Source of the DNA: an uncultured Acidobacteriota bacterium
GTDB taxonomy: Bacteria; Acidobacteriota; Terriglobia; Acidiferrales; UBA7541
Reading direction: 5' to 3'
Length of the DNA stretch: 64,000 nt
Assembly: GCA_963747605.1 (NCBI GenBank)
Contig: CAVVGA010000012.1
Coordinates: 119,471-183,470 of the forward strand
Shown here one piece after another: positions 1 to 64,000 of the stretch. The stretch's first letter is position 1; each line of letters begins with the position of its first letter. The notes below the pieces were generated by a model, which did not search any database, had not been told where the DNA came from, and saw only the letters and a program-made list of their open reading frames with translations. Both the position numbers and the translations under genes were made by a program.

Positions 1-3000
1 TGGCCACGCCGCCGCTGCCGGTAGTGCTGGCGGTCGGATTTCCGCTGGCCCATTGAGTGTGGTTGAAGACGTTGAACCTTCGACGCGAAACTGCAGGGCA
101 ATCGCTTCGTGGATGGCGAAGGTCTTGAACAGCGCCATATCGAAGTTTAAGCGGCTGGGATTATTCAAGATGTTTCGCGGGCCGTTCCGAAGGTCAGGCC
201 CGTGGGCTGGGCGAATGCCGCGGGATTGTAAAGCAGCGGACCCGAACCCGGCGCGAGTGCGGCGATCGCCGCTGCCGAAGGTTTGCTGTAGGGATTCCCG
301 ACGACATCGGCATAGGAACCGTTGGTGCCGACGCCATTCGCAACGCCGGCGTTGTCGGCAAAAATGCCGTACAGCACGCTGAAGGGCTGGCCGGTATTAA
401 ACGCAGTGATTCCCGAATATTGCCAGCCGGCGAACGCACTTTTTCCCAGCCTTCCAGTCCGAAGGAAGGGAGACTGTAAACGTAGCTGAAAGTAAGGATA
501 TGGCGTTCATCGAAATTCGAACTGGCCCGATTGCCCGAGGATCAAATGAGTTGACGAAGTTCTGGTCCGCCAGTCCGACGAATCGTCAATCGAGTGGCTG
601 TAGGTATACGAAGCGGAGATCACCAGCGGCGCAATCGTTCGGCGAATCGAGACCTGCATCGAGTTGTAAATCGAATCGGCTCCGTACGACTTGGAAGTGA
701 CGGTTCCGAAGCCGACGAATTTCCGGTACGGAGAAGGATCGTTTCCGCAGGCGATTCCCAGATGAACGGCCGCGGCGCCGGTAAGCGGGTTGCCAATTAC
801 CGTCCCGGCTCGCATCCGTATTGACGACTGACCCGTACTATTGAGTGTAGGATCCATGGGCATCATTTGATCCTGCACGACAATGGGCTCGCCGGGGCTG
901 TACGGATTTTCCGCCGCCGCGGCGGCGTCAGTTGATTGGCATCTAACTGTATGCGACAGATGCGTGCCTTTGCTTCCGACATAGCCGAGCTGGAAAACCG
1001 TATTTTTGAAAACCTCCCGCTCCATGCTCAGGTTCCATTGCTGCATATAGGGCCAGATGGCTTTGGTCGGAATCGAGGTGACGTACAGCGGAAACGCGAG
1101 GGGACCGCGCCTCCACCGATGCAGGTAGCCCGGTGGGTTGAGCGCAGCCGGTGGCCCGTAGCAATGTTCGATTGCTGAGGGAGTGAGCACGACCGGAGGA
1201 CTGCCTTCCAGCGATTCGGCGTTGGCCTCGTTGCCGTTGCCGTGATCGAAGAAAATACCGTATCCGCCACGCAGAGAGGTTTTTCCGTCGCCGAAAATAT
1301 CCCACGCGAAGCCGACGCGCGGCGCAGGATTGAACAGATGTCCTTGCATGCATCCCCGAGGAATTCCGGGCGCGCCGCATTGCACGATTCCGTTAAATTT
1401 CGCGGGTCAGTCGGCGTCAAAGGATCAGTCAAAGCAGCGTCGCCAAATAGATTGCCGTTAGGACCGACGAAGACGCATTGGCCTGATTAAAAACAGGCGA
1501 TGGCTCCCAGTTGTAGGCGTTCTTGTATTTTTCGTAATAGGTGCCGAAAGAGGCTCAGGCGGAGCCCAACGTTCAGAGTGAGCCGGAGTTAACGTGAAAA
1601 TCGTCGTTGATGTAGGGTTCGATGTATTTGATAACGGTTGTAGTATTTGGGCTGGAGATTGGGCTGGGAAGAAGTTGGCGATATTTCCAATAAGAAGATC
1701 GGCGAACGCGTTTCCAGTGGAAAAACCGTATTCGTCGCATCGAAAGTCAGAGAGCCTTGCAGTCCCGTGCTGGCAAACTCGTTCTTTTGGGCGATGACAG
1801 CGTAGGCGCCCAGCTGCAGGGTATGTTTGCCGATAATCTTGGTGAGATTGTCGCGAATGGTATAGGTGGGATTGGCGTTGTTCCAGGGCTCATCGGAAGG
1901 ATCGGCGGTGAAACCGGAGCCGTCGGCGGCGTTTCCGCTGACGGAGACGGTCGGAAGTTTTCCGCCGAAATCGGGAAACAGGCCAGTCATGGTCATGCTG
2001 GGCGGGCGCTGGAACGGACCAACGTTGGTCAAGAAGATGTGATCGCTCGTGTAGCTGAAGACGAATTCGTTGACCAGAGTTGGTGAAGCGGTGTAGGTCA
2101 AGCGCGCGACAGCGCTGGTGGTCGGGCCAACGAAATGAGTTTGAATGGAGGGCAGGGTGGCGTTGGACCATAAGGTGGTTGGCGTGGTGGTGTCCCAGGA
2201 GTCGTGAACATAGTGAAACATGCCGCGCAGATTGTTGGTGAAATTGTGATCGATCCTTAGCAACTCTTCGCGCCAAAACGTGGGCTGGGAAATGGAAGCG
2301 TTATAACAAGCGTTAATCGAAGAAGGGCAGCCGGTGGTGCTGTTGGGGGCGTTGATTTCGGCCAGGATGGCTTGGCCGTTGGGGTTAACGGTCACTTGAT
2401 TGTTGGGGAATGTATTGTAGGACGTAATATTGGGATTGCTGGTGTTGGCAGAGACCGCCGGGCAGTCTGGGTAAAAAGCGGCTGGCTCGGGGTTGAGCAC
2501 CATATCGGGATCCCCACGATAGAACGTGGTGCCGGGGGCCGGGCAAACATCGGAGAAATTGCCGCCACGCTCAGCATTGGACGGAACTGGAATATTGAAA
2601 GTGTTCGGAACCCTCTCCCAGCGCCATTCCTGCGACCAGAAGAAGAATGTTTTACTCTTGTCGGTGTTGTAGTGCCCCGGAATATATATGGGGCCGCCGA
2701 TGGTATAGCCAAAGTCATTTTTGTGATAGGGCGGGGCAGAGGATGTCTGATCGAAGTAATTTCGCGCATTGAAGATGGTGTTGCGATCGAATTCGTAGAT
2801 GTCGCCATGAAAACTGCTGGTGCCGGATTTCAGCTCGGTTTCGACGGTGCCGGAGGAATTGCGGCCGTATTCGGCTCCGTAATTGGAGGTTAGAACGCGC
2901 ACTTCTTGAATGGCGTCAACGCTGGGATAGACGTTCAGCGAGTTGTTGCTGCCGTTGTCCATGTTGTCGCCGCCGTCCAGTTCCCAGTTATTGTTCTCGC

Positions 3001-3565
3001 CGCGGCCGCCGTTCACCGAGTAAATCGTGTTGCCCGCGATACCGACTGTCCCTTCATCCTGTCCTGTTTGATTGTTGACGCCGGGCGTCAAAGTGATGAG
3101 CTGCGCGAAGTCGCGTCCGTTCAGTTGTAGTTGCGTGATCTCGGAACCAGTGATGGTGCCGCCCACTTGTGCGGATTGCGTTTCTACTTGGGCGACACCC
3201 TGGCCGGCGACGACGACTTCGCTGGAGAGAGAGCCGACTTCCAAGGTGACGTCCATGCGAGCTTTCTGGCCGACGCGCAGGACCACACCTTTGGCTTGGT
3301 AGGTCTTGAAACCGTTCGCGGTGATGGTGATGTCATAGGTGCCGCTTGGCAGATACGGGATGACCCAGTCGCCGTCGCCATTGGCGGCGGTGGTCTTATT
3401 CATTCCGATGGAGCCGTTGCTGACAGTGACGGTGGCGCCGGCGACAACCGCACCGGTGGTGTCGTGCACCGTGCCGTTCAGCGTGGCGGTGTCCTGCGCG
3501 AGAGCGACGCCGGAGGAGGTGAGGAGCAGGGCGATCAGGCAGCAAGCTTGACGAAGAAATTTCAT
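1..3565 (-). pseudogene. TonB-dependent outer-membrane receptor with carboxypeptidase-regulatory-like N-terminal domain; C-terminus runs off the left edge; reading frame broken many times
   Basis: ORF 1589..3565 opens with a signal peptide (MKFLRQACCLIALLLTSSGVALAQ) followed by DTATLNGTVHDTTGAVVAGATVTVSNGS (CarboxypepD_reg-type), then plug/barrel-like sequence. The barrel continues in other frames: 507..1385 (GYGIFFDHGNGN, SASYTYSHSIDD), 165..377, and 1..170 (LNFDMALFKTFAIHEAIALQFRVEG / FNVFNHTQW, itself split). Hand translation of 1386..1600 needs at least four frame changes. Confidence 0.8.
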
Positions 3566-3954
3566 ATACGTCTCCAGGTAGCGCAGAGTTTGCGCGTGAT
3601 TTGCGATCCCGAAATGCTAATACCCGAAGTTGCTGGTTTTGCGCGAAGGGGTGAGGGCGCGGCACAGCTGGCAGGCTGTGCATACGCGAGCGCGGGAACA
3701 GTTATCCCGGCAAACGGCTTCCAGTAGCTTGATGGACTCCACCCCAAACGTTTTATTAAATTTATTAAAACTGATTTATATACGGCAACGGGGATATGTC
3801 AAGCGAAAAACTCGAGGTCATTGTGGGGTAGATGAGGGTAGGAGCCTTAGCTGCCAGGCGCGGGGCGGCGCGGCTGACGCCGAGCAGCGCCGAGCGAGAG
3901 GTTAGCGTTCCCAGGCCTCGGGCGGTTGGGCGCGAAGTGTGCTAGTTTTTAGCC

Positions 3955-5193
3955 GTGAAGTGCTCGGACAAATTGCGCGTGGTGGGATTGGCGGCCGCTG
4001 TGATGACCGCGATTCCGCCGGCTACTGTCGACGCGGTCGAGCATTCGGCGGAGGGCCAAGCCGCGCACTCAGTTGGCGCGCCGGCTGCGCAGGGCGTGGC
4101 GTCGCTGTTCGCGGAGGGGGAAGCAGCTTTGCGGGCTGGGGAATTGGACCGAGCGGCCGCTGCCTTCAGGAAAGTGCTGGCGGCGGATCCTGGCGCGGTC
4201 GGGGCTTATGCGAATTTGGGGGTGATAGCGATGCGGCGGCAGCAGTGGGCGCAGGCACTGGAATTGTTGCAGAAAGCGGAGCGGCTGGCACCGAACGTCG
4301 CGGGGATTCGTTTGAATATCGGACTCGTTTATTACCGGCAGAGCGAATTTCATGCGGCGATTGCGCCGTTCGAGTCGGTGCTGCGCGATCAGCCGGAGTC
4401 GGTGCAGGCGCGTTATCTGCTGGGACTTTGCTATTTCTTTACCGAAAAGTATGGCGACGCGGTGAATGCCTTGCAGCCGATCTGGGCGGAGGAGTCGCAG
4501 GACCTGAATTATCTGTATGTGCTGGGGAATGCCGCGAACAAGGCGGGGCAGAGCGACGTGGAGGAGCGCGCTCTGACGCGATTCGTGGAGCTGGGGCAGA
4601 ACACGGCGGAATATCATTTGTTGATGGGCAAGGCGGCGCTGAATCGCGAGGAGAATGATAAGGCGATCGCGGAATTGATGCAGGCGGCGCAGATGGATCC
4701 GCGGCTGCCGTTTGTACATTTTAATCTGGGGCTCGCTTATCTTGCGCGAGCGGATTTTGAGAAAGCACGCGACGAATTTTTGCAGGACGTGGAGATCGAG
4801 CCGGATGTGGCTTTCAATTACGACCGGCTGGGGGTGGTTTACGCGTATTTGCAAGATGATGCGAAGGCGGAGGCGAACTTCAAGCAGGCGCTGCATTTGG
4901 ATGCGCACCTTTCCAGTTCTTATTTCGGTTTAGCGCGGGTTTATCAGCGGCAGAGGAAGTTTTCGCAGGCGCTGCGGGGGGTGGATTCGGCTTTGGGCAT
5001 GGATGCAAATAACGCGAATTATCACAATTTGAAAGGGCAGATTTTGATGCGGTTGGGGAAGACGCAAGAGGCACAGAAGGAATTGGCGTCGGCTACGGAT
5101 TTGCTGAATGCCAGCCGCGAGCGGCGGCACAACGAGTTGAACGAAGGAGCTTTGCCCCAGCCGGAATTGACGGCGGAGCCGAAGGTGCAGTGA
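3955..5193 (+). CDS. secreted tetratricopeptide (TPR) repeat protein
   Basis: Intact 412-aa ORF (GTG start). It has a hydrophobic N-terminus (LRVVGLAAAVMTAIPPATVDA) followed by repeated 34-aa TPR-like units (AYANLGVIAMRRQQWAQALELLQKAERLAP, AFNYDRLGVVYAYLQDDAKAEANFKQALHLD, etc.). Confidence 0.8.
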   Translation: MKCSDKLRVVGLAAAVMTAIPPATVDAVEHSAEGQAAHSVGAPAAQGVASLFAEGEAALRAGELDRAAAAFRKVLAADPGAVGAYANLGVIAMRRQQWAQALELLQKAERLAPNVAGIRLNIGLVYYRQSEFHAAIAPFESVLRDQPESVQARYLLGLCYFFTEKYGDAVNALQPIWAEESQDLNYLYVLGNAANKAGQSDVEERALTRFVELGQNTAEYHLLMGKAALNREENDKAIAELMQAAQMDPRLPFVHFNLGLAYLARADFEKARDEFLQDVEIEPDVAFNYDRLGVVYAYLQDDAKAEANFKQALHLDAHLSSSYFGLARVYQRQRKFSQALRGVDSALGMDANNANYHNLKGQILMRLGKTQEAQKELASATDLLNASRERRHNELNEGALPQPELTAEPKVQ

Positions 5194-5270
5194 GGGGCGA
5201 AGCGCGGGAAGAGCGAAAGGCGAAAATAGAAAAGAGAAAATGTGGGTCCTCCGTTCGGTTTCGTCGTCTC

Positions 5271-6203
5271 TCACTTCTGCGAATTCAAGAATTTCTGGAC
5301 TTCGCGGGCTGTGGGCATGGAGGGTTGCGCGCCGTTACGGGTGACGGAGATGGCGGCTACCGCGGACCCGTAGCGGGCGGCTTCGCGGGGCTTTTTGCCG
5401 GAGAGCAGGCTGACGGCGAGGCCGGCGTTGAAGGCGTCGCCGGCGGCGGTGGAGTCGATTGCTTTTACTGCGAAGGATGGAACCATTTCGCGGATGCCGT
5501 CGGCTGTGGCGATGAACGCGCCCTGCGCTCCCATTTTGATTACGACATTTTTGGGCCCGCGCGCGAGGAGAAGATCAGCGCAGCGCGCGGCTGTTTCGGG
5601 CGTCACCGGCTCGGTCGGCGGGAGGCCGCAAAGAATGCGCGTCTCGCTTTCGTTGGGCGTGATCCAGGCAGTGACTTGTAGGAGGCCGCTGGGCAATTCG
5701 CGCGCGGGGGCGGGATCGAGCATCAGCGGGATTTTGTAGCGATGCGCGAAGGCGCCTAGAGTTTCGAGAGTGATGAGGGGGATTTCGAGTTGCGCGAGAA
5801 TCATTCCGGCTTTGCGGAGTAACGCGGAATGCGCGCTGATGTCTTTCGGGAGCAGCTTGCCGTTGGCGCCAGGGACTACGACGATATTGTTCTGGCCGTC
5901 GCTGCCTATATTGATGAGCGCGACGCCGGAGGAGCCTTTTACGGTGCGGACGGATTGCACGGCGACGCCGGCGGCGCGCAAGGCATTTTTCAGCGCGCCG
6001 CCGAAGGAATCGTCGCCGACATTTCCTACCATGCTGACTGGGTGGTCGAGTTTCGCGACGCCCACGGCTTGATTTGCGCCTTTGCCGCCGTGGAAGGTGC
6101 GGAAATCCTTGCCGATGATGGTTTCGCCGGGGAGGGGGACGTGATCGGCGGTGGCGACCAGGTCGAGATTGACGCTGCCTACGACGACTATTGGCTTACG
6201 CAT
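5271..6203 (-). CDS. rbsK: ribokinase (PfkB family)
   Basis: Intact 310-aa ORF. It carries VVVGSVNLDLV, GGKGANQAVG and the C-terminal DSTAAGDAFNAG anion-hole/ATP motif typical of ribokinase. Confidence 0.85.
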   Translation of the reverse strand: MRKPIVVVGSVNLDLVATADHVPLPGETIIGKDFRTFHGGKGANQAVGVAKLDHPVSMVGNVGDDSFGGALKNALRAAGVAVQSVRTVKGSSGVALINIGSDGQNNIVVVPGANGKLLPKDISAHSALLRKAGMILAQLEIPLITLETLGAFAHRYKIPLMLDPAPARELPSGLLQVTAWITPNESETRILCGLPPTEPVTPETAARCADLLLARGPKNVVIKMGAQGAFIATADGIREMVPSFAVKAIDSTAAGDAFNAGLAVSLLSGKKPREAARYGSAVAAISVTRNGAQPSMPTAREVQKFLNSQK

Positions 6204-6302
6204 TTTTTGGGAGGCTCCGGATTCGTGTTGTGCGGAAAGAGCGCATCGGGCATTTGTAGCGGCGGTCGTTGGCGCGGCATTGGTTGTTGCTGCGCCACCG
6301 AT

Positions 6303-6378
6303 GGCGCACTTCAGTGCGCCGCTACGAAGGCCACGTCAAAGGCAAAGGCGCCCAGCTCAAGCTGGCCGCTACAAATGC
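6303..6378 (+). repeat. REP-like composite intergenic repeat (two GC hairpins, each followed by a GCTACRA tail)
   Basis: GGCGCACTTCAGTGCGCC-GCTACGAAGG-CCACGTCAAAGGCAAA-GGCGCCCAGCTCAAGCTGGCC-GCTACAAATG. A near-identical composite lies at 23689..23776. An inverted copy of the tail (CATTTGTAGCGGC) lies at 6251..6263. Confidence 0.6.
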
Positions 6379-6547
6379 AAATCCTTTGCACGCATTTTTC
6401 CGCGAACAGTTCAGCGGATAAGGCTACCATCAACTGCCTGGAGCGTCGCAAGTGGGTTCTGGGATTTCCGGGCGTGCGGATAGGTGCACGGCGCTGGGCG
6501 GTCGTGCTAATCTTTGGTGAAGTTTCGCGCGGTTTTCTGACGACTTT

Positions 6548-6587
6548 GCCTGGGTGGCGGAATAGCATACGCTGAGGACTTAAAATC
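6548..6587 (+). pseudogene. 5' half of an intron-less tRNA-Leu(UAA) (remnant / att-like copy)
   Basis: The sequence is GCCTGGG TG GCGGAATAGCATACGC T GAGGA CTTAAAA TC: acceptor 5' strand, Leu-type D arm, and anticodon stem plus loop with UAA. It matches exon 1 of the intact gene at 8056 at about 34 of 40 positions. It reads through the splice junction as CTT-AAAATC (no intron). Similarity stops 2 nt into the 3' strand of the anticodon stem. Confidence 0.6.
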
Positions 6588-6720
6588 GTATTTTTTGTTT
6601 CACGTGAAACATATAAATACAGCACAATCATATAGTTATCGACATTTTGTCGCGTTACGGTATCCTTACACAACTCTTTCACATTCTCGCTTTTTGAAGG
6701 AGTAGGGGAGGGCGTCCGTA

Positions 6721-7881
6721 ATGCCCGAGCAATACACCATCCTCGGTGGAAAAGTTCACGTCTACAAACGTCCTCACAGCACTCTCTGGCAGTGCTCCAC
6801 TTATTTCGCCGGCAAAAATCGTCGCACCAGCACAAAAGAAGAGAGTATCTCGAAAGCCAAAGAGGTTGCGGAGGATTGGTTTCTGCAGCTCCGCGGAAAA
6901 CTTCGCAGCGGAGAAATCAAGACAGAAAAAACTTTTCGCGAAGCGTCCGAACAATTCCTGCGCGAATACGACATTATCACGCAGGGGCAACGCAGCAAGG
7001 ACTATATCAGAGGCCAACACTCAAGGTCGCAGTTGCATCTGGTGCCGTTCTTCGGCGCTATGGGCCTTTCCGAAGTAACGGCCGGCAAGGTTCAGGAATA
7101 CCGCATTCACCGCCACGAGGAAACCCAGGCGAAACGCGGAAAACCGCCGGCTCACAACACCATGCATCAGGAAACCGTAACTCTTCGCCAGACCCTGAAA
7201 ACCGCCGTCCGTCACGGCTGGCTGGACCGCCTTCCCGATCTCTCCGAGCCGTACCGATCATCGCCGAAAATTTCGCACAGGGCGTGGTTCTCGCCGGAGG
7301 AATACAAAAAACTCTACGACGCCACGCGAAAGCGTGCACATCAACCAAAGCAGGCGCGCTTCCGGTGGGAATCGGAGCAGCTTCACGACTATGTTCTCTT
7401 CTCCGCAAACACGGGGCTCCGGCCCGATGAGGCACGGCGGCTGCAATTTCGCGACGTGACAATCGTTGAAGACGAAGCGAGCGGTCAGACCATCCTTGAA
7501 ATCGAAGTCAGAGGGAAGCGCGGTGTCGGGTACTGCAAGAGTATGACGGGCGCTGTGCGCCCGTTCGAACGCCTGAAAGCACGGCCCCGGCCGGCCGCAA
7601 CTGACGGTCCGCGGGAAGAAGGGAAGGGTGCTGAAACCGCAAAAACCGATTCGGCCAAACTCCGCCTGCCGCAGCCGACAGAGCTTATCTTTCCGAAATG
7701 GCAGCGTGAGATTTTCGACGCGGTTCTTGAAGAGGAAAACCTGAAGTTCGACAGGGAAGGGCGGCCGCGAACGGCTTACAGCCTGCGGCACACCTATATC
7801 TGTCTTCGCCTGATGGAAGGTTCCGACATCTACCAGATTGCCAAAAACTGCCGCACCAGCGTCGAAATGATCGAGAAATAG
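6721..7881 (+). CDS. tyrosine-type site-specific integrase, terminated by an in-frame TAG just before the expected catalytic Tyr
   Basis: Box I is NTGLRPDEARRLQFRDV and box II is AYSLRHTYICLRLMEG...NCRTSVEMIEK. A TAG follows at 7879..7881. The same frame then continues open for 42 codons (YAAHIKTNLDAAEIN...) to a TAA at 8008..8010. Confidence 0.85.
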   Translation: MPEQYTILGGKVHVYKRPHSTLWQCSTYFAGKNRRTSTKEESISKAKEVAEDWFLQLRGKLRSGEIKTEKTFREASEQFLREYDIITQGQRSKDYIRGQHSRSQLHLVPFFGAMGLSEVTAGKVQEYRIHRHEETQAKRGKPPAHNTMHQETVTLRQTLKTAVRHGWLDRLPDLSEPYRSSPKISHRAWFSPEEYKKLYDATRKRAHQPKQARFRWESEQLHDYVLFSANTGLRPDEARRLQFRDVTIVEDEASGQTILEIEVRGKRGVGYCKSMTGAVRPFERLKARPRPAATDGPREEGKGAETAKTDSAKLRLPQPTELIFPKWQREIFDAVLEEENLKFDREGRPRTAYSLRHTYICLRLMEGSDIYQIAKNCRTSVEMIEK

Positions 7882-8055
7882 TACGCGGCACACATCAAGA
7901 CGAATCTTGACGCCGCTGAAATCAACAAAATGAGACCACGGCTGAAAAAGAAACAGAACCAGCCGACGCGAAAGCTACCGCAACATCCGGCCCCGGAAAC
8001 CGACGTGTAAATTTCTGCCGGCTGCACTATGATGAGACCTGCAGCAGAAAGCCAC

Positions 8056-8385
8056 GCGGGCGTGGCGGAATGGCATACGCAGCGGACTTAAGGAAAACTT
8101 GAGTGCTCGCCGGGAAACCGGCGATGCAGAACTGCCCAAAGTCGGGGGAACCTGAAATGGCAATCCCGAGCCAAGCCTCGACGGAAATTCTCGTCAGGAA
8201 GGTGTAGAGACTAGACGGGCAGCGCCTAAACGCCGGACGTTCCGGGGCAGGGTGAAGGGATAGTCCAGACCGCAAACCCGACATCGAGCTGACAGCTCTT
8301 CGTCAGGGCGGCGAAAGCCGCGGACGGTAAGAAAATCCGCAGGGCTTCACAGCTCGTGTGGGTTCGACTCCCACCGCCCGCACCA
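8056..8385 (+). tRNA. tRNA-Leu(UAA) gene interrupted by a group I intron (exon 1 8056..8089, exon 2 8332..8385, CCA encoded)
   Basis: Joined exons give a canonical cloverleaf. Acceptor GCGGGCG/CGCCCGC, D arm GCG-GAATGGCATA-CGC, anticodon stem GCGGA/TCCGC, loop CTTAAAA (anticodon UAA). There is a long variable arm, T arm GTGGG-TTCGACT-CCCAC, discriminator A and CCA. Confidence 0.85.
8090..8331 (+). ncRNA. group I intron (tRNA-Leu(UAA)/IC3-like), 242 nt, inserted between U34 and A35
   Basis: P1 can form between ACTT|AAG (8086..8092) and CTTGAGT (8098..8104), with a U-G wobble at the 5' splice site. The last intron base is G (8331). There are GAAA-capped stems (CGCCGG-GAAA-CCGGCG, GGCGGC-GAAA-GCCGC). 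The core segments GGCAATCCCGAGCCAAGCC and GGAAGGTGTAGAGACTAGACGGGCAGCGCCTAAACG match, from memory, the conserved core of cyanobacterial/plastid tRNA-Leu introns. Confidence 0.8.
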
Positions 8386-8428
8386 TCCTTCTCGCGTCCC
8401 GTCTTCGCAATTCCCGTGAATTTCATCA

Positions 8429-8788
8429 TCACTCCGCCGCTACGGAAACCCGCGCTCGTTTACAGCCCCGCCGGCTCAGGCACAATTCTGCGATGGATCT
8501 ATGAAGATTCTGCCGCCTTAACATAGACCGGCTGCGCAACGATCTGTTTCCCCATAGCGTAAAACCACGCAACATCAGGGCCATAGTGAGGGCATTGGAC
8601 ACGAGGAAACCGAACTGGCCTGCCATCGCCGCGACTGAGAAACCGCACAAGGCGGCGAGCGCGCTGAGGACGAAGCCCATGCGGTTCTGATTTGTGACTA
8701 GCCAAGTCCCAGTCATGCCGAAGATCATCGTCATCCAGTCCAGGCCGTAATAGCTAGACAGGGACTCCAGAAAAGCATCAAACATCAA
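8429..8788 (-). CDS. small membrane protein, function unknown (possibly a truncated transporter fragment)
   Basis: 119-aa ORF with about three hydrophobic helices (DWMTMIFGMTGTWLV, GFVLSALAALCGFSVAAMAG, FLVSNALTMALML). The Arg-rich C-terminal 40 aa look non-native. It abuts the 3' end of the tRNA. Confidence 0.4.
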   Translation of the reverse strand: MMFDAFLESLSSYYGLDWMTMIFGMTGTWLVTNQNRMGFVLSALAALCGFSVAAMAGQFGFLVSNALTMALMLRGFTLWGNRSLRSRSMLRRQNLHRSIAELCLSRRGCKRARVSVAAE

Positions 8789-8993
8789 GCCTCACTACGT
8801 CATAGCCGATAGTCAAAGCTTAAGACAAAGAGATTACGGAACCATTAAGAGCGGAGATTTTGTCGCGAGCGCGGACGCGAAATGGGGTCACCGCACAACG
8901 GTGAGATTCATGAAACTGGCTAAGCTGCAAGAAACCTCTGTAACATTAATAGTTTGCGGAAAATAAGACGCTTTCTAAGACTGGGTGTTTCAA

Positions 8994-9009
8994 AATTAAC
9001 ATTATCACA
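8994..9009 (+). repeat. 16-nt exact direct repeat AATTAACATTATCACA (copy 1); on the minus strand it reads as an extended -10-like TGTGATAAT
   Basis: Identical 16-mer at 12048..12063. A 12-nt sub-match (ATTATCACATCG) lies at 10303..10314. Confidence 0.5.
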
Positions 9010-9203
9010 CCGGCGGTTGTTCTTGATTTGTCCTCGCCGCTGTAACTCACCAGGCTTTTGGCCTCTCTTGATAACACAATCTGTGATCTCACACCGCGAT
9101 GGCCTCGATATCGACTCTACGTCTGTATTCTTCAAGCTTCTTGGCGCACGAGTCACAACATGCTACGGTCCCCAAAGTTCGTGATGAATGTGGGGTACAG
9201 GCT

Positions 9204-9437
9204 ATGGAAAAAATTCCTGCAGAAGATCTTGGAAAGCGCCTGCCGGAAATTCTGGAACGGATCGCCCGCGGTGAGCATTTCACTATCACCGATCGCGGCA
9301 GGTCCGCCGCTGAGCTGGGGCCCGTCGAAGAACCAGTTCCGGCGAAGGCTGCTGTGGAAACGATCCTTGATATTCAAAGGCGCGTCAAACCGCTTGGTGT
9401 TCCTATGCGTGAGGCGATCGAAGAAGGCCGCGCGTGA
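9204..9437 (+). CDS. type II antitoxin, Phd/YefM-like (partner of VapC)
   Basis: 77 aa from the ATG at 9204 within ORF 9099..9437 (MEKIPAEDLGKRLPEILERIARGEHFTITDRGRSAAEL). Its stop overlaps the start of the downstream PIN gene (GTGA). Confidence 0.75.
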   Translation: MEKIPAEDLGKRLPEILERIARGEHFTITDRGRSAAELGPVEEPVPAKAAVETILDIQRRVKPLGVPMREAIEEGRA

Positions 9438-9844
9438 ATCTGGTTCTCGATGCCTCAATGGCGGCTTCCTGGTGCTTTCCGGACGAGCGAACCGACCTGA
9501 CGCAGCGGCTACTAAACGACCTGGCTGGCCCGGAAGCAGCCGCGGCCCCTCGAATGTGGGCCTACGAAAATCGCAACGTCATCCTTCGCGGCGTGCGGCA
9601 AGAACGCCTCGGACATAGAGATGCGGCGGCTTTTTTGGAGTCGCTTACAGCGTTGCAAATCCGCTTGCTTGACCCACCTTATAACGCAGTCTTTCAGGCT
9701 GCGGTCCGCTTCGATCTGAGTTTTTACGATGCAGCCTACCTAGAACTTGCTGTGCGGGAAAACTTGCCCCTGGCGACGCTGGACAAGCAACTGCGCCGTG
9801 CGGCATTGGCAGCTAACGTTGCCGTGTACGGAGAAGGCCGATAG
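9434..9844 (+). CDS. vapC: PIN-domain ribonuclease toxin VapC
   Basis: 136 aa. It has an N-terminal VLDAS acidic motif and FYDAAYLELA plus LATLD, typical of PIN/VapC. There is a 4-nt start/stop overlap with the antitoxin. Confidence 0.85.
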   Translation: MNLVLDASMAASWCFPDERTDLTQRLLNDLAGPEAAAAPRMWAYENRNVILRGVRQERLGHRDAAAFLESLTALQIRLLDPPYNAVFQAAVRFDLSFYDAAYLELAVRENLPLATLDKQLRRAALAANVAVYGEGR

Positions 9845-9850
9845 TTCTAA

Positions 9851-9881
9851 CGTTTGAAGTTCCAATTTGGAACCTCAAACG
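9851..9881 (+). terminator. strong hairpin downstream of vapC (possible terminator, no clear U-tract)
   Basis: CGTTTGAAGTTCC-AATTT-GGAACCTCAAACG, with 12 of 13 stem positions paired. Confidence 0.35.
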
Positions 9882-9960
9882 GGCCGGGTCATCGGCGGCC
9901 TGCGCGGTCTAGCTGATTCCGATCCCGGCTCGTACGACACAGTAGAGAATTAGCCCCAGC

Positions 9961-10287
9961 ATGAAAAGTACGTGCTTCTATTGCGACCTCCCGTTGCGCG
10001 ACCCCGATATACCGGACGCAGTCGCGCTGAGCTGGTTCGGCAGCCGTTCCGGCGGCCCGGGTTCACGAAAGCTCCTGCGATATTTAAGAACCACCACCGA
10101 GCATCTAATCCGCAAGACCGACGGCGGATTGGATGACCCATTAAATCTCACGCGCGCTCACAACTATTGCAACACCACTCGCGGAGAACGCTCAGTTTCT
10201 GAACACAAGGCTTACATATTGCGTTCTCTGTCTGACGGCTCTCACCCGTTTTCCGCATTTCAACCATCGTCGTTTCGCGCACGCTAA
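9961..10287 (+). CDS. small HNH-type endonuclease-like protein
   Basis: 108 aa. It has CFYC near the N-terminus and then TTEHLIRKTDGGLDDPLNLTRAHNYCN, i.e. the H...N...H/CxxC(N) pattern of HNH nucleases. Confidence 0.65.
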   Translation: MKSTCFYCDLPLRDPDIPDAVALSWFGSRSGGPGSRKLLRYLRTTTEHLIRKTDGGLDDPLNLTRAHNYCNTTRGERSVSEHKAYILRSLSDGSHPFSAFQPSSFRAR

Positions 10288-10302
10288 ATTCTCACCATCT
10301 TT

Positions 10303-10314
10303 ATTATCACATCG
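10303..10314 (+). repeat. ATTATCACATCG, third (partial) copy of the island repeat
   Basis: It shares 12 nt with 12055..12066. It lies between the convergent HNH and Sel1 genes. On the minus strand it reads CGATGTGATAAT. Confidence 0.35.
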
Positions 10315-10393
10315 AAATTTTGGACGCAGTTTCAACCACTGTGCAAGTCACCAAATTGAAAGCCGATTGTTAGACGAACGGGACGGAAACCTG

Positions 10394-12049
10394 TCACTTC
10401 CTGTCTAAGTGATTTTCTTCCAGGAATTCAGACACGTCGCGTGCGACCGCATCTCTTTGTTTTGTGTTCAGCTTCTTCTCAAGTGCCCCGTTATCACGTG
10501 GACAGTCTTTGTCGATGATGATGAGGCTCGGATGTGGTCCCTCGTCGGCACAGATTCTTAGCCAATAGTAGGCTTGCCTGTAGCGTTTGTGCTTCAGGGC
10601 GAACTCGCATAGACGGAATTGCGCGTGGTGGTTTCCCTGCGCGGCCGCGAGCGCATAAAGACGATTCGCCTCCTGTTTGTCAGCAACCACCCCGCTGCCA
10701 TCAAAGTACCAGTCCGCCATCACCGCTTGCGCGTCGCTGAATCCCTGACCTGACGCTTTCTTCATCAACGCCGGAGCATCTTCAGTGTCGGTCCGCTCGT
10801 AATAAGCGTCATAAGCGATCTCGAATTGCGCTGGTGCGTATCCCATAGCAGCCAACCTTTTACGCACGTACGATTCATCGATTAGGCCCATGCTGTCTTC
10901 ATACTTTTGGAGCTGTTCCCTGGCCTCCATATTGCCGTCCTGGGCGATGGGCAAAAGTATGTCTATCGCTTTTCTGTAATCACCCGCATGCAGTGCTTCC
11001 TCGCCATCTTGGATCGTGAAAGTTTTCGGTCTCAGGTACCACCATAAAGCTGTCGCACAAATGACCGACACGCCAATTCCGATTAAGGCGTTCCTCCGGT
11101 GTCGTTTCGGGCCCGGGACGTTCCAAAACGCAGAGCGAGGCTCGGTCTGGGCCTCGGTGCCTGGGCTGTTTTCCAGGAAATCATTCTCTGCCAAGATCGC
11201 CATAATGTCGGAACGGAGAGTCGTCAATAAAGCGTTTGGAAACCACCTAGACATTTTTGCCCACGCGGAAATACAACATGGTACTGCGCCAAGGAGAACG
11301 ACTGCGGTGAGCAACGTTACTACCCTGGCCCCGGTACCATCCTCACTTCCGAACAATTGAAATATCCCGGAGATTCCGACCAGGGACAGCGCGCTAATCG
11401 TCAGAATATTCCGTAGTTCAGACTTTCGTTCGATTGCCACATCGACCGAGGCAATATAAGGTGCTGGTTCCTCCGTCAGTTTCAGTGTTGGCGAAGGGGT
11501 GGTCTCCCGGACGGTCTTCAACCTAAACCTAGCCGATACGTCACACGCGCAAAGTGAATCGCGATAGACTTGCGTTCGGAATAGATATCGCTGATCGGCG
11601 TAGTCATTGATTTCCGCCCCACGCCCGGCAGGGAATCGCTCCGTCAGAAGCTCTTTAACTTGGTCCCGGACTTTCTTAACGAGGTCGGCACTCGGAGGGG
11701 TTGCAAGCCCTACAGAAAAAGCTTTCCGCGACGAAAAGGCAGCCGCTTCGGCCTTGTCCACCGCTTCGATAACTTCTGATCCGCCCTCCTCAAAAACATG
11801 GACCAGCCAAACGAATACAAACAACGAGCAAAATGCGAAGAAACTTGCGGTTCCCGCATTTTTCTGTGAGAACTGCTTGATCGTCTCTAACAGAACGCCG
11901 AAGAGGGCTCCAATTCCTAAGACTTTCTTCAACATGCGATGCCGCTCGGGTTTGATGAAGTCGAACGCATAGGTCGTCAAACGAACAGCGAGGGCACGAC
12001 CGGAGGTCCGCCCTGACAGTCCCCCTGCTCGGCAGAATATTTTCCGCAA
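10394..12049 (-). CDS. multi-pass membrane protein with C-terminal Sel1-like repeats, function unknown
   Basis: 551-aa ORF. The likely true start is M39 at 11935 (MLKKVLGIGALFGVLL). There are several hydrophobic helices. The C-terminus carries Sel1/TPR-like units (AQAVMADWYFDGSGVVADKQEANRLYALAAAQGNHHAQFRL). Confidence 0.7.
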   Translation of the reverse strand: MRKIFCRAGGLSGRTSGRALAVRLTTYAFDFIKPERHRMLKKVLGIGALFGVLLETIKQFSQKNAGTASFFAFCSLFVFVWLVHVFEEGGSEVIEAVDKAEAAAFSSRKAFSVGLATPPSADLVKKVRDQVKELLTERFPAGRGAEINDYADQRYLFRTQVYRDSLCACDVSARFRLKTVRETTPSPTLKLTEEPAPYIASVDVAIERKSELRNILTISALSLVGISGIFQLFGSEDGTGARVVTLLTAVVLLGAVPCCISAWAKMSRWFPNALLTTLRSDIMAILAENDFLENSPGTEAQTEPRSAFWNVPGPKRHRRNALIGIGVSVICATALWWYLRPKTFTIQDGEEALHAGDYRKAIDILLPIAQDGNMEAREQLQKYEDSMGLIDESYVRKRLAAMGYAPAQFEIAYDAYYERTDTEDAPALMKKASGQGFSDAQAVMADWYFDGSGVVADKQEANRLYALAAAQGNHHAQFRLCEFALKHKRYRQAYYWLRICADEGPHPSLIIIDKDCPRDNGALEKKLNTKQRDAVARDVSEFLEENHLDRK

Positions 12050-12063
12050 TTAACATTATCACA
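12048..12063 (+). repeat. 16-nt exact direct repeat AATTAACATTATCACA (copy 2), candidate promoter of the Sel1 gene when read on the minus strand
   Basis: Identical to 8994..9009. The reverse complement TGTGATAATGTTAATT contains TG-n-GATAAT. Confidence 0.5.
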
Positions 12064-12387
12064 TCGCAGAATTCGCCAGAATTATGGCCGCAATTTCCTT
12101 CGTCATTGCCTCAAGTGGAAGCACTGCCGGGAAAAGAATCTTCAGGTTCTTGCCGATGTCCACACGCATCCGGACAACTACATCAGTCAAAGTTCAATCG
12201 ACCAGCGAAATCCCATGATCCCGGTGAAGGGTCACACCGCCATAATCGTCGCTAATTTCGGGCGGACCGGTTGGTGGTCGCTTTCCACTGTCGGCGTATA
12301 CGAGTATCTGGGCGATTTCAAATGGCGCACGCACGGCGCATCCCAAAAACCTCGCCGGGTCAGTCTGGTTGCCTGGTGAATTTTGAA

Positions 12388-13785
12388 ATGAACGAGCCTG
12401 AAGCGCGTATTTCCCGAATCTCGAAAGTTCTCATTGACCGCGATCAGATGACGACGGACGCGGTATTGGCGCGGAGGAAACTGTACAGGGTCGCACTGCG
12501 GTGCGGACCCGACGTCGCGCGATCGCGCACTCTGCAGCTCGCCGTGCTGACAGCGGCCAACATTGCGAATCGCTGTTTTCCGGGCGCCGTCAAGATCGTG
12601 CTTGAGCCAAGCCTGAAGAACGCCTCGCTCCTGCTCTGGCCCTCACTCGAACAAACCTTCGGACAGACGCTCATCAGTCTTCTCGGGCCGGATGTGCTGA
12701 TATCGCCGGACAATTTCGAGCCGGATGGCCCGGTTCTGCTTTTCGGCGACGTTCCGTCCACGCCGCATGCGTTGCGCGTCACGTTCGACGGGTGGGTCGC
12801 GAAAGTCGGTCCCGCCGAAGCCGTAAGCCCCCTGCCTCAGCGGGAGTATTGCTCGCTGGCGGGCGTTCTGGCGGCCGCTCTGGCGATCGCCGAATTATTT
12901 TTTTCGTTCGCCGAGATCAGCATTGAAGCAACCCGACGAACCGTCGGACTGTCGCTGTGGCGACCCGACCTCGACATCAATGATCCAGCAGCGCTCGGAA
13001 TTCAGGTCCAATTTCTTCCGCGTGAAGTATGGGCCTTGGGCCTGGGACATCTCGGCAATGCTTATCTCTGGTCGCTCGCGACACTGCCGTATGCAGATCC
13101 GGGAACCGTTGAAGTGTCCCTGAACGATTTCGACAGGATCGAGCCCGACAACGCGGATACCAGCCTGCTTTTTGATGCCGGCGACGAAGGATCATACAAG
13201 ACGCGCGTATGTTGCCGGTGGCTTGAAGCCCGTGGCTTTCGGACCAGGCTGATCGAGCGCCCCTTCGATTCTAATTTCCGCTGCCGCATCGAGGAGCCCA
13301 GGCTGGCGCTTTGCGGTTTCGATTCGAATGAGGTGCGCAGAGAGCTTGCAACCGCCGAATTTCGTCGCGTCATGGAAAGCGGTTTGGGTGGAACCGCAAA
13401 CAACTTCGATACGATCAGTTTTCACACGCTGCCGAACCCGCGCAGCATCGAAGAATTGTGGCCTGTCCCCACGGCAGATGAAAAAAATGCACAAGCGCAA
13501 GAGCTGGAAAGAATGGCGCGGGAAAACCCTGCTTACGCCCGGCTCGATGACAATGATTGCGGCCGTGCCGCGCTCGCGGGAAAATCCGTCGCCGTCCCGT
13601 TCGTCGGCGCCGCCGCCGCGACTATAGTTCTTGCCGAGGCAATCAGGCTCTTACATGGAGGACCGGCGTACACCGATATCAAGCTCGTGCTTTCAGACCT
13701 CACCAGGAGATTCGCCCAAACGGAGCGCAACTATGCGGCGCAGGATCTCGCGGGATTTAAATATTCAGCAGGCCGGGTGCAGTGA
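12388..13785 (+). CDS. E1-like / ThiF-family adenylyltransferase, orphan (no Ubl, E2 or JAB partner seen)
   Basis: The ORF track gives 12271..13785; the likely start is the ATG at 12388 (MNEPEARISR). The Rossmann motif is VWALGLGHLGNAYLW. It is followed by LNDFDRIEPDNADTS, KTRV, CGFDSNEVRR and AVPFVGAAAATIVLAEAIRLL, as in E1 adenylation domains. The N-terminal ~200 aa resemble an inactive half-domain. Confidence 0.7.
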   Translation: MNEPEARISRISKVLIDRDQMTTDAVLARRKLYRVALRCGPDVARSRTLQLAVLTAANIANRCFPGAVKIVLEPSLKNASLLLWPSLEQTFGQTLISLLGPDVLISPDNFEPDGPVLLFGDVPSTPHALRVTFDGWVAKVGPAEAVSPLPQREYCSLAGVLAAALAIAELFFSFAEISIEATRRTVGLSLWRPDLDINDPAALGIQVQFLPREVWALGLGHLGNAYLWSLATLPYADPGTVEVSLNDFDRIEPDNADTSLLFDAGDEGSYKTRVCCRWLEARGFRTRLIERPFDSNFRCRIEEPRLALCGFDSNEVRRELATAEFRRVMESGLGGTANNFDTISFHTLPNPRSIEELWPVPTADEKNAQAQELERMARENPAYARLDDNDCGRAALAGKSVAVPFVGAAAATIVLAEAIRLLHGGPAYTDIKLVLSDLTRRFAQTERNYAAQDLAGFKYSAGRVQ

Positions 13786-13958
13786 GTCCGCAGTCCATGC
13801 AATCGTTCTTCGCGCGCCAGCCGCTCCGAGCCGACGAGGACAACAACTCTGGCGTCGTCGGCTTCACCGACATCGCCAGCGTGCACAGGTATCCATAAGA
13901 ATTTTGAACATACCGTGCTCCTCGATCCGTTAAACGAACTCAGTATTGGTGGAGAAAT

Positions 13959-14543
13959 CTATGACCGCGCGAATGCCAGCAGCGGACCGATGTCGTGGTT
14001 GTCGGCGGCCTGCAGTGCAGTGATATAGCGCTGGCGCATCGCGCCGGCATCCTGCAGGTTGGCGCGGCCCCACGAGAACCGCTCACCGCCGAGCTTCATC
14101 ACCAGAAGATCCGCCATCAGGCGGGCATGGCGGCCGTTGCCGTTCGGAAAGGGATGAATCTGCACCAGCCGGTGATGGAAGCGCACGGCGATCTCGTCGG
14201 GCGGATATGCCTTGTACTCGATCCACGCCTTGGTGTCGTCAAGCAATTGGCGTAGCGCGACGGGAATCTCATAGAAGGGAATCCCGAGATTGCGTTCGCT
14301 CGTCCTGAACTCGCCCGCCCAGCGCCACACGTCGCCGAGCATGCGCCCGTGCAGATCCTTGATGAATTTCTCGCTCAGCGGATCACGAGGGCGGTTGAGC
14401 GCCCAGTCCTGCGCGCGCGCGATATTCTCCTGCTCGGCCTCGTTCAGTTCGCGGCGATAGGCGATATGCGCGGGGATCAGGTCGCGCTTTTCCTCTGGCG
14501 TCAGCGGTGTCGCATCGTCCGGCTGCTCGAAAAGATCGCTCAA
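13959..14543 (-). CDS. Fic-domain protein ('mobile mystery protein B' type)
   Basis: 194 aa with the Fic motif HPFPNGNGRHARL. It sits directly downstream of an XRE-type partner. Confidence 0.85.
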   Translation of the reverse strand: MSDLFEQPDDATPLTPEEKRDLIPAHIAYRRELNEAEQENIARAQDWALNRPRDPLSEKFIKDLHGRMLGDVWRWAGEFRTSERNLGIPFYEIPVALRQLLDDTKAWIEYKAYPPDEIAVRFHHRLVQIHPFPNGNGRHARLMADLLVMKLGGERFSWGRANLQDAGAMRQRYITALQAADNHDIGPLLAFARS

Positions 14544-14546
14544 CGG

Positions 14547-15003
14547 CTAGTCCCAGAACAGTCGCGGATTCGTCTCGCGCACGATTTCATCGAGCCGCGC
14601 TTCGGCGTTTTTCGCCGGCACCTTCTGGTCCTCCAGCAACATCGAGTGCTCGACCGGCCCCCGGCGCTTCTGCGCGAACGCGCGCGCGCGCGTCGCGGAT
14701 GGTGCTTTCCAGCGGTTTGTTCGGCACGAGCGCATACACAAGCGTGCAGTCGAGCGCCTCGGCCACGCGCCGCAGCGTCGCCAGTTCGATGGTGCCCTTC
14801 GCCTCGGATTGTTCGAGTGCCACGAGGGAAGGCTGCTTGATCCCCAGCCGCTTCGCGAGCTGCGCTGTTGACATGCCGAGCGCCTCCCGGATAGCCTTGA
14901 TCCAGCCGCGGACGGGCGCAGCATAGCGGCTCGCCGGGCCCATTTCCCTGAAACGTTCGTCGAGTTGCGAGCGGGATTGAGTAGCAAGTCTGGCTTTTTT
15001 CAT
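14547..15003 (-). CDS. XRE-family HTH protein ('mobile mystery protein A' type), one frameshift
   Basis: The N-terminus lies in ORF 14587..15003 (GWIKAIREALGMSTAQLAKRLGIKQPSLVALEQ). The C-terminus lies in ORF 14547..14987 (VEHSMLLEDQKVPAKNAEARLDEIVRETNPRLFWD). The frames switch near the (GC)n run at about 14680..14700. Confidence 0.75.
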
Positions 15004-15012
15004 AGGTCACAT

Positions 15013-15084
15013 CCTATTGCTAGCATATATTCCAATAGACCATAACCTATCGTAACAGTGTATGTCAATAGGCTATAGGCTATC
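15013..15084. promoter_or_regulatory. AT-rich region with about six iterated CCTAT/ATAGG half-sites upstream of the XRE/Fic pair (candidate operator/promoter)
   Basis: CCTATTG (15013), CCAATAG (15032), CCTAT (15046), CAATAGG (15066), and tandem TAGGCTA-TAGGCTA (15069..15082). Confidence 0.3.
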
Positions 15085-15448
15085 AGAATTTTAATCGGGC
15101 TCTCTCGCCGCCAAGCAGAGCATTTTGCAAAACCTTATAATAAGGACCATTTGTTGCGTGCCCGGCTTGTCGTCGGCCGGGCTTTACGCGCCCTTCGGGC
15201 TCCCCGAGCCTCTCGTCTCGGCCATCCGGTGACAATCCCTCACGCGAGAAAGCGGGGCGTGCCGCCCCCTCCCGTCAAGCACTGGACGCGAAGCGCGGGC
15301 CGAGGGGTGTCCCCCGCCTTCCTCCGCGATGCTCCGTGCAGGCCGGGTGATCCCCCTCCCCTCGTCCCGGTGCTGGACGGAAGTCCCCGCTCATTGGCGC
15401 TGGCCTAGCAGGGTTGCATGCCAACCCCGTCAGCAAGGAGAGAAGCCC

Positions 15449-15814
15449 GTGAGTGATGAGAAAGCAAAACAGATTGCGGAAATGAACGACCGTTTCCGGC
15501 TGAATTTCTACGTGCCGTGTTTCGGGCCCCGGGCCGTTCCCGGACACATTGTGTGCACCGCCGGGATCGCGGCGCTGCCGCCGGAGACGCAGATATCGAT
15601 CTGGGCGCAAGTTGCAGACTTTGACGATTTCACGGAAGACGACATCTACGGCGAGCACGATTTCGGAGCTTTCAGAATGGAAGGCGTCCCGGAAAAGATT
15701 TTCTGGAAGATCGACTATTACGCTGACAAATCCTGCGCGACCGGCTCCGAAGATCCTGCCGATCCGGCACAGACGTTCAGCGTGCTCACCATCATGCTGG
15801 CGTCGGAGTATTGA
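15449..15814 (+). CDS. DUF3768-family protein (common on plasmids/ICEs)
   Basis: GTG start at 15449, preceded by AAGGAGAGA. The sequence SDEKAKQIAEMNDRFR...GEHDFGAF...FWKIDYYADKSCATGSEDPADPAQTFSVLTIMLASEY matches my memory of DUF3768 proteins. Confidence 0.85.
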   Translation: MSDEKAKQIAEMNDRFRLNFYVPCFGPRAVPGHIVCTAGIAALPPETQISIWAQVADFDDFTEDDIYGEHDFGAFRMEGVPEKIFWKIDYYADKSCATGSEDPADPAQTFSVLTIMLASEY

Positions 15815-15817
15815 GTC

Positions 15818-15961
15818 ATGACCGCAGAAAACGCCGCCTTCAATCCCGCCGTCGCCGGCATCGCCATGGCCGTCGCCACCGCCGCCACCACCATCACCGA
15901 CAACAGCACCAGCAGCAACAGCACCACCACCATCACCACCATGATGATGGAGAAATCGTAA
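15818..15961 (+). CDS. possible 47-aa Thr/Ser/Ala-rich micro-ORF in a (CAN)n low-complexity tract
   Basis: MTAENAAFNPAVAGIAMAVATAATTITDNSTSSNSTTTITTMMMEKS. The ATG lies 3 nt after the DUF3768 stop. Its TAA overlaps the next ATG (TAATG). It is not in the ORF track (shorter than 60 aa). Confidence 0.2.
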   Translation: MTAENAAFNPAVAGIAMAVATAATTITDNSTSSNSTTTITTMMMEKS

Positions 15962-16275
15962 TGGACAACTACCGCACTGAACGGCTGACATGGCAGGGAA
16001 TCGTTATCGAAGTCCGCTACGACCCGGACTGGCTTGAGTCTTACCGCGAGACCTACGGTTATCCCCTCGCCCATCTTGAAATCGAATCAATCACTCCGGC
16101 GAAGGCGCCGCTGCCGATGACCGAGACCGGCTACCGCTCATGGTTCGGAGCGCCTGCCGATTTGGAGTCAGACGGCGGCCCTGTCGAATTCGTGCGCCTG
16201 TGGCTCGAACATGAAGCCCGGTCCGATTCATGGAAAGCCGCGCAGGCAGAGCGCCGCCAGCTCACGCTTTTCTGA
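15961..16275 (+). CDS. hypothetical protein (104 aa)
   Basis: MDNYRTERLTWQGIVIEVRYDPDWLESYRETYGYPLAHLEIE... has ordinary composition from the ATG at 15961. The upstream part of ORF 15811..16275 is a His/Arg/Gln-rich artefact-like extension. Confidence 0.55.
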   Translation: MDNYRTERLTWQGIVIEVRYDPDWLESYRETYGYPLAHLEIESITPAKAPLPMTETGYRSWFGAPADLESDGGPVEFVRLWLEHEARSDSWKAAQAERRQLTLF

Positions 16276-16598
16276 TTTGTCCAACGGTAATCGCAGCCCG
16301 TCCGTCGTTTCCCGCGATGCGGACGTGCGGCCCAGCACACCGTGAAGATTGTCGTCACTCCTCCCGACACTTACTTACCGTGATTTTGGCGCGATACATC
16401 CGCCTTCTTTTTCCCACCCTTTCTCCTGGGCACGGCTTCGGGATAATTCCTGCGCCCGGCGGTTTCGGTGCCTCTGCTTTTCCGGTTCCTCCCGTAAATC
16501 GTCGGGTCCCTCCCGAAATGCGGCCCCTCGCCTTGGGAGCAGTATCCGCTCGCTTTTGGGGTGCCCCATCGAAGAGGGCAGAAAAAGGAGAAACACAG

Positions 16599-17024
16599 AT
16601 GTATCTCAACACGATCCAAATCATCGGCTTTGTCGGAAAAGATCCGGAGCGACGCCAGCTTCAGGGCAAGGACGCCGCGTACACCGTCTTCTCGGTCGCC
16701 ACGCAGCGTTCATGGAAAAACGCGCAAGGCGAGTGGCAAAAGCGGACCGAATGGCACCGCGTTGTGGCGTGGAGCAAGCTCGGCGAAATCGCTACCGCGC
16801 AGCTCCGCAGCGGCGATCACGTTCACGTCCAGGGCCGACTTGTCAGCAGCACATACGACAAGTACTACGGCAACGGCAAGAAACCGACTGTCGTGAAGCA
16901 AACGTTCTGGCAGGTTCGCGCCGACGCGATGCGCAAACTGAATCGGGCTGAATCACACCCCGGTTCAGCGCCCGGCGCTGCAAACCAAGGTCCGTCGAAC
17001 GACGCAGACGCAGCCCCTTTCTGA
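16599..17024 (+). CDS. ssb: single-stranded DNA-binding protein
   Basis: ATG at 16599 preceded by AAAGGAG. The OB-fold sequence is MYLNTIQIIGFVGKDPERRQ...TEWHRVVAWSKLGEIA...GDHVHVQGRLVSSTY. The tail is acidic and ends in PF. Confidence 0.85.
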   Translation: MYLNTIQIIGFVGKDPERRQLQGKDAAYTVFSVATQRSWKNAQGEWQKRTEWHRVVAWSKLGEIATAQLRSGDHVHVQGRLVSSTYDKYYGNGKKPTVVKQTFWQVRADAMRKLNRAESHPGSAPGAANQGPSNDADAAPF

Positions 17025-17040
17025 CATTCCCGCAAACCGG

Positions 17041-17074
17041 GGCCTCGGCATCCGCCGGGGCCCTTGTTTTATTT
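17041..17074 (+). terminator. rho-independent terminator after ssb
   Basis: GGCCTCGGC-ATCC-GCCGGGGCC (9-bp stem with one G-U) followed by CTTGTTTTATTT. Confidence 0.6.
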
Positions 17075-17439
17075 CAGCGCCCGAAACATCCCACTTTCGC
17101 GCGCATGGGCGCGTGGAGCACTTGACCGCTGCGCGCGCCCGCTAAATCGACAGCCCGTCCGCTGAACTCATCAGCGCGGAAGTTCAGCCCCGAACACTGC
17201 GCCGCGATTTTCTTTTTTTCCGTTTCCTTCTGTCTGTTGTCAATCCTTGGCTCAGTTTGCCGGACCTGCCGCCGTCGTCAACGGGCGCCCGCGCCAGGCA
17301 ACCGTGTAACCCGTTGACCCCGGCGCCATACCGGTCCGGCCTTTTCCTCGTCATCGACCGCAACCAGGGAAAGGAAAAACCATGACCACTACGCAACCCG
17401 AACCGTTCCAAGAGCGGCACCGGCGGGCTCGTCACAGCC

Positions 17440-18498
17440 TTGCGTCCGGTCCCTCGCCGCGTGCCGCACTTCTTTTCGAACCTGCTCCCCGAAGGACATC
17501 TCCGCCCATATTTGGCAAAGCTGGCCGAGGTCAAGCCCGAGCGTGAATTCTTTTTGCTCGCCGTCCTGGGCGCCGACCTGCCCGGCGCGCTCGTCGTCAC
17601 GCCGCTTGAAAGCGACGCGTATGAAGGCGACGCTCATGACGCCGCCGGCGGCGGCGATCATCATGATCGTCCCCCCAAAACCGCTCTGCGGTTTTCTCTC
17701 GCCGGCGTGCAGTTGAAGTTTTCCGCCGTCATGGAAGCTTCCGGCGGTCTCACGGTTCCAGCCGACGGCATGGGTGGCTCCTGGATTGTCAAACTTCCCT
17801 CTGCCCGCTTTCCCGCCGTCCCTGAAAATGAATTTGTCATGCTTGAGCTTGCGCGGCGCGTCGGCATCGCCGTGCCGCCCAATCGCCTGATCGATATGGC
17901 AAAAATAAAAGGACTGCCGGAAGAAACCCGGACGACGAGAGGCAACGCGCTTGCCGTGCAGCGGTTCGACCGCCTCCCCGGCGGCGACCCCGTTCACATG
18001 GAGGATTTCGCGCAGGTGTTCGGACTCTTTCCCGACGACAAGTACGGCCACCGCAGCTATGCCAATATCGCTTCCGTTCTCTGGGCGGAAAGTGGCGAGG
18101 AGGCCACCTACGAGTTTGTCCGCCGACTCGTTTTCTCCGTGCTGATCGGCAATGCTGACATGCATCTCAAGAACTGGTCGCTTCTCTATCCCGACCGGCG
18201 GACGCCCGTTCTGTCGCCGGCCTACGATTTTGTTGCAGCGCTGCCGTACATTCCCGGCGACACACTTGCCCTGGCTTTCGGCGGCAGCCGCAGTCTTAAC
18301 GAAATCACAACCGACCAGATGCGGAGCTTTGCCGACACTGCAAGAATTCCGGCAAGCCCGCTCTGGCAGATTGCGGTCGAGACCGCAGAGCGCACGGTCG
18401 CGAGCTGGAAAATGCTCGAACTGGCGGACCGGCTCCCTAAAGAAATGCGTGCCTCCATCGACAAACAGATTCTGACGGTCGCCGCCACCATAAAGTGA
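17440..18498 (+). CDS. HipA-family Ser/Thr kinase toxin, N-terminally short, no HipB/HipS neighbour
   Basis: HFFSNLLPEGHLRPYLAKL, FSLAGVQLKFS, and NADMHLKNWSLLYPD (kinase catalytic loop). An ATG with an RBS at 17382 is in another frame, so either there is a frameshift near 17420..17430 or the start is non-ATG. In either case only ~20-30 aa precede the LLPEG motif. Confidence 0.8.
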   Translation: MRPVPRRVPHFFSNLLPEGHLRPYLAKLAEVKPEREFFLLAVLGADLPGALVVTPLESDAYEGDAHDAAGGGDHHDRPPKTALRFSLAGVQLKFSAVMEASGGLTVPADGMGGSWIVKLPSARFPAVPENEFVMLELARRVGIAVPPNRLIDMAKIKGLPEETRTTRGNALAVQRFDRLPGGDPVHMEDFAQVFGLFPDDKYGHRSYANIASVLWAESGEEATYEFVRRLVFSVLIGNADMHLKNWSLLYPDRRTPVLSPAYDFVAALPYIPGDTLALAFGGSRSLNEITTDQMRSFADTARIPASPLWQIAVETAERTVASWKMLELADRLPKEMRASIDKQILTVAATIK

Positions 18499-18706
18499 CG
18501 AGAAATGTCGGGACGACAAAGCGATTACAATTCCGTCTCTGACGATACTAAGCACAAATATCATCCTGAATATAAATGACAGGATCGACTGCGGTGCTTA
18601 GGCAGACCTTTTCAGACCGTCCGAAGGAGCGCTCGTCTACAAGCTGTTCATCGGCGCGCAGCATCACACGAACGTCAGCCAGGGACTGACCGATCAGGAA
18701 AACGAT

Positions 18707-18729
18707 GTCGACCCCCACCCCGGGCACCA
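18707..18729 (+). pseudogene. putative 3'-terminal remnant of a tRNA (T-loop, T-stem 3' strand, acceptor 3' strand, ACCA)
   Basis: GTCGACC CCCAC CCCGGGC A CCA. The T-stem strand CCCAC is identical to that of the intact tRNA-Leu. CCCGGGC pairs (one G-U) with GCCTGGG of the 5' remnant at 6548 and not with the intact gene's acceptor. Confidence 0.4.
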
Positions 18730-18936
18730 CTCATTTCCTCGTTTAGTTAGTCCAATCGGCGACATTGACGGCGGGTGAGTCTTTTGTCCAACTTTGTAGG
18801 GACTCCATGCCAGCCGCTCCTCGAGATGCGCAATTCATTCGAACTTTTGCCGGATTCAGCGGCAATTTCCCGCAAGAATTTCGGGCTCGGTCGTTCTAGC
18901 AGAGAGTGGCGCGCGGGCCGCCAAAGGAGGCCATCG

Positions 18937-19266
18937 ATGCAAATGACAGACGCAGAATACGATGGTTTGCTGGCTCGCTTGACAAAACTCGAAAAACAAA
19001 TCCGGTTATCGAAAATTGTGGGGGCGCTGATTCTGCTGGCTGCGGTGCTTTCGCTTACGGCCAAGGTCACGGCGCAAGGTGACGCCGTCATCAGAGAGAC
19101 GAAATCCCCGACCGTGGAAGCTCAGACGTTTTTGCTCAAGGATTCCGCGGGATACATGAGGGGTAAGATGACAGTCGATGGCGACCGTCATCCGATGCTG
19201 GACTTTTATGACCTGAGTGGAAAAGTAATATGGTCAACAGACAATCATGTGATCCCGACAAAATGA
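18937..19266 (+). CDS. small membrane-anchored hypothetical protein
   Basis: 109 aa from the ATG at 18937 (RBS AAAGGAGG). It has one TM helix (IVGALILLAAVLSLTA) and then a soluble domain. Confidence 0.5.
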   Translation: MQMTDAEYDGLLARLTKLEKQIRLSKIVGALILLAAVLSLTAKVTAQGDAVIRETKSPTVEAQTFLLKDSAGYMRGKMTVDGDRHPMLDFYDLSGKVIWSTDNHVIPTK

Positions 19267-19277
19267 TGCGGTAAGGT

Positions 19278-20165
19278 TCACTTTTTTTGCAGGGCGGGGA
19301 CTATGGCGGAGAAATCCCTATCGCCATAGCCGGCCGCGATGGCTTTTTCGAAATCGGCGATGGCTGGGGCGGCGGTGTTCATGGCCACGCCGTGGCGCGC
19401 GCCTTCTTCGCGCGCGTACGCGAGATCTTTTGCCATCAGGCGCAGGACGAAATTGGGCGTGAAGTCTCCAGAGGCGGCGCGGGTGGTTAGGATTTTCAGC
19501 AGCGGACTGCCAGGGGCTCCGGCGGTTAGCACTGCAACCGATTTTTCTCTATCTAGTCCACTGGCGGTGAGCAGGGCCATCGCTTCGGCCAGTGATGCGG
19601 CTTGCACCCCGCAGAGAAAATTATTAATGAGCTTCAGGGTTGCGCCGCTGCCGATGGGACCGAGATGCAGTACCTCGCGGCTCATTACGACCAGGACGGG
19701 TCGCACGGCCGCCAGAGCTTCGGCGGAGCCTCCGACCAGAAAAAGCAATTCGCCGGCAGCGGCTTGTGGTTTCGAGCCGGTTACCGGAGCGTCGAGGAGT
19801 TCGCATTCGTGTTTCTGTGCGGCGGCGGCCAGTTCGTGAATCCATTGGACACTTGCAGTACTGGATTCGACGAGCCATGTGCCGGGAGCGGCTGCGGCTA
19901 GCGCGCCGGTTTCTTGATCTAGCCAGACGGCGCGCGAGGCGTTGTCGTCGGCGAGCATACTGATAATGATATCGGCGCGCCCGGCGGCATCGCGGGGAGT
20001 GCGGGCGACGTAGGCGCCGGCTTTCGCGAAGGGCGCGGTTTTTTCCGGATTGCGGTTGTACACGGCTAGCGGAAATCCCGCAGTGAGAACGCGCCCTGCC
20101 ATTCCCCCGCCCATCAGTCCTAATCCTAGAATTGCTACACGCGGCTTGGTCATTGCCCGATTCAC
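19278..20165 (-). CDS. NAD(P)-dependent oxidoreductase, 3-hydroxyisobutyrate/6-phosphogluconate dehydrogenase-like
   Basis: 295 aa with the N-terminal Rossmann motif VAILGLGLMGGGMAG. The overall pattern is that of beta-hydroxyacid dehydrogenases. Confidence 0.8.
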   Translation of the reverse strand: MNRAMTKPRVAILGLGLMGGGMAGRVLTAGFPLAVYNRNPEKTAPFAKAGAYVARTPRDAAGRADIIISMLADDNASRAVWLDQETGALAAAAPGTWLVESSTASVQWIHELAAAAQKHECELLDAPVTGSKPQAAAGELLFLVGGSAEALAAVRPVLVVMSREVLHLGPIGSGATLKLINNFLCGVQAASLAEAMALLTASGLDREKSVAVLTAGAPGSPLLKILTTRAASGDFTPNFVLRLMAKDLAYAREEGARHGVAMNTAAPAIADFEKAIAAGYGDRDFSAIVPALQKK

Positions 20166-20189
20166 CTCAGTGGAATTACCCCTGTGAAA

Positions 20190-21191
20190 TTAGCCCAGTG
20201 AAATAACTTCGATTAGTGCCGATTTGGCGGCGGCCACCTGCAACGGATTGCGCAGAGCGCGGCCGAAGCCTGCGAACTGAACTTGCATTACGTCTCCGGC
20301 GGCAAGACGAACGCCTTCGCCGAAGCTAAGACAATCGGCACCGAAGAAATGGACGTGCACGTCGCCAGCGCGGCGATGCGCTTCGTATTTGAAGTGATGG
20401 TGCTCCAGGTTGCGCAGGCTGTGGCACATTTCGGATTCGCCGGTGCGGATCTTTTTGCTCCAGAGCGTTTTGCCGCCGCGTTCAATCGTCACTGCTCCTT
20501 GGACAGAATCGAAAGCGGGATCAAGAGTGAGTTCCGGGCCTAGCGCGGGCGTGCGCAGCTTCGAGCCGGCGAGATTCAGATAATTCTTTTTTTCGAATAT
20601 GTGGTCGGAAAATTCGTTGCCGCAGGCCATTGCGACACGATAGGGGCGGCTGTCGGCATCTATGACATAAATACCCGCGATTTCGGCTTCTTCGCCGCCA
20701 TCTTCTGCGTATGGTGGAATTTGCAGGGGCTCATTGTGGGCCCGGAGGATTGTGCCGGTGCCTTTGTAAAACCATTCCGGGGGCGCGCCGATTTCGCCTG
20801 CGGCGGGGCGGCCTCCTGCTATCCCCCAGCGAAACATTTTCATACTGTCGGTGAGATCTTCGCTGGCGACCGCATGCATGTCCTGCCGATCGCGAGCGCT
20901 GCCGAGATGAGTGAGGCCTGTGCCGGAAACGAGGCAGCGACTTGGTTCGTCAGGATGATCAATAGCAGGGAGGATGCGCCATTCGGATTGGCCGGTGTAG
21001 ATGGCATCGTATTCGAGCACCAGGTTCGAGAGTTTCTGTTGCACCAAGGCGGATAGCTTTACGCCGTTGGCGATGGCTTCCTGCGCCAGGGCATAGATGG
21101 ATGCGGCCTGGTGGAGCAGGCGGAGGTGCGGCTCTTCAACGACGGCTACTGCGCGGTCTCTGTCTGTTGCGATTTGAATTAGTCTGGTCAT
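20190..21191 (-). CDS. AraD1/GguC-type FAH-superfamily protein (2-keto-3-deoxy sugar-acid dehydratase-like)
   Basis: 333 aa. AIDHPDEPSRCLVSGTGLTHLGSARDRQDMH matches the conserved block I recall from GguC/AraD1 proteins. Confidence 0.7.
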   Translation of the reverse strand: MTRLIQIATDRDRAVAVVEEPHLRLLHQAASIYALAQEAIANGVKLSALVQQKLSNLVLEYDAIYTGQSEWRILPAIDHPDEPSRCLVSGTGLTHLGSARDRQDMHAVASEDLTDSMKMFRWGIAGGRPAAGEIGAPPEWFYKGTGTILRAHNEPLQIPPYAEDGGEEAEIAGIYVIDADSRPYRVAMACGNEFSDHIFEKKNYLNLAGSKLRTPALGPELTLDPAFDSVQGAVTIERGGKTLWSKKIRTGESEMCHSLRNLEHHHFKYEAHRRAGDVHVHFFGADCLSFGEGVRLAAGDVMQVQFAGFGRALRNPLQVAAAKSALIEVISLG

Positions 21192-21201
21192 GCTATGCGG
21201 C

Positions 21202-22374
21202 TCACTCGATCACCTCGAATTTTGCGAGGGCTTTTTCGTTTACGGTGAGGCCCAGGCCGGGAAGATTATCGTCCAAGTCCACGAAACCGTCTTTGGCTTT
21301 CGGTTCACCTTCGAAGATATACCAGAAAAGTTCGTTGCCGACTTCGACGTCCACGATGGGGAAATATTCGGCCATGGGGGAATTCAGGCTGGCCATTACG
21401 ACGTGGTAGTTGTGCATCTGTCCGGCGTGGGGGATGACTGGAACGGAATACGATTCGGCGAGTGCGCAGATTTTGCGGGCTTGGGTGATGCCGCCGACGC
21501 GGTTGGTGTCGAATTGAATGTAATCCACCGCGCGGGCTTGGAGCAGGTCGCGGAAACCGTATTGCGTGAATTCGTGTTCGCCGCCGGCGATGGGAATGCG
21601 CGCGTAGGATTTCAGTTCGGCATAGCCTTGGATGTCGTCGGGGATCACCGGCTCTTCGAGCCAGCGAAGATTGAAGGGTTCGAGGAGCGGCAACATGCGT
21701 TTCGCGTAGTCGAGAGTCCAGCCCATATAGGCGTCGGCCATTACGTCAATGGCATCGCCTAGGGCTTGGCGGACTGTTTTGACGAGGTCAACATTTTGCT
21801 GCATGCCTGCGGCGCCGTCGGTGGGACCCCAGCCGAAGCGCAGTTTCATGGCGCGATAGCCTTCTCTTTTGTAGCGCTTGGCTTCGGCGGCCAGTTCGCT
21901 GAGTTCGATGCTGTAGAGGCGGCTGGCGTAGACGGGGATACGCGGTTTGGTACGGCCGCCGAGAAGGCGGAAGACGGGTTGCTTGGCGGATTTGCCGAGG
22001 AGATCCCAGAGGGCGATGTCCACGGCGCTGATCGCGGCCATGCCGATGCCTTTGCGGCCGAACGCCATCGTTTTGCGGTACATATGTTGCCAGAGGAATT
22101 CGATGTTCCAGGGATCGGCGCCGATCAGCAGCGGCCTCAGATAGAGGTCAATCACTTGTTTGGTGATGGGTGGGGCTAGGGCAGCGTTGCCGATACCGAC
22201 GTGGCCGTCGTCGGTGAAAATTTCTACGATCAGCCATCCGTGGAATGTGAAAGTTTGCATGGAGGCTTCCGGAAGCGTGAGCAGATCCATGGGATTAGTG
22301 CAGAAATGCGGGGGCAAGGGAACTGTCTTGCCGCGCCAGCGCACTGCTCTTGTGCGAATTTCTTTAATCTTCAT
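21202..22374 (-). CDS. enolase-superfamily sugar-acid dehydratase (L-rhamnonate/fuconate dehydratase-like)
   Basis: 390 aa. ISAVDIALWDLLGK, LRWLEEPV, IPIAGGEHE and IQFDTNRVGGIT are mandelate racemase/muconate-lactonizing family motifs. Confidence 0.8.
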   Translation of the reverse strand: MKIKEIRTRAVRWRGKTVPLPPHFCTNPMDLLTLPEASMQTFTFHGWLIVEIFTDDGHVGIGNAALAPPITKQVIDLYLRPLLIGADPWNIEFLWQHMYRKTMAFGRKGIGMAAISAVDIALWDLLGKSAKQPVFRLLGGRTKPRIPVYASRLYSIELSELAAEAKRYKREGYRAMKLRFGWGPTDGAAGMQQNVDLVKTVRQALGDAIDVMADAYMGWTLDYAKRMLPLLEPFNLRWLEEPVIPDDIQGYAELKSYARIPIAGGEHEFTQYGFRDLLQARAVDYIQFDTNRVGGITQARKICALAESYSVPVIPHAGQMHNYHVVMASLNSPMAEYFPIVDVEVGNELFWYIFEGEPKAKDGFVDLDDNLPGLGLTVNEKALAKFEVIE

Positions 22375-22383
22375 ATAACTCCT

Positions 22384-23655
22384 TCATGAGTTGCTTTCTG
22401 TTGCTGGGGTTTGCGCCATATTCAGCGGGGCGACTTTGGGCACGGCGATTAGTATCACGAGAAAAGCGACTACGTGAAATGTGGCGGCTAGCTGGAAGAC
22501 TGTAGCGTAGCCGAAGCCGTGATCGAGCAGGTTGCCGGCTAATTCGCCGAAAAGGATTCCGCCGATGGCGCCGCCGAAACCGATCATGCCGGCTACTGCG
22601 CCTACTACGCTGCTGGGAAAAAGGTCCGTGGGAAGAACCATCACAAGTGTGGACCAGGATTGCTGGCCGAAATACGCGAGGCTGAAAATCGCGATGGCCC
22701 AGGCGATCGGAGCGCGGGTGACGAACAGGATGAGCGGCATTACGGCGGCGCTTAGGCCCAAGGCGACTTTGCGGGCTACGTTCACGGAGAATTTTTCGCG
22801 GACGAGATAGCTTGAGAACCATCCGCCCAGGAGGCATCCGATGCCTGCGGCGGCGTTGGGGATCCAGGCTACCGCGCCTACGGCTTTGATGTCGAAATTG
22901 CGGGCGTCGTAGAGATATTTTGGCAGCCAGAAAAGATAGAAATACCAGGCGGCATCGCTCAGGAATTTTGCGGCGACTATGCCCCAGGTTTCTTTGAAGC
23001 GGAGTAGATCAAGCCACGCGATTTTCTTTGTAGTGGCGATGATTGACGGATCGGCCGGTGGCGGAATTTTTTCGCGTTCTGGCGCAGTGAGTTGCGGATG
23101 CTCGGCTGGCGGGAAGTATGATGCGCGCCACCAGGTTGTCCAGAGCAGCCCGAGCGCGCCCGTGGCGAAAAAGATCCAGCGCCAATTTGCGTATGTGAGA
23201 ATGAGCGCGATCAGCGGCGGCGCGACCACGGCTCCCACCGCTGTGCCTCCGTTGATGATGCCCATGGCCGTGGCGCGTTCGTGCACTGAAAACCATTCGG
23301 CTACGGCGCGGGTGGACGCGGGGAAGCCGCCGCCTTCGCCCATGCCCAGCGCGAACCGGCTGATTGCCAGCATCGTGAAAGTGAGGGCGAGGCCGTGGCT
23401 GGCGCACGCTAGTGACCAGAAAATCATTATTACCGTAAAGCCCAGACGCGTGCCCAGAGCGTCCGCGAGTTTGCCGCCGCCGGCGTACATGAATGCGTAG
23501 GCGAGCAGGAACGCGGATTGCAGATTCGAGAATTGCACGTTGGTGAGTGGAATGTCTTTGCTGATGGCTTTGATCGCGACGGGGAGAGTTTGGCGGTCGA
23601 GATAGCTGATGGCGATCGCGGCGCTTACTAGGATTGCGATTCGCCAGCGCAACAT
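22384..23655 (-). CDS. MFS transporter (anion:cation symporter/hexuronate-galactonate type)
   Basis: 423 aa with about 12 hydrophobic helices. The N-terminus (WRIAILVSAAIAISYLDRQTL) is typical of ACS-family MFS transporters. Confidence 0.8.
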   Translation of the reverse strand: MLRWRIAILVSAAIAISYLDRQTLPVAIKAISKDIPLTNVQFSNLQSAFLLAYAFMYAGGGKLADALGTRLGFTVIMIFWSLACASHGLALTFTMLAISRFALGMGEGGGFPASTRAVAEWFSVHERATAMGIINGGTAVGAVVAPPLIALILTYANWRWIFFATGALGLLWTTWWRASYFPPAEHPQLTAPEREKIPPPADPSIIATTKKIAWLDLLRFKETWGIVAAKFLSDAAWYFYLFWLPKYLYDARNFDIKAVGAVAWIPNAAAGIGCLLGGWFSSYLVREKFSVNVARKVALGLSAAVMPLILFVTRAPIAWAIAIFSLAYFGQQSWSTLVMVLPTDLFPSSVVGAVAGMIGFGGAIGGILFGELAGNLLDHGFGYATVFQLAATFHVVAFLVILIAVPKVAPLNMAQTPATESNS

Positions 23656-23688
23656 TCGAGGCTCCCTGGGGATTGCTTGCGCAAAAAT

Positions 23689-23776
23689 GGCGCACTGAAG
23701 TGCGCCGCTACGACGGCCAAGTCAAATTCCAATTCAAATTCAAAGGCGCCCAGCTAAAGCTGGCCGCTACAAATTC
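23689..23776 (+). repeat. REP-like composite intergenic repeat (second full copy)
   Basis: GGCGCACTGAAGTGCGCC-GCTACGACGG-CCAAGTCAAATTCCAATTCAAATTCAAA-GGCGCCCAGCTAAAGCTGGCC-GCTACAAATTC. Confidence 0.6.
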
Positions 23777-23826
23777 AAAAACAGAGTTAGCTGCTTCGTC
23801 TCGTTCCGCAATTCATTCACGGGAAT

Positions 23827-25549
23827 CTAGTGATTGTCGCGAGCGACGGGGGCGCCGCTTTTGCCTACGAGAAAATCGAGATCGGCGCCCAGATGCGCTT
23901 GTTGCACGTGCTCGGTGTAGAGCTTTACGTACCCGCGGGCGGGCACGGGCGGCGGAGTCCACTGCGCACGCCGCGCCTTTAGAATGGCGTCATCCACATT
24001 TAGCCGAATGCTTCGGCCGGGAACGTCGAGCGTGATCGTGTCGCCAGAGCGCGCCAGAGCGAGCGGTCCGCCCGCTGCGGCTTCGGGGGAAGCGTGCAGC
24101 ACCACCGTGCCGTAGGCCGTGCCGCTCATGCGCGCATCAGAAATGCGCACCATGTCCTTCACGCCTTTGCGCAGAACTTTCGGCGGCAGCGGCATGTTGC
24201 CCACTTCCGCCATTCCGGGATAGCCGCGCGGCCCGCAATTTTGCAGAACCATCACGCAGGTTTCGTCAATGTCCAGATCTTCCTGATCAATGCGCGCGTA
24301 AAAATCCTCAATGGAATTGAAAACCACGGCGCGGCCGGTGTGTCGCAGCAAGTGCGGGCTGGCCGCGGAAAGTTTGATGACCGCGCCATCGGGCGCGAGA
24401 TTGCCGCGCAGCACCGCGATGCCGGAATTTTCTTTGAACGGCTTTGCGAAAGTGTGAATTACTTCGCGATTCCAGCAAGGAGCTTCGGATACGTTGCGCC
24501 AAATCGTTTGTCCGTTCACGGTCAGCGCGTCGCGATCCAGCGCCCCATTTTCACCCAGCTCGCGCAACACAGTGGGCAACCCGCCCGCGTAGAAAAAATC
24601 TTCCATCAGGTAAGTGCCGGAGGGCTGCAGATTCACCAAACAAGGTAGATGCGACGCCAGCGTATCGAATTCAGCCAGCGTCAGCGGCACGCCGATGCGC
24701 CCAGCAATAGCGATCAGATGAATCACAGCGTTGGTAGAACCGCCGATCGCAGCATTGGCGCGAATCGCATTCTGGAATGCGGCGCGCGTCAGAATTTGCG
24801 ACATGCGCAGATCTTCCTTCACCATTTCCACAATGCGGCGGCCGGTGAATTGCGCGAGAGTGTGGCGGCGCGCGTCCACGGCGGGAATCGCGGCGTTTCC
24901 CGGCAAGCGCCATACCGAGCGCTTCGACCATGTTGGCCATCGTCGAAGCCGTGCCCATCGTCATGCAGTGGCCTTGGGAGCGATGCATGCAGCTTTCGGC
25001 TTCGAAAAATTCCTCGAGCTTCATTTGCCCCGAGCGAACTTTTTCCGACATTTGCCAGACGCCGGTGCCGGAGCCGATATCGTGTCCCTGAAATTTTCCG
25101 TTGAGCATGGGCCCGCCGGAAAGTCCGATGGTGGGCAGGTCGCAGGACGCGGCGCCCATTAACAGAGAAGGCGTAGTTTTGTCGCAGCCCATCAGCAGGA
25201 CGACGCCGTCAATCGGATTGCCGCGGATGGATTCTTCCACGTCCATGCTGGCCAGATTGCGGAAGAGCATTGCGGTGGGGCGCAGCAGAGTCTCGCCGAG
25301 AGACATCACCGGGAATTCCAGCGGAAAGCCGCCCGCTTCCCACACGCCGCGCTTTACCCATTCGGCGATTTCGCGGAAGTGCGCGTTGCAGGGCGTGAGT
25401 TCGGACCAGGTGTTGCAGATGCCGATTACCGGGCGGCCGTTGAACATGTCCTGCGGCCAGCCCTGATTTTTCATCCAACTGCGGTAGAGGAAACCGTCGC
25501 GGTCTTTGCGGCCGAACCATTCCTGGCTGCGCAGTTTTTTCGTGGTCAT
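23827..25549 (-). CDS. IlvD/Edd-family dehydratase (sugar-acid/dihydroxy-acid dehydratase), one frameshift
   Basis: The N-terminal ORF 24671..25549 has ICNTWSELTPCNAHF and GCDKTTPSLLMGA. The C-terminal ORF 23827..24906 has AIGGSTNAVIHLIAIAG, GPRGYPGMAEV and ISDARMSG. The frames switch near 24905 (EALGMAL/PGNAAIP). Confidence 0.85.
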
Positions 25550-25805
25550 GAGTGCGAATCTCCGCGCCGGGTAAGGCGCAAAATATTTTGTGGCACTGTG
25601 CCCAATGTTGGCATCAACTGAAAACGTTTACTCCTGCGCTGCTGACAGCCTTTGACAATTTTTTTAGACGGACATCTCCGCGTGAGGATTCCACGGCATG
25701 TGCAGTTCGCCGAAACAAATCCGCCGTGCGGCAGTATCCCATCGCATCGGCACGAAACAAAACGCAGCAATCATATCGCAAAATGAATCAGGTGGCTGCG
25801 CCAAG

Positions 25806-26976
25806 TCAAAGGCGAGTGCGGCGGTGCGCAGTCGGTGGAGGGGCCTCAAACCCCACCTTAGGAAACCGATGATGAGCCTGAGACGTTGACAGGCCGCGAC
25901 CAGCGGCTTCCTCGTAGATCTTTCCATGCAGCGCCGTCGGCGTAGCGTTCCGGATAGAGAGCTTTGGAGCGCGGGTCTTCGGCGACATCGAGTTGCAGGA
26001 CCATCCATTTTGGATAGGGGACGCCGGGGTCGGATACAGCGTCAAGCTGGCGCATGTCGTCGGGCGCGAGCTGCAGATCAACCGCGGCAATATTGTCTTC
26101 CAGTTGATCGAGCTTTCTGCGCGGCGACGATTACGCTGCTGACGGCGGGGCGCTGCCAGCGTCCAGGAAAGTGCTACGCGTGCCGGACTCACTTGATGCC
26201 GCGCCGCAATTTCTTTCAGCGTATCCACTACGCGGTAGCTCATATCTTTATCGAATGGAACGAACGCACCTGCTTCCGCGAAACGCGTAGCCGGCGGGAG
26301 TTGGGTTGGTGCGAGTGTATTTGCCGGAGAGGAAGCCGCCGGCGAGCGCGACTCCAAACCAGGATGCCGATATTGTGATATTCGGCAAACGACTGGAATT
26401 CGTATTCGAGACCGCGGCCGACAAGGCTGTAGTACATCTGCGCTGTGACGAATTTTTCCAAAGCGAGATTTTGCTGGAGCATCAGCGCGGTGGCGGCTTG
26501 CCAGGACATGTAATTGGAGAGGCCGATGTAGCGGACTTTTCCCGGCGCACGAGATCGTCGAGCGTACGCAGGGTTTCTTCGAGCGGCGTGTTGCTGTCCC
26601 ATCCGTGAATTTGGTAGAGGTCGATGTAGTCGGTTTGCAGGCGGCGGAGGCTGTCTTCGACTTCGCGCAGGATATTCACGCGCGTGGCGCCGCTGTGATT
26701 CAAGTTTTCGCCCATGGGGAGGCGGACTTTGGTGGCGAGGACGATTTCCTTGCGCACGCCCTTGAGCGCATTGCCGACGAGAATTTCGCTTTCTCCCAGG
26801 CTGTACACGTCCGCGGTATCAATGAAGTTGATACCTTTGTCGAGGGCGAACTTCACCATGCGCGTGGTGGCTTCCTGATCGAGATTGCCCATGTTCATCT
26901 TGCCGCCGAACTGCATGGTGCCCAGGGCTACTTCGCTGACGATGAGTCCGGTGTTGCCTAGTTTTCTGTATTTCAT
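25806..26976 (-). pseudogene. aldo/keto reductase, at least four frame breaks
   Basis: N-terminus 26482..26976 (MKYRKLGNTGLIVSEVALGTMQFGG...FIDTADVYSLGESE...DYIDLYQIHGWD), middle 26240..26602 (GKVRYIGLSNY), then 25806..26357 and 25858..26055 (QVSPARVALSW; DAVSDPGVPYP). The 3' end is uncertain. Confidence 0.75.
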
Positions 26977-27261
26977 TTATTTTGCTCCTTCCGCAAGGAA
27001 ATGGCATTGCTTTGCGAGTTTGGCCCGTACACCGCGAGATTGTGAAACAGGGCCGGTTTAATTAGCGGAGATGATTATAGTCCGGGCGAATCGTGACATC
27101 TAGCGTCGGGGATTTTCTTGCTGGGGCATCGGAGCATGGCGCACATCGGGCCGAATGTTTTAACAAGCTTGTTGACGAAATGCGATGCGGCGGACAGACT
27201 ATCTTTGTCGGCAAAGTTGTTCGGGAAAGTGAAGACGGAGGTCGCTCAGGAGACTTTAAAC

Positions 27262-28365
27262 ATGGCCTGTTTCTCGCGTTACGGATTTAATTTCAGAAAA
27301 ACCTTGGGCGTCGTGGTCTTTGCGGTGGCTTGTGCGGCAATTGCGCTGCTGTCCGGTGTGAACGCGACGGGCGCCGCGGCAGCAGCAGCAGCGCAGAAAA
27401 CGCTGCAAGTTTATTTTGTGGATGTGGAGGGGGGGCAGGCGACTTTGTTTGTTACGCCTGAGGGGCAATCTTTGCTGATTGATACGGGGTGGGACGGCAA
27501 CAAGGGCCGCGACGCGGATCGGATTGTGGCGGCGGCGAAGTTGGCAGGGCTCAGCAAGATTGATTATGTGCTGATCACGCATTTTCATGAGGACCACGTG
27601 GGCGGGGCGCCGCAACTGGCTGCGCGCATTCCCATCGGCGCGTTCATTGACCATGGTGAGAACCGCGAGGGCACAGACGCGCCGACCGTGCAGGTTTGGC
27701 AGGCGTATCAAGCGCTGCTCGCGACCGGAAAATACAAGCGCATCACAGCGAAGCCGGGCGACGTGCTGCCGATTCAGGGAATGCACGCTACGGTGATCAG
27801 CGCGGACGGAGCGTTGATTGGCAAGCCGCTGCCCGGAGCCGGACAAGCGAATGCGGCTTGCAAGGAATCGGAGACGCGTCCCGCGGACAAAACGGAAAAT
27901 CTGCGTTCGCTGGGCACTTTCATTACTTTCGGGAAGCTGCGAATTTTGGATTTAGGCGACCTTACCTGGGACAAGGAAATGGAATTGATGTGCCCGGTGA
28001 ATAAATTGGGCCACGTGGATGTGTACATCGTCTCGCATCATGGCTGGCAGCAGAGCAGCAGTCCGGCATTGGTGTATGGCATTGCGCCGCGCGTGGCGAT
28101 CATGGACAACGGTGCGAAGAAGGGCGGGACGCCTTCGACGTGGGACATCATTGAGAAGTCGCCGCATCTGGAAAACTTGTGGCAGGTGCATTTTTCGGAT
28201 GAAGGCGGGCCAGGGCACAATGTTCCTGCGGAATTCATTGCCAATCCGCCGGGCCCGGACGCGGGAAATTATCTGGAATTGATTGGCTATGCGGATGGCG
28301 GCTTCGATGTATTCAATTCGCGCACACAGGAAACCAAGCACTACCCAGCGCAGTTAAGTTTCTGA
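27262..28365 (+). CDS. secreted MBL-fold metallo-hydrolase
   Basis: The likely start is the ATG at 27262 (signal-like VVVFAVACAAIALLSGVNA). HFHEDHVGG is the metallo-beta-lactamase HxHxDH motif. The ORF track gives 27118..28365. Confidence 0.75.
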   Translation: MACFSRYGFNFRKTLGVVVFAVACAAIALLSGVNATGAAAAAAAQKTLQVYFVDVEGGQATLFVTPEGQSLLIDTGWDGNKGRDADRIVAAAKLAGLSKIDYVLITHFHEDHVGGAPQLAARIPIGAFIDHGENREGTDAPTVQVWQAYQALLATGKYKRITAKPGDVLPIQGMHATVISADGALIGKPLPGAGQANAACKESETRPADKTENLRSLGTFITFGKLRILDLGDLTWDKEMELMCPVNKLGHVDVYIVSHHGWQQSSSPALVYGIAPRVAIMDNGAKKGGTPSTWDIIEKSPHLENLWQVHFSDEGGPGHNVPAEFIANPPGPDAGNYLELIGYADGGFDVFNSRTQETKHYPAQLSF

Positions 28366-28368
28366 CGG

Positions 28369-29701
28369 CTATGTTGACGCGGGAGTGATCGGCTCGGGGA
28401 TTGGTTCGATGCGGCCGAGCCAGAAGACATAGCCTGCTATGCCTGCTAGAAGGAACGCAGTGGCCACGACGAAGATCCAGGCGAATGCGTTGGCGGCGAA
28501 TAAATACGCGGTGACGATCGGAGCGGCGATGGCCGACAATTGATTTCCGAAATTTAGTATTCCACCTAGTGTGCCTACGCTTCCTTCCGGAGCAATCAGC
28601 GACGGAATAGACCAGCCCACCGGCGCCGCAGCGGCAAGTCCGCCGAGAGAAATGCTGATCCAAAAAATCGCGGTGATGGGGGTGTGCGCGTGCACTACCC
28701 CGAGGATGCCGAGGCCGAAAGCTGTGCCTCCGACTAATACGAATTGGCGAACCAGAGAGGCATCGCGTCCGCGATGAATGAGCGCGTTGACCAGCCAGCC
28801 GCCAATCAGCAGATCGGTGAAAGTCGCGAACAGCCAGGGCACGCTCGAATACAGCACGGAGTGCAGCAAATTTACGTGCAGGGCCGTGGAAAGATAGCTG
28901 GGCAGCCAGGTGAGCAGCAGATAGAAAGTGTAATTGTAGGCGGCGAAGCCGAGGACCAGGCCCTGGACTTTGCGTTGGCTCAACAGGTAAGCGATCGACG
29001 CGCTTGGCGTGATTTTGCCGTAGCCTTCCGTTTGCGCGCCGCCTTGCAGGATGAGTTCGTGTTCGACGGCGGTGAGAGATTTATCTTCGCTGGGATTGCG
29101 GTAGAGCCAGAAGAAGAGGATGAAATAAAGAAAACTGAGAATGCCGGTGGCGGCAAAACTCCAGCGCCAGCCGAAGTGAATCAGCAGCAGGCCGAGCAGC
29201 GGCACTCCGGCGGCGGGACCGAATTTCGAGGCGGCGTCGAAGATGGCGGTGGCTAGGCTGCGTTCGCGCCCTGGAAACCAGTAGCCGACAGCTTTGGAAT
29301 TGCGCGGGAAAGGTGGGAGCTTCGCCGACTCCGAGTAACAGGCGCGCGACGAAAAAACTTCCCACGCCGGTCGCGGCTGCGGCGCCGAAGCAAGCGACGC
29401 TCCAGAGGAGAGTGCTGATGCGGCCGACTAATTTCACGCCGAAGCGATCGAGTAGCACGCCGCAGGGGAGCTGCAATGCGGCGTACGTCCAGCTATAAGC
29501 GCCTAAGAGGTAACCGAATTGTACTGCGCTGATGCCGAAGGCTGCGTGCAGAGCATCTTGGGAGACCGAGATGTTTACGCGATCGAAATAGTTTATGAGC
29601 ACACCCAGTCCCAGCACGCCGGCAATCACCCAACGCCTGCGGGGTAGCGGCACGAATTCGTCGCGAATTGTGCGGTGCGGTTCTGGTCCAGGATGATCCA
29701 T
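28369..29701 (-). CDS. MFS transporter, one frameshift
   Basis: N-terminus in ORF 29081..29791, starting at M31 at 29701 (INYFDRVNISV, LLDRFG, GVGEAPTFPA). C-terminus in ORF 28369..29205. The switch is near 29250..29300. Confidence 0.75.
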
Positions 29702-30339
29702 GTCGCAGTTGGGAGGCGCTTTCGCCGGGTGAGATTGTAGTCGAGCCAGGTTGCCGCAGGTGAAAAATGCTGCGCCACAAGACCGTCCCACCCTACACCG
29801 GCGGTTTTGCTCGACGTTGCGGCCGGTTAGTTTTATGACCTTGCAGCCTTTGCAGTTCGGCCACCTTCGTGAGACTCCTGAGGCGACCTTTGATTTTCGT
29901 CGCGAATTGAGCTTTAGCTCGCTCTTCTTATCCCGTACGTATTTCTACGTATTTCTACGAATAGTCAGCAATCGCCGATTGTGTTAGCGTGGGTCGGGGC
30001 AAAGTTGAAGCCCGATATAGGGACGCATTATGCGATGCACGATCCAATCCAGGAATTCCACCCTTCCCCAGCATCGGCCCGGCCTGCCCACCCCAAATCA
30101 ATCGCTAGCGAAACAAAATCGAAAGCCAATGCAAGTCATTGAAAATAATCAACAGCGATCTAAATCAATCGCTCGTTTTTGTCGTGTTTTTTCCGATTGC
30201 GGGGGTAATTCCATTCGCGACGACAATGGCGTGCTAAGCGATTCGGTCTTTCGAGAGGACTGTAGTATTTATCGGCGAAGGGAATCAAACAGTTATAATA
30301 TGACGCTCGGGGTTCGGCTCCGCTCCGGCAAATTCATAT

Positions 30340-31019
30340 ATGAATCGAAAAGACAGAGTTTTTGCTGCGGTGGACCTTGCAGTCGCGGACATTCCGGATG
30401 GCGCGACAGTCATGTTCGGCGGATTCGGCGGCGCGGGATTTCCCAATAATTTAATTCAGGGGTTGGCGCGGCGGGGCGCGCGGAATTTGAGCGTGATCAG
30501 CAATAATTGCGGCACGGGAGACGGCGAGCTGGGGATTCTTTTCAAGCACCGGCAGATCCGCCATGTGGTGGCGGCATTTCCAGGGCCGGGCGCGACATAT
30601 TTTCAACAGCAATTCGACGCAGGGGAAGTGGAGCTGGAACTGGTGCCGCAGGGAATTTTGTGCGAACGGATGCGCGCGTTTGGCGCTGGGATTCCGGCGT
30701 TTTATTCGCCAGTGGGAGTGGGGACGGACGTGGCGAAAGGCAAGGAAGAGCGCGTGATTCGAGGGAAGCGCTATATTTTGGAGCAGGCGCTGGGCGCGGA
30801 TTATGCGTTTATCAAGGCGATCGCGCCGATCGCATGGGAAATCTGGTGTATCGCAAGGCGGCGCGGAATTTTAATCCGATCATGGCGACGGCGGCGAAGG
30901 TCACGATTGTTGAGGTGGACGAAGTAGTGGAGACCGGGACGCTGGATCCGGAAACGATTGTGACGCCTTCGATTTTCGTGGATCGCATCGTGGTGGCGAA
31001 GGGAATTCACAATGCTTAA
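30340..31019 (+). CDS. 3-oxoacid CoA-transferase subunit A, one frameshift
   Basis: ORF 30340..30927 (DGATVMFGGFGGAGFP, ELELVPQG) continues in ORF 30507..31019 (GNLVYRKAARNFNPIMATAAKVTIVEVDEVVE). The switch is near 30820. Confidence 0.8.
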
Positions 31020-31734
31020 AGCGCGGCTGACGCGAGAGCAGATCGCTGAACGCGCGGCGCTGGAATTGCCGGATGGCGCTTACGTGAATTTGGGCTGGGG
31101 AATTCCGAACTTGATTGCGGCGTACGTGCCGAAAGATGTGGTGGTTTATTTTCACAGCGAGAATGGAATTCTGGGGATGGGGCCGCGGGCGAAGGCGGGC
31201 GAGGAAGATTATGATCTGGTGGACGCGATGAAGGTGCCGGTGACGCTGGTTCCTGGCGCGGCTTATTTTTCGCAGGTGGATGCGCATGTGATGACGCGGG
31301 GCGGGCATCTGGACATTTGTATTCTGGGCGGACTGCAGGTTTCGGAGCGCGGCGATTTGGCGAATTGGCGCGTGCCGGGCGCGAAAGGCGCGGGCGGAAT
31401 TGGCGGCGCGATGGATATTTCCGTTGGCGCGCAGAAATTGATCGTGACCATGGAGCATAATGCGAAGGATGGGCAACGGAAAATTGTGAAGACGTGCAAT
31501 TATCCGCTGACGGCGATCGAGTGCGTCAATACGATTATTACGGATTTAGCGGTGATTGACGTGACGGCGGAAGGGTTGGTGCTGCGCGAGGTGGCGCCGG
31601 GATTTACGCCGGAGGAAGTGCAGCAGCAGACCGAGCCGAAATTGCGCTATAGCGGGAAAGTGCCGGAGATGGCGATAGCGAAAGAAGTGAGCGCGAGATT
31701 TTGTTGCTGCGACATTCGGAGTATGATTTTCTGA
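31012..31734 (+). CDS. 3-oxoacid CoA-transferase subunit B
   Basis: 240 aa with YVNLGWGIP, SENGILG and GGIGGAMD. Its start overlaps the end of subunit A. Confidence 0.85.
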   Translation: MLKARLTREQIAERAALELPDGAYVNLGWGIPNLIAAYVPKDVVVYFHSENGILGMGPRAKAGEEDYDLVDAMKVPVTLVPGAAYFSQVDAHVMTRGGHLDICILGGLQVSERGDLANWRVPGAKGAGGIGGAMDISVGAQKLIVTMEHNAKDGQRKIVKTCNYPLTAIECVNTIITDLAVIDVTAEGLVLREVAPGFTPEEVQQQTEPKLRYSGKVPEMAIAKEVSARFCCCDIRSMIF

Positions 31735-31736
31735 CC

Positions 31737-32383
31737 ATGGAAAACGGACAATCGAACGGAAGAAGCCGCCGACTTATTGGATCGGCGAAGGCGGCGGATG
31801 GCTGCTGCGCCACGTGGTGAGCGGCCTTGCGGCGACGGGCATTACGCCAAACATGTTTACGTTTTTGGGCCTGGCGGTGAATTCGTGGGCTGCGGCGCTT
31901 TTTGCGATGGGGATGTTTCGGCAGGCTGCGGCGGTTTTATTTCTTGCGGGATTTTTGGATATGGCGGATGGTCAAGTGGCGCGGCGCGTGGGGCGCGTGA
32001 CGGCGTTTGGCGCGTTTCTGGATTCGACGCTGGACCGCTATTCGGATTTGGCTTTGTACATGGGATTGGTGGTGCATTACACGCTGATCGGGCGGCCATT
32101 TTATATGGCGCTCGCGGCCGTGGCGATGGCGAGTTCGTTCATGGTGAGTTATGCGCGCGCGCGGGCGGAGTCGATTATTCCTTTTTGCAAAGTGGGATTT
32201 ATGGAGCGGCCGGAGCGGCTGGTGCTGCTGATCATGGGCGGCGCGTTTAATCGCATGGCGCAGGTGCTGTGGGTGATCGCGGCGATTTCGACGATTACGG
32301 TGATTCATCGCGTGGTTTATACGTGGCAGGAGTTGCGCGCGGGGCGGTCTTTGCCGGCGGCGAGCGAGACGCAGATTTCTTAA
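31737..32383 (+). CDS. CDP-alcohol phosphatidyltransferase family protein (one frameshift 5 nt after the start)
   Basis: Motif DMADGQVARRVGRVTAFGAFLDSTLDRYSD (DGx2ARx8Gx3Dx3D). The ORF track starts at a GTG at 31814. The same frame is open upstream (KRTIERKKPPTYWIGEGGGWLLRH). It joins the ATG at 31737 if one A is added to the A4 run at 31741..31744. Confidence 0.8.
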
Positions 32384-32416
32384 GGCGACGTGCGCGCTGA
32401 TTTGGCGCGAAAAGTT

Positions 32417-33168
32417 TTAGAACTTCTGTACTGGATTTTCCTTCAGCGATTCTTCCACTGGGGCCGACACAATTTCCTGCACACGCTGCCGTAAGCGCGT
32501 CCACGTCGCCGCGCGCGATCTGGGTCGTGTCAATCGTATCGTGAATGTAGACCGTGATTTTTTCCGGATGCAGCATCCAGTGGCCGGTTTGGAAGAATTG
32601 GTAGGAGCCGACCATGCTTACGGGCACGATGGGAATTCCGAATCTCTGCGCGATGCTGAAGATACCTTTTTTGAAGGGCTGGACGTGGCCGATCGCGGGT
32701 GCGCGAGCCTTCGGCGAAAGCGATCAGGCTGACGCCGGAATCGAGCGCGGCTTTGGCGCGCTGCGTCATGATTTCCAGGCCTTCGCGGCTGGGCGCATCG
32801 GGGACGGGAATATTTCCGAAGCGGCCCATCATCCAGCCGTAGACCGGGACTTTGAAGTGCGATTCGAGTTCGAAGCCGCGCAGGAATTGCGGAATGGCGG
32901 AATAGATGACGAACGGGTCGAAGAGATTTACGTGATTGCAGATGAAGATGCTGGTGCGAGTGGGGTCGAAACCCGGAGCGCGGCGGACTTCGAAGCGCGC
33001 GCCGGCGAGGCGCAGAATGTTGCGGAAGAAGACGCGCTGGGGCCAATCGTTTCTTCTGGGATCGATGACTGCCCCGATTGCGATGAGAATAGTGCCGACT
33101 ACAGCGAAATGAATCCCACTGAGCGCCCATAGCAATGCGGAGCGGACGTTGAGGTAGGCGTGTTTCAT
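32417..33168 (-). CDS. 1-acyl-sn-glycerol-3-phosphate acyltransferase (PlsC/AGPAT family), two frameshifts
   Basis: ORF 32530..33213 from M16 has the NHVNLFDP (HX4D) and FAEGSRT motifs. It continues in 32295..32627 (FKKGIF-like block, PIVPVSMVG). It then continues in a third frame ending [23 protein letters not shown] with a TAA at 32417. Its ATG overlaps the upstream stop (ATGA). Confidence 0.8.
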
Positions 33169-34074
33169 ACGATCACGTCCAGCGCGGCGGGGAGAATTTC
33201 CAGGGACTGGCATTCGAGGCGCATGCTTTCGCCGTCTACCATTACGTTTACCGGGCCGGTGAGTTCGAAATCGATGCGCTTGGTGGCTGCGCGAGATGCG
33301 CTGCGATGATTGATGTGCGTGCCGGTGAAGAGGCGCGGGAGAGTCCAGATCAGGCCGAGGCGGCCGATAGGGCCCCAGCGGACGTACTCGATCAGGCCGT
33401 CTGTCGGGTTTGCGTGCGGAGCGATCAGCATGTGGCCGCCGGTGAATTTGCTGTTGTTGAAGGAGAGGAATAACGCTGGGTCGCGATCGAATTCTCTTGC
33501 TTCGGCCACGCGGTGCGGGAATGCGAGATGTTCGAGCTGCACCAGGCGCGTGAAGACGCCCAGGATGTAGCCGAGTTCGCCCCAGCGTTTGAAGCGGCGG
33601 TTGGCGGTTTCGGCGACGTCGGCGGGAAAGCCTAGCGTGAGGAGATTCAGGAAATAGAGTTCGCCTTGCGGCGTGGCGGAGGCGAATTACGTCGCAGAGG
33701 CGGCGGGAGTTTTTTTGCAGCCTTCGATGGTGTGTTCAACGCCGCGCTTGGTGAAATCTTTCAGGAAGGAATTGCCGGTGCCCAGCGGAAGTAGGCCGAG
33801 CGTGGGACGATCCTGACTTTTGGCGGCTGCGGCCGGGAAAAGTCCGTTGACGATTTCGAAGGAGGTGCCGTCGCCGCCGACTGCCAGGAAATTGCGGGTT
33901 CCTTCGCGCATAGGCTTGGCGTGCGATTTCCGTGGCTTCTCCGGCGCGGGTGGTGTGCGTTACGGTTACGGCGATTCCTGTTTGGCGAACTCTTTCCAGC
34001 ATGCCGGCGGCGAGGTGGCCGGATTTTCCGCCGCCGGCTGCGGGATTTACGATGGCTAGGAATTGCGTGGTCAC
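33165..34074 (-). pseudogene. diacylglycerol-kinase-family lipid kinase (YegS/LCB5-like), at least three frame breaks
   Basis: 33736..34074 (FLAIVNPAAGGGKS), 33687..33911 ([29 protein letters not shown]) and 33165..33542 ([23 protein letters not shown]). Confidence 0.75.
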
Positions 34075-34111
34075 TGGCGCAAATGCTCCGGCTTCGTTGG
34101 TGAGGTGAAGA

Positions 34112-35825
34112 TCACAGCGTCACCACGGCGGAGCGATCGCGGCTTTGGCGGATTTGTTCGGCTAGTTCGGCGCGCTTTATTTTCAGGGAGGCGGTTAGAG
34201 GGAAATCGCGATCCCAGGACAGATAGCCGCTGATGCGTTTGTAATTCAGGAGGCGGCGATTGCGTTCGGCGACGTCTTTCACGAGCGCTTCGGTGATTTC
34301 TGGTGCGGTTTCGGGATGCAGGACGAGGAGGAGTTGTTCGCCTAGCATGGTGCGGACGGGCCAGAGATAATTTGCGGCGAAGACGCAGAATTCTTTTACC
34401 GGAAGGCCGGCGAAATAGGTTTCGACATCTTCGGGATAAATATTTTTGCCTTCCTCGGTGACGATCATGTTTTTTTTGCGGCCGAAGAGTTGGAGATGGC
34501 CGGAGGGATCGAGGCGGCCGAGGTCGCCGGTCATGAGCCAGCCGTCCACGATGGTTTCGGCGGTCATTTCGGGATCGTCGAGGTAGTGGGACATTAGGGT
34601 GCGGCTGCGCACGGTGACTTCGCCAATTCCTTCCGCGCCGGGATTTATGATTTTCACTTCCATGCCGGGGAGCGGCTTGCCGACCGTGTCGCCGCGGAAC
34701 GGTTTCAGATCATTGACCGTGATCACGGTGCCGGCTTCGGTGCAGCCGTAGCCATTGCCTACCGGGATTCCCAGATCGTAGAAAAATTGCAGCGTTTCGG
34801 GTTCGGTGAAAGCGCCGCCTACGAACAGAGCGCGCAAGCTGGCCGCCGAACGCTTGGTGAACTTGCGGAAGCAGGGCGCGGCTGATTTTCAGGTGGGGGC
34901 GGCGGCGGGTCAAGCGCGCGATTTGTGGCGATCAGCGCGTTCAGAATTTGCGCTTGCCGTGGCGGCAAGATCGGCGAAGCGTTGCCGCAGGCCGCGTTCT
35001 AGATTTTTCAGGATCATGGGCACGAGGGCCATGTAGGTGATTTTGTATTTCGTGAAGGCTTCGCGAATGAATTCCGGGCGCAGGGTGCGCAGGTGAACGA
35101 CTGTGGCGCCGCAGGTGAAAGGGCCGATGAAGCCGACCATGAAATCGATCGCGTGATTTGTGGGGAGGATGCTGAGGTAGCGCACGCCGGGCCAGAAGGG
35201 ATAGAGCGAGGTGAGCGCGATGCACTGCTCGAGGTAATTTTCGTGAGTGAGGACGCAGCCTTTGGGGCGGCCGCCGGTGCCGGAGGAATAGACGATGCAG
35301 GCGGGATCGTTGCGCTTGCGCGGGATGAATGTCGGGCTCGGCCTCGGCGCGAAAATGTTCCCAGCGATGCGCGCCGGCGAGATCGGCGTTTGTGGGGGCT
35401 TCGGTTACGAGCACTGTGCGGGCTGCGAGATTTTTGAATTGTTCGGCTTGGGTGATGGCGCGCCAGAGATGATATTCGATGACGAGAAATTCGGCCTGGG
35501 AATGCGCTAAGAGTTGCAGTTGTTCGGCGGCGGTGAGTTTGTAATCGAGCGGGACCAGCACGCCGCCGCAGAAGAAAATCGCGTAGGCCGAAATCAGCCA
35601 CTTGGACTGATTGGTCATGATGATGGTGGCGCGTGTGCCGGCTTGGAGTCCGGCATTTTGTAGTCTGCTCGCCAGAGGGAGCGCTTGCTCTTTGAATTGG
35701 CGATACGTGAGGCGCGCGTTTTCGCGTTCGCGATCGGCTTCGATCAGGCAGATTTCGTCCGGCCAGCGATCGAGCGCGGCGCGCAGCGCTTCGCCGAGCG
35801 AATTGTATTGGCGGAGATCCAGCAT
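34112..35825 (-). pseudogene. adenylate-forming acyl-AMP/CoA ligase 1, at least three frame breaks
   Basis: The N-terminus is ORF 34941..35825. The middle is 34910..35185 plus an unlisted frame carrying an [13 protein letters not shown]-like P-loop. The C-terminus is 34112..34837 ([21 protein letters not shown]). Its ATG overlaps the ACP stop (TAATG). Confidence 0.8.
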
Positions 35826-36067
35826 TACAGGCGTGATTGAATCCGTTGGGCGAGGGTGCGGAAGTCGCTTACGCCCTGGAGTTCGTAGTCGGGGAGCTCG
35901 ATTTGGAAATGCTGTTCGATGCGGGTGAGGAGATCGAGGGCCTGGAGACTATTGATGCCGAGCTTTTTGAAGAAATCGTCGTCGGGCGCGAGCTGATCGC
36001 GCTGGACTTTGAAATGTTCGGCGGCGAGGCGCAGGACTTCGTCGGTGGTTTTGTCTATGGTGTTCAT
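35825..36067 (-). CDS. stand-alone acyl carrier protein
   Basis: 80 aa (MNTIDKTTDEVLRLAAEHF...KKLGINSLQALDLLTRIEQHF). GINSL is the phosphopantetheine-attachment Ser motif. Only the last 80 codons of the 357-aa track ORF 35825..36898 look real. Confidence 0.8.
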   Translation of the reverse strand: MNTIDKTTDEVLRLAAEHFKVQRDQLAPDDDFFKKLGINSLQALDLLTRIEQHFQIELPDYELQGVSDFRTLAQRIQSRL

Positions 36068-36123
36068 CGTCTTTCTATCTTGCCATAATTTTCGCTTGGG
36101 TCTGCATGGTTGCTGCGCGGCGG

Positions 36124-36927
36124 CTAGGGGAGATAGGGCAGCGCGTCGGTGCTTTCGACGAATTTGCGCAGGCCGGCATCTACTGCGGGGCGCATGAAAA
36201 GGTCGCAAAAGATGTCGATTTCGCGGCGGAGCTCGTCGTGGGGGATCGGCTTGATGAATTTTTTGGCGGCGATGGCGGTGCCGCGATCGAATTTTTTTAG
36301 CTGCGCGGCGGTGGAGCGGGCTACGCGGAGGGCGTCGCCTTCGGCTGCTACTTGACTGACTAGGCCGACGGATTGCGCTTTCGCGGCGTTGATGCTGCGG
36401 CCGGTTAGGAGCAGGTCGCGGACTACGGCGTTTCCGAGGTCGCGTTTGAGGCGCGGGATGCCGCCGAAGCCGGGAATCAGGCCCAGGCGGAACTCCGGGA
36501 AACAGAAGCGCGTCATTTTGTCGGCAACGATTAGATCGCAGGCTAGCGCTAGTTCGAAGCCGCCGCCGAAGGTGACGCCGTGAACGGCGGCGATGGTGGT
36601 GAGCGGCGCTTCGTCGAGGGTGTTCATCACGTAGTGGATGCGTTCGAGGAAATCGCGCAGGCCGGCGAGGCGTTCGTCTTTCGGAAGCGATTGGGCTACG
36701 CGATAGGTTTCGCGGAGATCGGCGCCGGCGCAAAAACCTTCTTTGCGCGTGCTCTGGATGATCAGCGCGTGGGATTCGCGCTGCAGCGATGGGAGAGCGG
36801 CGACGAATTTTTCGAGCTCGGCTAGCGTGGCACGGCCGATTTCGTTGCAGGGGGCGCGGTCGAGGGTTAGTTCGACGGTGCCGTCGAGCACGTGCCACGA
36901 AAGTGTTTCGCCTTGAAAGATGTTCAT
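36124..36927 (-). CDS. enoyl-CoA hydratase/isomerase (crotonase) family protein
   Basis: Intact 267 aa with [27 protein letters not shown] and [13 protein letters not shown] oxyanion-hole motifs. Confidence 0.85.
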
Positions 36928-38594
36928 GAGGATTTCTTCTGGTAGAGCGCTTCGATTTCGTTGGCGAAGCGCGCGGTGATGGCGTCGCGTTTTAGTTTGC
37001 CCATGGTGGTGAGCAGGCCGGTTTCCATGGTGAAGGGTTCGGGGACTAGGTGGAACGCGCGAATTTGTTTGTAGTGGGGTTGCGCGGCGTTTACGGCTTC
37101 GATGGCGGATTGAATTTGTTGGTCGGTTAATTTGCTTGCGCCGTTGGTGGCGTTGGGCGTGACGAGGGCGGCGAGGAAGCTGCGTTGATTGCCGATGAGG
37201 ACAACCTGCTGCGCTTCGCGCAAATGTTGCGCGAGTTTTTCTTCGATTGGTTCGGGCGCGATGTTGTGGCCGGAATTCAGGATAATCAAGTTCTTAATAC
37301 GGCCGGTGATGCGCCAGTTGCCGTTTTCGTTGGTTTCGCCCTGATCGCCGGTGTGGAACCAGCCGTCTTGCAGGGCTTTTGCGGTTTCCGCGGGACGCTG
37401 CCAGTATCCGGAAAAAATATTCGGGCCGCGGACCAGGATTTCGCCGTCGTCGGCGCGTTTCATTTCTACGCCGGGGATTGCCGGGCCGACGAAGCCGGGT
37501 TCGACGTGGCCGGGATCATCGGCGGTGCAGATGGCGGTGGTTTCGGTGAGGCCATAGACCTGCAGGACCGGGATGCCGAGCATCATGAAAAAAAGCTGGG
37601 TTTCGATGGCTAGCGGAGCGGAGCCGCAGAGCAGAGGCTTTCAGGTTGGGGCCGATACTTTTGCGGATTGCCGGGAACATGAGGGAATTGCCGAGCGCGA
37701 GCCAGAGGGAATCGGCGAACTTGGTTTGTTTATTGTGGCGGCGCATGAAGGCTTGCTGGGCGCGCGGGAAAATCGCTGTGGCGAGGCCACCGCGTTCTTG
37801 GACGCGTGGTCTGAATTCTGGTCGCGCACGCGTTCGAGGAGCGTGGGAACATTCAGAAAATATTCGGGCGCGGCGAGTTTTAATTCGTCGGCGAGTTTGG
37901 TCAAGGTCGGTGGAAAGCGACAGGACGCTGTGGCGCGAGAGCGCGGTGAGGAGCAGGATCCAGGACGCGGCGAAGCAGAACGGAGCGTAATGAAAGATGC
38001 GCTCTGGTTGGGTGCGCGAGCCCATCAATTTATCGAGGCGCGAATTTGTGGCGCCGACGATGTGATTTACATTTCCGGCGGTGAGGATTACGCCTTTGGG
38101 TTCGCCGGAGGTTCCTGAGGTGTAGATGATCGAAATGATGTCGGGGTCTTCGTGGTGCATGGGCGGCGTGGGGGCGCTTGGTTCGCCCGCATAGACGCCT
38201 TCGAGCAGTGAAATTTGCGGGGCTTGCGGCCAGAGTTTTTTTATTTCGGCGGCTATCGCGGCGTCGAGGCAGAAAATGCGCGAGGGCGTGGAGTCCTGCA
38301 TCATCGCCACCAATTCGGCGGGGGCTTGGCGGGCGTAGAGCGGCACGACGACTATTCCTTCGGCCATCAGGGCGAGGTCGAGCGCGGCCCAGCGAATGCT
38401 GTTTGGCGCGAGCAGCGCGCAGCGATCACCTTTTTGCAGGCCGCGGGCTAGGAGAAAGTGGCGGGCTTGCTGAGTCATGGCGAGCAATTCGCTGCCGGTG
38501 ACGGAGTGGATTTTTTCGCCGTGAATTTCCTGCAGCACCGGCTCGCTGGCGGATTGTTTTCAGCTGAGTCGAAAATGTTTTCGAGAAATGTCAT
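36924..38594 (-). pseudogene. adenylate-forming long-chain acyl-CoA synthetase 2 (FadD-like), at least four frame breaks
   Basis: The ATG at 38594 (MTFLENIFDSAENN) overlaps the upstream stop (ATGA). 37516..38538 has IYTSGTSGEPKG, 37641..37904 is the middle, and 36924..37586 has YGLTETT, TGDQGE and GKLKR. Confidence 0.8.
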
Positions 38595-40017
38595 GCGGCG
38601 AGGACTCCGCTGTGTTTTTCGAGCAGTTTTAGAAGGCCGGGGCCGAGCGGGGGAAGATAATCTTCCCAGCTGAGGACGCCTTTGCGCACGGGGAATTGCG
38701 GATAGCGGCGCGCGACTTGCTCTTCGAAATACGTGCCCATGCGAGCCATCAATTGCAGATTGCGGGCTACGGTGCGTTCCATCGCATCGGGAATTTCTTC
38801 CGCTTCGGAATCGAGCGCGCGGAGGGCTGCGACGATTTTGTCGGCCAGGCCGGATTCATCCACGCGCATGAGGAGATGCTCGTGGCCGCGTTCGCGAAGA
38901 AGATTGCGGATGCGCTCGTCCATGGTGACGCCGGCGGAGGGAATGCCGGCGGGCATGGTGGTGACGATGGCGTGATAGCGCGAGGAGAGCAGGCGATCGC
39001 AGGCGCGCAGGATGCTGACTAGCTCGTACATGTTGAATTGATCGGAGCCGAAGACGGGCGCGCCGCCTAGTTTTTCCGCGACGCGCTGCGCAGGCATCGC
39101 GGTCGAGCATTTCCATCGCGACCATTACCGGGAAGACCTTGCGCGATTTTTGGTAGCCGGCGACGCCTGCGGCCATTTCGCTGAGATATTTTTCGTAGGC
39201 GGCGTCCACTTGGGAGCCGGAGCGATGGAAATAAATCGTGCGGTAGTAGCTTTTTTTGTAGGCGCCTGCTACGGAGTGCGCGAGCCATTTAGCGAGCGAC
39301 GCGGTGACCGGCCACCAGAACGGATTGATGGGGCAGATGGCTAGCACGGGAGTTGTGCCGTCCCAGCCTGCATCGCGCAGGGCTTTGCGGCCGTATTCGG
39401 GGCCGAGCGGTTCGAAAGTCCAGGCGGTGTCTGTGCCTAGTTCGGTTGGGACGCCGAGTTTGCCGAGGACGGCTTGCGATTCGACGTTGCGAGTGATGAT
39501 CAGGGAATCGCGGCAGTAGCGGCGACGTCATTTTTTGCAGGAGCGGGTCCATGGCGCCTGCTTCGGCGCCGTAAGCGATGCTTAATTTATTTTGCGCGGA
39601 GGCGATGCCTAGCGCGCCGATCATCATTGTTGTGAGGGCATTGGCGAATTTACTTTTGAACATGGAGCCTTCGCAGGCGACGACGCCGTCGTTTGCGCGC
39701 ACTACTTTGTGCAGGAACGGCGGGAAGACGTCTGGTAGATGGACCTGGCGGGCGTCGCCGAAATATCCGCGGGTGAGATCGAAATTCTGCGACATGACGC
39801 TGAGGGCGAGATTTTCGTCGCCAAGGATGCGGCGGACCTGGCGAATCATTTCTTCGACGCGGACGTCGGAGCCGGTGTTGCGCGTGCCGTTGTATCCGGC
39901 GAAGAGCAGTTTCAGTTTTGTGCCGGGCTGCCAGGCGTGTCCGGCGCCGAGCATCCACTCGAACTTGTTGAGTTCGATGAGGCCGCTGACCCAGGATTCC
40001 AGGAGCAGGTCGGTCAT
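38591..40017 (-). pseudogene. polysaccharide pyruvyl-transferase-family protein, at least two frame breaks
   Basis: The start MTDLLLESW is at 40017 (ATGA overlap with the upstream stop). The pieces are the tail of track ORF 39289..41184 ([21 protein letters not shown]), 38856..39347 and 38591..39097 (LLSSRYHAIVTTM). The assignment rests on my recollection of PS_pyruv_trans proteins. Confidence 0.6.
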
Positions 40018-41184
40018 TGGTGCGGATCCTGGGAGGCGTTGGCGGCGCGCGAGGCGGCGTGGACGGGCGCGTCGGCGGGCCATTCGCGATATTTGAAGAC
40101 GAAATGATTTTCGCGGCTGAAGCGCAGCAGCGGGAGGCTGTATTGCGAGAAGGGTGCGGGATGGCGGCCGAGTTCTTCGACGACGCGGGTGTTGTCGAAA
40201 ACCGTGTTCCACAAAAGATAGGGGAGGAAGACTTTCAGCAGCGTGGCCAGGCCGCCGATTTTTCCGGCGCGGCCTGCGAGGGCGTTGACGATTTTCTCCG
40301 TGGATTTTTCGAAGCTGGGGACGAAGACGGGGCCGCGCTTGTCTTGCGCTTTGGAGAGCGCTTCGGTTAGTTCGATGAACGTTTCGGATTCGCGGCCGGA
40401 CGAGAGATGGTAAATCTCGTGCGCCGGGATTTTCTTTTTGGTGCAGCGTGGAGACGGCGTCGGCGACGAAGTCTACCGGGACGATATCAAGGCGATCGCC
40501 GGGGCGGAAGGGAAGCATGGGGAGGCTGGCGAGGAAGACGAAGGCGCGCACCATGTCGAATTGATTGGTTTCGGGGCGGCGGCTATCGCCGAGGACGATG
40601 CTGGGGCGGAAAATGGTGCGCTGCACGTCTGGCAGTAGCTGGTGGACCATGTGCTCGCAGAATTTTTTGGTGCGGGCGTAGGGATCGTAGTCGGAGCGAT
40701 TCCAGTCGATCGCGGTGTCTTCCTGGACTACTTCGTTCGAGCGTTGGCCGGCGACGGCAACCGTGCTGACGTGGCTGAAGCGGCGGAGGCCGTGCTGGTC
40801 GCGGGCGCGCTGGGCGAGTTGGATGACTTCGAGCGTGCCGCGGAGATTTACGTTGAGGCAGCTTTTTTCGGATTTGCGATTCAGGGATGCGGCGCAGTGG
40901 ATTACCGAGTCTGTGCTGCGGACGAGTTGCGCGTAGTCGTCGTCGGAGAGGCCGAAATATGCGTCGGTGAGATCGCCGCGAAAAATGCGGATGCGGGAAC
41001 GCAGCAGTTCATCGAAGCGGGCGAAATCCAGATGCAGCTGGAGAGCGCGCCAGAGGCGTTCTTGCGCTTCCTGTTCATCGCGCGCGCGGACGAGCAGGTT
41101 CAGCGGGTCGGAATGGCCCGTAAGCAAATTCGACGCGATGTGCGCGCCGATATATCCGGTGGAACCGGTCAGGAGGATGGCCAC
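40014..41184 (-). CDS. thioester-reductase-like SDR (NAD_binding_4 type), at least one frameshift
   Basis: GTG start at 41184. [19 protein letters not shown]...LNLLVRA...[17 protein letters not shown]...VIHCAASLN...[12 protein letters not shown] is the pattern of terminal thioester reductases. The C-terminus is in frame 40014..40214. Confidence 0.7.
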
Positions 41185-43701
41185 AGTGATTGAGTTTCAG
41201 GATGCCGTTGCCGGACCCGAGTTTGATGAACCTGAGCTTGCTGCTGCCGCATTGCGGCAGCACCCGCGGCGGTGGTGACGTTCGCTTCGTTGCGCGATGC
41301 GAGAGGCACGGAGCGCCGGGGACGCGATTCCAGCTGGCGTCCTTCGATGAGAGGATAACACCACTTGCGCAGAGCGGGAATGTGCACGTTGATCCAGTAA
41401 TCCCACCAATCGAGGGCGCGGGAATCGTAGCCGAAGTCGGCTTGTTCGTCGGGCGGGAGCGCGGCGCTGAGGCGTTCGACGTTGGCGGCTTCAAAGACAT
41501 GATCGTTGTGGAGGATGAAGGGCTCGAAGAGCGAGATGAGCTTGACGACTTTTTCGAGTTCGCGTTCCTGGCGGGCTAGCGGAGGCTTGGAGGCGAACGG
41601 TTCCGTGGCGCGATTGATCGCTTTCACTACCGCTTTTTGCGCAGGGGCGGAGATGGCTTTGTAGCGCGTTTTGGAGACGGGGATGGCGTCGAAGCGCGGC
41701 GCGCATGCGTTGTTGGATGTCGGCGTGCGCGCGATAAAATTTGCGGTGGCCGAGGCCCGTTAGTTCGATGGAGCGGCGCATGTTGCAGGCGTTGGCTACC
41801 GAAGTGGCGAGTTGATAGACGCGCTGGTGACGGCGGGTTACTAGCGCGGCGGAGATCAGGGTCATGCCGCGGCAGACTAGATCAACCGGGATGAGGTCGA
41901 GGCATTTGGACTCGTTGGTGGGGAGTTGGCGGAAGAAAGTTCCTAGCAGGTAGGAGAGCGAGGCGGAGGTGTTGATGCCTTCGTTCCAGCCCAGGAAGGG
42001 CTTTTCCAGGGAGGATTCGACGATTGCTGGGCGTACTACGGCGATTGCGGCTTGCGGGTTGGCGTCCAGAAAATTGTGGATCAGCGATTCGGAAATACTT
42101 TTCGTGAAGGTGTAGGTATTGGGCCAGCCCAGTTCGTTGGCGCGGCGCGAAGCTGCGTCGGTGAGGGTTTGGCGGAGCCAGCGGACGCGGTTCTTGCGGA
42201 TTTGATTTTCGAGCGCGTGGCCTTGCAGGTTTTTGGCGGCGTGTTCTTTTTTTTGCGCGGCGCGGCGGAGTTCGGCTGTGACTTCTTCGGATTCGGCGCG
42301 GGTTTCAGTTTCCTTGATGAGATTTTCCAGCGATTGCCATTCTATTACTGCGTCGTAATCGGGGATGCCGCGCGGCGTGTAGTTTTTTGGCAATTCTTCC
42401 AGAACGCGGCCGTCGCGTTGGCCTACTACGTAGCAGGTGGAGAGATGCAGGAGCGAGGCGTGCGCGCATTCTTTGAGGAAATCGAGGACGTAGGCTGTGG
42501 ACCGGACGTTTACTGCCAGGGCGTCGCGCAGATCGGGGTTGAAATCGGTTAGGCCAGAGCTGTTGACGATCACGTCGAGTGTGCGGGAGAGCTTTTGCTG
42601 GTCTTGCGTGCTGAGGCCGAGGCCGGGTTTGCTGACATCACCGTCTACTACTTCGATATGATTGCGCAGAAATTCCGCGAAGTTGTCGCCGTGGCTGTTC
42701 GGCTAGCTTTTCGAATACTGGGGATTCTTCGATTACGCGTTGGAGGCGTTCGAGGGAGGTGTTGGCTTCGATTGTGGCGGACGAGCAGGTAGATGCGGGC
42801 GATTTCGGGCAGGTCGGTGAGCAGATTTGCGAGCCAAACTTTTCCGATGAAGCCGGTGGCGCCGATGAGCAGGATATTTTTTCCGCGGAGGGCTGCGCGA
42901 GCGGAAAACGCGTGGACGGCCGTTGCGCGATTCGTAGTGGACTACTGGGACGTAGACTTTGGGCGCGGCGCGTTCGGCTGGTTTGACGGCTTCGTCGAGG
43001 ACTTGAGGATTTTTTTCGAAGCCGAGAATGCTGATTAATTTTTCGCGGGGGACGCGGCCGTCTGGTTGGCTGCCGGTGAATCTGGCGAACGCGCCGCGGG
43101 GACGGATTACCGGGTCGAGCAGGCGTCCGGTGGCAATGCCTTCGCGGAAATCGAGGCGATTGGAAATGATGCGCATGATACCCAGATGCTTCGCTAGCGG
43201 ACGCATGATGTGGTCTAGGCCCTGGCTGACGAGGACGATTTCGCCGCCGGCGGCTATCGCTTCTTGCAGTTCGGCGACGCCTGGCTGCTTCAGGCGCGGC
43301 TTCAGAAAATATTCGAAGAATTCTTCGCCCAGGAGGTCGAAGCGGTCGCGGCTGACTCCGCGGAGGACGGTGTGCAGCAGGCGAGTGGCGAAGACGCGGT
43401 CAGTGATGTAGAGGAAGGGGCGGGCGAGGGCGAGAATGGCCATGGCGCCGCGGCGCGTCCAGCGTTCCAGGAAGCTTTGCGAATTCCAGGCGAAGAAGCC
43501 GACCGGGCGTACGGCGGTGAGGTTGAGCAGGCTGCCTTCGACGCGCCAGAAGACAGGCTCGCGCGCGGGTGCGGAGGCGTGTTGCGCAGGCCCGGTGATT
43601 TTCGAGATTTGATCGTTTGAATTAGACTGTGACATCGTTGAGTGAGTTGCTGCTGGTGATTCGGAAGTAGTGAAATTATCACGGTATTTGGCGGCAAGCA
43701 A
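41169..43701 (-). pseudogene. fusion of an N-terminal HAD-IB-like domain and a fatty acyl-CoA/ACP reductase (NAD_binding_4), at least five frame breaks
   Basis: The HAD-like part is ORF 42733..43701. Hand translation of 42560..42960 gives ...[10 protein letters not shown] / [44 protein letters not shown] / [26 protein letters not shown] / [28 protein letters not shown]. It then continues in 41491..42573 (NTYTFTKSISE) and 41169..41627. Confidence 0.7.
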
Positions 43702-43766
43702 GCGGGGGTGGGATCGTAGGGCGAGCTGGACTCTAAATCGTCCAACAATCGGCCCGACAATGGGCT

Positions 43767-44822
43767 TCAGTGGAATTTCTTTTCGAGGGCCGGCAATGTT
43801 TCGATGAAAACGTGGCCGACGATTGCCAGGCTGCGCGGGTCAACTTTTTCCAGCGTGTCGTCTGGAGTGTGCCAATAGGTTGGCTGGACGTCGAAATCGA
43901 TGATGTCGCAGCCGGGGACGCCGCGGCGGATAAATGAAAAATGATCGTCGCCGCCTACCGTGGTGGTTTCGTTGACGAAAACATTCCCGTATCCCAAACG
44001 CGCGGCGATCATCCAAATAAGATCCGTTAGCCAGGGCGTGGAGCCGGTGTCGCGCTTTATTTTTAGATCGGAAGGACCAATCATGTCCGCGAGAATCATT
44101 GCTTTGACGTGTTTGAGGTCGCCGGAGAGCGCCAGGCTAGCGGCCGTCTCGCGGCTGCCAAACGTGCTGTTGGTGTCCTGCCACTGGACGCTGTTCTTGT
44201 CGGGCCAGTTTTCCTGCGCTTCTTCACCATCGAAAAATACAATCCACGTGTTGAGAGCGCTCTTGGTCTTGCGGGCGCAGAAAATTCGGGCCAGCTCCAG
44301 CATCGTGCCGGTGCCGGAACCGCCATCATCGGCGCCGACGAAATTCGGCAAACGTATGGTGTCGTAGTGGGTGGTGAAGAGGACGATGCCGCTTGCGGTG
44401 CCGGGAATTTTGGCGATGATGTTTTTCATCGCGATGTCGCCGAGGGGCGTCGAGCCGTGGAAGTCGTGCTCTTCGACGGGACAGCCGAAACTTTTTAGCT
44501 GGCTGATGATGTAGGCCTGCGCGCGATGAATTCCTTGCGAGCCTGGCGGGCGAGGTCCGATTTCGACTAGTTTGCGAACGTGTTCGAAGGCTTGGGCACC
44601 GTCGAAGCCACCGGTCGCGGAGGGAGGAAGGGCCGCGGGTGGATTCGCCGCTTGCGTTATCGCTGAGGCGTTCGCGGTAGCACGGCTTTCGCTGGATGGC
44701 TGACTGTTGCAGGCAAGTGTGCACAACCACACCAAGTTCGTAAAGACGATTCCACATTTGCGCACCTTGAACCTCCCGTTACGGCGCACTCGCGACGGTA
44801 AGTCACTCAAACGTCGAACCAC
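43767..44822 (-). CDS. M28-family metallopeptidase (aminopeptidase/glutaminyl-cyclase-like), lipoprotein-type signal
   Basis: 351 aa with LVWLCTLACNS (lipobox-like), HYDTIRLPNFVGADDGGSGTGTMLELAR and VFFDGEE. Confidence 0.8.
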   Translation of the reverse strand: MVRRLSDLPSRVRRNGRFKVRKCGIVFTNLVWLCTLACNSQPSSESRATANASAITQAANPPAALPPSATGGFDGAQAFEHVRKLVEIGPRPPGSQGIHRAQAYIISQLKSFGCPVEEHDFHGSTPLGDIAMKNIIAKIPGTASGIVLFTTHYDTIRLPNFVGADDGGSGTGTMLELARIFCARKTKSALNTWIVFFDGEEAQENWPDKNSVQWQDTNSTFGSRETAASLALSGDLKHVKAMILADMIGPSDLKIKRDTGSTPWLTDLIWMIAARLGYGNVFVNETTTVGGDDHFSFIRRGVPGCDIIDFDVQPTYWHTPDDTLEKVDPRSLAIVGHVFIETLPALEKKFH

Positions 44823-44861
44823 ATTCGCTACCGGGTCCGGAATAGTTGAGTCTAAACCTGC

Positions 44862-44906
44862 CCGCTTCGTCCCGAAAGGCGCGGGACGAAGCGGCGGCTA
44901 CATAAA
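44862..44906. repeat. REP-like hairpin with GCTACA tail just downstream of the ASPIC gene (may double as a terminator)
   Basis: CCGCTTCGTCCCG-AAAGGCG-CGGGACGAAGCGG (13-bp perfect stem) followed by CGGCTACATAAA. Confidence 0.5.
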
Positions 44907-44940
44907 CCCCTCACATTGTGCAATCGCGCCGCTGCGGTGA

Positions 44941-47900
44941 TTATTTTTCTGGCTTCGCGTAGTTGAAGCGGAAAGTTTCGTTCGCTGGGCCTGCTACGCC
45001 GCGGGTGTTGTAGTTCAGCATATAGTCCAAGTGTTGTGGGTCTTCTGGGTAGGCTACGCCGTCGAGATAGGGGTACGGCACATTTGTGTGGAAGGGTAGC
45101 GGGGTTACGGTGTCGCCGTGGGCGGCGTAGAAGTCCATGTCTTTGGCGAAGCCGTTGGCGTAGAGGAAATAGTCGCGGGTCCAGCCGTTCGGAATGTCCG
45201 GCAGATGCGTTGAGTCGAAATCGACCGAGACTTCATCGCCTGAGCCGAAGATCACGTACTCGTCATCGGTTTTCTTCATTAGGTCGGTTACGTCGCCATA
45301 GCGGGTGTAGTTTCCGATTTGGCGGGCGTAGGGGCCTGTGGCGCTTACCTCTTCGTAAACGTAGGAGAGATCGTTTTTCGGATTGCCTTCGACCACGCGG
45401 GGGTAGCCGCGGAATTGTAGTTTGGCTTCGGCTAGGGGGACTTCGGTGAGTTTGAATTCGGTGTCTTCCGGAGAATTATCCACGCGAATGCGATCCCAAT
45501 AGACGCGGAGATTGGTGGAGATGCGAATGAAGCGTGCGCCGGGGGGAATTTTTCCGGTGAGGTCGGCGACCATGGTGCGGTACAGGCCGGCGGGGAAGCC
45601 CATGTCGTCAACTACCTTGACCCATTGGCCGGAGCCGTCTTGCACTTCGACGTAGGGCGGGACTGGAGTGATGCCCGCTTGCCAGGCGGCGTACATGGAG
45701 CTGGCGCTGAAGTAATCGGTGAAGCCGTCCATCAGGAGGCGAAGCGGACGCGAGGAATCCCAATCGCCCAGGTCGAGTTCAATCCAGTGCATTTCGGCGA
45801 AGCCTGCGTAGGGCGCGAGCGGAAAATTGGTGACGTATTTGTGATCTTGCTCGCGGAGGAAGGGGAGGATATTGCGGCTGTGATCGTCCCATGCGCCGGC
45901 GGGGAGATGGGCGTCGCGGCTGGCGATCACTTTGAATTGCGGGAAGGGGAGTTCGCTGGCGAAATGTTCGTTCGGATAAACTTCGACGTCTATCGGGTGA
46001 TCAATCGCTAGCAGACGCGCTTGGTCCAGGTAGTCGAGCTCTTCCATTGGTTCGAGCATCTTGAAACGAAGGCGGCCTTCTTGCGGCTGGGCTAGCGAGC
46101 CGGTGACTTTGAAATATTCGGCTGGGTTGGGAATGTTGCGCTGGTTCGGGCCGGTCCAGTGGCCGACGATTCCGGGGCCAATCATGTCTGCGAGAAATTC
46201 GAATTTTTCGCCGTTCCAGACGAAGACGATGGGGCAGGAGCTGCCCCGGCGATCAATTTCGGTGATCAGTTCTTCTTTGTGGGCGGGGATTTCTAGTTCG
46301 TCTTGCAGGACGCCCGTGGGCCAGAGGAGGCGGATTACGTCGGCTTGGCGCTCGGCGCCTAGGCCGGCGACGATTGGCGCGGGGCCTTGTCCTAGATAGC
46401 CGGAGGCGCCGGGGACTTCCCATTTTTGTTGCAGGGCGCCTGCGTACATTTCTACTTTTGTGCCGATGGCGGATTTATTGTCGTTCTCGCCTTTGAAGGC
46501 GATTCTTAACCAGTTGTAACGATTCCCGCCGTCGTTCTTAAGGAGGATTGGCGGGAGATTATTTTGGGTGATCAGGAGATCGGTCGCGCCGTCGTTGTCG
46601 AAATCGAAGGCGATGATGCTGCGGGGATTTTTTAGAGCGATTTTGTCGAGGCCTGTGGAGGCGGTTACGTCGCGAAAACCGGCAGCGCCTTCGTTGCGGA
46701 GCAGGACGATGTGTCCTGCGCCAGAGAAATCTTCGCCTACTGCTACCAGGTCCATCCAGCCGTCGTCGTCGTAATCAATGGGAGCTACGCCCCAGCCGCG
46801 CATCCAGTCGAGGTCTGGGAGATTTACTCGTTCGAAAGATTTTCCTGCGTTGTTGCGCCAGAGGCTCAGGCCGGGCGCGCCCCAGTGGGTGAAGGCCAAG
46901 TCCATCCAGCCGTCCTTATTGAAGTCGAGCGCTACTACGCCGGCTGTGGGAGCGGGCATGTCGCTGCTCCAGGGAGTGGTGGATTGGAAGGCGCCTTCGC
47001 GCGGATTTAGATAAACGACGGGGGCTTTTTGCCAGTTGGTTACGACGAAATCGATGGCGCGGTCGTTGTTGATGTCGCTGGCGATGGCGCCGACGGAGGG
47101 GGCGGTGCCTGCCAGGGCGGTTTCCGTGGTCCAATTTGTGAATGTGCCGTTGCCGTTGTTGCGCCAGAGGACGTTGCCTGGCGCAGTCGCATCCGTGGGG
47201 AACGCGAACGCCTTGGCGGGATTGACCAGCGCGAAATCGTTGCAGCGTGTGACGTAGAGATCGAGATCGCCATCGTGATCGAAATCAATAAAGGTTAGGC
47301 CGAGGGCTACTGCGCCCTCTTGGGCCTCGGTGTCTATTCCGGCGTCTTTGCTTACGTCTTTGAACCTCCCGTTGCCTTCGTTGTGAAAGAGGATGACTCG
47401 GCCATTCATAGTGACGGCGAGATCCGGCTTGCCGTCGTTATCGTAATCACCGACGGCGCAGGCCATACCTTGGCCGTGGATATCGAGGTGGGCTTCGTGG
47501 GTGACGTTTACGAATTTTCCCGAGCCGATATTTTTGTACAGTGCGGAGTTGCCGCCGCCGTCGGCATCCACCAGGAAAATGTCGGGCTTGCCGTCGCCTT
47601 TGTAATCAATGATGCAGGCGCCGCTACCCAGGAATTGCGCTAGGGAACTGCCGGCGGTTGGCGCAGCCAGTTTTGCGGTGCGAGCTTTTCGCATGGAGAG
47701 CGTTGCGCTGCCTGCTACGGATGGCGTGGTGTCTGCGCTGGCGTGCACCTGCGTGGCTCGGATGCGCACGGCGGCGGACGCGGGCAAGTTAGCGGCTTGC
47801 GTGACGTTGACGAAATGGACCGGCATCGCCGGCGGAACTGGCTCGGGCGCGGGTTGCAGGATTTCGGCGAGGGAATATTTTCCTTGTTCGCCGTAGATGA

Positions 47901-48633
47901 AGCTGACCGGCTTGCCGAGTTTTTCCGACGTCATGTGCTGGAAGCGATCGAAGTGCAGTTTGGCTTCGGCGGTTTTGCCGCTGCGTTGGAGGGCTTGGGC
48001 CATGCCGAACTCGGCAGAAACCTGGAAGGGATTTAGTTCGAGCGCGCGCTGGAATGCGGCGATGGCTTTACCGTACTGCTGTTGCTGCGAATAGATGAGC
48101 CCGAGGAAATATTGGGTGTCGGCATCGTAGGGATCGAGGGCAGCCACTTTCTGGAAATCGACGATGGCGGCATCAGCGTCGCCTCCGGCTTTTTCCATCA
48201 GGCCGAGGTTGAACCAGACCCAGGGATTGTGCGGGTCGCGCTGCGCGGATTTTTGAAGGAGTGCGCGGGCTTCGTCGAAGCGCTGCATGTTAAGGAAGGC
48301 GATGCCGGCGTTGAGGCAGCCGACGTCGGTTTGGGGGTCGAGGATGCAGGCGCGCTGGAATTTGCCGAGGGCCTTTTCGAATTGCTGGCGATTCATGAGG
48401 GAGACGCCGAAATTGTTTTCTCTTATGACGTTGGCGCGGGGGTTAGCGGCGGGTTCTTGCGCGGTGGAATCGTCGTCGGTTTTTGCGGCGGCGGGATGCG
48501 GGCGCGCGTGTTTTTGTGGCTGAGCTGGTTGCTGCGGCTGCGTGGGTTGCTGCTGTTGTTGCTCTTGGCTGGCTGCGATGAGGGTGCAGGTGAAGATCGC
48601 CAGGAAAATTATTGCGCGGGTGAAGCGGGTCAT
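44941..48633 (-). CDS. large secreted TPR + FG-GAP/VCBS repeat + ASPIC/UnbV-domain protein (CRTAC1-like)
   Basis: Intact 1230-aa ORF. It has a signal peptide and a Q/P-rich linker, then TPR units, then repeated DYDNDGKPDL / DFDHDGDLDL / DFNKDGWMDL / DYDDDGWMDL / DFDNDGATDL calcium-binding FG-GAP motifs. An ASPIC/UnbV-like block follows (NKSAIGTKVEMYAG...IRLLWPTG). Confidence 0.85.
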   Translation of the reverse strand: MTRFTRAIIFLAIFTCTLIAASQEQQQQQPTQPQQPAQPQKHARPHPAAAKTDDDSTAQEPAANPRANVIRENNFGVSLMNRQQFEKALGKFQRACILDPQTDVGCLNAGIAFLNMQRFDEARALLQKSAQRDPHNPWVWFNLGLMEKAGGDADAAIVDFQKVAALDPYDADTQYFLGLIYSQQQQYGKAIAAFQRALELNPFQVSAEFGMAQALQRSGKTAEAKLHFDRFQHMTSEKLGKPVSFIYGEQGKYSLAEILQPAPEPVPPAMPVHFVNVTQAANLPASAAVRIRATQVHASADTTPSVAGSATLSMRKARTAKLAAPTAGSSLAQFLGSGACIIDYKGDGKPDIFLVDADGGGNSALYKNIGSGKFVNVTHEAHLDIHGQGMACAVGDYDNDGKPDLAVTMNGRVILFHNEGNGRFKDVSKDAGIDTEAQEGAVALGLTFIDFDHDGDLDLYVTRCNDFALVNPAKAFAFPTDATAPGNVLWRNNGNGTFTNWTTETALAGTAPSVGAIASDINNDRAIDFVVTNWQKAPVVYLNPREGAFQSTTPWSSDMPAPTAGVVALDFNKDGWMDLAFTHWGAPGLSLWRNNAGKSFERVNLPDLDWMRGWGVAPIDYDDDGWMDLVAVGEDFSGAGHIVLLRNEGAAGFRDVTASTGLDKIALKNPRSIIAFDFDNDGATDLLITQNNLPPILLKNDGGNRYNWLRIAFKGENDNKSAIGTKVEMYAGALQQKWEVPGASGYLGQGPAPIVAGLGAERQADVIRLLWPTGVLQDELEIPAHKEELITEIDRRGSSCPIVFVWNGEKFEFLADMIGPGIVGHWTGPNQRNIPNPAEYFKVTGSLAQPQEGRLRFKMLEPMEELDYLDQARLLAIDHPIDVEVYPNEHFASELPFPQFKVIASRDAHLPAGAWDDHSRNILPFLREQDHKYVTNFPLAPYAGFAEMHWIELDLGDWDSSRPLRLLMDGFTDYFSASSMYAAWQAGITPVPPYVEVQDGSGQWVKVVDDMGFPAGLYRTMVADLTGKIPPGARFIRISTNLRVYWDRIRVDNSPEDTEFKLTEVPLAEAKLQFRGYPRVVEGNPKNDLSYVYEEVSATGPYARQIGNYTRYGDVTDLMKKTDDEYVIFGSGDEVSVDFDSTHLPDIPNGWTRDYFLYANGFAKDMDFYAAHGDTVTPLPFHTNVPYPYLDGVAYPEDPQHLDYMLNYNTRGVAGPANETFRFNYAKPEK

Positions 48634-48728
48634 TACTCTCCCTTTCTGAGTGCGTGGGACATTCTACCGCGTCGGGGGCGGTTTGGCTTCCGTGCTGGAT
48701 CATTTTCGAGTGGTGGGGATGTAAATTC

Positions 48729-48846
48729 GGGCACGGCATGCCGTGCCCCTAGGACGCCGAGATTTTGCGACGGTTGTCGAGCTTCGATCGCTGGCTGCCG
48801 CCACGGCGATGGCGCACTGCAATGCGCCGCTACGAAGTCAAAATCG
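48729..48846 (+). repeat. two REP-like hairpins with CTAGGA/GCTACGA tails
   Basis: GGGCACGGCATGCCGTGCCC-CTAGGACG (48729..48756) and GGCGCACTGCAATGCGCC-GCTACGAAGTCAAAATCG (48811..48846). Confidence 0.5.
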
Positions 48847-48917
48847 TGTGGCGCGTGGGGCGACGGGGTGCGTGCTAGACTGGCGGGCGCGTTGGCGTGA
48901 TTTTTATTGAGTTCACT

Positions 48918-50351
48918 ATGAATGAATTGAATTTTCTTTCGGCTGTGGAGATGGCTGAGCAGGTTCGGGCGCGGACTGTTTCGCCCGTGGAGCTTGTCGA
49001 TGCGCATCTGGCGCGGATCGCGGAATTGAATGGCGGCCGCGAATCGAAGCTGAATGCGTTTGTACATATGGATGTGGATGGGGCGCGCGCGCAAGCGAAG
49101 ATTGCGGAGGCCGCGGTTAGGTCGGGCTCACGTGCTGATTCGTTGGGTGCGCTGCATGGCGTGCCGATTTCGGTGAAGAGTGCGCTGGAAGTGGCGGGGT
49201 GGCCTTGCGAGTGTGGGAGCCGTTTGCGGAAGGGTTACATTCCTTCCGAGGACGCGACGTTGGTTGCGCGGCTGCGAGCAGCTGGGGCAATTTTGCTTGG
49301 CAATACGAATGTGCCGGAATTTTTGATGGCTTATGAGACGGACAATGCGCTTTACGGGCGGACGAATAGCCCTTGGGATTTGGAGCGGACACCCGGCGGA
49401 TCGAGCGGAGGGGAAGCGGCGGCGATTGCTGCGGGGTGTTCGGCGGGAGGTGTAGGGAGCGACGGCGGCGGCTCGATACGAATTCCCGCACATTTTTCGG
49501 GGATTTGCGGATTGAAGCCAACGCCAGGGCGGGTGCCTTCGTCGGGACATTATCCTATGTCGGCGGGGCCGTTTTCGCAGTTGGGAGTGGTGGGGCCGAT
49601 GGCGCGAACGGTGGCGGACGTGGCGCGATTATTTGCGGTGATGGCTGGATGGGATATTGGGGATCCCGCGTCGGCGCCGGTGCCGCTGCGAGTGTGGAGC
49701 GAGGAGGAAATTCTGAAGCTGCGTGTGGCTTATTTTGAGGACGACGGCGTGACTGCGGTGACTCCGGAAACTGCGGCGGCGGTGCGCGCGGCAGCGGAGG
49801 CGTTGCGCGCGCAGGGATTTCATGTGGAGGCTTGGCGGCCGCAGAATTTGGATCGTGTGTGGCAACTTTGGTGGAATTTATTTGGACGCGCGGTGCAGAT
49901 GGCTTTTGCTGCAACTGTCGAGGGGCGCGAGGCTGAACTGAGTCCGATGTATCGGGCGTGGCGTGAGCGTGTGGCGCTGGAGCCGGCTATGGATGGGCGG
50001 GAGTGGTTGAATACGTTGGTGGGGCGCGATGCTTTGCGCGAAAGATTGCTGCGGCAGATGGAGACGTTTCCGATTTTGCTGTGCCCGGCTTGCGCTGTGG
50101 CGGCGTTTCGTCATGGAGAGCGGGAATGGATGGTGCAGGGGCGCAAGGCGGAATATTTGAAGGTGATGAGTTATTCGCAGTGGTTTAATTTGCTGGGGAA
50201 CCCGGCGGCGGTGGTGCCGGTGGGGCGTTCGCCGGAGGGTTTGCCGATTGGGGTGCAGATCGTTGGTAGGCCTTGGGAGGATGAGGCTGTGCTGGCGGTG
50301 GCGGCGAAGATGGAGGCGGCGAGCGGTGGGTTCAGACGTCCTCCGCTGTAG
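48918..50351 (+). CDS. amidase (amidase-signature family)
   Basis: The likely start is the ATG at 48918 (MNELNFLSAVEMAEQV). GGSSGGEAAAIAAG and GSDGGGSIRIPA are the amidase signature. The ORF track gives 48897..50351. Confidence 0.85.
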   Translation: MNELNFLSAVEMAEQVRARTVSPVELVDAHLARIAELNGGRESKLNAFVHMDVDGARAQAKIAEAAVRSGSRADSLGALHGVPISVKSALEVAGWPCECGSRLRKGYIPSEDATLVARLRAAGAILLGNTNVPEFLMAYETDNALYGRTNSPWDLERTPGGSSGGEAAAIAAGCSAGGVGSDGGGSIRIPAHFSGICGLKPTPGRVPSSGHYPMSAGPFSQLGVVGPMARTVADVARLFAVMAGWDIGDPASAPVPLRVWSEEEILKLRVAYFEDDGVTAVTPETAAAVRAAAEALRAQGFHVEAWRPQNLDRVWQLWWNLFGRAVQMAFAATVEGREAELSPMYRAWRERVALEPAMDGREWLNTLVGRDALRERLLRQMETFPILLCPACAVAAFRHGEREWMVQGRKAEYLKVMSYSQWFNLLGNPAAVVPVGRSPEGLPIGVQIVGRPWEDEAVLAVAAKMEAASGGFRRPPL

Positions 50352-50398
50352 TGATGGTGATGCTGTTTCGAGCGGCCAAAAAATTTATTGGCGTTTCG

Positions 50399-51379
50399 CT
50401 ATCCCGCGGTGTTGGCGCGGGCGATTAGTAGGATTGCTAGGAAGTAGAAGACGAACATGAGCGCCAGGAAGGCCATGGCGCGTTTATTGGCGCCGGCGAA
50501 TTCTTTCCAGACGAAGATGCCCCAGAGGGCGGCGACCATGGGAGCGGATTGTCCGATGGAGTAGGAGATGGCGACGCCGGTGTAGTTGGCGGCGACAAGA
50601 TTGAAGACGGTGCCGGTGGTCCATATGGCGCCGCCGAGTAGGCCGAGGACGTGGCCATTGACGGGGCCGCGGAAGTAACCGCTGAATGCGACGGGCTCGC
50701 CCACCAGCGGTTTCTTCATGAAATACAAATTCCACCCGAGACAGGAAAGCAGCGCGCCGCCGGTGAGGAATACCGCGATGCTGTAGGGACCGAGCGTATT
50801 TCCGTGCGTGAGGGCGCGGGTGGAAAAGGGCGCCCAGAGTCCCATCAGCACGCCGGAGATTACGCAGACGATGATGCTTTTGCGCGACGTTTCTTTGTTG
50901 GCGCCGAGTTCGCCGTAGGCTTTGCCGTCCAGGATCACGGCGACTACGGCGCAGAGGACGCCGGCGCCGAGCATCATGACGTTGCCGCGTTGCTGCTGCA
51001 CGAAGCTGAGGACGGTGCCGACAACCAGGGCAATGCCGATCGCTACGGGGAAGGCGATGGCTAGGCCGGCCATGTCAATCGCGGCGACGAGCAGGAGGTT
51101 TGCGAGATTGAAAATTATTCCGGCCAGGAGAGCCCAGCCGATATTGGAGAGGTCGGCGGAGCGGACATTATTAAGGAAGCTGGCGGGGCCGTTCGTGGTG
51201 GAGCCCATGGTGAGCGCGTACACCAGCGCGGCGAGGAAAATTCCGATGGCGTAGTCCCAGTAGAAAAGTTCGAAGCGATAATTTTTTACGCCTTTGTAGG
51301 TGTTGGCCCAGGAGCCCCAACAGGCGGCAGTGACGAACATCATTAATAGGGCGGTGCCGAAGGTTGTTGGTGTGAACAT
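50399..51379 (-). CDS. GRP-family (DMT superfamily) sugar transporter
   Basis: 326 aa with about 10 helices. CWGSWANTYKGVKNYRFELFYWDY matches the N-terminal block I recall from glucose/ribose porter proteins. Confidence 0.7.
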   Translation of the reverse strand: MFTPTTFGTALLMMFVTAACWGSWANTYKGVKNYRFELFYWDYAIGIFLAALVYALTMGSTTNGPASFLNNVRSADLSNIGWALLAGIIFNLANLLLVAAIDMAGLAIAFPVAIGIALVVGTVLSFVQQQRGNVMMLGAGVLCAVVAVILDGKAYGELGANKETSRKSIIVCVISGVLMGLWAPFSTRALTHGNTLGPYSIAVFLTGGALLSCLGWNLYFMKKPLVGEPVAFSGYFRGPVNGHVLGLLGGAIWTTGTVFNLVAANYTGVAISYSIGQSAPMVAALWGIFVWKEFAGANKRAMAFLALMFVFYFLAILLIARANTAG

Positions 51380-51470
51380 TGTGGTCCTTTATTCGGATGC
51401 GATTGAAAAACGCGCCGGTAAAACGGCAACGTCACAATCAACGGCAAGGATGCCCGCCTAAAAAGCAGAC

Positions 51471-51497
51471 GGCCGCTACAAATTCAACTGCAAAGGC
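51471..51497 (+). repeat. partial REP-like element (tail plus spacer only)
   Basis: GGCCGCTACAAATTCAACTGCAAAGGC resembles the 3' part of the composites at 6303 and 23689. Confidence 0.35.
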
Positions 51498-51509
51498 CCG
51501 TCGCGACCG

Positions 51510-52490
51510 CTAAAATGCGGCGGCGCCTTTTGGGCTTTGTTGCTTAATCAGCGCTATTACTTCATCGGGTTTGGCCATAGCGCGAGCGCCGATTTTTGTG
51601 CAGCAGAGCGCGGCGCAGGCGTTTGCGAACAGGCCTACTTTCTGGCAATCCCAACCTTGCAGCAGAGCGTACGAAAGACCGCCCATGAAGGCGTCGCCCG
51701 CGCCGGTGGTGTCCACTACGTCCACCTTGAAGGCGGGAACTTTGGCGACTTCCTTGGGAGTGGCGATGAGGCAGCCATCGGCGCCCAGAGTGATGGCGAC
51801 CACTGTGGGGCCCATGCGCAGCAGCGCGGTGGCGACTTTTTCGTAATCGCCTTCGCCGGTTAATTCGCGGGCGGCGGCTTTGCAGGGTTTCAGCACGTCC
51901 ACGAGGCGCAGGGCGCTGCAGAGCTCGGCCTGTGTGCCTAGCTCGGACTCGGCGAAAAAGCTGGGTGAAACGTCCAGGTCGAAAATCACGCGGACTTTGG
52001 CGTCGTGCGCTACTTGCATCGCTTCTTTTACGGGAGCGATGGGGAGCTGCGACGCTTCGGTATGGAAATGCTTGGCGGCTTGGATATGTGGCGCGAAGCG
52101 ATGCAGGACTTGATATACCGTAATTTTTCCGGTGACGTTGGGGAACATATAGATGCAGCGCTCGCCGGCAACGTCCACGGGAATCCAGGTGAGCGCAGAG
52201 TATTCACCTTTCACAACTTCGATGCCGGAGAGGTCCATATGATCTTCGCTGAAAGCTTTCTGGATGATGCGGCCGTTCTCGTCGTCGCCGATGAGGCCCA
52301 GCCAGCCGGTGCTGACGCCGAGGCGGGCGACTTGCGTCAGATTATTCGCGGTGACGCCGCCGGCGTGGATTTCCATGCGCGTGGCGTTGATTTTTTCTTC
52401 GGGGCCGAGCAGGCGGGGCACGATGGCGAAATAATCCACGGTGCAGCTGCCGATTCCAACTACGTCTACCTTGGCTGTGGCGTCTGGCAT
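51510..52490 (-). CDS. PfkB-family carbohydrate/nucleoside kinase
   Basis: 326 aa with VVGIGSCTVDY, GGVTANN and DTTGAGDAFMGG. Confidence 0.8.
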   Translation of the reverse strand: MPDATAKVDVVGIGSCTVDYFAIVPRLLGPEEKINATRMEIHAGGVTANNLTQVARLGVSTGWLGLIGDDENGRIIQKAFSEDHMDLSGIEVVKGEYSALTWIPVDVAGERCIYMFPNVTGKITVYQVLHRFAPHIQAAKHFHTEASQLPIAPVKEAMQVAHDAKVRVIFDLDVSPSFFAESELGTQAELCSALRLVDVLKPCKAAARELTGEGDYEKVATALLRMGPTVVAITLGADGCLIATPKEVAKVPAFKVDVVDTTGAGDAFMGGLSYALLQGWDCQKVGLFANACAALCCTKIGARAMAKPDEVIALIKQQSPKGAAAF

Positions 52491-52504
52491 GGATTCGATT
52501 CCTG

Positions 52505-53623
52505 CTACTTGGTTGCCGCTGAATGCGCGGCGGGTGGCAGCGCCATCAGGTCAACAAACATTTTGTAGAATTTTTCTTTGTTTAGGTCTTCGGGGACAAT
52601 GACTCGCTGCTCGCCCAGGCCGGGTTGCGCTCCTTCGGTCCAGACCAGGACGTTGCCGTAGCCCGCCGTGTGCGAAATGTCGATGTCCATGAAAAATTGG
52701 GTTTGCTCGCTGACCACGGTGGGATCGAGCCATCCGGCGACCGCGAGTTCGTCCCACATGAATTCCTCGTCGGCATATTTCGCCAGGTATTGCGAAGCGG
52801 GACTGGGCGATTTTGCGATTTCGGCGATCAGTTCTTTGGTCATGCGAGTTTTTACGGAGATATCCACGGTTGTGACCGTAACCTTGTGCCACGGGGCGGT
52901 GAGGACCATGTGCACGGATTCGGGATCCCACCAGAAATTGAATTCGCGGCGATTTTCGGCAATCCAATCTTTGGGCACGATGGGAGCAATGCTGCCGCCC
53001 ATGACTACCAGTTCTTGCGCGAGCTCGGAAACTTGCGGATCGAGGCTGATGGCTAGTGCGATGTCCGTCAGGGGGCCGCCGGCGTAGATCGTAACCTCGT
53101 GCGGATATTTGTGAACCATGCGAATGATGAAATGCGCCGCGTCTTCTTTTTGTGCTTGCAGAGTGGGATTACCTTCGGCGAGATCGGGAACTTCGAAGGG
53201 CAGGTGATATTTTCCGCGCAGGCCATCGCCCAGATTCATGCCGGGGCGGTGGCCGTTCCATGCGCCTTGATAGTGGACTGTGCCGTAGAGTTTTTCCCAG
53301 CGTTCGATCATATCCATGCGATTGATCAGCGGGTAGACCGCGCCGGGGTAGACGGGAATGTCCTGGTGGCCGGTGAGTTCGAGCATGCGCAGAGTGTGGG
53401 CGACTTCTTCGTCGCGCCACATATCGCCGCTGACTACGGTGATGCCGAGAGTTTCGACGTTGGGAGATTGCAGGAACATGAGGATGGATTGCTGATCGGT
53501 GGTGGCGGCGCCGCGCGCGTCTTGGTCAATGATAACTTTTCGTTTCGATTGCGCGGTGGCTGAGGAGGCCAGCGCGACTAAAACGAAGGCGACGATGAAC
53601 GGCACGATTTTCTTCAGGCCCAT
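52505..53623 (-). CDS. secreted nucleoside hydrolase (IU-NH family)
   Basis: The likely start is at 53623 (MGLKKIVPFIVAFVLVALASSATAQ signal). VIIDQDARGAATTDQQS is the N-terminal Asp cluster of nucleoside hydrolases. The ORF track gives 52505..53719. Confidence 0.75.
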   Translation of the reverse strand: MGLKKIVPFIVAFVLVALASSATAQSKRKVIIDQDARGAATTDQQSILMFLQSPNVETLGITVVSGDMWRDEEVAHTLRMLELTGHQDIPVYPGAVYPLINRMDMIERWEKLYGTVHYQGAWNGHRPGMNLGDGLRGKYHLPFEVPDLAEGNPTLQAQKEDAAHFIIRMVHKYPHEVTIYAGGPLTDIALAISLDPQVSELAQELVVMGGSIAPIVPKDWIAENRREFNFWWDPESVHMVLTAPWHKVTVTTVDISVKTRMTKELIAEIAKSPSPASQYLAKYADEEFMWDELAVAGWLDPTVVSEQTQFFMDIDISHTAGYGNVLVWTEGAQPGLGEQRVIVPEDLNKEKFYKMFVDLMALPPAAHSAATK

Positions 53624-53830
53624 GGCGATGAATGATCCCCTTGTGGTGATTCGGCTGCTGATTAATTGCGGCTGGCTTCGCTTGGTTGCGTTCCGGCGGC
53701 AGGACACCTGTGGCACCATCGGAGCTTATAGTTCTCCGGCGAAGGGGAGTCAAGAGAAAACGGCATTTTTGCCTGTGCGGAGGGTTGCGCCGAAACCGGT
53801 CTCGTCAATAGCGGATGTTATAATCCGCGG

Positions 53831-55216
53831 ATGTTTGCTGCGTTCCGCAAAATGCTGGACTCTGTAGCGCTGCTGTTTACGGTGATTACGTTGCTGGGTG
53901 TGGGTCTGGCGGAGGACGGGTTGGTGTGTGTCGCGCAGACGCCTAGGCAGAGTGCGGAGGCGTGGATCCAGCAAGGTCACGCGGCCGCGTTGGCTGGGCA
54001 ACTTGCAGATGCGATTACCGATTATCAAGACGCGCTGCGAATTGCGCCGCGTAATCTGGATGCCGAAATTGGTTTGGCGCAGGCGTATCGCGGGGTGCGC
54101 AATTTTGATGCGGCCAAGCAGACGCTGGAAAAGGCGCGGCGCGAGCATCCGAAAAGCGCGGCGCCGCTGGCGATGCTGGGGGATCTGGATTTGGAGCTGC
54201 AGACTTACGACGCAGCGATTGCGCATTTGACCGCGGCGTTGGCGCTGGAGCCTGCGAACGTGGACGCGCGCAATCGGCTTGCGGTGGCGTACAAAGCGAA
54301 GGGGGGAGTGGCTGACAAGGCGGACGCGCTGCAGCAGCTCGCGAAAGTGCTGGCGCGCGATCCACAGAATGCGCTGGCGCTTTACACGCGGGCGCAAATT
54401 TATGCGGACCAGAACCGCGATGCGCTGGCGCTGCCGGATGCGGAGAAAGTTGTCGAGCTGCAACCGCAGAATTCGCGGGGGCGGGCGTTGCTCGGGAAGA
54501 TTCTGCTGCGCGCGCCTGCTGATGCTACATCGCAGGAAATTAAACAGCGTTGCGGGCAGGCGGTGCTGGCGCTAGAGCCGGTGGTGAATGTCGCGGGGGC
54601 AGCACCTTCGGTGGCGGCGGATTCCGAGACACTGTTTTTGCTGTCGCGGGCTTATCGTTGTGCGGGGCAGGATGAGAGGGCCGCCTCGACCTTGGAAGAA
54701 TTCGAGAAGTCGTCGCAGAACGATCGGACGACTAAGGAAAATCAGACGCAGGCGAAGCACCTGGTGCAGCAGGCGGACGAGCTGGCCATGAAAAACGATT
54801 TCGCGGGGTCGCTGGCGGTGTTGCAGCAGGCGATTGCGATGGACGCGACTTATCCGGCGGCTTACTCGCAACTGGCGAAGCTTTATTATTCGGCAGGTGA
54901 GATTGAGAAGGCTAGTGACGCTATTGCGCAGGCATTGCAGCGGGCGCCTTATCATCCGGAGTACCTCTACGTGCAGGGGAAAATTTTTGAGAAGCAGGGG
55001 AAAATGGATGACGCACTGGGCGCTTTTCAGCGGACCGTGCTGGTGAATCCGAAAGAGTCTGATGCTTATTTTGAGATGGGGACGATTTACCAGCAGCGCG
55101 GAGAGCGGGCTGAGGCGCGGGCCGCGTACGCAAAGGCCGTCGAGATTTCACCGGAGGATCCGGATTACAAGCGGGCGCTGGCAGGATTGAGCGGCGCAGC
55201 GCCGGCGACTCCCTGA
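53831..55216 (+). CDS. secreted TPR repeat protein
   Basis: 461 aa with an N-terminal hydrophobic segment and many TPR units (e.g. AAYSQLAKLYYSAGEIEKASDAIAQALQRAP). Confidence 0.8.
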   Translation: MFAAFRKMLDSVALLFTVITLLGVGLAEDGLVCVAQTPRQSAEAWIQQGHAAALAGQLADAITDYQDALRIAPRNLDAEIGLAQAYRGVRNFDAAKQTLEKARREHPKSAAPLAMLGDLDLELQTYDAAIAHLTAALALEPANVDARNRLAVAYKAKGGVADKADALQQLAKVLARDPQNALALYTRAQIYADQNRDALALPDAEKVVELQPQNSRGRALLGKILLRAPADATSQEIKQRCGQAVLALEPVVNVAGAAPSVAADSETLFLLSRAYRCAGQDERAASTLEEFEKSSQNDRTTKENQTQAKHLVQQADELAMKNDFAGSLAVLQQAIAMDATYPAAYSQLAKLYYSAGEIEKASDAIAQALQRAPYHPEYLYVQGKIFEKQGKMDDALGAFQRTVLVNPKESDAYFEMGTIYQQRGERAEARAAYAKAVEISPEDPDYKRALAGLSGAAPATP

Positions 55217-55282
55217 GCCTGGGATGGATGCGCCGAGCTTTCGACTGGCGGCGGTTTTAGTATCTGATAAAATCCAGCCCCT

Positions 55283-57058
55283 ATGCGAATTCACAAGAGC
55301 TTCTTTATTGCGGCTGTGGTTATCGCTGCTGGCGGCATAGTGGCCGGTGTTTCGCTTCACGCGCAAAAGTCTGATTCGGTTGCGGCGCGCGTGGCGGCAC
55401 AGAACGCCATCTTCGAGGAACAGTACGAATCGGATCTGCGGAATTTTCCGGAGCGCGCGACGGCGTTCGGGGATTATCGCTACAACGATCAACTTGATGA
55501 CTACTCGCTAGGCGCGATCGCGCAGCGGCACAAAACGAACGAAGCGTTTTTGGCGAGGCTCGAGGCTGTTCCCACCGCTGGCTTTCCGGATCAGGATCAG
55601 CTTTCGCACGACGTAATGGCGCGAGTGCTGCACCAGCGCATTGCGGATTTCAATTTGAAGGAATATGAGATGCCGGTGAACCAGATGAACGGCGTCCATA
55701 CCGAGCTGGCGGACCTGCCGCTTTCGGTGCCGCTGGATTCGCTGAAGCACTATGAGGATTATGTGGCGCGGCTGCGGCAGATTCCCGCCGCATTGGACCA
55801 CACCAGCGATGTGCTGCGCGCAGGAATGCGGGACAAGCTGATGCCGGTGCGCTTTCTGCTCGAGAAAATTCCCGTGCAATGCGAAGGGATTATCCAGGCG
55901 GATCCGTTTCTGCAGCCGACGAAGAAATATCCAGCGGACATTTCTGCGGAAGAGCAAAAGCGGCTGACGCAGGAGATCACGGACGCGATTCATAAGGATG
56001 TGATTCCGGCATATCGCACGTTTGCGGCTTTTGTGCGCACCGAGTATGCGCCGCAAGGGCGGACTTCGCTGGCCGTGACTTCGTTGCCGGACGGCGAGAA
56101 GCGCTACGAGAACGATATTTACGGGCGCACCACGACGCGAATGACGGCGGAAGAAATACATCAGCTGGGGTTGCGCGAGATCGACCGCATCGAAGGCGAG
56201 ATGACGGCGATTGCGAAAAAGGAAGGGTTCGCCGACCTGGCTGCGTTCCGCGCGTCGATCGCAAAAAATCCGAAATACATTCCGACCAGCGCGGAACAAA
56301 TTCTGGATGATTTCCGGCATTACATCGCCGAGATGGAGCCGAAGCTGCCGGAGCTTTTCACTTTGCTGCCAAAATCGCCGGTGACGGTGGAAGCGATTCC
56401 CGCTTTTCAGGCGGCCTCGGCGACGCATTACGTCACCGGAACGCCGGACGGGAAGCGGCCAGGGCGCGTGGTGGTGGCGACATCGGATTTTGCGAAGCGG
56501 TCGTTGGTGGGGGATGAGGCAATCGCTTACCACGAAGGAATTCCGGGACATCATTTGCAGCTTTCCGTGCAGCAACAGCTGACCGGGTTGCCGAAGTTCC
56601 GACTGCATGGATTGGGATTCAATGCGTACATCGAAGGATGGGCCTTGTACGCCGAGCAGTTGGGGAAGGAAGTGGGACTTTACCAGGATCCGGTATCTGA
56701 TTACGGGCGGCTGTCTTCGGAACTTTTTCGCGCGGTGCGTTTAGTGGTGGACACGGGCATTCACTCGAAGGGTTGGACGCGCGAGCAAGTAGTGGAATTT
56801 TTCCGGAAGTCTGGCGCGGTGGATGAGCCTACGATTCAGTCCGAGACCGATCGCTATATCGCCTGGCCGGCGCAGGCGCTTAGTTACAAATTGGGGCAGC
56901 TGCAGTTCCGTGAATTGCGCGAGCGGGCGCGGAGGGAATTGGGCGCGAAGTTCGACATACGGACTTTTCATGCGGAGATGATTAATGGTGGGACTCTGCC
57001 GCTGGATTTGCTGGAAGCACGGACTGCTAAGTGGATCACCGACCAGAGATCAAAGTGA
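55283..57058 (+). CDS. DUF885-family protein (secreted, metallopeptidase-like fold)
   Basis: 591 aa with a signal-like N-terminus. AYHEGIPGHHLQ and YIAWPAQALSYKLG blocks are as in DUF885 proteins. Confidence 0.8.
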   Translation: MRIHKSFFIAAVVIAAGGIVAGVSLHAQKSDSVAARVAAQNAIFEEQYESDLRNFPERATAFGDYRYNDQLDDYSLGAIAQRHKTNEAFLARLEAVPTAGFPDQDQLSHDVMARVLHQRIADFNLKEYEMPVNQMNGVHTELADLPLSVPLDSLKHYEDYVARLRQIPAALDHTSDVLRAGMRDKLMPVRFLLEKIPVQCEGIIQADPFLQPTKKYPADISAEEQKRLTQEITDAIHKDVIPAYRTFAAFVRTEYAPQGRTSLAVTSLPDGEKRYENDIYGRTTTRMTAEEIHQLGLREIDRIEGEMTAIAKKEGFADLAAFRASIAKNPKYIPTSAEQILDDFRHYIAEMEPKLPELFTLLPKSPVTVEAIPAFQAASATHYVTGTPDGKRPGRVVVATSDFAKRSLVGDEAIAYHEGIPGHHLQLSVQQQLTGLPKFRLHGLGFNAYIEGWALYAEQLGKEVGLYQDPVSDYGRLSSELFRAVRLVVDTGIHSKGWTREQVVEFFRKSGAVDEPTIQSETDRYIAWPAQALSYKLGQLQFRELRERARRELGAKFDIRTFHAEMINGGTLPLDLLEARTAKWITDQRSK

Positions 57059-58573
57059 ATTTGCTATGACGCGGCGATTCGGAGTTTTGCGCGCGGTTTC
57101 CAGCGCGATCGCCAGATCCTGCACGCCACGGCGGATTTCTTTTGCGTCAATTGCGGCGAAACCCAACTGTAATCCCGTTGCTGCGGCGTTTCCCTGGGTG
57201 TAGATGCCGAGCGGGGTGACTTCTACGTTTCGTTTTGCGGCTGCAGCTGCTGCGGACTCGCCGATCACGCCACGCGTTAACCAGCCTACCGTTTGCAAGC
57301 CTGCCTCAACTCCTGAAATCTCCAGCAATCCCGCGAGATTTTGTTTCGCGCAGTGTAACAGGACGCTCAGGCGCTCGGCGTAAACTTGCCTCATGCGGCG
57401 CAGGTGCCGGCCGAAGTGCCCTGCGGTGATGAAATCGCACAGGACGGCTTGTTCCATGAGCGGCGCGTGGCGACGGGTGATGGAGAGCGTGGCGGTAACC
57501 CGGTCTGTAAGGTTGTTTGGGAGCACCAGGTATCCGAGTCGGAGGGAGGGGAAGAGAACTTTGCTGAAGCTACCGGTGAACAGGACCAGGCCGTGGTGAT
57601 CGAGTCCTTGCAGTGCGGGGACGGGGCGTCCGGCGTAGCGGAATTCGCTGTCGTAATCGTCTTCCAGAATCAGCGTACCGGATTGGCGGGCGGATTCGAG
57701 TAATTGGAGGCGGCGCGCGAGGCTCATGGTGATTCCAAGGGGAAATTGGTGGCCGGGAGTGACGTACACGAGACGCGCATTGCGGAGGGTGGCGACGCGT
57801 AGCTTGATGCCCTCGTCGTCGAGGGGAACATACGATATTTTCGCGCCGAGGGATTGGAAGACGGTGGCTGCGCCGATGTATCCGGGGTTTTCCATGCATA
57901 CGCGATCACCGGGATTTAGAAACAGGCGCGCGACCAGATCGAGGGCTTCTTGCGCGCCGGCGACGATGGCGACTTGATCCGGGGTGCAGTTCACGCCGCG
58001 CGAGGTGTTCAGATAGTCGGAGACGGCTTGGCGGAGGGGCAAGTAGCCGAGCGGGTCGCAACCCATGAGGAAATTCGTAGAGACTTTGCGCAGGCGGCGG
58101 GCGGCGACTTGCGCCCATAGCGTGGTAGGGAAGAGATCGAGGGCGGGAAGGTTGGGGCGGAAGGCGCACGTGGGGCGGGGCGCGAAATTTGGGAAAAGGC
58201 GGACGCGTTGGGCGTAGACCGAAAATTTCCGTGGCTGGTTTCGCCGCAGTTGTTGTTGCGGCGGCAGTGGCCGGTGGATGGTGTTTCGCACCTGGAGCAG
58301 TTCGTCGGGCAGGGTGTTGCTGACGTACGTGCCGGAACCCATGCGGGCCTGGACGTAACCTTCGGATTTAAGTTGCTCGATGGCGTTGACAATGGTGCCG
58401 CGCGAAAGGCGGTATTGGCGGGCGAGATCGCGCGTGGCGGGCAGGCGAGCGGAGGGGTGCAGACGGCCCTCTAGGATGGCGGCGCGCAGTGCAGCGTAGA
58501 GCCAGCGGTAGGCGGGGACTGCGGAATCCTTTGCGGGAAGCGCGAGTTCGAAAGTGCCGGCTCGTTTAGCCAT
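57050..58573 (-). CDS. MocR/PdxR-type regulator (GntR wHTH fused to a PLP aminotransferase-like domain)
   Basis: 507 aa. The N-terminus LPATRDLARQYRLSRGTIVNAIEQLKSEGYV is a GntR HTH. The C-terminus is fold-type I aminotransferase-like and includes the SFSKVLFPSLRLGY Lys motif. Confidence 0.85.
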   Translation of the reverse strand: MAKRAGTFELALPAKDSAVPAYRWLYAALRAAILEGRLHPSARLPATRDLARQYRLSRGTIVNAIEQLKSEGYVQARMGSGTYVSNTLPDELLQVRNTIHRPLPPQQQLRRNQPRKFSVYAQRVRLFPNFAPRPTCAFRPNLPALDLFPTTLWAQVAARRLRKVSTNFLMGCDPLGYLPLRQAVSDYLNTSRGVNCTPDQVAIVAGAQEALDLVARLFLNPGDRVCMENPGYIGAATVFQSLGAKISYVPLDDEGIKLRVATLRNARLVYVTPGHQFPLGITMSLARRLQLLESARQSGTLILEDDYDSEFRYAGRPVPALQGLDHHGLVLFTGSFSKVLFPSLRLGYLVLPNNLTDRVTATLSITRRHAPLMEQAVLCDFITAGHFGRHLRRMRQVYAERLSVLLHCAKQNLAGLLEISGVEAGLQTVGWLTRGVIGESAAAAAAKRNVEVTPLGIYTQGNAAATGLQLGFAAIDAKEIRRGVQDLAIALETARKTPNRRVIANSL

Positions 58574-58600
58574 GCAAGTGGTATAGGAAGAATAGCATAA

Positions 58601-58620
58601 ATGGACCTTGTGGATGGACC
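58601..58620. promoter_or_regulatory. direct repeat ATGGACC-N6-ATGGACC in the MocR/cupin divergent region (candidate MocR operator)
   Basis: ATGGACC at 58601..58607 and 58614..58620. MocR-type regulators are known to use direct repeats. Confidence 0.3.
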
Positions 58621-58623
58621 GCT

Positions 58624-59124
58624 ATGGATTTAAGTTTAGCGCAGCGGGAGGAAGCGATGAGAGCTTACGGAATGGCTGGTAGCAGCGTAGTTGCGGCGCT
58701 GTGTGTGATGGCGGCGGGATTTCTGGGGTGGGATCAAGTGCGCTCTGATACGCAGCATGCGGAGAAGGGTGAGCGAGCGAGAATCGTGCTGGAGCGGGCG
58801 CTGCCGAAAATGGATGGCGAGCATTTGAAGGTAACTTTGGTGGAGGTGAATTATGGGCCCGGTGAGTCGTCGGCGCCGCACAGCCATCCTTGTGCGGTGA
58901 TCGGTTTCGTGGCGGCTGGGTCGCTGCGAACTCAGGTGCGGGGCGAGAAGGAAGCCGTGTACACGGCGGGCGAAAGTTTTTACGAGCCGGCGCATGGGGT
59001 GCATGTGGTGTCTGCGAATGCGAGCCAGACGGAGCCGGCGAAGTTGATTGCGTATTTTGTTTGCGACCAGGATGCGCCGTTGAGCGTGGCCTCGCCGCAG
59101 GCCGCGGGGCCGGGAGGGAAGTGA
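58624..59124 (+). CDS. cupin-domain protein
   Basis: 166 aa. GESSAPHSHPCAVIGFVAAG...GESFYEPAHGVH is the two-motif cupin signature. An alternative start is M12 at 58657. Confidence 0.75.
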   Translation: MDLSLAQREEAMRAYGMAGSSVVAALCVMAAGFLGWDQVRSDTQHAEKGERARIVLERALPKMDGEHLKVTLVEVNYGPGESSAPHSHPCAVIGFVAAGSLRTQVRGEKEAVYTAGESFYEPAHGVHVVSANASQTEPAKLIAYFVCDQDAPLSVASPQAAGPGGK

Positions 59125-59126
59125 TC

Positions 59127-59603
59127 ATGCCAGAGCGAACGTTTGAGGCGAACGATCAGGCGCGCGGGGCTGCGGTGACCGGGCGCACGGTGAATTGGGA
59201 ACGGTGGGGGATCATGTATGCGCGCTTGGCGCTGGGCGCCGCATTTTTATCGGGGATTGCCGACCGTTTCGGGTTGTACACGGGGCGGAACGTGGGGTAC
59301 GGAAACTTTGCGGGGTTCGTGGATTACACGGCGAAAGTAAATTCGTTCATGCCGGCGGTTACGATTCCGTTTCTGGCGTGGGCGGCGACGGCCGCGGAGT
59401 TGCTTTTGGGGATTGGGTTGATCCTAGGTGTGTGGCCGCGTTGGGTGGCTTTGGGGAGTGCTGTGCTGCTGGCGCTGTTTGGAATTGCGATGGCGATTTC
59501 GTTTGGGATCAAGTCGCCGATGGATTACTCGGTGTTTTCGGCGTCGGCCGGAGCGGTTTTGTTGGCGATCTATTCGGATCGCAAGGCTGTGACGCGAGCA
59601 TGA
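59127..59603 (+). CDS. DoxX-like membrane protein
   Basis: 158 aa from the ATG at 59127, with four hydrophobic helices (RLALGAAFLSGIADRFG, AAELLLGIGLILGVW). Confidence 0.6.
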   Translation: MPERTFEANDQARGAAVTGRTVNWERWGIMYARLALGAAFLSGIADRFGLYTGRNVGYGNFAGFVDYTAKVNSFMPAVTIPFLAWAATAAELLLGIGLILGVWPRWVALGSAVLLALFGIAMAISFGIKSPMDYSVFSASAGAVLLAIYSDRKAVTRA

Positions 59604-59651
59604 GTCGCCTCAGCGAGAATGTTGATTGTGGATTGGCTTCTAGGAGGATTT

Positions 59652-60122
59652 ATGGAAGCGCGATTTAATTTTATGAAGGCGGCGCCGGGAGTGTACGAAG
59701 CGATGCTGGGACTGGAGAAATATTTGCAGGGGGGCGGATTGGAACAGCGCTTGCTGCATTTGATCAAGCTGCGAGCTTCGCAGGGGAATGGCTGCGCGTA
59801 CTGCCTGGACATGCACTGGAAAGATTTGCAGGCGAGCGGGGAGGACCCGCAGCGGATGTATTCGCTGGATGCGTGGCGCGAATGCCCGTATTACACGGAG
59901 CGCGAACGGGCGGCGCTGGCGTGGACCGAAGCCGTGACGCTGATTACGAATGGTCACGTGCCGGATGCGGTTTACGAGCAAGCGCGCGCGCATTTCAGTG
60001 AGAAGGAAATGTGCGACCTGACTATGGCGGTGGCCGCAATCAACGCGTGGAATCGGCTGGCAATTTCTTCGCGCACGGTTCCGGGCACCTATCATGCGCA
60101 GCCCGCGAAGGCGGCACACTGA
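59652..60122 (+). CDS. carboxymuconolactone decarboxylase/AhpD-like family protein
   Basis: ATG at 59652 preceded by AGGAGG. The CxxC motif is NGCAYCLDMH. The C-terminus has ERERAALAWTEAVT. Confidence 0.85.
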   Translation: MEARFNFMKAAPGVYEAMLGLEKYLQGGGLEQRLLHLIKLRASQGNGCAYCLDMHWKDLQASGEDPQRMYSLDAWRECPYYTERERAALAWTEAVTLITNGHVPDAVYEQARAHFSEKEMCDLTMAVAAINAWNRLAISSRTVPGTYHAQPAKAAH

Positions 60123-60255
60123 CGCAGAGTCCTGTGAGCGGATAATTTCCAACGAAGGACGCGCAGCATTCGTTGCGCGATGAATTTTCGGCTGCAAGAT
60201 TTTGTGGGATGTACGGGTGTGTTCGAGTAGGCAGGTAAATTCAAAGGAGGAAAAT

Positions 60256-60717
60256 ATGCGACGAATTGCACGGATGACCGTTGGGATTTTTGGGTTGGGA
60301 ATGCTGCTGGGGCCGGGGACGGCTTTCGGCCAGGATGAACGAGGGCAAATTCTGAAGGTGCGGGAGAGTGTGTGGCGGGCGTGGTTTGCCAACGATACGA
60401 AGGCGCTGGAGAGGCTGGTGCCGCCGGACACGATCGTGATCAGTTCCGACGAAGCGAAGTGGAAGAACCAGGCGGACATTTTGCGGAGCGCGGCGGAGTT
60501 TCAGGCGGAGGGCGGAAAACTGATCCGGCTGGAATTTCCACGGACGGAAATCCAGCGATTTGGCGACGTGGCGATCATCTGGACTTCGTACTTGGTGGAG
60601 ACGGAAGAAAACGGAAAACGCGTGGTGGTTTCCGGGAGGGCTACGGAGATTTTCGTGCGGCGCAACGGGGAGTGGGTGAATCCGGGCTGGCATACTGATT
60701 CGTTCAAGCCGGAGTGA
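60256..60717 (+). CDS. secreted SnoaL/DUF4440-like (NTF2-fold) protein
   Basis: ATG at 60256 preceded by AAAGGAGG. It has a signal peptide (MTVGIFGLGMLLGPGTAFG) and then the pattern WRAWFANDTKALERLV...EIFVRRNGEW. Confidence 0.65.
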   Translation: MRRIARMTVGIFGLGMLLGPGTAFGQDERGQILKVRESVWRAWFANDTKALERLVPPDTIVISSDEAKWKNQADILRSAAEFQAEGGKLIRLEFPRTEIQRFGDVAIIWTSYLVETEENGKRVVVSGRATEIFVRRNGEWVNPGWHTDSFKPE

Positions 60718-60740
60718 CCGGCGTTGCGGTCTCTAAACCT

Positions 60741-60765
60741 CCACCCTTCAGAAGCCGAAGGGTGG
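60741..60765. terminator. hairpin between convergent genes (possible bidirectional terminator)
   Basis: CCACCCTTC-AGAAGCC-GAAGGGTGG, a 9-bp perfect stem. Confidence 0.4.
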
Positions 60766-60826
60766 GGCACCCGGTCGCGGTGATTCGACTGTAGGTTGAT
60801 TCACGGGAATGCGTTTTGTCGCGGCG

Positions 60827-61625
60827 TTACAACCTCAAGGCTTCGGCGCGCGGGTAGCCGATCAGGTAGGCGATGGGGACATCGCTGGTGGGGTTGGCGC
60901 GTTCGCCCAGTTCCCAGTGGTATTCGGTGGCGGTTAATCTTGCAATGATTTCGCGCAGTTCCTGCGGACGGTAGCTGCGCAGGCAGGAGACGACTCCATC
61001 GAAGAGTAGCACGAACGGAATTATGGGAAGGACGTAGGTGCAGAGCAAGCGCGACCAGCGGAAAGGTCGGATCCAGGGAGTGAAAAGGAAGGGGAGGAGA
61101 GCCCAAAGAAACATGAGCGCGATGGCGGACGGGGCGCGGCGGGTGACTTCGAATATGCCGATGCCTTGGCTTGCATCTACGGCGTTTTGTAGGATGGCGC
61201 GGGCTTCTTCGGGCTGAAAGTGGTGGAAGGAAGTGAACATGGTGCGGAAGCCGCGCAATTCGGGCGGTACTTTGGTGGCGTCCACTGGAGTCGGAATGGA
61301 AGGCGATGTGATTTTGCGAAGCGGCGCTGGCGGATTGGAAGGCGTTGAGGTTCGGATATTTATCGGTGAGCAGAATTTGCAGGTTCGGCTGATAGTTGGC
61401 ATGCAGGCGGGCAGAAAGTTTCAGCCAGGGGCCGCCGCCTCCTGAGCACATGTCGATGATGAGCGGGGCGCGGGTCGCCTCGAGAGCGATTTGCAGTAGC
61501 GGGGCGACGGGGGCGTAGGCGCCGAAGAAATTCATGGCGGATTGGAGAGTGTCGGTAATTTCGTCGCGGAGGAACTTGGGGAACCACGATTGTTCGTGGA
61601 GTTCGATGAGATGTGCGCGGCGCAT
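60827..61625 (-). CDS. class I SAM-dependent methyltransferase-like protein with a hydrophobic C-terminal part, one frameshift
   Basis: ORF 60801..61625 has LIIDMCSGGGGPW (motif I-like). It continues in ORF 60827..61402 (VDATKVPPELRGFRTMFTSFHHF...). The switch is near 61280. Confidence 0.55.
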
Positions 61626-61746
61626 GGGGATTTTATTTGCGGGTATTATGCGGCAACGGTGGCGGATGCGGCAAATAGATTGGCGCGGTAGGTCTTGAGA
61701 TTGCCGCGCGACGAAACCCGCACAGCCAAGAGTGGCTGTGCCACCG

Positions 61747-62870
61747 TTAGTACATGATGGTGCGGGTCAGGTGATGGGGCCAGTCGGTGGTGTGGTAGTG
61801 GGTCCAGATGCGGGCGTCAATTTGGGGAATGATGATTTGAGATGTCGGGTGCGCGGAGCTTGTTGATTTCTTCGGTCAGCAGGGCGGTGGCGTAGATGCA
61901 GTGGGCGCGGATTTCGATTTCCTGGGTGCTGTCGCGCGGGATCAGCTGGTGGGTATTGATCGTTTTTTCGAGCGCGGGGGAGTAGGAAGTGATGCCCATC
62001 AGGCGCAGGCCGACCGGGAACGATGTAGTCGGCGAAGGCGGTCATGGAGTGGATGTCTTCAATTTGGAATTTTCCGGATTTGTGCAGGCTGGAGTAGACG
62101 AACCAGAGGCCTAGCTGCGGAAGTTTGTAGAGTTTGATTTCGTGGCCGTCGTACATGCTGACGTCGTTGAAGCGCGGGAATTCGACGACGAGGCGGTCCA
62201 CCATGCCGTTGCCATGATCGTAGAGGCGCGGTGAACAGGTGCGGATGAAATTGTGGAAGCGGCCGTTGTATTTCGCGGCGAGCAGGGCGCCGGCCTGCCG
62301 CCACAGCTCCATTTTTTCATCGAGCATGGGAATTTCGATATTGCCCGCGAAAATTTTTTCCATTTGCGGGCGGGTAAGCTGGGCGAGATAGCTGCCATCG
62401 AGGATGGGGAAGCCCTGATCCATGGCGCGCTTGATGCAGGCGAATTCGGCTTCGGAATCGGACCAGTGCTGGCCAGCGTAATCCACCTGGAATTTTACAT
62501 GAGTGGTGAAATCGGTGAAGGCAGTGTCTACGACGTCCGCGACCATGATGAAGTCAATGGTTTCGTCGGGGTTGTCCTTGCCGATGCCGAGCGGCAGGTG
62601 ATATTCGGGCATGGGGAGTTCTTCGTAGGCCATCCAGCCGGCGACTTCGACTAATTTGTCCACGTTGGTGTGAACGTCGCGCGAATTTTCGATGACGGGA
62701 GGAAGGCTATCGAGGACGGGACTGCCGATGGGTTTGGGCCAAGGCACCTTTGCACGTGATGGGATCGAGGCGGCAGCTTGCCGGAGGCTTTCGCCTCCGG
62801 CCGCTGCTGCAATCATGGAGCTGGTTGCAGTTTGTAAAAACTGCCTTCGTCCCAGCGGGCCCAAATTCAT
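61747..62870 (-). CDS. DUF2419/QNG1-like queuosine-salvage family protein with a twin-arginine signal, at least two frameshifts
   Basis: The N-terminus GRRQFLQTATSSMIAAAAGG is Tat-like. ENSRDVHTN, MTAFADYIVP, then (frame 61817..61999) SYSPALEKTI...IPRDSTQEIEIRAHCIYATALL, and finally IIPQIDARIWTHYH resemble human QNG1/C9orf64 as I recall it. Confidence 0.7.
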
Positions 62871-62871
62871 T

Positions 62872-64000
62872 TTAGAACACGAACTTGACGCCTGCTTGGA
62901 ACGCGAATGGTGTGCTGCCGGGCGCGATCTCGGTGATGGCGCGGAAGCCGCCTACGCCGATGCGTGGCATGGTGGCGGCGGTGAGCGGCGCGCAAGTGAA
63001 TCCGAGTGGGCCCGGTACGGAGCCAACGAATCCAGGAGTCGGCGCTGGCGAATTGTTCGTACAACCATTCAACGAAATCGTGGCCGTACCTGGGCTATTT
63101 GGATTCGAGTAAACATTGCCGTGGTTGGTGAGGTTGAAGAAATCACCGGACAATATCACGTTCAATTGGTCATGTACGCGGAGGGTCTTTTGTAACCGGG
63201 CATCCCATTCGAAATAACTCGGCTGGTCGAACGGGTAACGCCCTAAGAGAAACGTCTTGCCGGCGGCGTTTGTATAGGTCGGACGATCGTTATTGTGTCC
63301 GAGATCAGAGACTTGGTCGCCGTTGAGGTCTTGGGCGACGTACAGCGGAAATGGCACGCCAGCGTGAGCGATCAGGCTGGAGCTGACTTCGAAGCCCCAG
63401 GGCAATTCGTAGACGCCAGCGGCTTTGAATTGCTGGGTGATGTCCAGACCGTTGCGGCCATAGTCAATCGCCAGGTTGATAGGATCCTGCTGGCCGAAAT
63501 AGGTATCGGTATCGCGCTCGCTCGCGGCATTGTCCTGGTTTTGCGACCATATGTAATTGGCGAACAGCTGGAAATGATTGGAGAAGCGCTTCGTGAGGTT
63601 AACAACGAGCGATTGGTAGTTTCCATGACTAAAACTGGCTGTTTCGTTGTTTGAAATGGGCAGCGTGGAGTCGAGTGGCGTGGGACTGAAGCTAGTGAAC
63701 GTATTCTGGACGCAAGGAGTCTGGCCCGGAACAACGCAGGCGTAATTCGTCCCACCCTGGAGGACGGATCTTCCAAATGGGTCGGTTCCAGTAATGATGT
63801 AATTCCGCTGCCAGGCTTCCTCTGAATCGTAACCGCCAGTCCGCAGATGCGTGGAATGCACGTAGGAGTAGGTCGCCGTCAGCTGCAAGTTATACGGGAG
63901 CGCTTGCTCGATCCCGCCTGTGAAGCTGGAGACGCGCGGATTCTGAAACGCGGGGTCTATATATCCGCCTCCGGACGTGGACGCCGGGCATCCAAACTGC
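62872..64000 (-). CDS. TonB-dependent receptor, C-terminal part (N-terminus beyond the right edge)
   Basis: The frame is open to the window edge. It is beta-barrel-like sequence ending in the terminal aromatic motif AGVKFVF. Its stop lies 1 nt from the start of the DUF2419 gene. Confidence 0.8.
   Translation of the reverse strand, partial: QFGCPASTSGGGYIDPAFQNPRVSSFTGGIEQALPYNLQLTATYSYVHSTHLRTGGYDSEEAWQRNYIITGTDPFGRSVLQGGTNYACVVPGQTPCVQNTFTSFSPTPLDSTLPISNNETASFSHGNYQSLVVNLTKRFSNHFQLFANYIWSQNQDNAASERDTDTYFGQQDPINLAIDYGRNGLDITQQFKAAGVYELPWGFEVSSSLIAHAGVPFPLYVAQDLNGDQVSDLGHNNDRPTYTNAAGKTFLLGRYPFDQPSYFEWDARLQKTLRVHDQLNVILSGDFFNLTNHGNVYSNPNSPGTATISLNGCTNNSPAPTPGFVGSVPGPLGFTCAPLTAATMPRIGVGGFRAITEIAPGSTPFAFQAGVKFVF

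Follow-up and report, generated by a model that had tools for sequence, protein, structure and literature searches.

A tRNA-Leu(UAA) gene very probably split by mobile DNA and replaced by an intron-bearing copy in an uncultured Acidobacteriota bacterium

In the sublocation scheme reportedly set out by Williams in 2002 and cited in PMC6563490, islands and prophages that target tRNA genes cross over in the anticodon loop or the T loop and rebuild the tRNA, and Zhao and Williams are said to have described, also in 2002, integration in reversed orientation at the 5' portion of a tRNA gene. The closest published analogue of the locus presented here is the tRNA-dependent lysogeny of actinobacteriophages (Guerrero-Bustamante & Hatfull 2024, mBio, PMC10865867), in which a tyrosine integrase uses an attB located in an essential tRNA gene, with a common core of ~10 bp, and the tRNA is not rebuilt. 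From a different direction, the bacterial tRNA-Leu(UAA) group I intron class 'Leu.3Ug' has been catalogued by phylum, with scores of at least 18–20 bits accepted for introns inside a split tRNA; that catalogue draws no link from these introns to integrases or to split resident genes (Williams 2020, bioRxiv 10.1101/2020.01.27.920355). We found no paper describing an intron-bearing version of a split-and-replace design. In the window analysed here (the whole 64,000-nucleotide stretch of DNA), the resident tRNA-Leu(UAA) of a soil bacterium has very probably been split by mobile DNA and functionally replaced. The fuller explanation, comprising the split, the replacement, a composite history of the inserted DNA and a lock-in of the swap, is one in which we have good confidence, and it builds on a demonstrated anatomy, synteny, recurrence and mutual exclusion of gene forms.

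Remnants of the resident gene and their native flanks

The locus comprises the following features.

5271–6203, minus strand: PfkB-family sugar kinase (rbsK-like), chromosomal left flank (Pfam PF00294, E 3.5e-65)
6405–6547, plus strand: native promoter region preceding the resident tRNA-Leu(UAA) (homologous to relatives at 73–81%)
6548–6587, plus strand: resident intron-less tRNA-Leu(UAA), 5' half (37 of 40 positions shared with the tRNA of relatives)
6591–6616, unstranded: imperfect palindrome TTTTTTGTTTCACGTGAAACATATAA, located at the left end of the element (inverted-repeat search; hairpin -8.9 kcal/mol, z -3.45)
6721–7881, plus strand: tyrosine integrase, ended early by TAG (phrog_1 integrase, E 1.4e-27)
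8056–8089, plus strand: 5' exon of the element-borne tRNA-Leu(UAA) (ARAGORN with introns allowed; spliced exons fold as tRNA-Leu(taa))
8090–8331, plus strand: group I intron of 242 nt, inserted between U34 and A35 (match to Rfam RF00028 at 39 bits, E 4.4e-7)
8332–8385, plus strand: 3' exon of the element-borne tRNA-Leu(UAA), including CCA (ARAGORN; fold of spliced exons)
8386–12000, unstranded: lower-GC cargo (0.53–0.56) with a PIN-domain protein, an HNH nuclease and a Sel1-repeat protein (composition, Pfam; right boundary approximate)
12001–18707, unstranded: higher-GC cargo (0.58–0.64) with a Fic/DOC protein, an SSB-like protein and a 391-aa protein of unknown kind (composition, Pfam, PHROGs; left boundary approximate)
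18708–18729, plus strand: 3' end of the resident tRNA-Leu(UAA) (22/22 identical to relative G023)
19278–20165, minus strand: 3-hydroxyisobutyrate-dehydrogenase-like (3-HIBDH-like) gene, chromosomal right flank (Pfam PF03446 and PF14833)

The left fragment (GCCTGGGTGGCGGAATAGCATACGCTGAGGACTTAAAATC) consists of the first 40 nt of a tRNA, namely the acceptor 5' strand, D arm, anticodon stem 5' strand, loop and 2 nt, and its 3' end is formed by CTTAAAATC, which comprises the anticodon loop and two further nucleotides. Its match to the relatives' intact gene bears out its assignment, in the preliminary description, to the 5' part of a tRNA-Leu; the close relatives are mutually identical across the 40 aligned positions, and the three substitutions in the window's copy could be sequencing errors. 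The right fragment (TCGACCCCCACCCCGGGCACCA), the last 22 nt of the tRNA, contains the T loop from TCGACC, the T-stem 3' strand, the acceptor 3' strand, A73 and CCA. It had been described as a tRNA 3' end starting at 18707; the identity stands, but homology begins at 18708, and the G at 18707 is not tRNA-derived. It is identical to the tRNA 3' end of relatives and belongs to no coding or otherwise conserved element, and its 19-mer, absent from a reversed control, is found a single time in the 5.5-Mb assembly. Compared with the intact syntenic gene, 26 nt of the resident tRNA are missing between the two fragments, within the ~15–30 nt previously estimated for the lost middle of a split gene, and a search of the whole assembly did not find them. 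Joined through the 26-nt middle of G023, the fragments fold as an 88-nt tRNA-Leu(UAA), and its 7-bp acceptor stem with one U-G pair agrees with the seven-position, single-wobble pairing noted at the outset; joined without the middle, they gave no tRNA fold.

Synteny places both fragments at a native tRNA locus. As the preliminary description had envisaged, relatives carry an intact, intron-less GCCCGGG...CCCGGGCACCA tRNA-Leu(UAA) between the PfkB side and the 3-HIBDH-like side, and in five of them (G023, G049, G169, G174, G178) both flanks lie on one contig. The PfkB gene is 81–86% identical in nucleotide sequence to its syntenic counterpart in these same five genomes, and the 3-HIBDH-like gene is 80–88% identical in relatives, where it lies 0.3–27 kb 3' of the tRNA. 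The segment at 6405–6547 is homologous to the DNA directly 5' of the tRNA, or of a tRNA 5' fragment, in G023, G049, G169 and G178.

The integrase family and the intron-bearing gene

The integrase reported at the left junction was compared with its 79 closest relatives (63–85% identical), from Acidobacteriota, Binatia, Bryobacteraceae, Nitrospinales and Alphaproteobacteria, and its position proved to be the rule: a tRNA-Leu gene or half lies ~130 bp 5' of the integrase in 76 of the 79, comprising 73 split 5' halves ending CT(T/C)AAAATC and three intact tRNA-Leu(CAA). Both in the window and at 73 of the 79 related loci, attL is followed by non-tRNA DNA. The left fragment is the attL of the integrase element, with the crossover core CTTAAAATC at 6579–6587, and, judged from these loci, the left junction coincides with a crossover core conserved in a large family of integrases, none of which rebuilds the tRNA. 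In G019 and G020 the tRNA half stops at this same point, and a separate 5' fragment in G023 ends 2 nt earlier, at CTTAAAA. We suggest that a tyrosine-integrase element recombined at this anticodon-loop core and left the 5' half in place at 6548–6587; its attP, lacking the rest of the tRNA, would have caused the resident gene to be split and not rebuilt.

Related integrases typically have 425–432 aa and conserve an HxxR box and a C-terminal YY motif. In the window, a TAG at 7879–7881 falls one codon before the conserved YY with its catalytic Tyr, so that the protein reads EMIEK, stop, YAAHIKTNLDAAEIN against EMIEKYYA.H in 68 of the 79 relatives, and the frame stays open on to 8010; the TAG could be a sequencing error.

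Starting ~175 bp 3' of the integrase, ARAGORN with introns allowed identifies a tRNA-Leu(taa) at 8056–8385 with a 242-nt intron after position 34, and its spliced exons fold as an 88-nt tRNA-Leu(UAA) with the acceptor GCGGGCG/CGCCCGC, as had been read from the sequence initially. The Rfam Intron_gpI (RF00028) match spans the full model (1–253), at a score below the gathering score of 50. A P1 hairpin, ACUUAAG/CUUGAGU (-8.1 kcal/mol, z -4.2), contains the U(-1)-G wobble in which U8089 pairs with G, and the intron ends in G, with junctions GGACTT/AAGG and GGTAAG/AAAATCC. From this architecture, the transcript is predicted to self-splice, and the element's own gene would thereby supply the tRNA reading UUA.

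The earlier proposal that the inserted DNA brought its own replacement accords with the family at large, as an intron-split tRNA-Leu lies just 3' of the integrase in 41 of the 44 UAA-targeting copies with enough downstream sequence. Any spare tRNA is present in only five of 22 copies that split tRNA-Leu(CAA); among CAA-targeting loci, the spare is an intron-bearing tRNA-Leu(CAA) in L044 and L058, an intron-bearing tRNA-Leu(UAA) in L076, and an intron-less gene with an intact core in L091, L096 and L103, of which L091 is a complete 7.9-kb element with the core at both ends. One conceivable reason for keeping an intron in the spare is that it splits the crossover core (CTT/AAAATC) at the DNA level, in which case the spare gene could not serve as attB for self-recombination or for related elements and splicing would restore a normal tRNA. 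As this idea would have it, joining the exons exactly restores the target's core in every intron-bearing spare examined, but the intron-less spares with an intact core weaken it, and we hold it to be rather improbable.

Dozens of independent assemblies show the same order of 5' half ending at the core, integrase and intron tRNA, among them long contigs and the cultured strain Granulicella aggregans M8UP14, and the design recurs across several bacterial phyla. This recurrence, together with the position of both junctions well inside a 192-kb contig, makes it hardly credible that the locus is mis-assembled or error-ridden and that the tRNA at this site is in reality intact, as might be suspected of a draft, MAG-like assembly of 39 contigs with a completeness estimate of 74%.

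A survey of 200 genomes of the genus sets the two gene forms apart. The intron-bearing gene occurs in 12; an intron-less anticodon-to-T-arm pattern is absent from 11 of these, the match in the twelfth being only a 3' half, and present in 169 of the 188 genomes without the intron gene. Intron-bearing and intron-less genes are mutually exclusive across the 200 genomes. Among 13 intron-gene copies examined, seven adjoin the integrase or its remnant, as do those of G019 and G132 by nucleotide match or by eye, and no integrase was detected near the gene in G020, G069, G108 or the two copies of G115.

These results bear on an inverse reading of the locus, by which the island imported the two fragments as partial, attP-borne repeats of a tRNA and the ancestral resident is the intron-bearing gene. 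Partial tRNA copies are common on islands, and in its D-arm region the left fragment shares 90% identity with the 5' exon of the intron gene. Yet an ancestral resident would sit poorly with the rarity of the intron gene in the genus and its frequent adjacency to the integrase, and imported copies with a left fragment continuous with native upstream sequence, with ~20 nt after the right fragment that resemble the relatives' native 3' flank (a weak match, by eye) and with acceptor strands that pair mutually and not with the intron gene. Contradicted by synteny as well, the inverse reading appears extremely improbable to us. On the preferred reading of a resident gene split and replaced, the intron-bearing gene would be left as the only tRNA-Leu(UAA) visible in the genome. 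The assembly indeed holds no other, intact or intron-less, although another could be unassembled because the draft is incomplete. With the integrase stopped before its catalytic tyrosine and no attR core present, the swap would be locked in.

The right junction and the history of the inserted DNA

The preliminary description held that, with junctions at two different tRNA sublocations, either more than one event or a secondary deletion was needed; more than one event is the option favoured by the form of the right junction, and a deletion is needed in addition. In form, the right fragment corresponds to an attR scar of T-loop crossover, that is, a distal direct repeat running from the T loop to the tRNA 3' end. 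Fragments with the same start, within 1–2 nt, are present in no fewer than 12 further genomes of this genus (G070, G077, G118, G122, G124, G142, G146, G157, G164, G174, G186, G205, G208), and most of them are shown to lie 3' of an intact tRNA, which is seen upstream on the same contig in G070, G118, G122, G142, G157 and G174. In the genus, such fragments are routinely left as scars by a second class of island, which restores the tRNA. Composition also divides the 12 kb: GC content shifts at ~12 kb, and GC skew, positive in both flanks, is about zero or negative from 6.5 to 18.5 kb, a profile consistent with the insertion first described. The part at 8386–12000 is probably the rest of the integrase element, although comparison with other copies of the element gave no homology, and that at 12001–18707 is, from the attR-type junction, probably what remains of a second island of the T-loop-integrating kind.

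As the right junction has the standard scar form of tRNA-restoring islands, the 12 kb is probably a two-element composite with an internal deletion. In this history, which on balance we favour, 18708–18729 would most likely be the attR of a second, ordinary island that crossed over in the T loop and rebuilt the tRNA; an internal remnant (core, anticodon-stem 3' strand, variable arm and T arm) would later have been deleted, presumably along with the second island's integrase, leaving the composite. The island's ORFs yielded no second integrase in Pfam or PHROGs searches, its right part has no homology to T-loop islands of relatives, no second core, or attR core of the window's element, lies within it, and no proximal repeat copy inside an intact or partial tRNA was found in island or assembly. 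With neither a second integrase nor such homology, it is junction form and composition that carry the composite history. Apart from the integrase and an SSB, PHROGs matches comprise a single family of unknown function, and there were no matches to capsid, tail, terminase or repressor.

The simpler course would be a single integrase element and a single deletion that removed its right end, the attR core and the 26 nt, ending in the T loop by chance. It requires fewer events, is compatible with the lack of a second integrase and of T-loop-island homology in the window, and has parallels in the ragged 3' fragments of decayed copies in relatives, the first of which in G132 starts in the variable arm. 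Against it, the chance end point would have to fall within 1–2 nt of where the attR scars of the genus begin, and the GC contents of 6.6–12 kb and 12–18.7 kb differ; we regard it as possible but unlikely.

Comparison with known systems

The window shares with the tRNA-dependent lysogeny of actinobacteriophages an integrase adjoining its tRNA attachment site, a short core, a tRNA that is not rebuilt and a carried spare tRNA. It differs in that no phage structural genes were recognised and the element does not classify as a temperate phage; in that Acidobacteriota and several further phyla, not actinobacteria, serve as hosts and the target is tRNA-Leu(UAA) or tRNA-Leu(CAA); and in that the spare has a group I intron at the crossover position and the window's copy is apparently immobilised.

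Classical tRNA-restoring islands occupy the same tRNA in many relatives. The locus uses the same crossover sites as such islands, and its right fragment is shaped like their distal repeat, but the element at the left junction leaves the gene unrebuilt, and the right fragment's partner repeat in an intact tRNA is missing. With reversed-orientation integration it has in common a native 5' tRNA fragment displaced to the far side of the element, as is also seen in G023 with a 1.26-kb integrase-only element; unlike that type, the window's element brings a whole independent gene and no matching 5' half for the native 3' part. Finally, the intron itself conforms to 'Leu.3Ug' in its position (CUU/...g/AAAA), U(-1), terminal G and length of ~240 nt, and departs from the catalogue in its setting, since the gene that carries it adjoins an integrase targeting the intron-less allele.

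Remains of a resident tRNA-Leu(UAA) gene and its probable intron-bearing replacement

Three tRNA-related features define the locus:

6548-6587: left tRNA fragment, GCCTGGGTGGCGGAATAGCATACGCTGAGGACTTAAAATC, directly followed by unrelated AT-rich DNA
8056-8385: intron-bearing tRNA-Leu(UAA) gene
18708-18729: right tRNA fragment, TCGACCCCCACCCCGGGCACCA

The preliminary description had read the right piece as a tRNA 3' end beginning one nucleotide earlier; this holds from 18708 onward, the G at 18707 not being tRNA-derived. Its proposal that both fragments stem from a single resident tRNA-Leu is borne out by synteny in relatives, an identical 3' end, and the cloverleaf formed upon rejoining. An intact intron-less tRNA-Leu(UAA) follows a homologue of the PfkB kinase in the six same-genus genomes first examined. 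In the nearest relatives by flank identity (81–86%; G023, G049, G169, G174 and G178 of a 200-genome survey of the genus) it lies, as the suggested synteny comparison anticipated, between this kinase and a 3-HIBDH-like gene 2.2–27 kb downstream on the same contig, and in G177, on the HIBDH side only, the gap from tRNA to 3-HIBDH-like gene is 0.3 kb. All five nearest relatives share the 5' half GCCCGGG...GGACTTAAAATC and a 3' end that matches the right fragment throughout (0/22 differences), while the left fragment departs from their otherwise invariant sequence at 3 of 40 positions. The single G-U acceptor pair noticed previously is indeed present, because of a C4-to-T change in the left fragment relative to these genomes.

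In a fold check, the two fragments gave an 88-nt tRNA-Leu cloverleaf when the 26-nt middle of G023 was placed between them, and no tRNA when joined directly. Upstream of the left fragment, the sequence shows homology to the corresponding native region of relatives, and some 20 nt after the right fragment resemble, in a weak match made by eye, their native 3' flank. The fragments are therefore the in-place remains of one resident gene and not imported copies. The missing middle was found nowhere in the island or the whole 5.5-Mb assembly, and the recommended search for further tRNA-Leu(UAA) copies disclosed none in that assembly besides the intron-bearing gene. GC skew, also proposed as a check, is positive to the left and right of the island and near or below zero at 6.5–18.5 kb.

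Neither ARAGORN at default settings (no tRNA) nor Rfam at gathering thresholds (no tRNA or intron) reported anything in the 64-kb window, and detection of the replacement gene needed intron-aware ARAGORN together with Rfam judged by E-value. With introns allowed, ARAGORN places a tRNA-Leu(taa) at 8056-8385, interrupted after position 34 by an intron of 242 nt, and the whole length of the Rfam group I intron model aligns to 8080-8288 (39 bits, E 4.4e-7; gathering score 50). The joined exons fold into an 88-nt tRNA-Leu(UAA) with acceptor GCGGGCG/CGCCCGC, the 5' splice site lies inside a P1 hairpin in which the last exon base, U8089, pairs with G, and the last base of the intron is G. This gene now appears to supply the only visible tRNA-Leu(UAA) of the assembly, and to default annotation genomes of this sort would wrongly seem to be without one.

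An integrase element that splits its target tRNA

6591-6616: imperfect palindrome, TTTTTTGTTTCACGTGAAACATATAA, directly after the attL core
6721-7881: tyrosine integrase (phrog_1, E 1.4e-27)

A scan of representative genomes returned at least 419 relatives of this integrase, of which the best 79 are 63–85% identical and derive from Acidobacteriota (including the cultured Granulicella aggregans M8UP14, whose locus L102 has a complete integrase/intron-tRNA module), Binatia, Bryobacteraceae, a Nitrospinales MAG and Alphaproteobacteria MAGs. Integrases of the fetched loci L035–L113 also occur in MAGs labelled Alphaproteobacteria/Rhodopseudomonas and even Saccharimonadales, a range that suggests either extensive horizontal transfer or a degree of mis-binning. 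In 76 of these best 79 of at least 419, a tRNA-Leu gene or half precedes the integrase start by about 130 bp. Of the 76, 73 have a split 5' half, typically ending CT(T/C)AAAATC with a few variants, and the remaining three (L042, L043, L078) an intact tRNA-Leu(CAA), in loci without an element-borne tRNA gene, or spare. The recurrent ending of the split halves therefore identifies the anticodon loop plus 2 nt as the crossover core, and the left junction reads as a site-specific attachment site at which, in most copies, the gene is split and not rebuilt. A complete 7.9-kb element with the core at both ends and a full 3' half at attR was found at locus L091. A strict attR search across the 79 loci recovered L091 only, since most elements exceed the 10-kb flank; a looser search for attR 3' halves had given false positives.

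The motif ...EMIEKYYA.H... is present in 68 of the best 79 of at least 419 relatives, whose length is typically 425–432 aa. The window integrase reads ...EMIEK*YAAHIKTNLDAAEIN, a TAG at 7879-7881 standing in place of the first tyrosine and the frame continuing open for 42 further codons, so that translation would end before the catalytic tyrosine. As assembled, the integrase is probably dead, and this copy of the element appears immobilised. With the resident gene decayed as well, the host would depend on foreign DNA and a predicted self-splicing intron for reading UUA: a presumably essential tRNA gene would have been permanently exchanged, with the mobile element's own copy in place of the bacterium's. 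The palindrome beside the core may bind a protein at the left arm of the element or act as a terminator for transcripts of the truncated tRNA.

The presence of a spare follows the target.

Presence of a spare in related integrase loci drawn from the best 79 of at least 419 relatives
Split target; loci with enough downstream sequence; loci with spare
tRNA-Leu(UAA); 44; 41
tRNA-Leu(CAA); 22; 5

The 41 spares of UAA-targeting loci are all intron-split tRNA-Leu genes, most located about 170–350 bp past the integrase and a few several kb off. The five spares of CAA-splitting loci comprise three intron-bearing and two intron-less genes; L044 and L058, both CAA-targeting, carry tRNA-Leu(CAA), and L076 carries tRNA-Leu(UAA). 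A third intron-less CAA spare, at L103, lies on a contig too short for the table count. The exon junction of every intron-bearing spare examined would restore the exact core on splicing. Three related CAA-targeting elements (including L103) have intron-less spares with the core intact, and shielding of the core by an intron is therefore not required. Only tRNA-Leu(UAA) reads UUA. UUG is readable by either tRNA, so we infer that tRNA-Leu(CAA) is dispensable and that loss of tRNA-Leu(UAA) is beyond cover by another tRNA. The observed pattern fits these established decoding rules, and provides a predictive rule whereby UAA-splitting elements almost always carry a spare and CAA-splitting elements mostly do not.

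The right junction, island cargo and history of the locus

Integration of the split type is expected to leave the core and a complete 3' half at the distal junction. At the right junction tRNA homology begins in the T loop, no second CTTAAAATC core was found in the island, and open frames across the junction encode peptides without homologues. Extra tRNA 3'-end copies were surveyed across the genus and their contexts read. Copies starting .../(T)TCGACCCCCACCCCGGGCAC (slash, junction), within 1–2 nt of the window junction, occur in G070, G077, G118, G122, G124, G142, G146, G157, G164, G174, G186, G205 and G208. An intact tRNA-Leu(UAA) lies 1.5–25 kb upstream on the same contig in G070, G118, G122, G142, G157 and G174, and on another contig than the fragment in G146 and G164; G186, G205 and G208 have two 3' copies each, either of which may be the intact gene, and G077 showed no intact tRNA pattern. 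Such copies bear the classical signature of T-loop-crossover, tRNA-rebuilding islands.

A second restoring class, with crossover in the anticodon loop, leaves ...CCGGGGTGA.AGA/CTTAAAATC and a 3' half (G178, G174, G126; also G181 and G132). The junctions ...CCGGGGTGAGTGA/CTTAAAATC plus 3' half in G181 and G132 had been read as attR of the integrase element, a reading rejected since G178, G174 and G126 place them in this different island class. A third kind is found in G023 (locus L013, G023:C3, 3190-4540), where a 1.26-kb element encodes nothing but a 312-aa tyrosine integrase (Pfam PF00589, E 1e-21). It has the native 5' half, displaced and ending CTTAAAA, on one side and the intact gene on the other, and direct repeats of 38 bp from the 5' half flank it. 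The integration is thus of the reversed-orientation type, the 5' half being contributed by the element. Thus, tRNA-Leu(UAA) is a busy integration hot spot, with tandem or composite arrays common (G132, G174). No integrase was recognised beside the tRNA in the islands of G070, G157, G174 and G178.

The cargo of the window island includes:

9434-9844: PIN-domain protein
9961-10287: small HNH nuclease
13959-15010: Fic/DOC protein with overlapping upstream ORF, toxin-antitoxin-like
16230-17024: SSB with a 120-aa N-terminal extension
17389-18564 (-): 391-aa protein, beside the right junction

Comparison of the cargo ORFs with all fetched loci found essentially no cargo in common with other element copies. 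The 391-aa ORF was considered as a recombinase and dismissed, having no Pfam, PHROGs or NCBIfam match and homologues in unrelated contexts. A second species (G133) has a copy of this gene with 91% nucleotide identity, and 11 of 200 genomes have homologues; the homology ends at the gene borders, and this may be a small mobile gene.

The preliminary description had held that the mismatched junctions call for more than one event or a secondary deletion, a view that now takes the form, as the most likely history, of two integrations, each by an element of a different class, and a single deletion. A T-loop island and the integrase/intron-tRNA element would both have integrated, in either order, and a deletion would then have removed the internal core and 3' half, presumably together with the integrase of the T-loop island, which would have adjoined that remnant. 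The T-loop scar class is found in the genomes of the genus named above, and a GC step at ~12 kb (0.53–0.56 to the left, 0.58–0.64 to the right) fits two blocks. Integration of one element followed by one deletion ending by chance in the T loop is a less likely but plausible alternative, since the right block showed no homology to any relative's island. Overall, the preliminary observation stands, and its interpretation as a split and replaced tRNA gene is supported and refined by the integrase attachment site, the T-loop form of the right junction and the probably dead integrase.

Distribution in the genus and relation to known systems

The intron-bearing tRNA-Leu gene is present in 12 of 200 species-level genomes of the genus. 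Eleven of these are without the intron-less anticodon-to-T-arm pattern, which the twelfth, G132, matches only via a leftover 3' half, and which is found in 169 of the remaining 188 genomes; these figures are counts and not a test, related genomes not being independent. Among the 13 intron-gene copies examined, protein comparison found the integrase frame at full length in just two, that of the window and one from G140, the latter frameshifted; it found C-terminal remnants in G181, G080, G009, G076 and the other G140 copy. A short nucleotide match in G019 and a junction read by eye in G132 suggest remnants there, and none was detected at G020, G069, G108 and the two G115 copies.

In the five genomes nearest by flank identity the resident gene is intact and the integrase/intron-tRNA module absent, and the module-bearing genomes with the kinase flank (G009, G019, G020, G132) are more distant, at 69–71% identity in the kinase gene. 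The anticodon-stem variant of each remnant follows its own lineage: the window has GAGGA, which G023 shares, and G020 has GGGGA, which is common to many other genomes. These lineage-specific variants, together with the module-free closest relatives, favour gain of the module by separate integrations; an older gain with precise excision in some lineages is a conceivable alternative.

In G020 the halves of a split tRNA-Leu(UAA) lie deep in two different large contigs (L016, G020:C5, 6866-7365; L021, G020:C8, ~9940-10010), with a clean split, AAAATC/CCCTGACG..., which suggests that the element is very large or that the region was later rearranged; the integrase that would separate the 5' half from the intron tRNA is deleted. 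In G019 (L020, G019:C8, ~10880-10950, minus strand) the 5' half and core, 2.9 kb upstream of the intron-bearing gene, are directly followed by CATTCGACCCATTTGGCAGCACC, which looks like a degenerate T-loop-to-3' end, as of a resident tRNA that has lost the same middle segment as the one in the window.

The module recurs in several phyla at 63–85% protein identity among the best 79 of at least 419 integrase relatives, and gives tRNA-Leu group I introns a concrete path along which they could spread to bacteria other than cyanobacteria. Literature searches for papers linking such introns to integrases, or on replacement tRNA, found nothing relevant, and the locus is a clear example, though a decayed one, of a split-and-replace variant that is widespread and for which no printed description was found. 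The closest parallel is the tRNA-dependent lysogeny of actinobacteriophages, in which, as outlined in PMC10865867, the common core is short, the tRNA is not rebuilt, and an element-borne tRNA compensates. The window element follows the same logic, but differs in two points: no phage is recognisable, and its spare is interrupted by a group I intron belonging to the classical Leu.3Ug type (Williams 2020, bioRxiv 10.1101/2020.01.27.920355).

Follow-up and report, generated by a model that had tools for sequence, protein, structure and literature searches.

The intron-bearing tRNA-Leu(UAA) gene of the window (the whole 64-kb stretch of DNA analysed here) very probably arrived on a 12.1-kb insertion headed by a tyrosine integrase, and replaces an intronless resident tRNA-Leu(UAA) that the insertion broke. 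As this insertion carries all three between the two fragments of the resident gene, the intron, the tRNA and the integrase most likely travelled together. By comparison with its relatives, the original state of the lineage was an intronless tRNA-Leu(UAA) beside a ribokinase gene. The insertion starts with a tyrosine integrase, whose family recombines in the anticodon loop of tRNA-Leu genes, and the complete island-borne intron-bearing tRNA-Leu(UAA) most likely took over from the destroyed resident gene.

The intron-bearing tRNA-Leu(UAA) gene

Judged from its sequence, the region 8056-8385 is a functional-looking tRNA-Leu(UAA) gene with an ORF-less IC3-type group I intron. With introns allowed, ARAGORN called a tRNA-Leu(taa) at 8056..8385, with an intron of 242 nt between nucleotides 34 and 35. 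The gene consists of exon 1 (8056..8089), whose last base is U34, the intron (8090..8331), which has no ORF, and exon 2 (8332..8385), which encodes the CCA end, all on the forward strand. Once spliced, the exons of 34 and 54 nt fold into a perfect Leu cloverleaf of 88 nt that has a long variable arm and the anticodon UAA; the exon coordinates agree exactly with those of the original prediction.

The gene escapes standard searches. Default-mode ARAGORN found zero tRNA genes over the whole 64-kb window, and Rfam at gathering thresholds did not detect the intron at 8090..8331. Under permissive filters, the Infernal search proposed with the original prediction matched Rfam Intron_gpI (RF00028) at 8080..8288, including the U.G pair of P1, with an E-value of 1.7e-8 in the 551-nt region searched, though with 39 bits it stays under the gathering cutoff of 50. 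The members of the intron family score 39-52 bits, and the Leu family is visible only to the intron mode of ARAGORN and the E-value mode of Rfam. Because the family lies at or below the Rfam cutoff and default tRNA finders miss it, the carrier genomes appear to be without an essential tRNA. A simple scan upstream of the gene found no sigma-70-like promoter, a result that is uninformative for the host phylum.

Predicted fold of the intron

The helices P1-P9 were drawn by hand, guided by the Rfam alignment, and base pairs were counted over 89 Leu introns, including that of the window, aligned with MAFFT. All helices lie on the forward strand. P1 (8086-8092/8098-8104) is formed as had been claimed, ACUU|AAG pairing with CUUGAGU at 8098-8104; it is 92% canonical, and the U.G wobble at the splice site is present in 89/89 copies. 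P2 (8105-8113/8118-8127) is 93% canonical with 156 cells changed on both sides, and P3 (8132-8137/8217-8222) is 99.6% canonical with TA<->CG exchanges in 29 sequences. P4 (8142-8146/8165-8169) and P6 (8170-8171/8202-8203) are 100% canonical and invariant, and P5 (8151-8152/8159-8160) is 100% canonical with 31 cells changed on both sides. P6 is extended by P6a (8176-8183/8192-8198). P7 (8207-8213/8261-8266) is also 100% canonical, with AT<->GC exchanges in 7 sequences under a search pattern that permitted all four base combinations, and P8 (8223-8227/8250-8254) is 87% canonical with AT<->GC exchanges in 37. The 3' part comprises P9 (8269-8272/8325-8328; 90% canonical, 16 cells changed on both sides) and P9b (8308-8312/8317-8321; 92% canonical, 19 cells changed on both sides), in addition to P9a, which is peculiar to the lineage of the window in the 89-copy alignment. 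The predicted 3'-terminal intron G is the omega-G at 8331, directly before the 3' splice site, and the predicted GAAA loops cap P2 (8114-8117) and P9b (8313-8316).

Compensatory changes thus occur in P2, P3, P5, P7, P8, P9 and P9b across the 89 Leu copies, and the P3-P9 core, for which a comparative fold had been called for, could be built, with the P3/P7 pseudoknot and a G-binding pair in P7. Shifting the 3' partner by one or two columns lets the pairing fall to 0-55% in nearly all helices. The minimum-free-energy fold of the intron alone has a z-score of -4.1, and recovers P1, P2, the long-range P3, P6a, P8, P9 and P9b unaided. Given the covariation and the loss of pairing on column shift, the P1-P9 fold is well supported on comparative grounds, and a chance origin of this architecture, which recurs in 89 aligned homologs, is excluded by the same alignment. 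The Rfam match, the ARAGORN call and the covariation jointly bear out the group I intron predicted at U34/A35 of tRNA-Leu(UAA).

From this fold we infer that the intron is catalytic and that the pre-tRNA from 8056-8385 is spliced. In the pre-tRNA, the end of exon 1 (ACUU) and the AAG of the intron would pair with the internal guide CUUGAGU to form P1, placing the U.G pair at the cleavage site. Free guanosine, bound at the P7 pair G120-C176 with the bulged A119, would attack after U34. The terminal G242 would next occupy the guanosine site, and the exons would be ligated, aided by re-formation of the anticodon stem, to give the mature tRNA-Leu(UAA).

The resident tRNA-Leu(UAA) gene and the empty site

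An OMP-TPR-ribokinase synteny is common to four relatives, whose ribokinases are 86-94% identical to that of the window. In three of the four (L369, L370 and L372/L373), an intronless tRNA-Leu(UAA) lies at the corresponding position. The window retains two pieces of such a gene, both on the forward strand. The 5' fragment (nt 1-40; 6548..6587), which ends in ...GGACTTAAAATC, is 93% identical to nt 1-40 of the intronless tRNA of L369, L370 and L372, and marks the left end of the island. The 3'-terminal 22 nt, from the T-loop to CCA (nt 67-88; 18708..18729), mark the right end; this piece was detected only with the tRNA sequence of the relatives as query, is 100% identical to their tRNA 3' end (TCGACCCCCACCCCGGGCACCA), and has 5 mismatches to the 3' end of the intron-bearing gene. 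The colinearity with the relatives, which amounts to 82% over 5.7 kb against L369, ends exactly at 6587, the C of AAAATC inside the anticodon loop. The intervening nt 41-66 of the resident gene have no copy anywhere in the window. Comparison with the relatives shows that an intronless resident tRNA-Leu(UAA) has been split by a 12.1-kb insertion (6588-18707).

The intron-bearing gene is foreign to these fragments, as its acceptor stem and exon 2 differ from theirs. Its acceptor stem is GCGGGCG/CGCCCGC, compared to GCC(C/T)GGG/CCCGGGC of the resident gene, and its anticodon stem is GCGGA/TCCGC, compared to GAGGA/TCCTT in the intronless tRNA of the relatives. The acceptor strand GCGGGCG of exon 1 pairs with exon 2, not with the resident 3' fragment, and exon 2 shares no more than 69-73% identity with the 3' part of the resident type. 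The window has no second copy of the 3' end of the island-borne tRNA. The original prediction had raised the possibility that tRNA and intron moved as a unit within a mobile island; the resident fragments flanking the integrase-headed 12.1 kb, and the foreignness of the gene between them, speak for it.

Two earlier models were abandoned. Our first working model, a native tRNA with islands beside it, was ruled out by the intronless empty site in the relatives. A 1.5-kb integrase-only element duplicating exon 1 was also rejected: the upstream piece belongs to the syntenic resident gene, and no intron is present at the empty site.

The integrase and the cargo of the island

The island opens with a tyrosine integrase pseudogene of 430 codons (6721..8013, forward strand), recognized by its homologs and a weak Pfam match to Phage_int_SAM_5. 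At 7879-7881, a TAG stands in place of the first Tyr in the conserved motif MIEKYYAAH, where the relatives have Tyr. The family comprises more than 7,300 homologs, of which the intact ones have ~430 residues and are common in Terriglobia. As the integrase is a pseudogene in the window, the island is probably fixed in place here.

Downstream of the tRNA gene, the cargo (8386..18707) encodes, according to Pfam, a PnuC-like fragment and PIN, HNH, Sel1, ThiF-like, Fic/DOC and SSB proteins, in addition to unassigned ORFs, and shows no homology to the syntenic relatives. The ORF at 17389-18564 has no Pfam match, and no second integrase was recognized inside 8386-18707. Homology with all acidobacterial relatives stops at the 3' end of the tRNA (8385), and the sole flanking feature common to the acidobacterial intron loci is an integrase-like ORF just upstream. 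The segment 8386..18707 may be composite.

The insertion has the hallmarks of a tRNA-targeting island, with an integrase at one end, a split target tRNA at both ends and an empty site in relatives; no att core repeat was identified for it. At the left junction, the sequence runs AAAATC|gtattt and lacks a tRNA 3' half. Regeneration of the target leaving a direct repeat is not what the window displays, as nt 41-66 are absent and the left junction has no 3' half. With the right end in the T-loop and no resident nt 41-66, one clean integration event does not suffice to explain the present structure, and the 12.1 kb may represent two elements plus a deletion.

Related loci of the integrase family

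A tblastn search found the integrase adjoining 13 of the 123 loci of the intron family that were examined, all of them Leu(UAA), on the same strand and directly upstream. It is full length at five Alphaproteobacteria loci among these 13. Every integrase locus with enough upstream DNA, that of the window among them, has a 5' tRNA piece ~1.45-1.5 kb upstream whose last bases are the intronless junction GGACTTAAAATC, and three further alphaproteobacterial loci have the 5' tRNA piece without the integrase. At L124, L155 and L357, the acceptor stem of the resident tRNA is compatible with that of the island tRNA, and the affinities of exon versus intron at L204 and L158 gave no clear signal. Since the acceptor stems are common to both tRNAs at the other loci, the island-borne origin of exon 2 is resolved only in the window.

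Sampling by integrase instead of by intron yielded four independent contexts. In P0022, found on many contigs of Terriglobia, a broken Leu(UAA) 5' piece is followed by an intact integrase, a 48-nt gap and a tRNA-Leu(UAA) with a 219-nt intron; no resident 3' fragment was found within 10 kb in these contigs. P0087 and P0043 have a broken Leu(CAA) 5' piece (GGACTCAAAATC), the integrase and then an intron-bearing tRNA-Leu(CAA), whose intron is 228 or 238 nt long and preceded by C at position -1. In P0094, an intact intronless tRNA-Leu(CAA) is followed 108 nt later by the integrase, which is the classical target-regenerating arrangement. These contexts place the crossover of the integrase family in the anticodon loop of tRNA-Leu genes, and show that the displaced gene and the tRNA replacing it have the same anticodon (UAA with UAA, CAA with CAA). 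Such an isoacceptor match between the destroyed and the carried gene suggests selection rather than accident.

Alternative explanations

Several other readings of the locus were weighed. The most credible of them assumes a composite, namely an anticodon-loop island carrying the integrase and the intron-bearing tRNA, plus a T-loop island, with later deletion of the resident nt 41-66. The anticodon loop and the T-loop are the two classical sublocations of integrase crossover in tRNA genes, and the two breakpoints lie in exactly these; moreover, in L369, the closest relative, the intronless tRNA-Leu is directly adjoined at its 3' end by a different integrase (PF00589). However, the lack of a recognizable second integrase inside 8386-18707 and the absence of any copy of nt 41-66 in the window count against it, leaving this a realistic option that falls somewhat short of probable. 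We regard as unlikely a smaller mobile unit of ~1.8 kb, consisting of integrase, promoter, exon 1 and intron, which would insert at AAAATC and leave splicing to the resident exon 2 to heal the gene, later loss of the integrase giving a plain intron-bearing gene and thus a way for the intron to spread with no homing endonuclease. The left end (...GGACTT-AAAATC-gta) and the 3' splice site (...G-AAAATC-C) fit such a unit, as do the compatible resident and functional acceptor stems of L124, L155 and L357, and a 5' piece ~200 nt upstream of the intron-bearing gene at L129 and L221, without an integrase. Nevertheless, exon 2 of the window is not resident-type and is unsuited to pairing with the resident 5' part, the resident 3' end of the window sits 10.3 kb beyond, and L204 gives no clear signal in its exon and intron affinities.

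That the gene is native and vertically inherited, with islands merely inserted beside it, is very improbable: the closest syntenic relatives are intronless here and have a different acceptor stem, and fragments of that gene flank the insertion. This holds despite an intron phylogeny that tracks the host phylum, an end of homology at the tRNA 3' end reminiscent of an integration hot spot, and ~76 of the 89 Leu family loci being without an integrase. Least credible of all is a decayed, non-splicing relic in a tRNA pseudogene. The Rfam score under the cutoff and the neighbouring integrase pseudogene would fit it, but the core helices as well as the U.G pair and omega-G are intact and match a structurally constrained family, and the exons give a perfect cloverleaf. 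In addition, since the resident gene is destroyed, the island-borne copy is probably needed.

The preferred reading, replacement of the resident gene by an island-borne one, can be taken further in a way that we consider speculative and rather doubtful, with the intron as a working part of the strategy of the island. The integrase would recombine in the anticodon-loop DNA of an intronless tRNA-Leu, at a core ...GGACT(T/C)AAAATCC..., and destroy the resident gene, and the island would supply a tRNA-Leu with the same anticodon. The intron would split the integrase target in the tRNA-Leu of the island itself, splicing would restore the tRNA, and the island gene would thereby be immune and the host dependent on it for UUA/UUG decoding. 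If true, the island would have no internal att site and no re-targeting of its own tRNA gene, and the reliance of the host on the island for decoding UUA/UUG would amount to a tRNA-based addiction. Recombination or integrase loss at such a locus would spread an ORF-less intron without a homing endonuclease.

Comparison with known tRNA-targeting islands

According to the textbook rule, tRNA-targeting islands regenerate their target. The window resembles the islands with tyrosine integrases of the anticodon-loop class (Islander/TIGER) in having an integrase at one end and split target fragments at the ends. In classical islands, the target is regenerated by fusion with an island-borne tRNA segment, whereas the island of the window has a separate and complete intron-bearing tRNA with the same anticodon. 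A member of classical type occurs in the same integrase family: L378, with an intact, regenerated tRNA-Leu(CAA), is the only family member showing regeneration. An island that replaces its tRNA target instead of regenerating it departs from the textbook rule, and is a new variation on the known tRNA-targeting islands.

The mobility of ORF-less group I introns has long been unexplained. The empty-site comparison indicates that an integrase island can deliver an intron-bearing tRNA gene while destroying the intron-free resident, and such delivery would be a concrete way for ORF-less group I introns to spread horizontally. Bacterial introns have been described as showing little evidence of horizontal movement between species (PMC3984707). 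A literature search, which surfaced the preprint Williams 2020 (bioRxiv 10.1101/2020.01.27.920355), found no description of an island carrying an intron-bearing tRNA gene; that preprint reports neither an integrase or island carrying the intron-bearing gene nor a disrupted intronless resident copy.

Relation to cyanobacterial and proteobacterial introns

Among named homologs, those closest to the ribokinase beside the locus come from Ca. Acidiferrales/Acidoferrales, an exact match of the protein itself not being on record, and the introns most similar to that of the window belong to Terriglobia, in line with the non-cyanobacterial, Acidobacteria-like host that had been predicted. The published Anabaena intron was available as its 3' half (PMC6035260, Supplementary Data 1), and cyano-type loci for comparison were taken from metagenomes, where a scan with an Anabaena-derived pattern gave 112 loci, 106 of which solve as Leu(UAA) 34/35 introns. 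Identity was computed on core columns, with the exons and both search-pattern regions masked. The masked-core identity of the window intron is 0.85 to acidobacterial Leu introns, 0.74 to other non-cyanobacterial Leu introns, 0.65 to Arg/Thr/Asn tRNA introns and 0.58 to cyano-type Leu introns. Hence, in the core comparison with cyanobacterial copies that had been asked for, the intron groups with the Leu introns of other phyla (74-85%) and not with the cyano-type; its core is nearer to the Arg/Thr/Asn introns than to the cyano-type.

The cyanobacterial Leu intron (Anabaena; Leu.3Ug) is like that of the window in residing in the same tRNA at U34|A35, in being IC3-type and in lacking an ORF, and the insertion site 34/35 of tRNA-Leu(UAA) is common to the window and the cyano-type introns. 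Both also have J6/7-P7-P3', J8/7-P7', a CAAA(G/C)CC after P7 and a GAAA-capped P9 hairpin. They differ in that the window intron has an acidobacterium as host and its gene is carried on an island. The core had been described as very close to the cyanobacterial one. This stands for the subgroup, the site and the junction motifs, 82 of 106 positions being identical to the published Anabaena 3' half with a concentration in the conserved junctions, but not for the masked core, which agrees at only ~58%. Cyano-type introns moreover reach ~80 bits in Rfam, compared to 39-52 bits in the family of the window. By these sequence measures, the intron lies outside the cyanobacterial cluster; common ancestry is possible, the tree being unrooted.

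A tRNA-Leu(UAA) intron has reportedly been described in a gamma-proteobacterium by Vepritskiy et al. 2002 (J Bacteriol). In bacteria, group I introns of tRNA genes have been described as chiefly a cyanobacterial feature, apart from a few cases in alpha- and beta-proteobacteria (PMC4033280); proteobacterial examples are Agrobacterium tRNA-Arg(CCU) and Azoarcus tRNA-Ile (Reinhold-Hurek & Shub 1992 and Paquin 1999, as cited in PMC4033280 and PMC2504315). The P7 pattern with which the Leu family was found also retrieved introns of this kind in tRNA-Arg(CCU), Thr, Asn and Arg(UCU), which have ~65-69% masked-core identity to the Leu family; they differ from the window intron in the tRNA, in the position within the loop and in forming separate NJ groups. 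A much wider range was reported by Williams 2020 (10.1101/2020.01.27.920355), with 5,292 bacterial tRNA genes that are split by introns and fall into 21 types across phyla; according to the same source, the Rfam model has no bacterial seed sequences and needs a threshold of 18-20 bits, and Leu.3Ug is the classical type across phyla, Leu.3Cg also being reported. There Leu.3Cg is proteobacterial only, whereas L377 and L379 of our set come from the acidobacterial-type integrase family. The window intron is thus a further representative of an established class, that of the Leu.3Ug tRNA group I introns, and its non-cyanobacterial occurrence is not new. The original prediction of a cyanobacterial/plastid lineage in a non-cyanobacterial host holds with respect to the host, but the combination is not unusual, given a family found in at least 120 species and the 5,292 genes of Williams 2020.

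Distribution of the intron family

The count of at least 120 species comes from a scan of a genome collection with a pattern that spanned both strands of P7. The species listed are mostly Alphaproteobacteria and many Acidobacteriota, with a few Gammaproteobacteria, Binatia, Chloroflexia, Bacteroidota and Gemmatimonadota and one actinobacterium. ARAGORN often placed the intron 1-4 nt off, giving calls of 'Phe', 'Ser', 'Stop' or 'Val', and a junction rule was used instead, which demands a U as the last base of exon 1, a G as the last base of the intron and an anticodon stem restored by the splice. Other procedures were dropped: a full enumeration of splice sites and a loose anticodon-stem rule, both far too permissive, and a broad IC3 core pattern, the listed matches of which were dominated by phage contigs.

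The junction rule solves 113 loci. Leu(UAA) 34/35 copies make up 89 of the 123 family loci, the window included, and Arg/Thr/Asn copies 24 of the 123, the latter comprising 16 Arg(CCU) 36/37 copies and a handful of Thr, Asn and Arg(UCU). In the NJ tree, one clade unites the window with all 16 acidobacterial copies and a single 'Binatia' MAG, and the nearest relatives of the window intron are Terriglobia copies with 84-85% full-length identity. As the intron tree follows the host phylum, horizontal transfer of the intron may have been mostly within phyla.

A blastn search of plasmids gave an unexpected 1,277 records. On Bradyrhizobium plasmids, an intact tRNA-Leu(UAA) is interrupted at the same insertion site by an intron of 204 nt, and hundreds of Enterobacteriaceae plasmids carry another complete intron-bearing tRNA-Leu(UAA) copy. 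In ~12% of complete E. coli genomes, an unannotated member of the family adjoins aac(3)-IId.

Integrase-associated copies of the intron-bearing tRNA

The arrangement of integrase and intron-bearing tRNA also exists as a truncated copy on the Bradyrhizobium elkanii plasmid pUSDA76 (L003, 3567-4247). There, the N-terminal 143 codons of an integrase of the window's family join the intron directly at about intron position 27, so that exon 1 and the 5' strand of P1 are deleted, with exon 2 intact. Downstream of exon 2 lie a gene annotated as "TrlF family AAA-like ATPase" and a RelE/HTH pair.

Two loci sampled by integrase (L377, 2878-3191; L379, 2857-3180) carry an intron in tRNA-Leu(CAA), downstream of an acidobacterial-type integrase. 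Position -1 is C, not U, and P1 reads ACTC|AG...CTTGAGT. The 2020 survey (Williams, bioRxiv 10.1101/2020.01.27.920355) gives Leu.3Cg, one of its intron-split tRNA-Leu types, as proteobacterial only.

Intron core in other tRNA genes and phages

Among the genome-scan matches listed (L124-L243), where the tRNA assignment leaves out about ten loci (Bdellovibrionales, Latescibacteria, Chitinophagaceae, Altimarinota and others), the window-type core is found in tRNA-Arg(CCU) at 36/37 (16 loci, mostly Alphaproteobacteria), Thr(GGU), Thr(UGU) of Massilia and Thiobacillus, Arg(UCU) of Vibrio agarilyticus and Asn(GUU) of Tsukamurella at 33/34. Closely related cores abound in phages, since the broad core pattern GGTGYAGAGACTNGACGG occurs in more than 120 viral contigs of the IMG/VR scan (L004-L123), a lower bound. 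In Carnimonas nigrificans (L178), CRISPR repeats (3956-4104; Rfam CRISPR-DR4) lie about 600 nt or less from an intron-bearing tRNA-Leu.

A copy beside aac(3)-IId in Enterobacteriaceae

A complete tRNA-Leu(UAA) with a group I intron of ~214 nt resides on the E. coli plasmid NZ_CP083484 (L002, 5001-5301), and the same gene is present in the chromosome of E. coli AR_0013 (L356, 4001-4320). It is flanked by a small hypothetical gene on one side and a tmrB-like ATPase adjoining aac(3)-IId on the other, in an ISCfr1/IS26 context; RefSeq has no annotation at this place. At an identity of at least 99%, it was detected in 636 of the 5,426 complete E. coli genomes (589 places on plasmids, 82 on chromosomes); across Enterobacteriaceae and Acinetobacter, about 1,270 plasmids carry it. 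Its closest kin are alphaproteobacterial (L142, L146, L125 and L242). What may be a degenerate 5' piece (...GCGGACTTAAAAAG) is located ~170 nt upstream of the gene.

Resident tRNA site, island cargo and repeats

In the closest syntenic relative of the window (L369), a tyrosine integrase of 427 residues (PF00589; 2734-4103) directly borders the intronless tRNA-Leu(UAA) at its 3' end. Because this integrase differs from that of the window at the same tRNA gene, the site is a hot spot shared by two or more families of islands. In another syntenic relative (L370), IS110 and IS3 elements are present at this place.

The island cargo (window 8386-18707) includes a PnuC-like fragment, a PIN toxin, a small HNH protein, a Sel1-repeat protein, a ThiF/E1-like protein, Fic/DOC and an SSB-domain protein, in addition to two ORFs on the minus strand (15275-15991 and 17389-18564) that have no Pfam match. 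Islands with the Terriglobia integrase homologue P0022 carry PIN, Rv1352-like and GmrSD proteins and a second integrase.

The window also contains hairpin-rich repeats of ~100 nt (GGCGCACTnnAGTGCGCCGCTACGA..., GGCGCCCAGCTnAAGCTGGCCGCTACAAAT) at 6279-6381, 23665-23779 and 48787-48837, which are 71-88% alike and look like dispersed REP-like elements; they do not mark the ends of the island. At 46575-47622, a ~46-nt unit recurs six times at a spacing of 150-360 nt, with copies 61-72% alike, and is probably a repeated protein domain within a gene.

What the first reader, a model, noticed from the sequence alone, without database searches (positions are those of the whole stretch)
31737..43701. Nine translationally coupled genes for an unusual lipid pathway (two adenylating ligases, free ACP, two NAD_binding_4 reductases, crotonase, pyruvyl-transferase-like protein, lipid kinase, PlsC) facing a CDP-alcohol phosphatidyltransferase
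On the minus strand from 43701 to 32417, the order is: HAD-FAR fusion, thioester-reductase-like SDR, pyruvyl-transferase-like protein, FadD-like ligase, crotonase, ACP, second ligase, DAG-kinase-family lipid kinase, and PlsC.

- Almost every junction is a start/stop overlap that I read directly. These are ATGA at 40014-40017, 38591-38594 and 33165-33168, TAATG at 35823-35827, and a 4-nt overlap at 36924-36927.
- A CDP-alcohol phosphatidyltransferase converges on the 3' end.
- There is no ketosynthase, so this is not a PKS/FAS. The logic is: activate fatty acids, reduce them to aldehyde/alcohol, then build or modify a glycerolipid and its head group.
- As I recall it, the activity set overlaps the Myxococcus ether-lipid protein ElbD (ligase-ACP-reductase-AGPAT in one polypeptide), but here split and expanded.
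- Acidobacteria are known for ether and membrane-spanning lipids whose genetics are only partly solved. This operon is therefore a candidate for an undescribed alkyl/ether or fatty-alcohol-derived lipid route.
Basis: partly seen in the sequence, partly recalled or inferred. Interest (0 to 1): 0.75.

Follow-up and report, generated by a model that had tools for sequence, protein, structure and literature searches.

The report
Conserved split elb-like lipid operon
This is a real nine-gene lipid-building operon, conserved in uncultured soil Acidobacteria and also present in a cultured myxobacterium, that looks like a taken-apart and expanded version of the myxobacterial ether-lipid (elb) machinery. 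Its product is still unknown, and its broken reading frames in this window are most likely sequencing errors.

Summary
**Observation.** It holds. On the minus strand, 43635-32417 encodes these genes in order:
- HAD-like/FAR fusion
- thioester-reductase-like SDR
- pyruvyl-transferase-like (PyrT-like) protein
- ligase 1
- crotonase
- ACP
- ligase 2
- DAG-kinase-family lipid kinase
- PlsC

A CDP-alcohol phosphatidyltransferase converges on the 3' end. All five quoted start/stop overlaps are there.

**Frameshifts.** Seven of the nine genes are broken by 23 single-base insertions. Six close relatives have none. After removing the insertions, dN/dS is 0.05-0.15, the same as among intact relatives. 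Indels also hit intergenic DNA and unrelated neighbouring genes. They are therefore assembly errors, not gene decay.

**Conservation.**
- The nine genes are colinear in 66 of 80 species-level Acidiferrales/Terriglobia genomes. The other 14 loci are cut by contig ends.
- The same order recurs in a Blastocatellia MAG, in Sandaracinaceae and in Sandaracinus amylolyticus.

**Interpretation.** The domain set equals ElbB + ElbD + ElbE of Myxococcus, split into separate genes. It adds a PyrT-like GT-B enzyme, a crotonase, a second ligase and a lipid kinase. An alkyl-ether glycerophospholipid pathway is the best reading, but the product and the ether-forming step are unproven. Sequence-level orthology to M. 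xanthus Elb proteins could not be tested.

**Verdict.** New variant of a known kind, of moderate interest.

The parts
41169..43635 (-). HAD-like domain fused to an alcohol-forming fatty acyl reductase (NAD_binding_4 + Sterile). It is 805 aa in the intact relative. Frames are broken here by single-base insertions at 42912, 42768, 42696 and 41700.
   Evidence: Pfam. tblastn against the L001 orthologue. Insertions. GATGFIG and YxxxK motifs present in the relative. HAD motif I reads R-x-E-G-S-L instead of D-x-D-G-T-L.
40014..41184 (-). Thioester-reductase-like SDR (NAD_binding_4/Epimerase), 389 aa in relatives. One inserted base at 40425.
   Evidence: Pfam. TIGR01746 scores 144 bits, below its cut-off of 213. 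96.7% aa identity to L001 after frame correction.
38591..40017 (-). Pyruvyl-transferase-like GT-B protein (PyrT-like), 474 aa after frame correction. Inserted bases at 39528 and 39089.
   Evidence: Reconstruction. 96% identity to the intact 474-aa P0001. PF04230 scores 35.4 bits against a cut-off of 25.3. TIGR03609 CsaB scores 63.6 against 213. AlphaFold2 pLDDT 95 with a GT-B fold.
36924..38594 (-). Ligase 1, a FadD11-like acyl-CoA synthetase type (AMP-binding + AMP-binding_C_3), 554 aa in relatives. Six inserted bases.
   Evidence: Pfam. NCBIfam. Insertions. A3/A5/A7/A10 motifs present in the relative.
36124..36927 (-). Crotonase-fold enoyl-CoA hydratase/dehydratase, 267 aa, an intact ORF.
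   Evidence: Pfam ECH_1. Both catalytic Glu are conserved (GGGFELAL and FPEFRLG). Best solved match is a 3-hydroxybutyryl-CoA dehydratase, 5jbw.
35825..36067 (-). Free-standing acyl carrier protein, 80 aa, intact. Its stop overlaps the start of ligase 2 (TAATG).
   Evidence: PP-binding. The GINSL serine is present. Overlap verified.
34112..35825 (-). Ligase 2, an adenylating enzyme paired with the ACP, 569 aa in relatives. Four inserted bases inside the gene. One search lists window-specific insertions at 35336, 34966, 34959, 34915 and 34837, and one deleted base at 34950.
   Evidence: Pfam. Orthologues are distinct from ligase 1, at about 25% identity. Motifs present.
33165..34074 (-). YegS/DAG-kinase-family lipid kinase, 304 aa in relatives. 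Two inserted bases and one deleted base.
   Evidence: DAGK_cat and YegS_C. TIGR00147 scores 117.5 bits against a cut-off of 118.65. GGDG motif present.
32417..33168 (-). PlsC/AGPAT-type acyltransferase, 249 aa in relatives. Inserted bases at 32694 and 32494.
   Evidence: Pfam Acyltransferase. HX4D and FAEGSR motifs present.
31737..32383 (+). Convergent CDP-alcohol phosphatidyltransferase of the (archaetidyl/phosphatidyl)inositol-phosphate synthase type, 215 aa in relatives. A 1-nt deletion lies at about 31749. It is adjacent in 65 of 66 Acidiferrales/Terriglobia loci but not in Blastocatellia or Sandaracinus.
   Evidence: Pfam. NCBIfam NF040950 scores 155.7 (cut-off 180) and NF045883 scores 126.4 (cut-off 170). 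CDP-OH motif present. Adjacency.

Best explanation
**What it is.** A functional, co-transcribed operon in the living organism. It encodes a dissociated, expanded relative of the myxobacterial elb ether-lipid system.

**Proposed mechanism** (all steps inferred from family chemistry unless marked otherwise):
1. Ligase 2 adenylates a fatty acid and loads it on the adjacent free ACP. Ligase 1 makes a CoA thioester.
2. The FAR module (NAD_binding_4 + Sterile) reduces an activated fatty acyl group to a fatty alcohol. The second, thioester-reductase-like SDR carries out another reductive release from a thioester.
3. The alcohol is joined to a C3 backbone. The always-present PyrT-like GT-B enzyme and the catalytically competent crotonase are the best candidates for this unexplained step.
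4. The YegS-family lipid kinase phosphorylates the resulting alkyl(acyl)glycerol.
5. PlsC acylates the free hydroxyl, giving an alkyl-acyl analogue of phosphatidic acid.
6. In Acidiferrales, the neighbouring inositol-phosphate-synthase-like transferase can then add a head group after CDP activation.

**What is shown.** Gene content, gene order, coupling, purifying selection, intact catalytic motifs and cross-phylum conservation.

**What is inferred.** The substrates, the order of steps and the ether product.

**Frameshifts.** Those seen in this window are sequencing/assembly artefacts.
For: **Gene content and coupling.**
- Domains.
- Start/stop overlaps.

**Conservation.**
- Nine genes colinear in 66 of 80 species representatives. 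The rest are contig-truncated.
- Same order, with 32-71% identical orthologues, in S. amylolyticus, a Sandaracinaceae MAG, a Blastocatellia MAG and contig L087.
- Gene fusions tie the PyrT-like protein to the pathway. Examples are PyrT-like + ligase-1-type AMP-binding (967 aa) and Sterile + PyrT-like.

**Function retained.**
- Catalytic motifs are intact for FAR, SDR, both ligases, ACP, kinase, PlsC and the CDP-OH transferase. The crotonase keeps both catalytic Glu.
- dN/dS is 0.05-0.15.

**Link to elb.**
- The elb domain inventory (ElbB HAD-like, ElbD FAR-ACS-ACP-AGPAT, ElbE NAD-dependent epimerase family) is given in PMC9131029 and PMC13012113.
- elb-like clusters with split elbD plus DAG-kinase and CDP-alcohol-transferase neighbours are described in Acidobacteriota and Poribacteria.

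**Frameshifts as artefact.**
- 27 window-specific 1-nt insertions and four 1-nt deletions lie in 30.2-43.7 kb. Three insertions are in the crotonase-ACP spacer and others are in the CoA-transferase genes.
- No close relative has them.
- Unrelated genes elsewhere in the window are also split.
Against: - No sequence comparison with M. xanthus ElbA-E was possible, so the elb relationship rests on domain content, taxonomy and literature descriptions.
- ElbC is described as having no recognisable domain. Almost all members of the PyrT-like family are recognised by Pfam PF04230. ElbC may therefore not be the PyrT-like protein.
- The elb operon as described has no crotonase, second ligase or kinase.
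- No enzyme with a demonstrated ether-forming activity (AGPS, PlsA/Ger) is in the cluster.
- Genomic presence of elbD homologues does not always go with ether lipids, as with Pontiella (PMC11868695).
- The HAD-like domain lacks the nucleophilic Asp, so a phosphatase step is doubtful.
- No lipid data exist for Acidiferrales.
- The indel errors are patchy: 44-62 kb tiles with intact ORFs. I cannot explain that without the reads.
Confidence: 0.55

Rival explanations
1. **PEP-dependent backbone-building ether route** (the novel case).
1. FAR makes a fatty alcohol.
2. The PyrT-like enzyme transfers enolpyruvate from PEP to it, giving a 2-alkoxyacrylate. This is MurA-like enol-ether chemistry, the first half-reaction of ketal pyruvyl transferases.
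3. A ligase loads this acid on ACP or CoA.
4. The crotonase hydrates the activated double bond to 2-O-alkyl-glyceroyl thioester.
5. The thioester-reductase-like SDR reduces it to 2-O-alkylglycerol.
6. The kinase phosphorylates it and PlsC acylates it.

The glycerol moiety would be built from PEP rather than taken from G3P or DHAP.
For: - It gives every conserved gene its canonical chemistry.
- It explains why a PEP-transferase-like protein, an adenylating enzyme, an ACP, a hydratase with both catalytic Glu and a TR-type reductase always travel together.
- The PyrT-like protein is found fused to a ligase. This fits a carboxylate product that must be activated.
- Ligase 2 + ACP + TR-like SDR together resemble a split A-T-R carboxylic acid reductase.
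- The family keeps the N-terminal G-Y-x-G-x-x-N-x-G-(D/S) motif and the R-x-H motif as invariant or near-invariant columns. That these motifs are typical of pyruvyl transferases is my own recollection.
Against: - It is purely inferential.
- The route can only give an ether on the middle carbon (sn-2). Acidobacterial and myxobacterial monoethers are described as 1-O-alkyl (PMC10087280 and PMC9131029).
- Similarity to true pyruvyl transferases is weak. It falls below the CsaB equivalog cut-off, and no solved pyruvyl transferase appears among sequence or top-50 fold matches.
- Ligase 1 is missing from one Sandaracinaceae version.
Confidence: 0.12
2. **Non-ether, fatty-alcohol-derived or diol-derived lipid.** The reductases and crotonase would make a long-chain alcohol or 1,3-diol from a (3-hydroxy)acyl thioester. 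The kinase would phosphorylate it and PlsC acylate it, giving a glycerol-free or otherwise unusual phospholipid, or wax-type products.
For: - Two reductases, a hydratase, a lipid kinase and an acyltransferase are present, but no recognised ether-forming enzyme.
- None of the nine proteins reaches a curated NCBIfam cut-off, so substrate assignments are open.
Against: - It gives no role to the PyrT-like protein, which is the most constant and most specific member of the cluster.
- No such lipids are reported for Acidobacteria or Sandaracinus in the papers I could read.
- The domain set matches elb, which is genetically tied to ether lipids.
Confidence: 0.15
3. **Dead pseudogene array.** The operon in this organism would have been inactivated by many frameshifts and be decaying.
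For: Seven of nine genes, and the convergent transferase, are out of frame in the window. The 20 kb downstream tiles with intact ORFs.
Against: - After removing the inserted bases, dN/dS against L001 is 0.05-0.15 per gene, indistinguishable from intact relatives.
- 27 of 31 single-base events are insertions, many outside homopolymers.
- Events also fall in intergenic spacers and in unrelated genes: CoA-transferase, MFS, IlvD and an outer-membrane barrel.
- Dozens of frameshifts with no rise in non-synonymous change is not how decay looks.
Confidence: 0.05
4. **Polysaccharide or cell-surface pyruvylation cluster.** It would carry a lipid-anchor module, following the family name of the PyrT-like gene.
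For: PF04230 and TIGR03609 (CsaB) are the only family matches for that protein.
Against: No glycosyltransferase, flippase, polymerase or sugar-nucleotide gene is part of the conserved block in any lineage examined. The fusions are to lipid enzymes.
Confidence: 0.03

Closest known systems
Myxococcus xanthus elbA-E ether-lipid operon (MIBiG BGC0000871; ElbD = MXAN_1528)
   Same: The activities match:
- FAR-like reductase, acyl-activating enzyme, ACP and AGPAT-type acyltransferase (= ElbD).
- A HAD-like protein (= ElbB).
[quoted passage not shown]

It has no AGPS and no ketosynthase. It occurs in Myxococcota and Acidobacteriota.
   Different: - Here every ElbD domain is a separate gene, and the HAD-like part is fused to the FAR.
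- The cluster adds a PyrT-like GT-B protein, a crotonase, a second ligase and a lipid kinase.
- Sequence-level orthology to the M. xanthus proteins was not tested.
- Whether ElbC corresponds to the PyrT-like protein is unknown and doubtful.
elb-like gene cluster families of sponge-associated Acidobacteriota and Poribacteria (bioRxiv 10.64898/2026.06.23.733905; PMC9426513)
   Same: These are elbD/elbB-centred clusters, some with elbD split into two ORFs. Their neighbours include glycerol-3-phosphate acyltransferases, DAG kinases and CDP-alcohol phosphatidyltransferases.
   Different: - Those clusters keep a multidomain NRPS-like ElbD core.
- The text does not mention a pyruvyl-transferase-like or enoyl-CoA hydratase gene (0 occurrences).
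- Different lineages are involved: subdivision 6 and Poribacteria, against Terriglobia/Acidiferrales.
Eukaryotic/myxobacterial AGPS route (FAR + GNPAT + AGPS + acyl/alkyl-DHAP reductase + AGPAT)
   Same: It shares FAR-type alcohol formation, a PlsC-superfamily acyltransferase and an SDR-type reductase. A kinase and phosphatase logic is also known from ether-lipid salvage.
   Different: There is no AGPS (FAD_binding_4) homologue in the cluster, so the ether-forming enzyme is not identified.
Carboxylic acid reductases / NRPS-like A-T-R enzymes
   Same: Ligase 2, the ACP and the thioester-reductase-like SDR give the same A, T and R activities. NCBIfam carboxylic acid reductase and thioester-reductase models hit both reductases and ligase 1.
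   Different: The parts are three separate proteins, and all scores are far below the curated cut-offs.
Ketal pyruvyl transferases (CsaB/WcaK/Pvg1 family, PF04230)
   Same: There is a weak but near-full-length profile match, a two-Rossmann GT-B-type fold, and conserved N-terminal Gly-rich and R-x-H motifs.
   Different: - The protein is about 470-520 aa with extra C-terminal helices.
- The context is never polysaccharide-related.
- It forms its own family of about 1,000 clusters at 50% identity.

Membership tests
elb ether-lipid cluster (M. xanthus type) | FAR-like reductase, acyl-activating (ACS), ACP and AGPAT activities encoded together | tested here: met
   Pfam NAD_binding_4 + Sterile, AMP-binding, PP-binding and Acyltransferase lie in one operon. 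The elb definition is taken from PMC9131029.
elb ether-lipid cluster (M. xanthus type) | These four activities fused in one multidomain ElbD polypeptide | tested here: not met
   They are separate ORFs in the window and in all 66 complete relatives, and in Sandaracinus and Blastocatellia.
elb ether-lipid cluster (M. xanthus type) | HAD-like ElbB and NAD-dependent epimerase/dehydratase-family ElbE present | tested here: met
   PF12710 HAD is fused to the FAR here and free-standing in Sandaracinus. PF01370/PF07993 mark the SDR. The HAD nucleophile Asp is absent.
elb ether-lipid cluster (M. xanthus type) | Sequence-level orthology to MXAN_1527-1531, including ElbC | not testable with these tools
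   No M. xanthus sequence could be reached. The genome-contig scan returned only the 80 closest loci and the look-ups were exhausted.
elb ether-lipid cluster (M. xanthus type) | Cluster required for alkyl/alkenyl ether lipid production | not testable with these tools
   This needs genetics and lipidomics. It is only shown for M. xanthus elbD.
Polysaccharide (ketal) pyruvyl transferase, PF04230 / TIGR03609 CsaB | Profile match above the curated threshold | tested here: inconclusive
   PF04230 scores 35.4 bits against a cut-off of 25.3, so it passes. TIGR03609 scores 63.6 bits against a cut-off of 213.1, so it fails. No solved pyruvyl transferase is found by sequence.
Polysaccharide (ketal) pyruvyl transferase, PF04230 / TIGR03609 CsaB | Polysaccharide biosynthesis context | tested here: not met
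   The neighbours are lipid enzymes in every lineage.
Polysaccharide (ketal) pyruvyl transferase, PF04230 / TIGR03609 CsaB | Uses PEP as donor | not testable with these tools
   A biochemical assay is needed.
Alcohol-forming fatty acyl reductase (FAR) | NAD_binding_4 Rossmann domain with GxxGxxG and YxxxK, plus a C-terminal Sterile domain | tested here: met
Enoyl-CoA hydratase (crotonase) with hydratase chemistry | Two catalytic glutamates and oxyanion-hole motifs | tested here: met
   GGGFELAL and FPEFRLG align with solved hydratases/dehydratases. That these are the positions of the catalytic glutamates is my own recollection.
Phosphatidylinositol-phosphate / archaetidylinositol-phosphate synthase | CDP-alcohol motif and a score above the NCBIfam equivalog cut-off | tested here: inconclusive
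   The motif D-x2-DG-x2-AR...G-x3-D-x3-D is present. NF040950 scores 155.7 (cut-off 180) and NF045883 scores 126.4 (cut-off 170).
AGPS-dependent or PlsA/Ger-dependent ether routes | AGPS (FAD_binding_4/FAD-oxidase_C) or PlsA/Ger homologue in the cluster | tested here: not met
   None is found among the cluster genes or the window ORFs scanned.

The most novel reading that the evidence does not exclude
The cluster encodes a previously unknown way of making ether lipids, in which the C3 backbone is built on the alcohol.
1. A PEP-dependent enolpyruvyl transfer to a fatty alcohol is carried out by the PyrT-like GT-B enzyme.
2. The acid is activated on ACP or CoA.
3. The crotonase hydrates it.
4. 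The thioester is reduced to 2-O-alkylglycerol.
5. The lipid kinase phosphorylates it and PlsC acylates it.

This would be an oxygen-tolerant, AGPS-independent and Ger-independent source of sn-2 ether bonds in soil and peat Acidobacteria and in Sandaracinus.
Probability: 0.12. Interest if true: 0.9.

Novelty: new variant of a known kind. Interest (0 to 1): 0.55.

Why it matters
- How aerobic Acidobacteria make ether bonds is still unresolved. That includes the ether bonds of brGDGT palaeoclimate biomarkers, which are abundant in peat and soil. Mss and Ger are tied to anaerobes, and the role of elb in Acidobacteria 'has not been conclusively demonstrated'.
- This operon is a fixed feature of Acidiferrales, an uncultured order recovered from peat, palsa and Danish soils. 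It is shared with ether-lipid-producing Blastocatellia.
- Its constant but unassigned members (PyrT-like enzyme, crotonase, second reductase) are concrete candidates for the missing ether-forming step of elb-type pathways.
- The same cluster sits in Sandaracinus amylolyticus, so the question becomes directly testable by knockout and lipidomics.

Tried and rejected
- **Exact-sequence look-up of the window's crotonase.** Not on record.
- **tblastn of the PyrT-like protein against PLSDB plasmids**, hoping for an annotated elb-type locus. No match.
- **Profile search of the PyrT-like family against PDB sequences.** Only noise. Foldseek gave generic GT-B hits (UDP-GlcNAc 2-epimerases, glycosyltransferases) and no pyruvyl transferase in the top 50.
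- **Attempts to reach M. xanthus ElbC/ElbD.**
  - The genome-contig scan kept only the 80 closest loci.
  - A profile search without Acidiferrales members, and a search seeded with the Sandaracinaceae protein, gave Sandaracinus, Blastocatellia, Amycolatopsis and Alphaproteobacteria, but no Myxococcus.
  - Paper searches for elbC/MXAN locus tags gave no sequence or domain information.
- **Look-up of the Amycolatopsis homologue.** Failed.
- **Distant family members (30-37% identity).** They stand alone in unrelated contexts and say nothing about the operon.
- **Promoter/terminator scan.** Nothing above shuffled expectation.
- **PKS/FAS reading.** Rejected because there is no ketosynthase.
- **Sphingolipid pathway.** Rejected because there is no serine palmitoyltransferase.
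- **GC skew as an artefact.** Rejected because relatives show the same skew.

Full report
**What is in the sequence**

- a HAD-like domain fused to a fatty acyl reductase (NAD_binding_4 + Sterile)
- a second NAD_binding_4/Epimerase-type SDR
- a protein matching PS_pyruv_trans
- an AMP-binding ligase with AMP-binding_C_3
- a crotonase
- a PP-binding ACP
- a second AMP-binding ligase
- a DAGK_cat/YegS_C lipid kinase
- a PlsC-type acyltransferase

A CDP-OH_P_transf gene converges on the plus strand.

The five quoted start/stop overlaps are all present. They are ATGA at 40014, 38591, 36924 and 33165, and TAATG at 35823.

Only the crotonase and the ACP are intact ORFs in the window. The other genes are split over two or three frames.

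**Are the frameshifts real?**

A relative with 96% identical PyrT-like protein (L001, ENA contig of 902 kb) carries all nine genes intact. Their lengths are 805, 389, 474, 554, 267, 80, 569, 304 and 249 aa. It also has a convergent transferase of 215 aa.

DNA identity between the window and L001 is 88.7% over window 30229-43706.

I aligned the window to six close relatives:
- The window has 27 private single-base insertions and four private single-base deletions in 30.2-43.7 kb.
- Three of the insertions lie in the crotonase-ACP spacer, and other events lie in the neighbouring CoA-transferase genes.
- Twenty-three insertions fall inside seven of the nine genes. The relatives have none.

After the inserted bases are removed, per-gene dN/dS against L001 is 0.05-0.15. 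That is the same range as L002, L004 and L009 against L001.

Other, unrelated genes of the window are also split. These are an outer-membrane barrel at 0.5-3.6 kb, IlvD at 23.8-25.5 kb, an MFS transporter at 28.4-29.8 kb and CoA-transferase A at 30.3-31.0 kb. By contrast, 44-62 kb tiles with full-length ORFs.

Dozens of +1 insertions, no relaxation of selection, and hits in non-coding and unrelated DNA point to patchy assembly or polishing error, not decay. I cannot prove this without reads.

**Conservation**

A genome scan with a family alignment returned at least 594 loci. The 80 best are species representatives named Acidiferrales, Terriglobia or Acidobacteriota, mostly MAGs from soil and peat.
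- In 66 of them all nine genes are present, colinear and on one strand.
- The other 14 are cut by contig ends.
- 65 of the 66 have the convergent CDP-alcohol transferase.

Beyond this order, the same block occurs in four other places:
- A Blastocatellia MAG, with an extra KAS III and a DUF4199 gene.
- A Sandaracinaceae MAG, with HAD as a separate gene and no ligase 1.
- The complete genome of Sandaracinus amylolyticus. Its order is HAD, FAR, SDR, PyrT-like, ligase 1, crotonase, ACP, ligase 2, kinase, PlsC, TetR.
- An unassigned contig without the HAD part.

Orthologues are 32-71% identical. Ligase 1 and ligase 2 form separate orthologous groups, with about 25% identity between them.

The inositol-phosphate-synthase-like transferase is adjacent only in the Acidiferrales/Terriglobia group.

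**The individual proteins**

In the intact relatives all expected catalytic motifs are present:
- GxxGxxG and YxxxK in both reductases
- the A3, A5, A7 and A10 motifs in both ligases
- the ACP serine
- GGDG in the kinase
- HX4D and EGxR in PlsC
- the CDP-alcohol motif
- both catalytic glutamates of the crotonase

The HAD-like domain is the exception. In Acidiferrales, Blastocatellia and Sandaracinaceae alike, motif I reads R-x-E-G-S/A-L instead of D-x-D-G-T-L. A canonical phosphatase role is therefore unlikely.

None of the nine proteins reaches a curated NCBIfam cut-off.

The convergent transferase is closest to archaetidylinositol-phosphate synthase (155.7 bits, cut-off 180). Its next best match is bacterial phosphatidylinositol-phosphate synthase (126.4 bits, cut-off 170).

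The PyrT-like protein:
- It belongs to a distinct family of about 470-520 residues. The family has 985 clusters at 50% identity with E ≤ 0.001.
- It passes the Pfam PF04230 threshold weakly.
- It aligns over nearly the whole CsaB model, but far below the cut-off.
- It folds with high confidence (pLDDT 95) into a GT-B-type two-Rossmann structure.
- Natural fusions link it to a ligase-1-type adenylating enzyme and to the FAR C-terminal domain.
- Distant members (about 30-37% identity) stand alone in other contexts.

**Comparison with what is known**

The M. xanthus elb operon is described as follows (PMC9131029, PMC13012113):
- ElbA and ElbE are NAD-dependent epimerase/dehydratase family proteins.
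- ElbB is HAD-like.
- ElbC has no recognisable domain.
- ElbD is FAR-ACS-ACP-AGPAT.
- elbD is genetically required for alkyl and vinyl ether lipids.
- The ether-forming chemistry is unresolved.

elb homologues were reported in subdivision 4 Acidobacteria.

A 2026 preprint describes elb-like cluster families in sponge Acidobacteriota and Poribacteria. These include split elbD and neighbouring acyltransferases, DAG kinases and CDP-alcohol phosphatidyltransferases.

The present operon contains every recognisable elb activity, but as single-function genes. It adds four constant members: the PyrT-like protein, a crotonase, a second ligase and a lipid kinase. In the papers I could search, none mentions a pyruvyl-transferase-like or enoyl-CoA hydratase gene in this context.

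I could not obtain any M. xanthus Elb sequence. Membership in the elb family therefore rests on domain content, taxonomy and literature, not on measured orthology. Because nearly all PyrT-like family members are recognised by Pfam, while ElbC is called a protein of unknown function, ElbC is probably not this protein.

**Mechanism**

The best-supported reading is an elb-type alkyl-ether glycerophospholipid pathway:
1. Fatty acid activation by ligase 2 onto the ACP, and by ligase 1 to CoA.
2. Reduction to a fatty alcohol by the FAR.
3. A further reductive step by the thioester-reductase-like SDR.
4. Attachment of the alcohol to a C3 backbone.
5. Phosphorylation by the lipid kinase.
6. Acylation by PlsC.
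7. Head-group attachment.

What is shown is gene content, coupling, conservation, selection and intact active sites. The substrates and the product are inferred.

The most novel reading not excluded is that the backbone is built from PEP. An enolpyruvyl ether would be formed by the PyrT-like enzyme, activated, hydrated by the crotonase and reduced by the SDR to 2-O-alkylglycerol. This uses each gene's canonical chemistry and explains the fusions. It predicts sn-2 ethers, whereas the described acidobacterial and myxobacterial monoethers are sn-1.

The rivals are a non-ether alcohol or diol lipid, a true pseudogene array and a polysaccharide pyruvylation role. The last two are poorly supported.

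**Verdict**

It is under purifying selection and widely conserved. The ElbD analogy is reasonable but not measured. The claim of an entirely undescribed route is overstated, because elb-like clusters in Acidobacteriota are already in the literature.

The fully split architecture with PyrT-like, crotonase, second ligase and kinase genes appears to be an undescribed variant. So does its fixation in an abundant uncultured soil and peat order. It is made testable by its presence in a cultured Sandaracinus.

Noticed in passing
window 507-3565, 23827-25549, 28369-29791, 30340-31019: Unrelated genes are also split across frames. They are an outer-membrane beta-barrel protein, IlvD/Edd dehydratase, an MFS transporter and CoA-transferase subunit A. 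In contrast, 44-62 kb tiles with full-length ORFs. Sequence quality in this window is patchy.
   Followed up: partly
whole window; L001, L002, L009 6400-17590: GC skew is unusually strong: +0.15 to +0.35 on the plus strand over most of the window, whatever the gene orientation. Relatives show the same magnitude (-0.18 to -0.21 in sense orientation of the operon). It is therefore a genuine strand bias of this lineage, and the operon lies on the C-rich sense strand.
   Followed up: partly
window 43635-42900; L001 6405-7100; L089 6449-7120; L091 6518-7186: The HAD-like domain has R-x-E-G-S/A-L where HAD phosphatases have the D-x-D-G-T-L nucleophile motif. This holds in Acidiferrales, Blastocatellia and Sandaracinaceae. 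It is probably not a phosphatase.
   Followed up: partly
window 31737-32383: The convergent CDP-alcohol transferase scores higher against the archaeal archaetidylinositol-phosphate synthase model, whose substrate is an ether lipid, than against the bacterial PIP synthase model. No inositol-1-phosphate synthase was seen among the window ORFs scanned.
   Followed up: partly
L090 14344-15342 and 8314-8814: The Blastocatellia version of the operon has a KAS III (FabH-like) gene inserted between the crotonase and the ACP. It also has a DUF4199 gene after the HAD-FAR gene.
   Followed up: no
L085 1600-2781, L086 1407-2588, and the contigs of P0155: Distant stand-alone members of the PyrT-like family (30-37% identity) lie near patatin-like lipase genes in two unrelated contexts. 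This hints that the wider family is also lipid-related.
   Followed up: no
L082 553-9478: A variant cluster has three notable parts. One is a PyrT-like protein fused to a ligase. One is a thioester-reductase-like SDR. One is a 1093-aa AMP-binding + NAD_binding_4 protein. It also carries an unknown 240-aa protein and a short-chain dehydrogenase, and it has no crotonase, ACP, kinase or PlsC on the 10-kb contig.
   Followed up: no
window 43767-44822 versus L001 1-6400: Between the M28 peptidase gene and the operon, L001 carries five extra genes that the window lacks. These are 2-hydroxyacid dehydrogenase, a zinc alcohol dehydrogenase, DUF1427, an alginate-export-like porin and a PNP_UDP_1 protein. 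The upstream boundary of the operon is therefore a recombination or indel point.
   Followed up: no
window 44941-48633: Directly upstream of the peptidase lies a 1230-aa secreted-looking protein with TPR repeats, FG-GAP/VCBS-type repeats and an ASPIC/UnbV domain.
   Followed up: no
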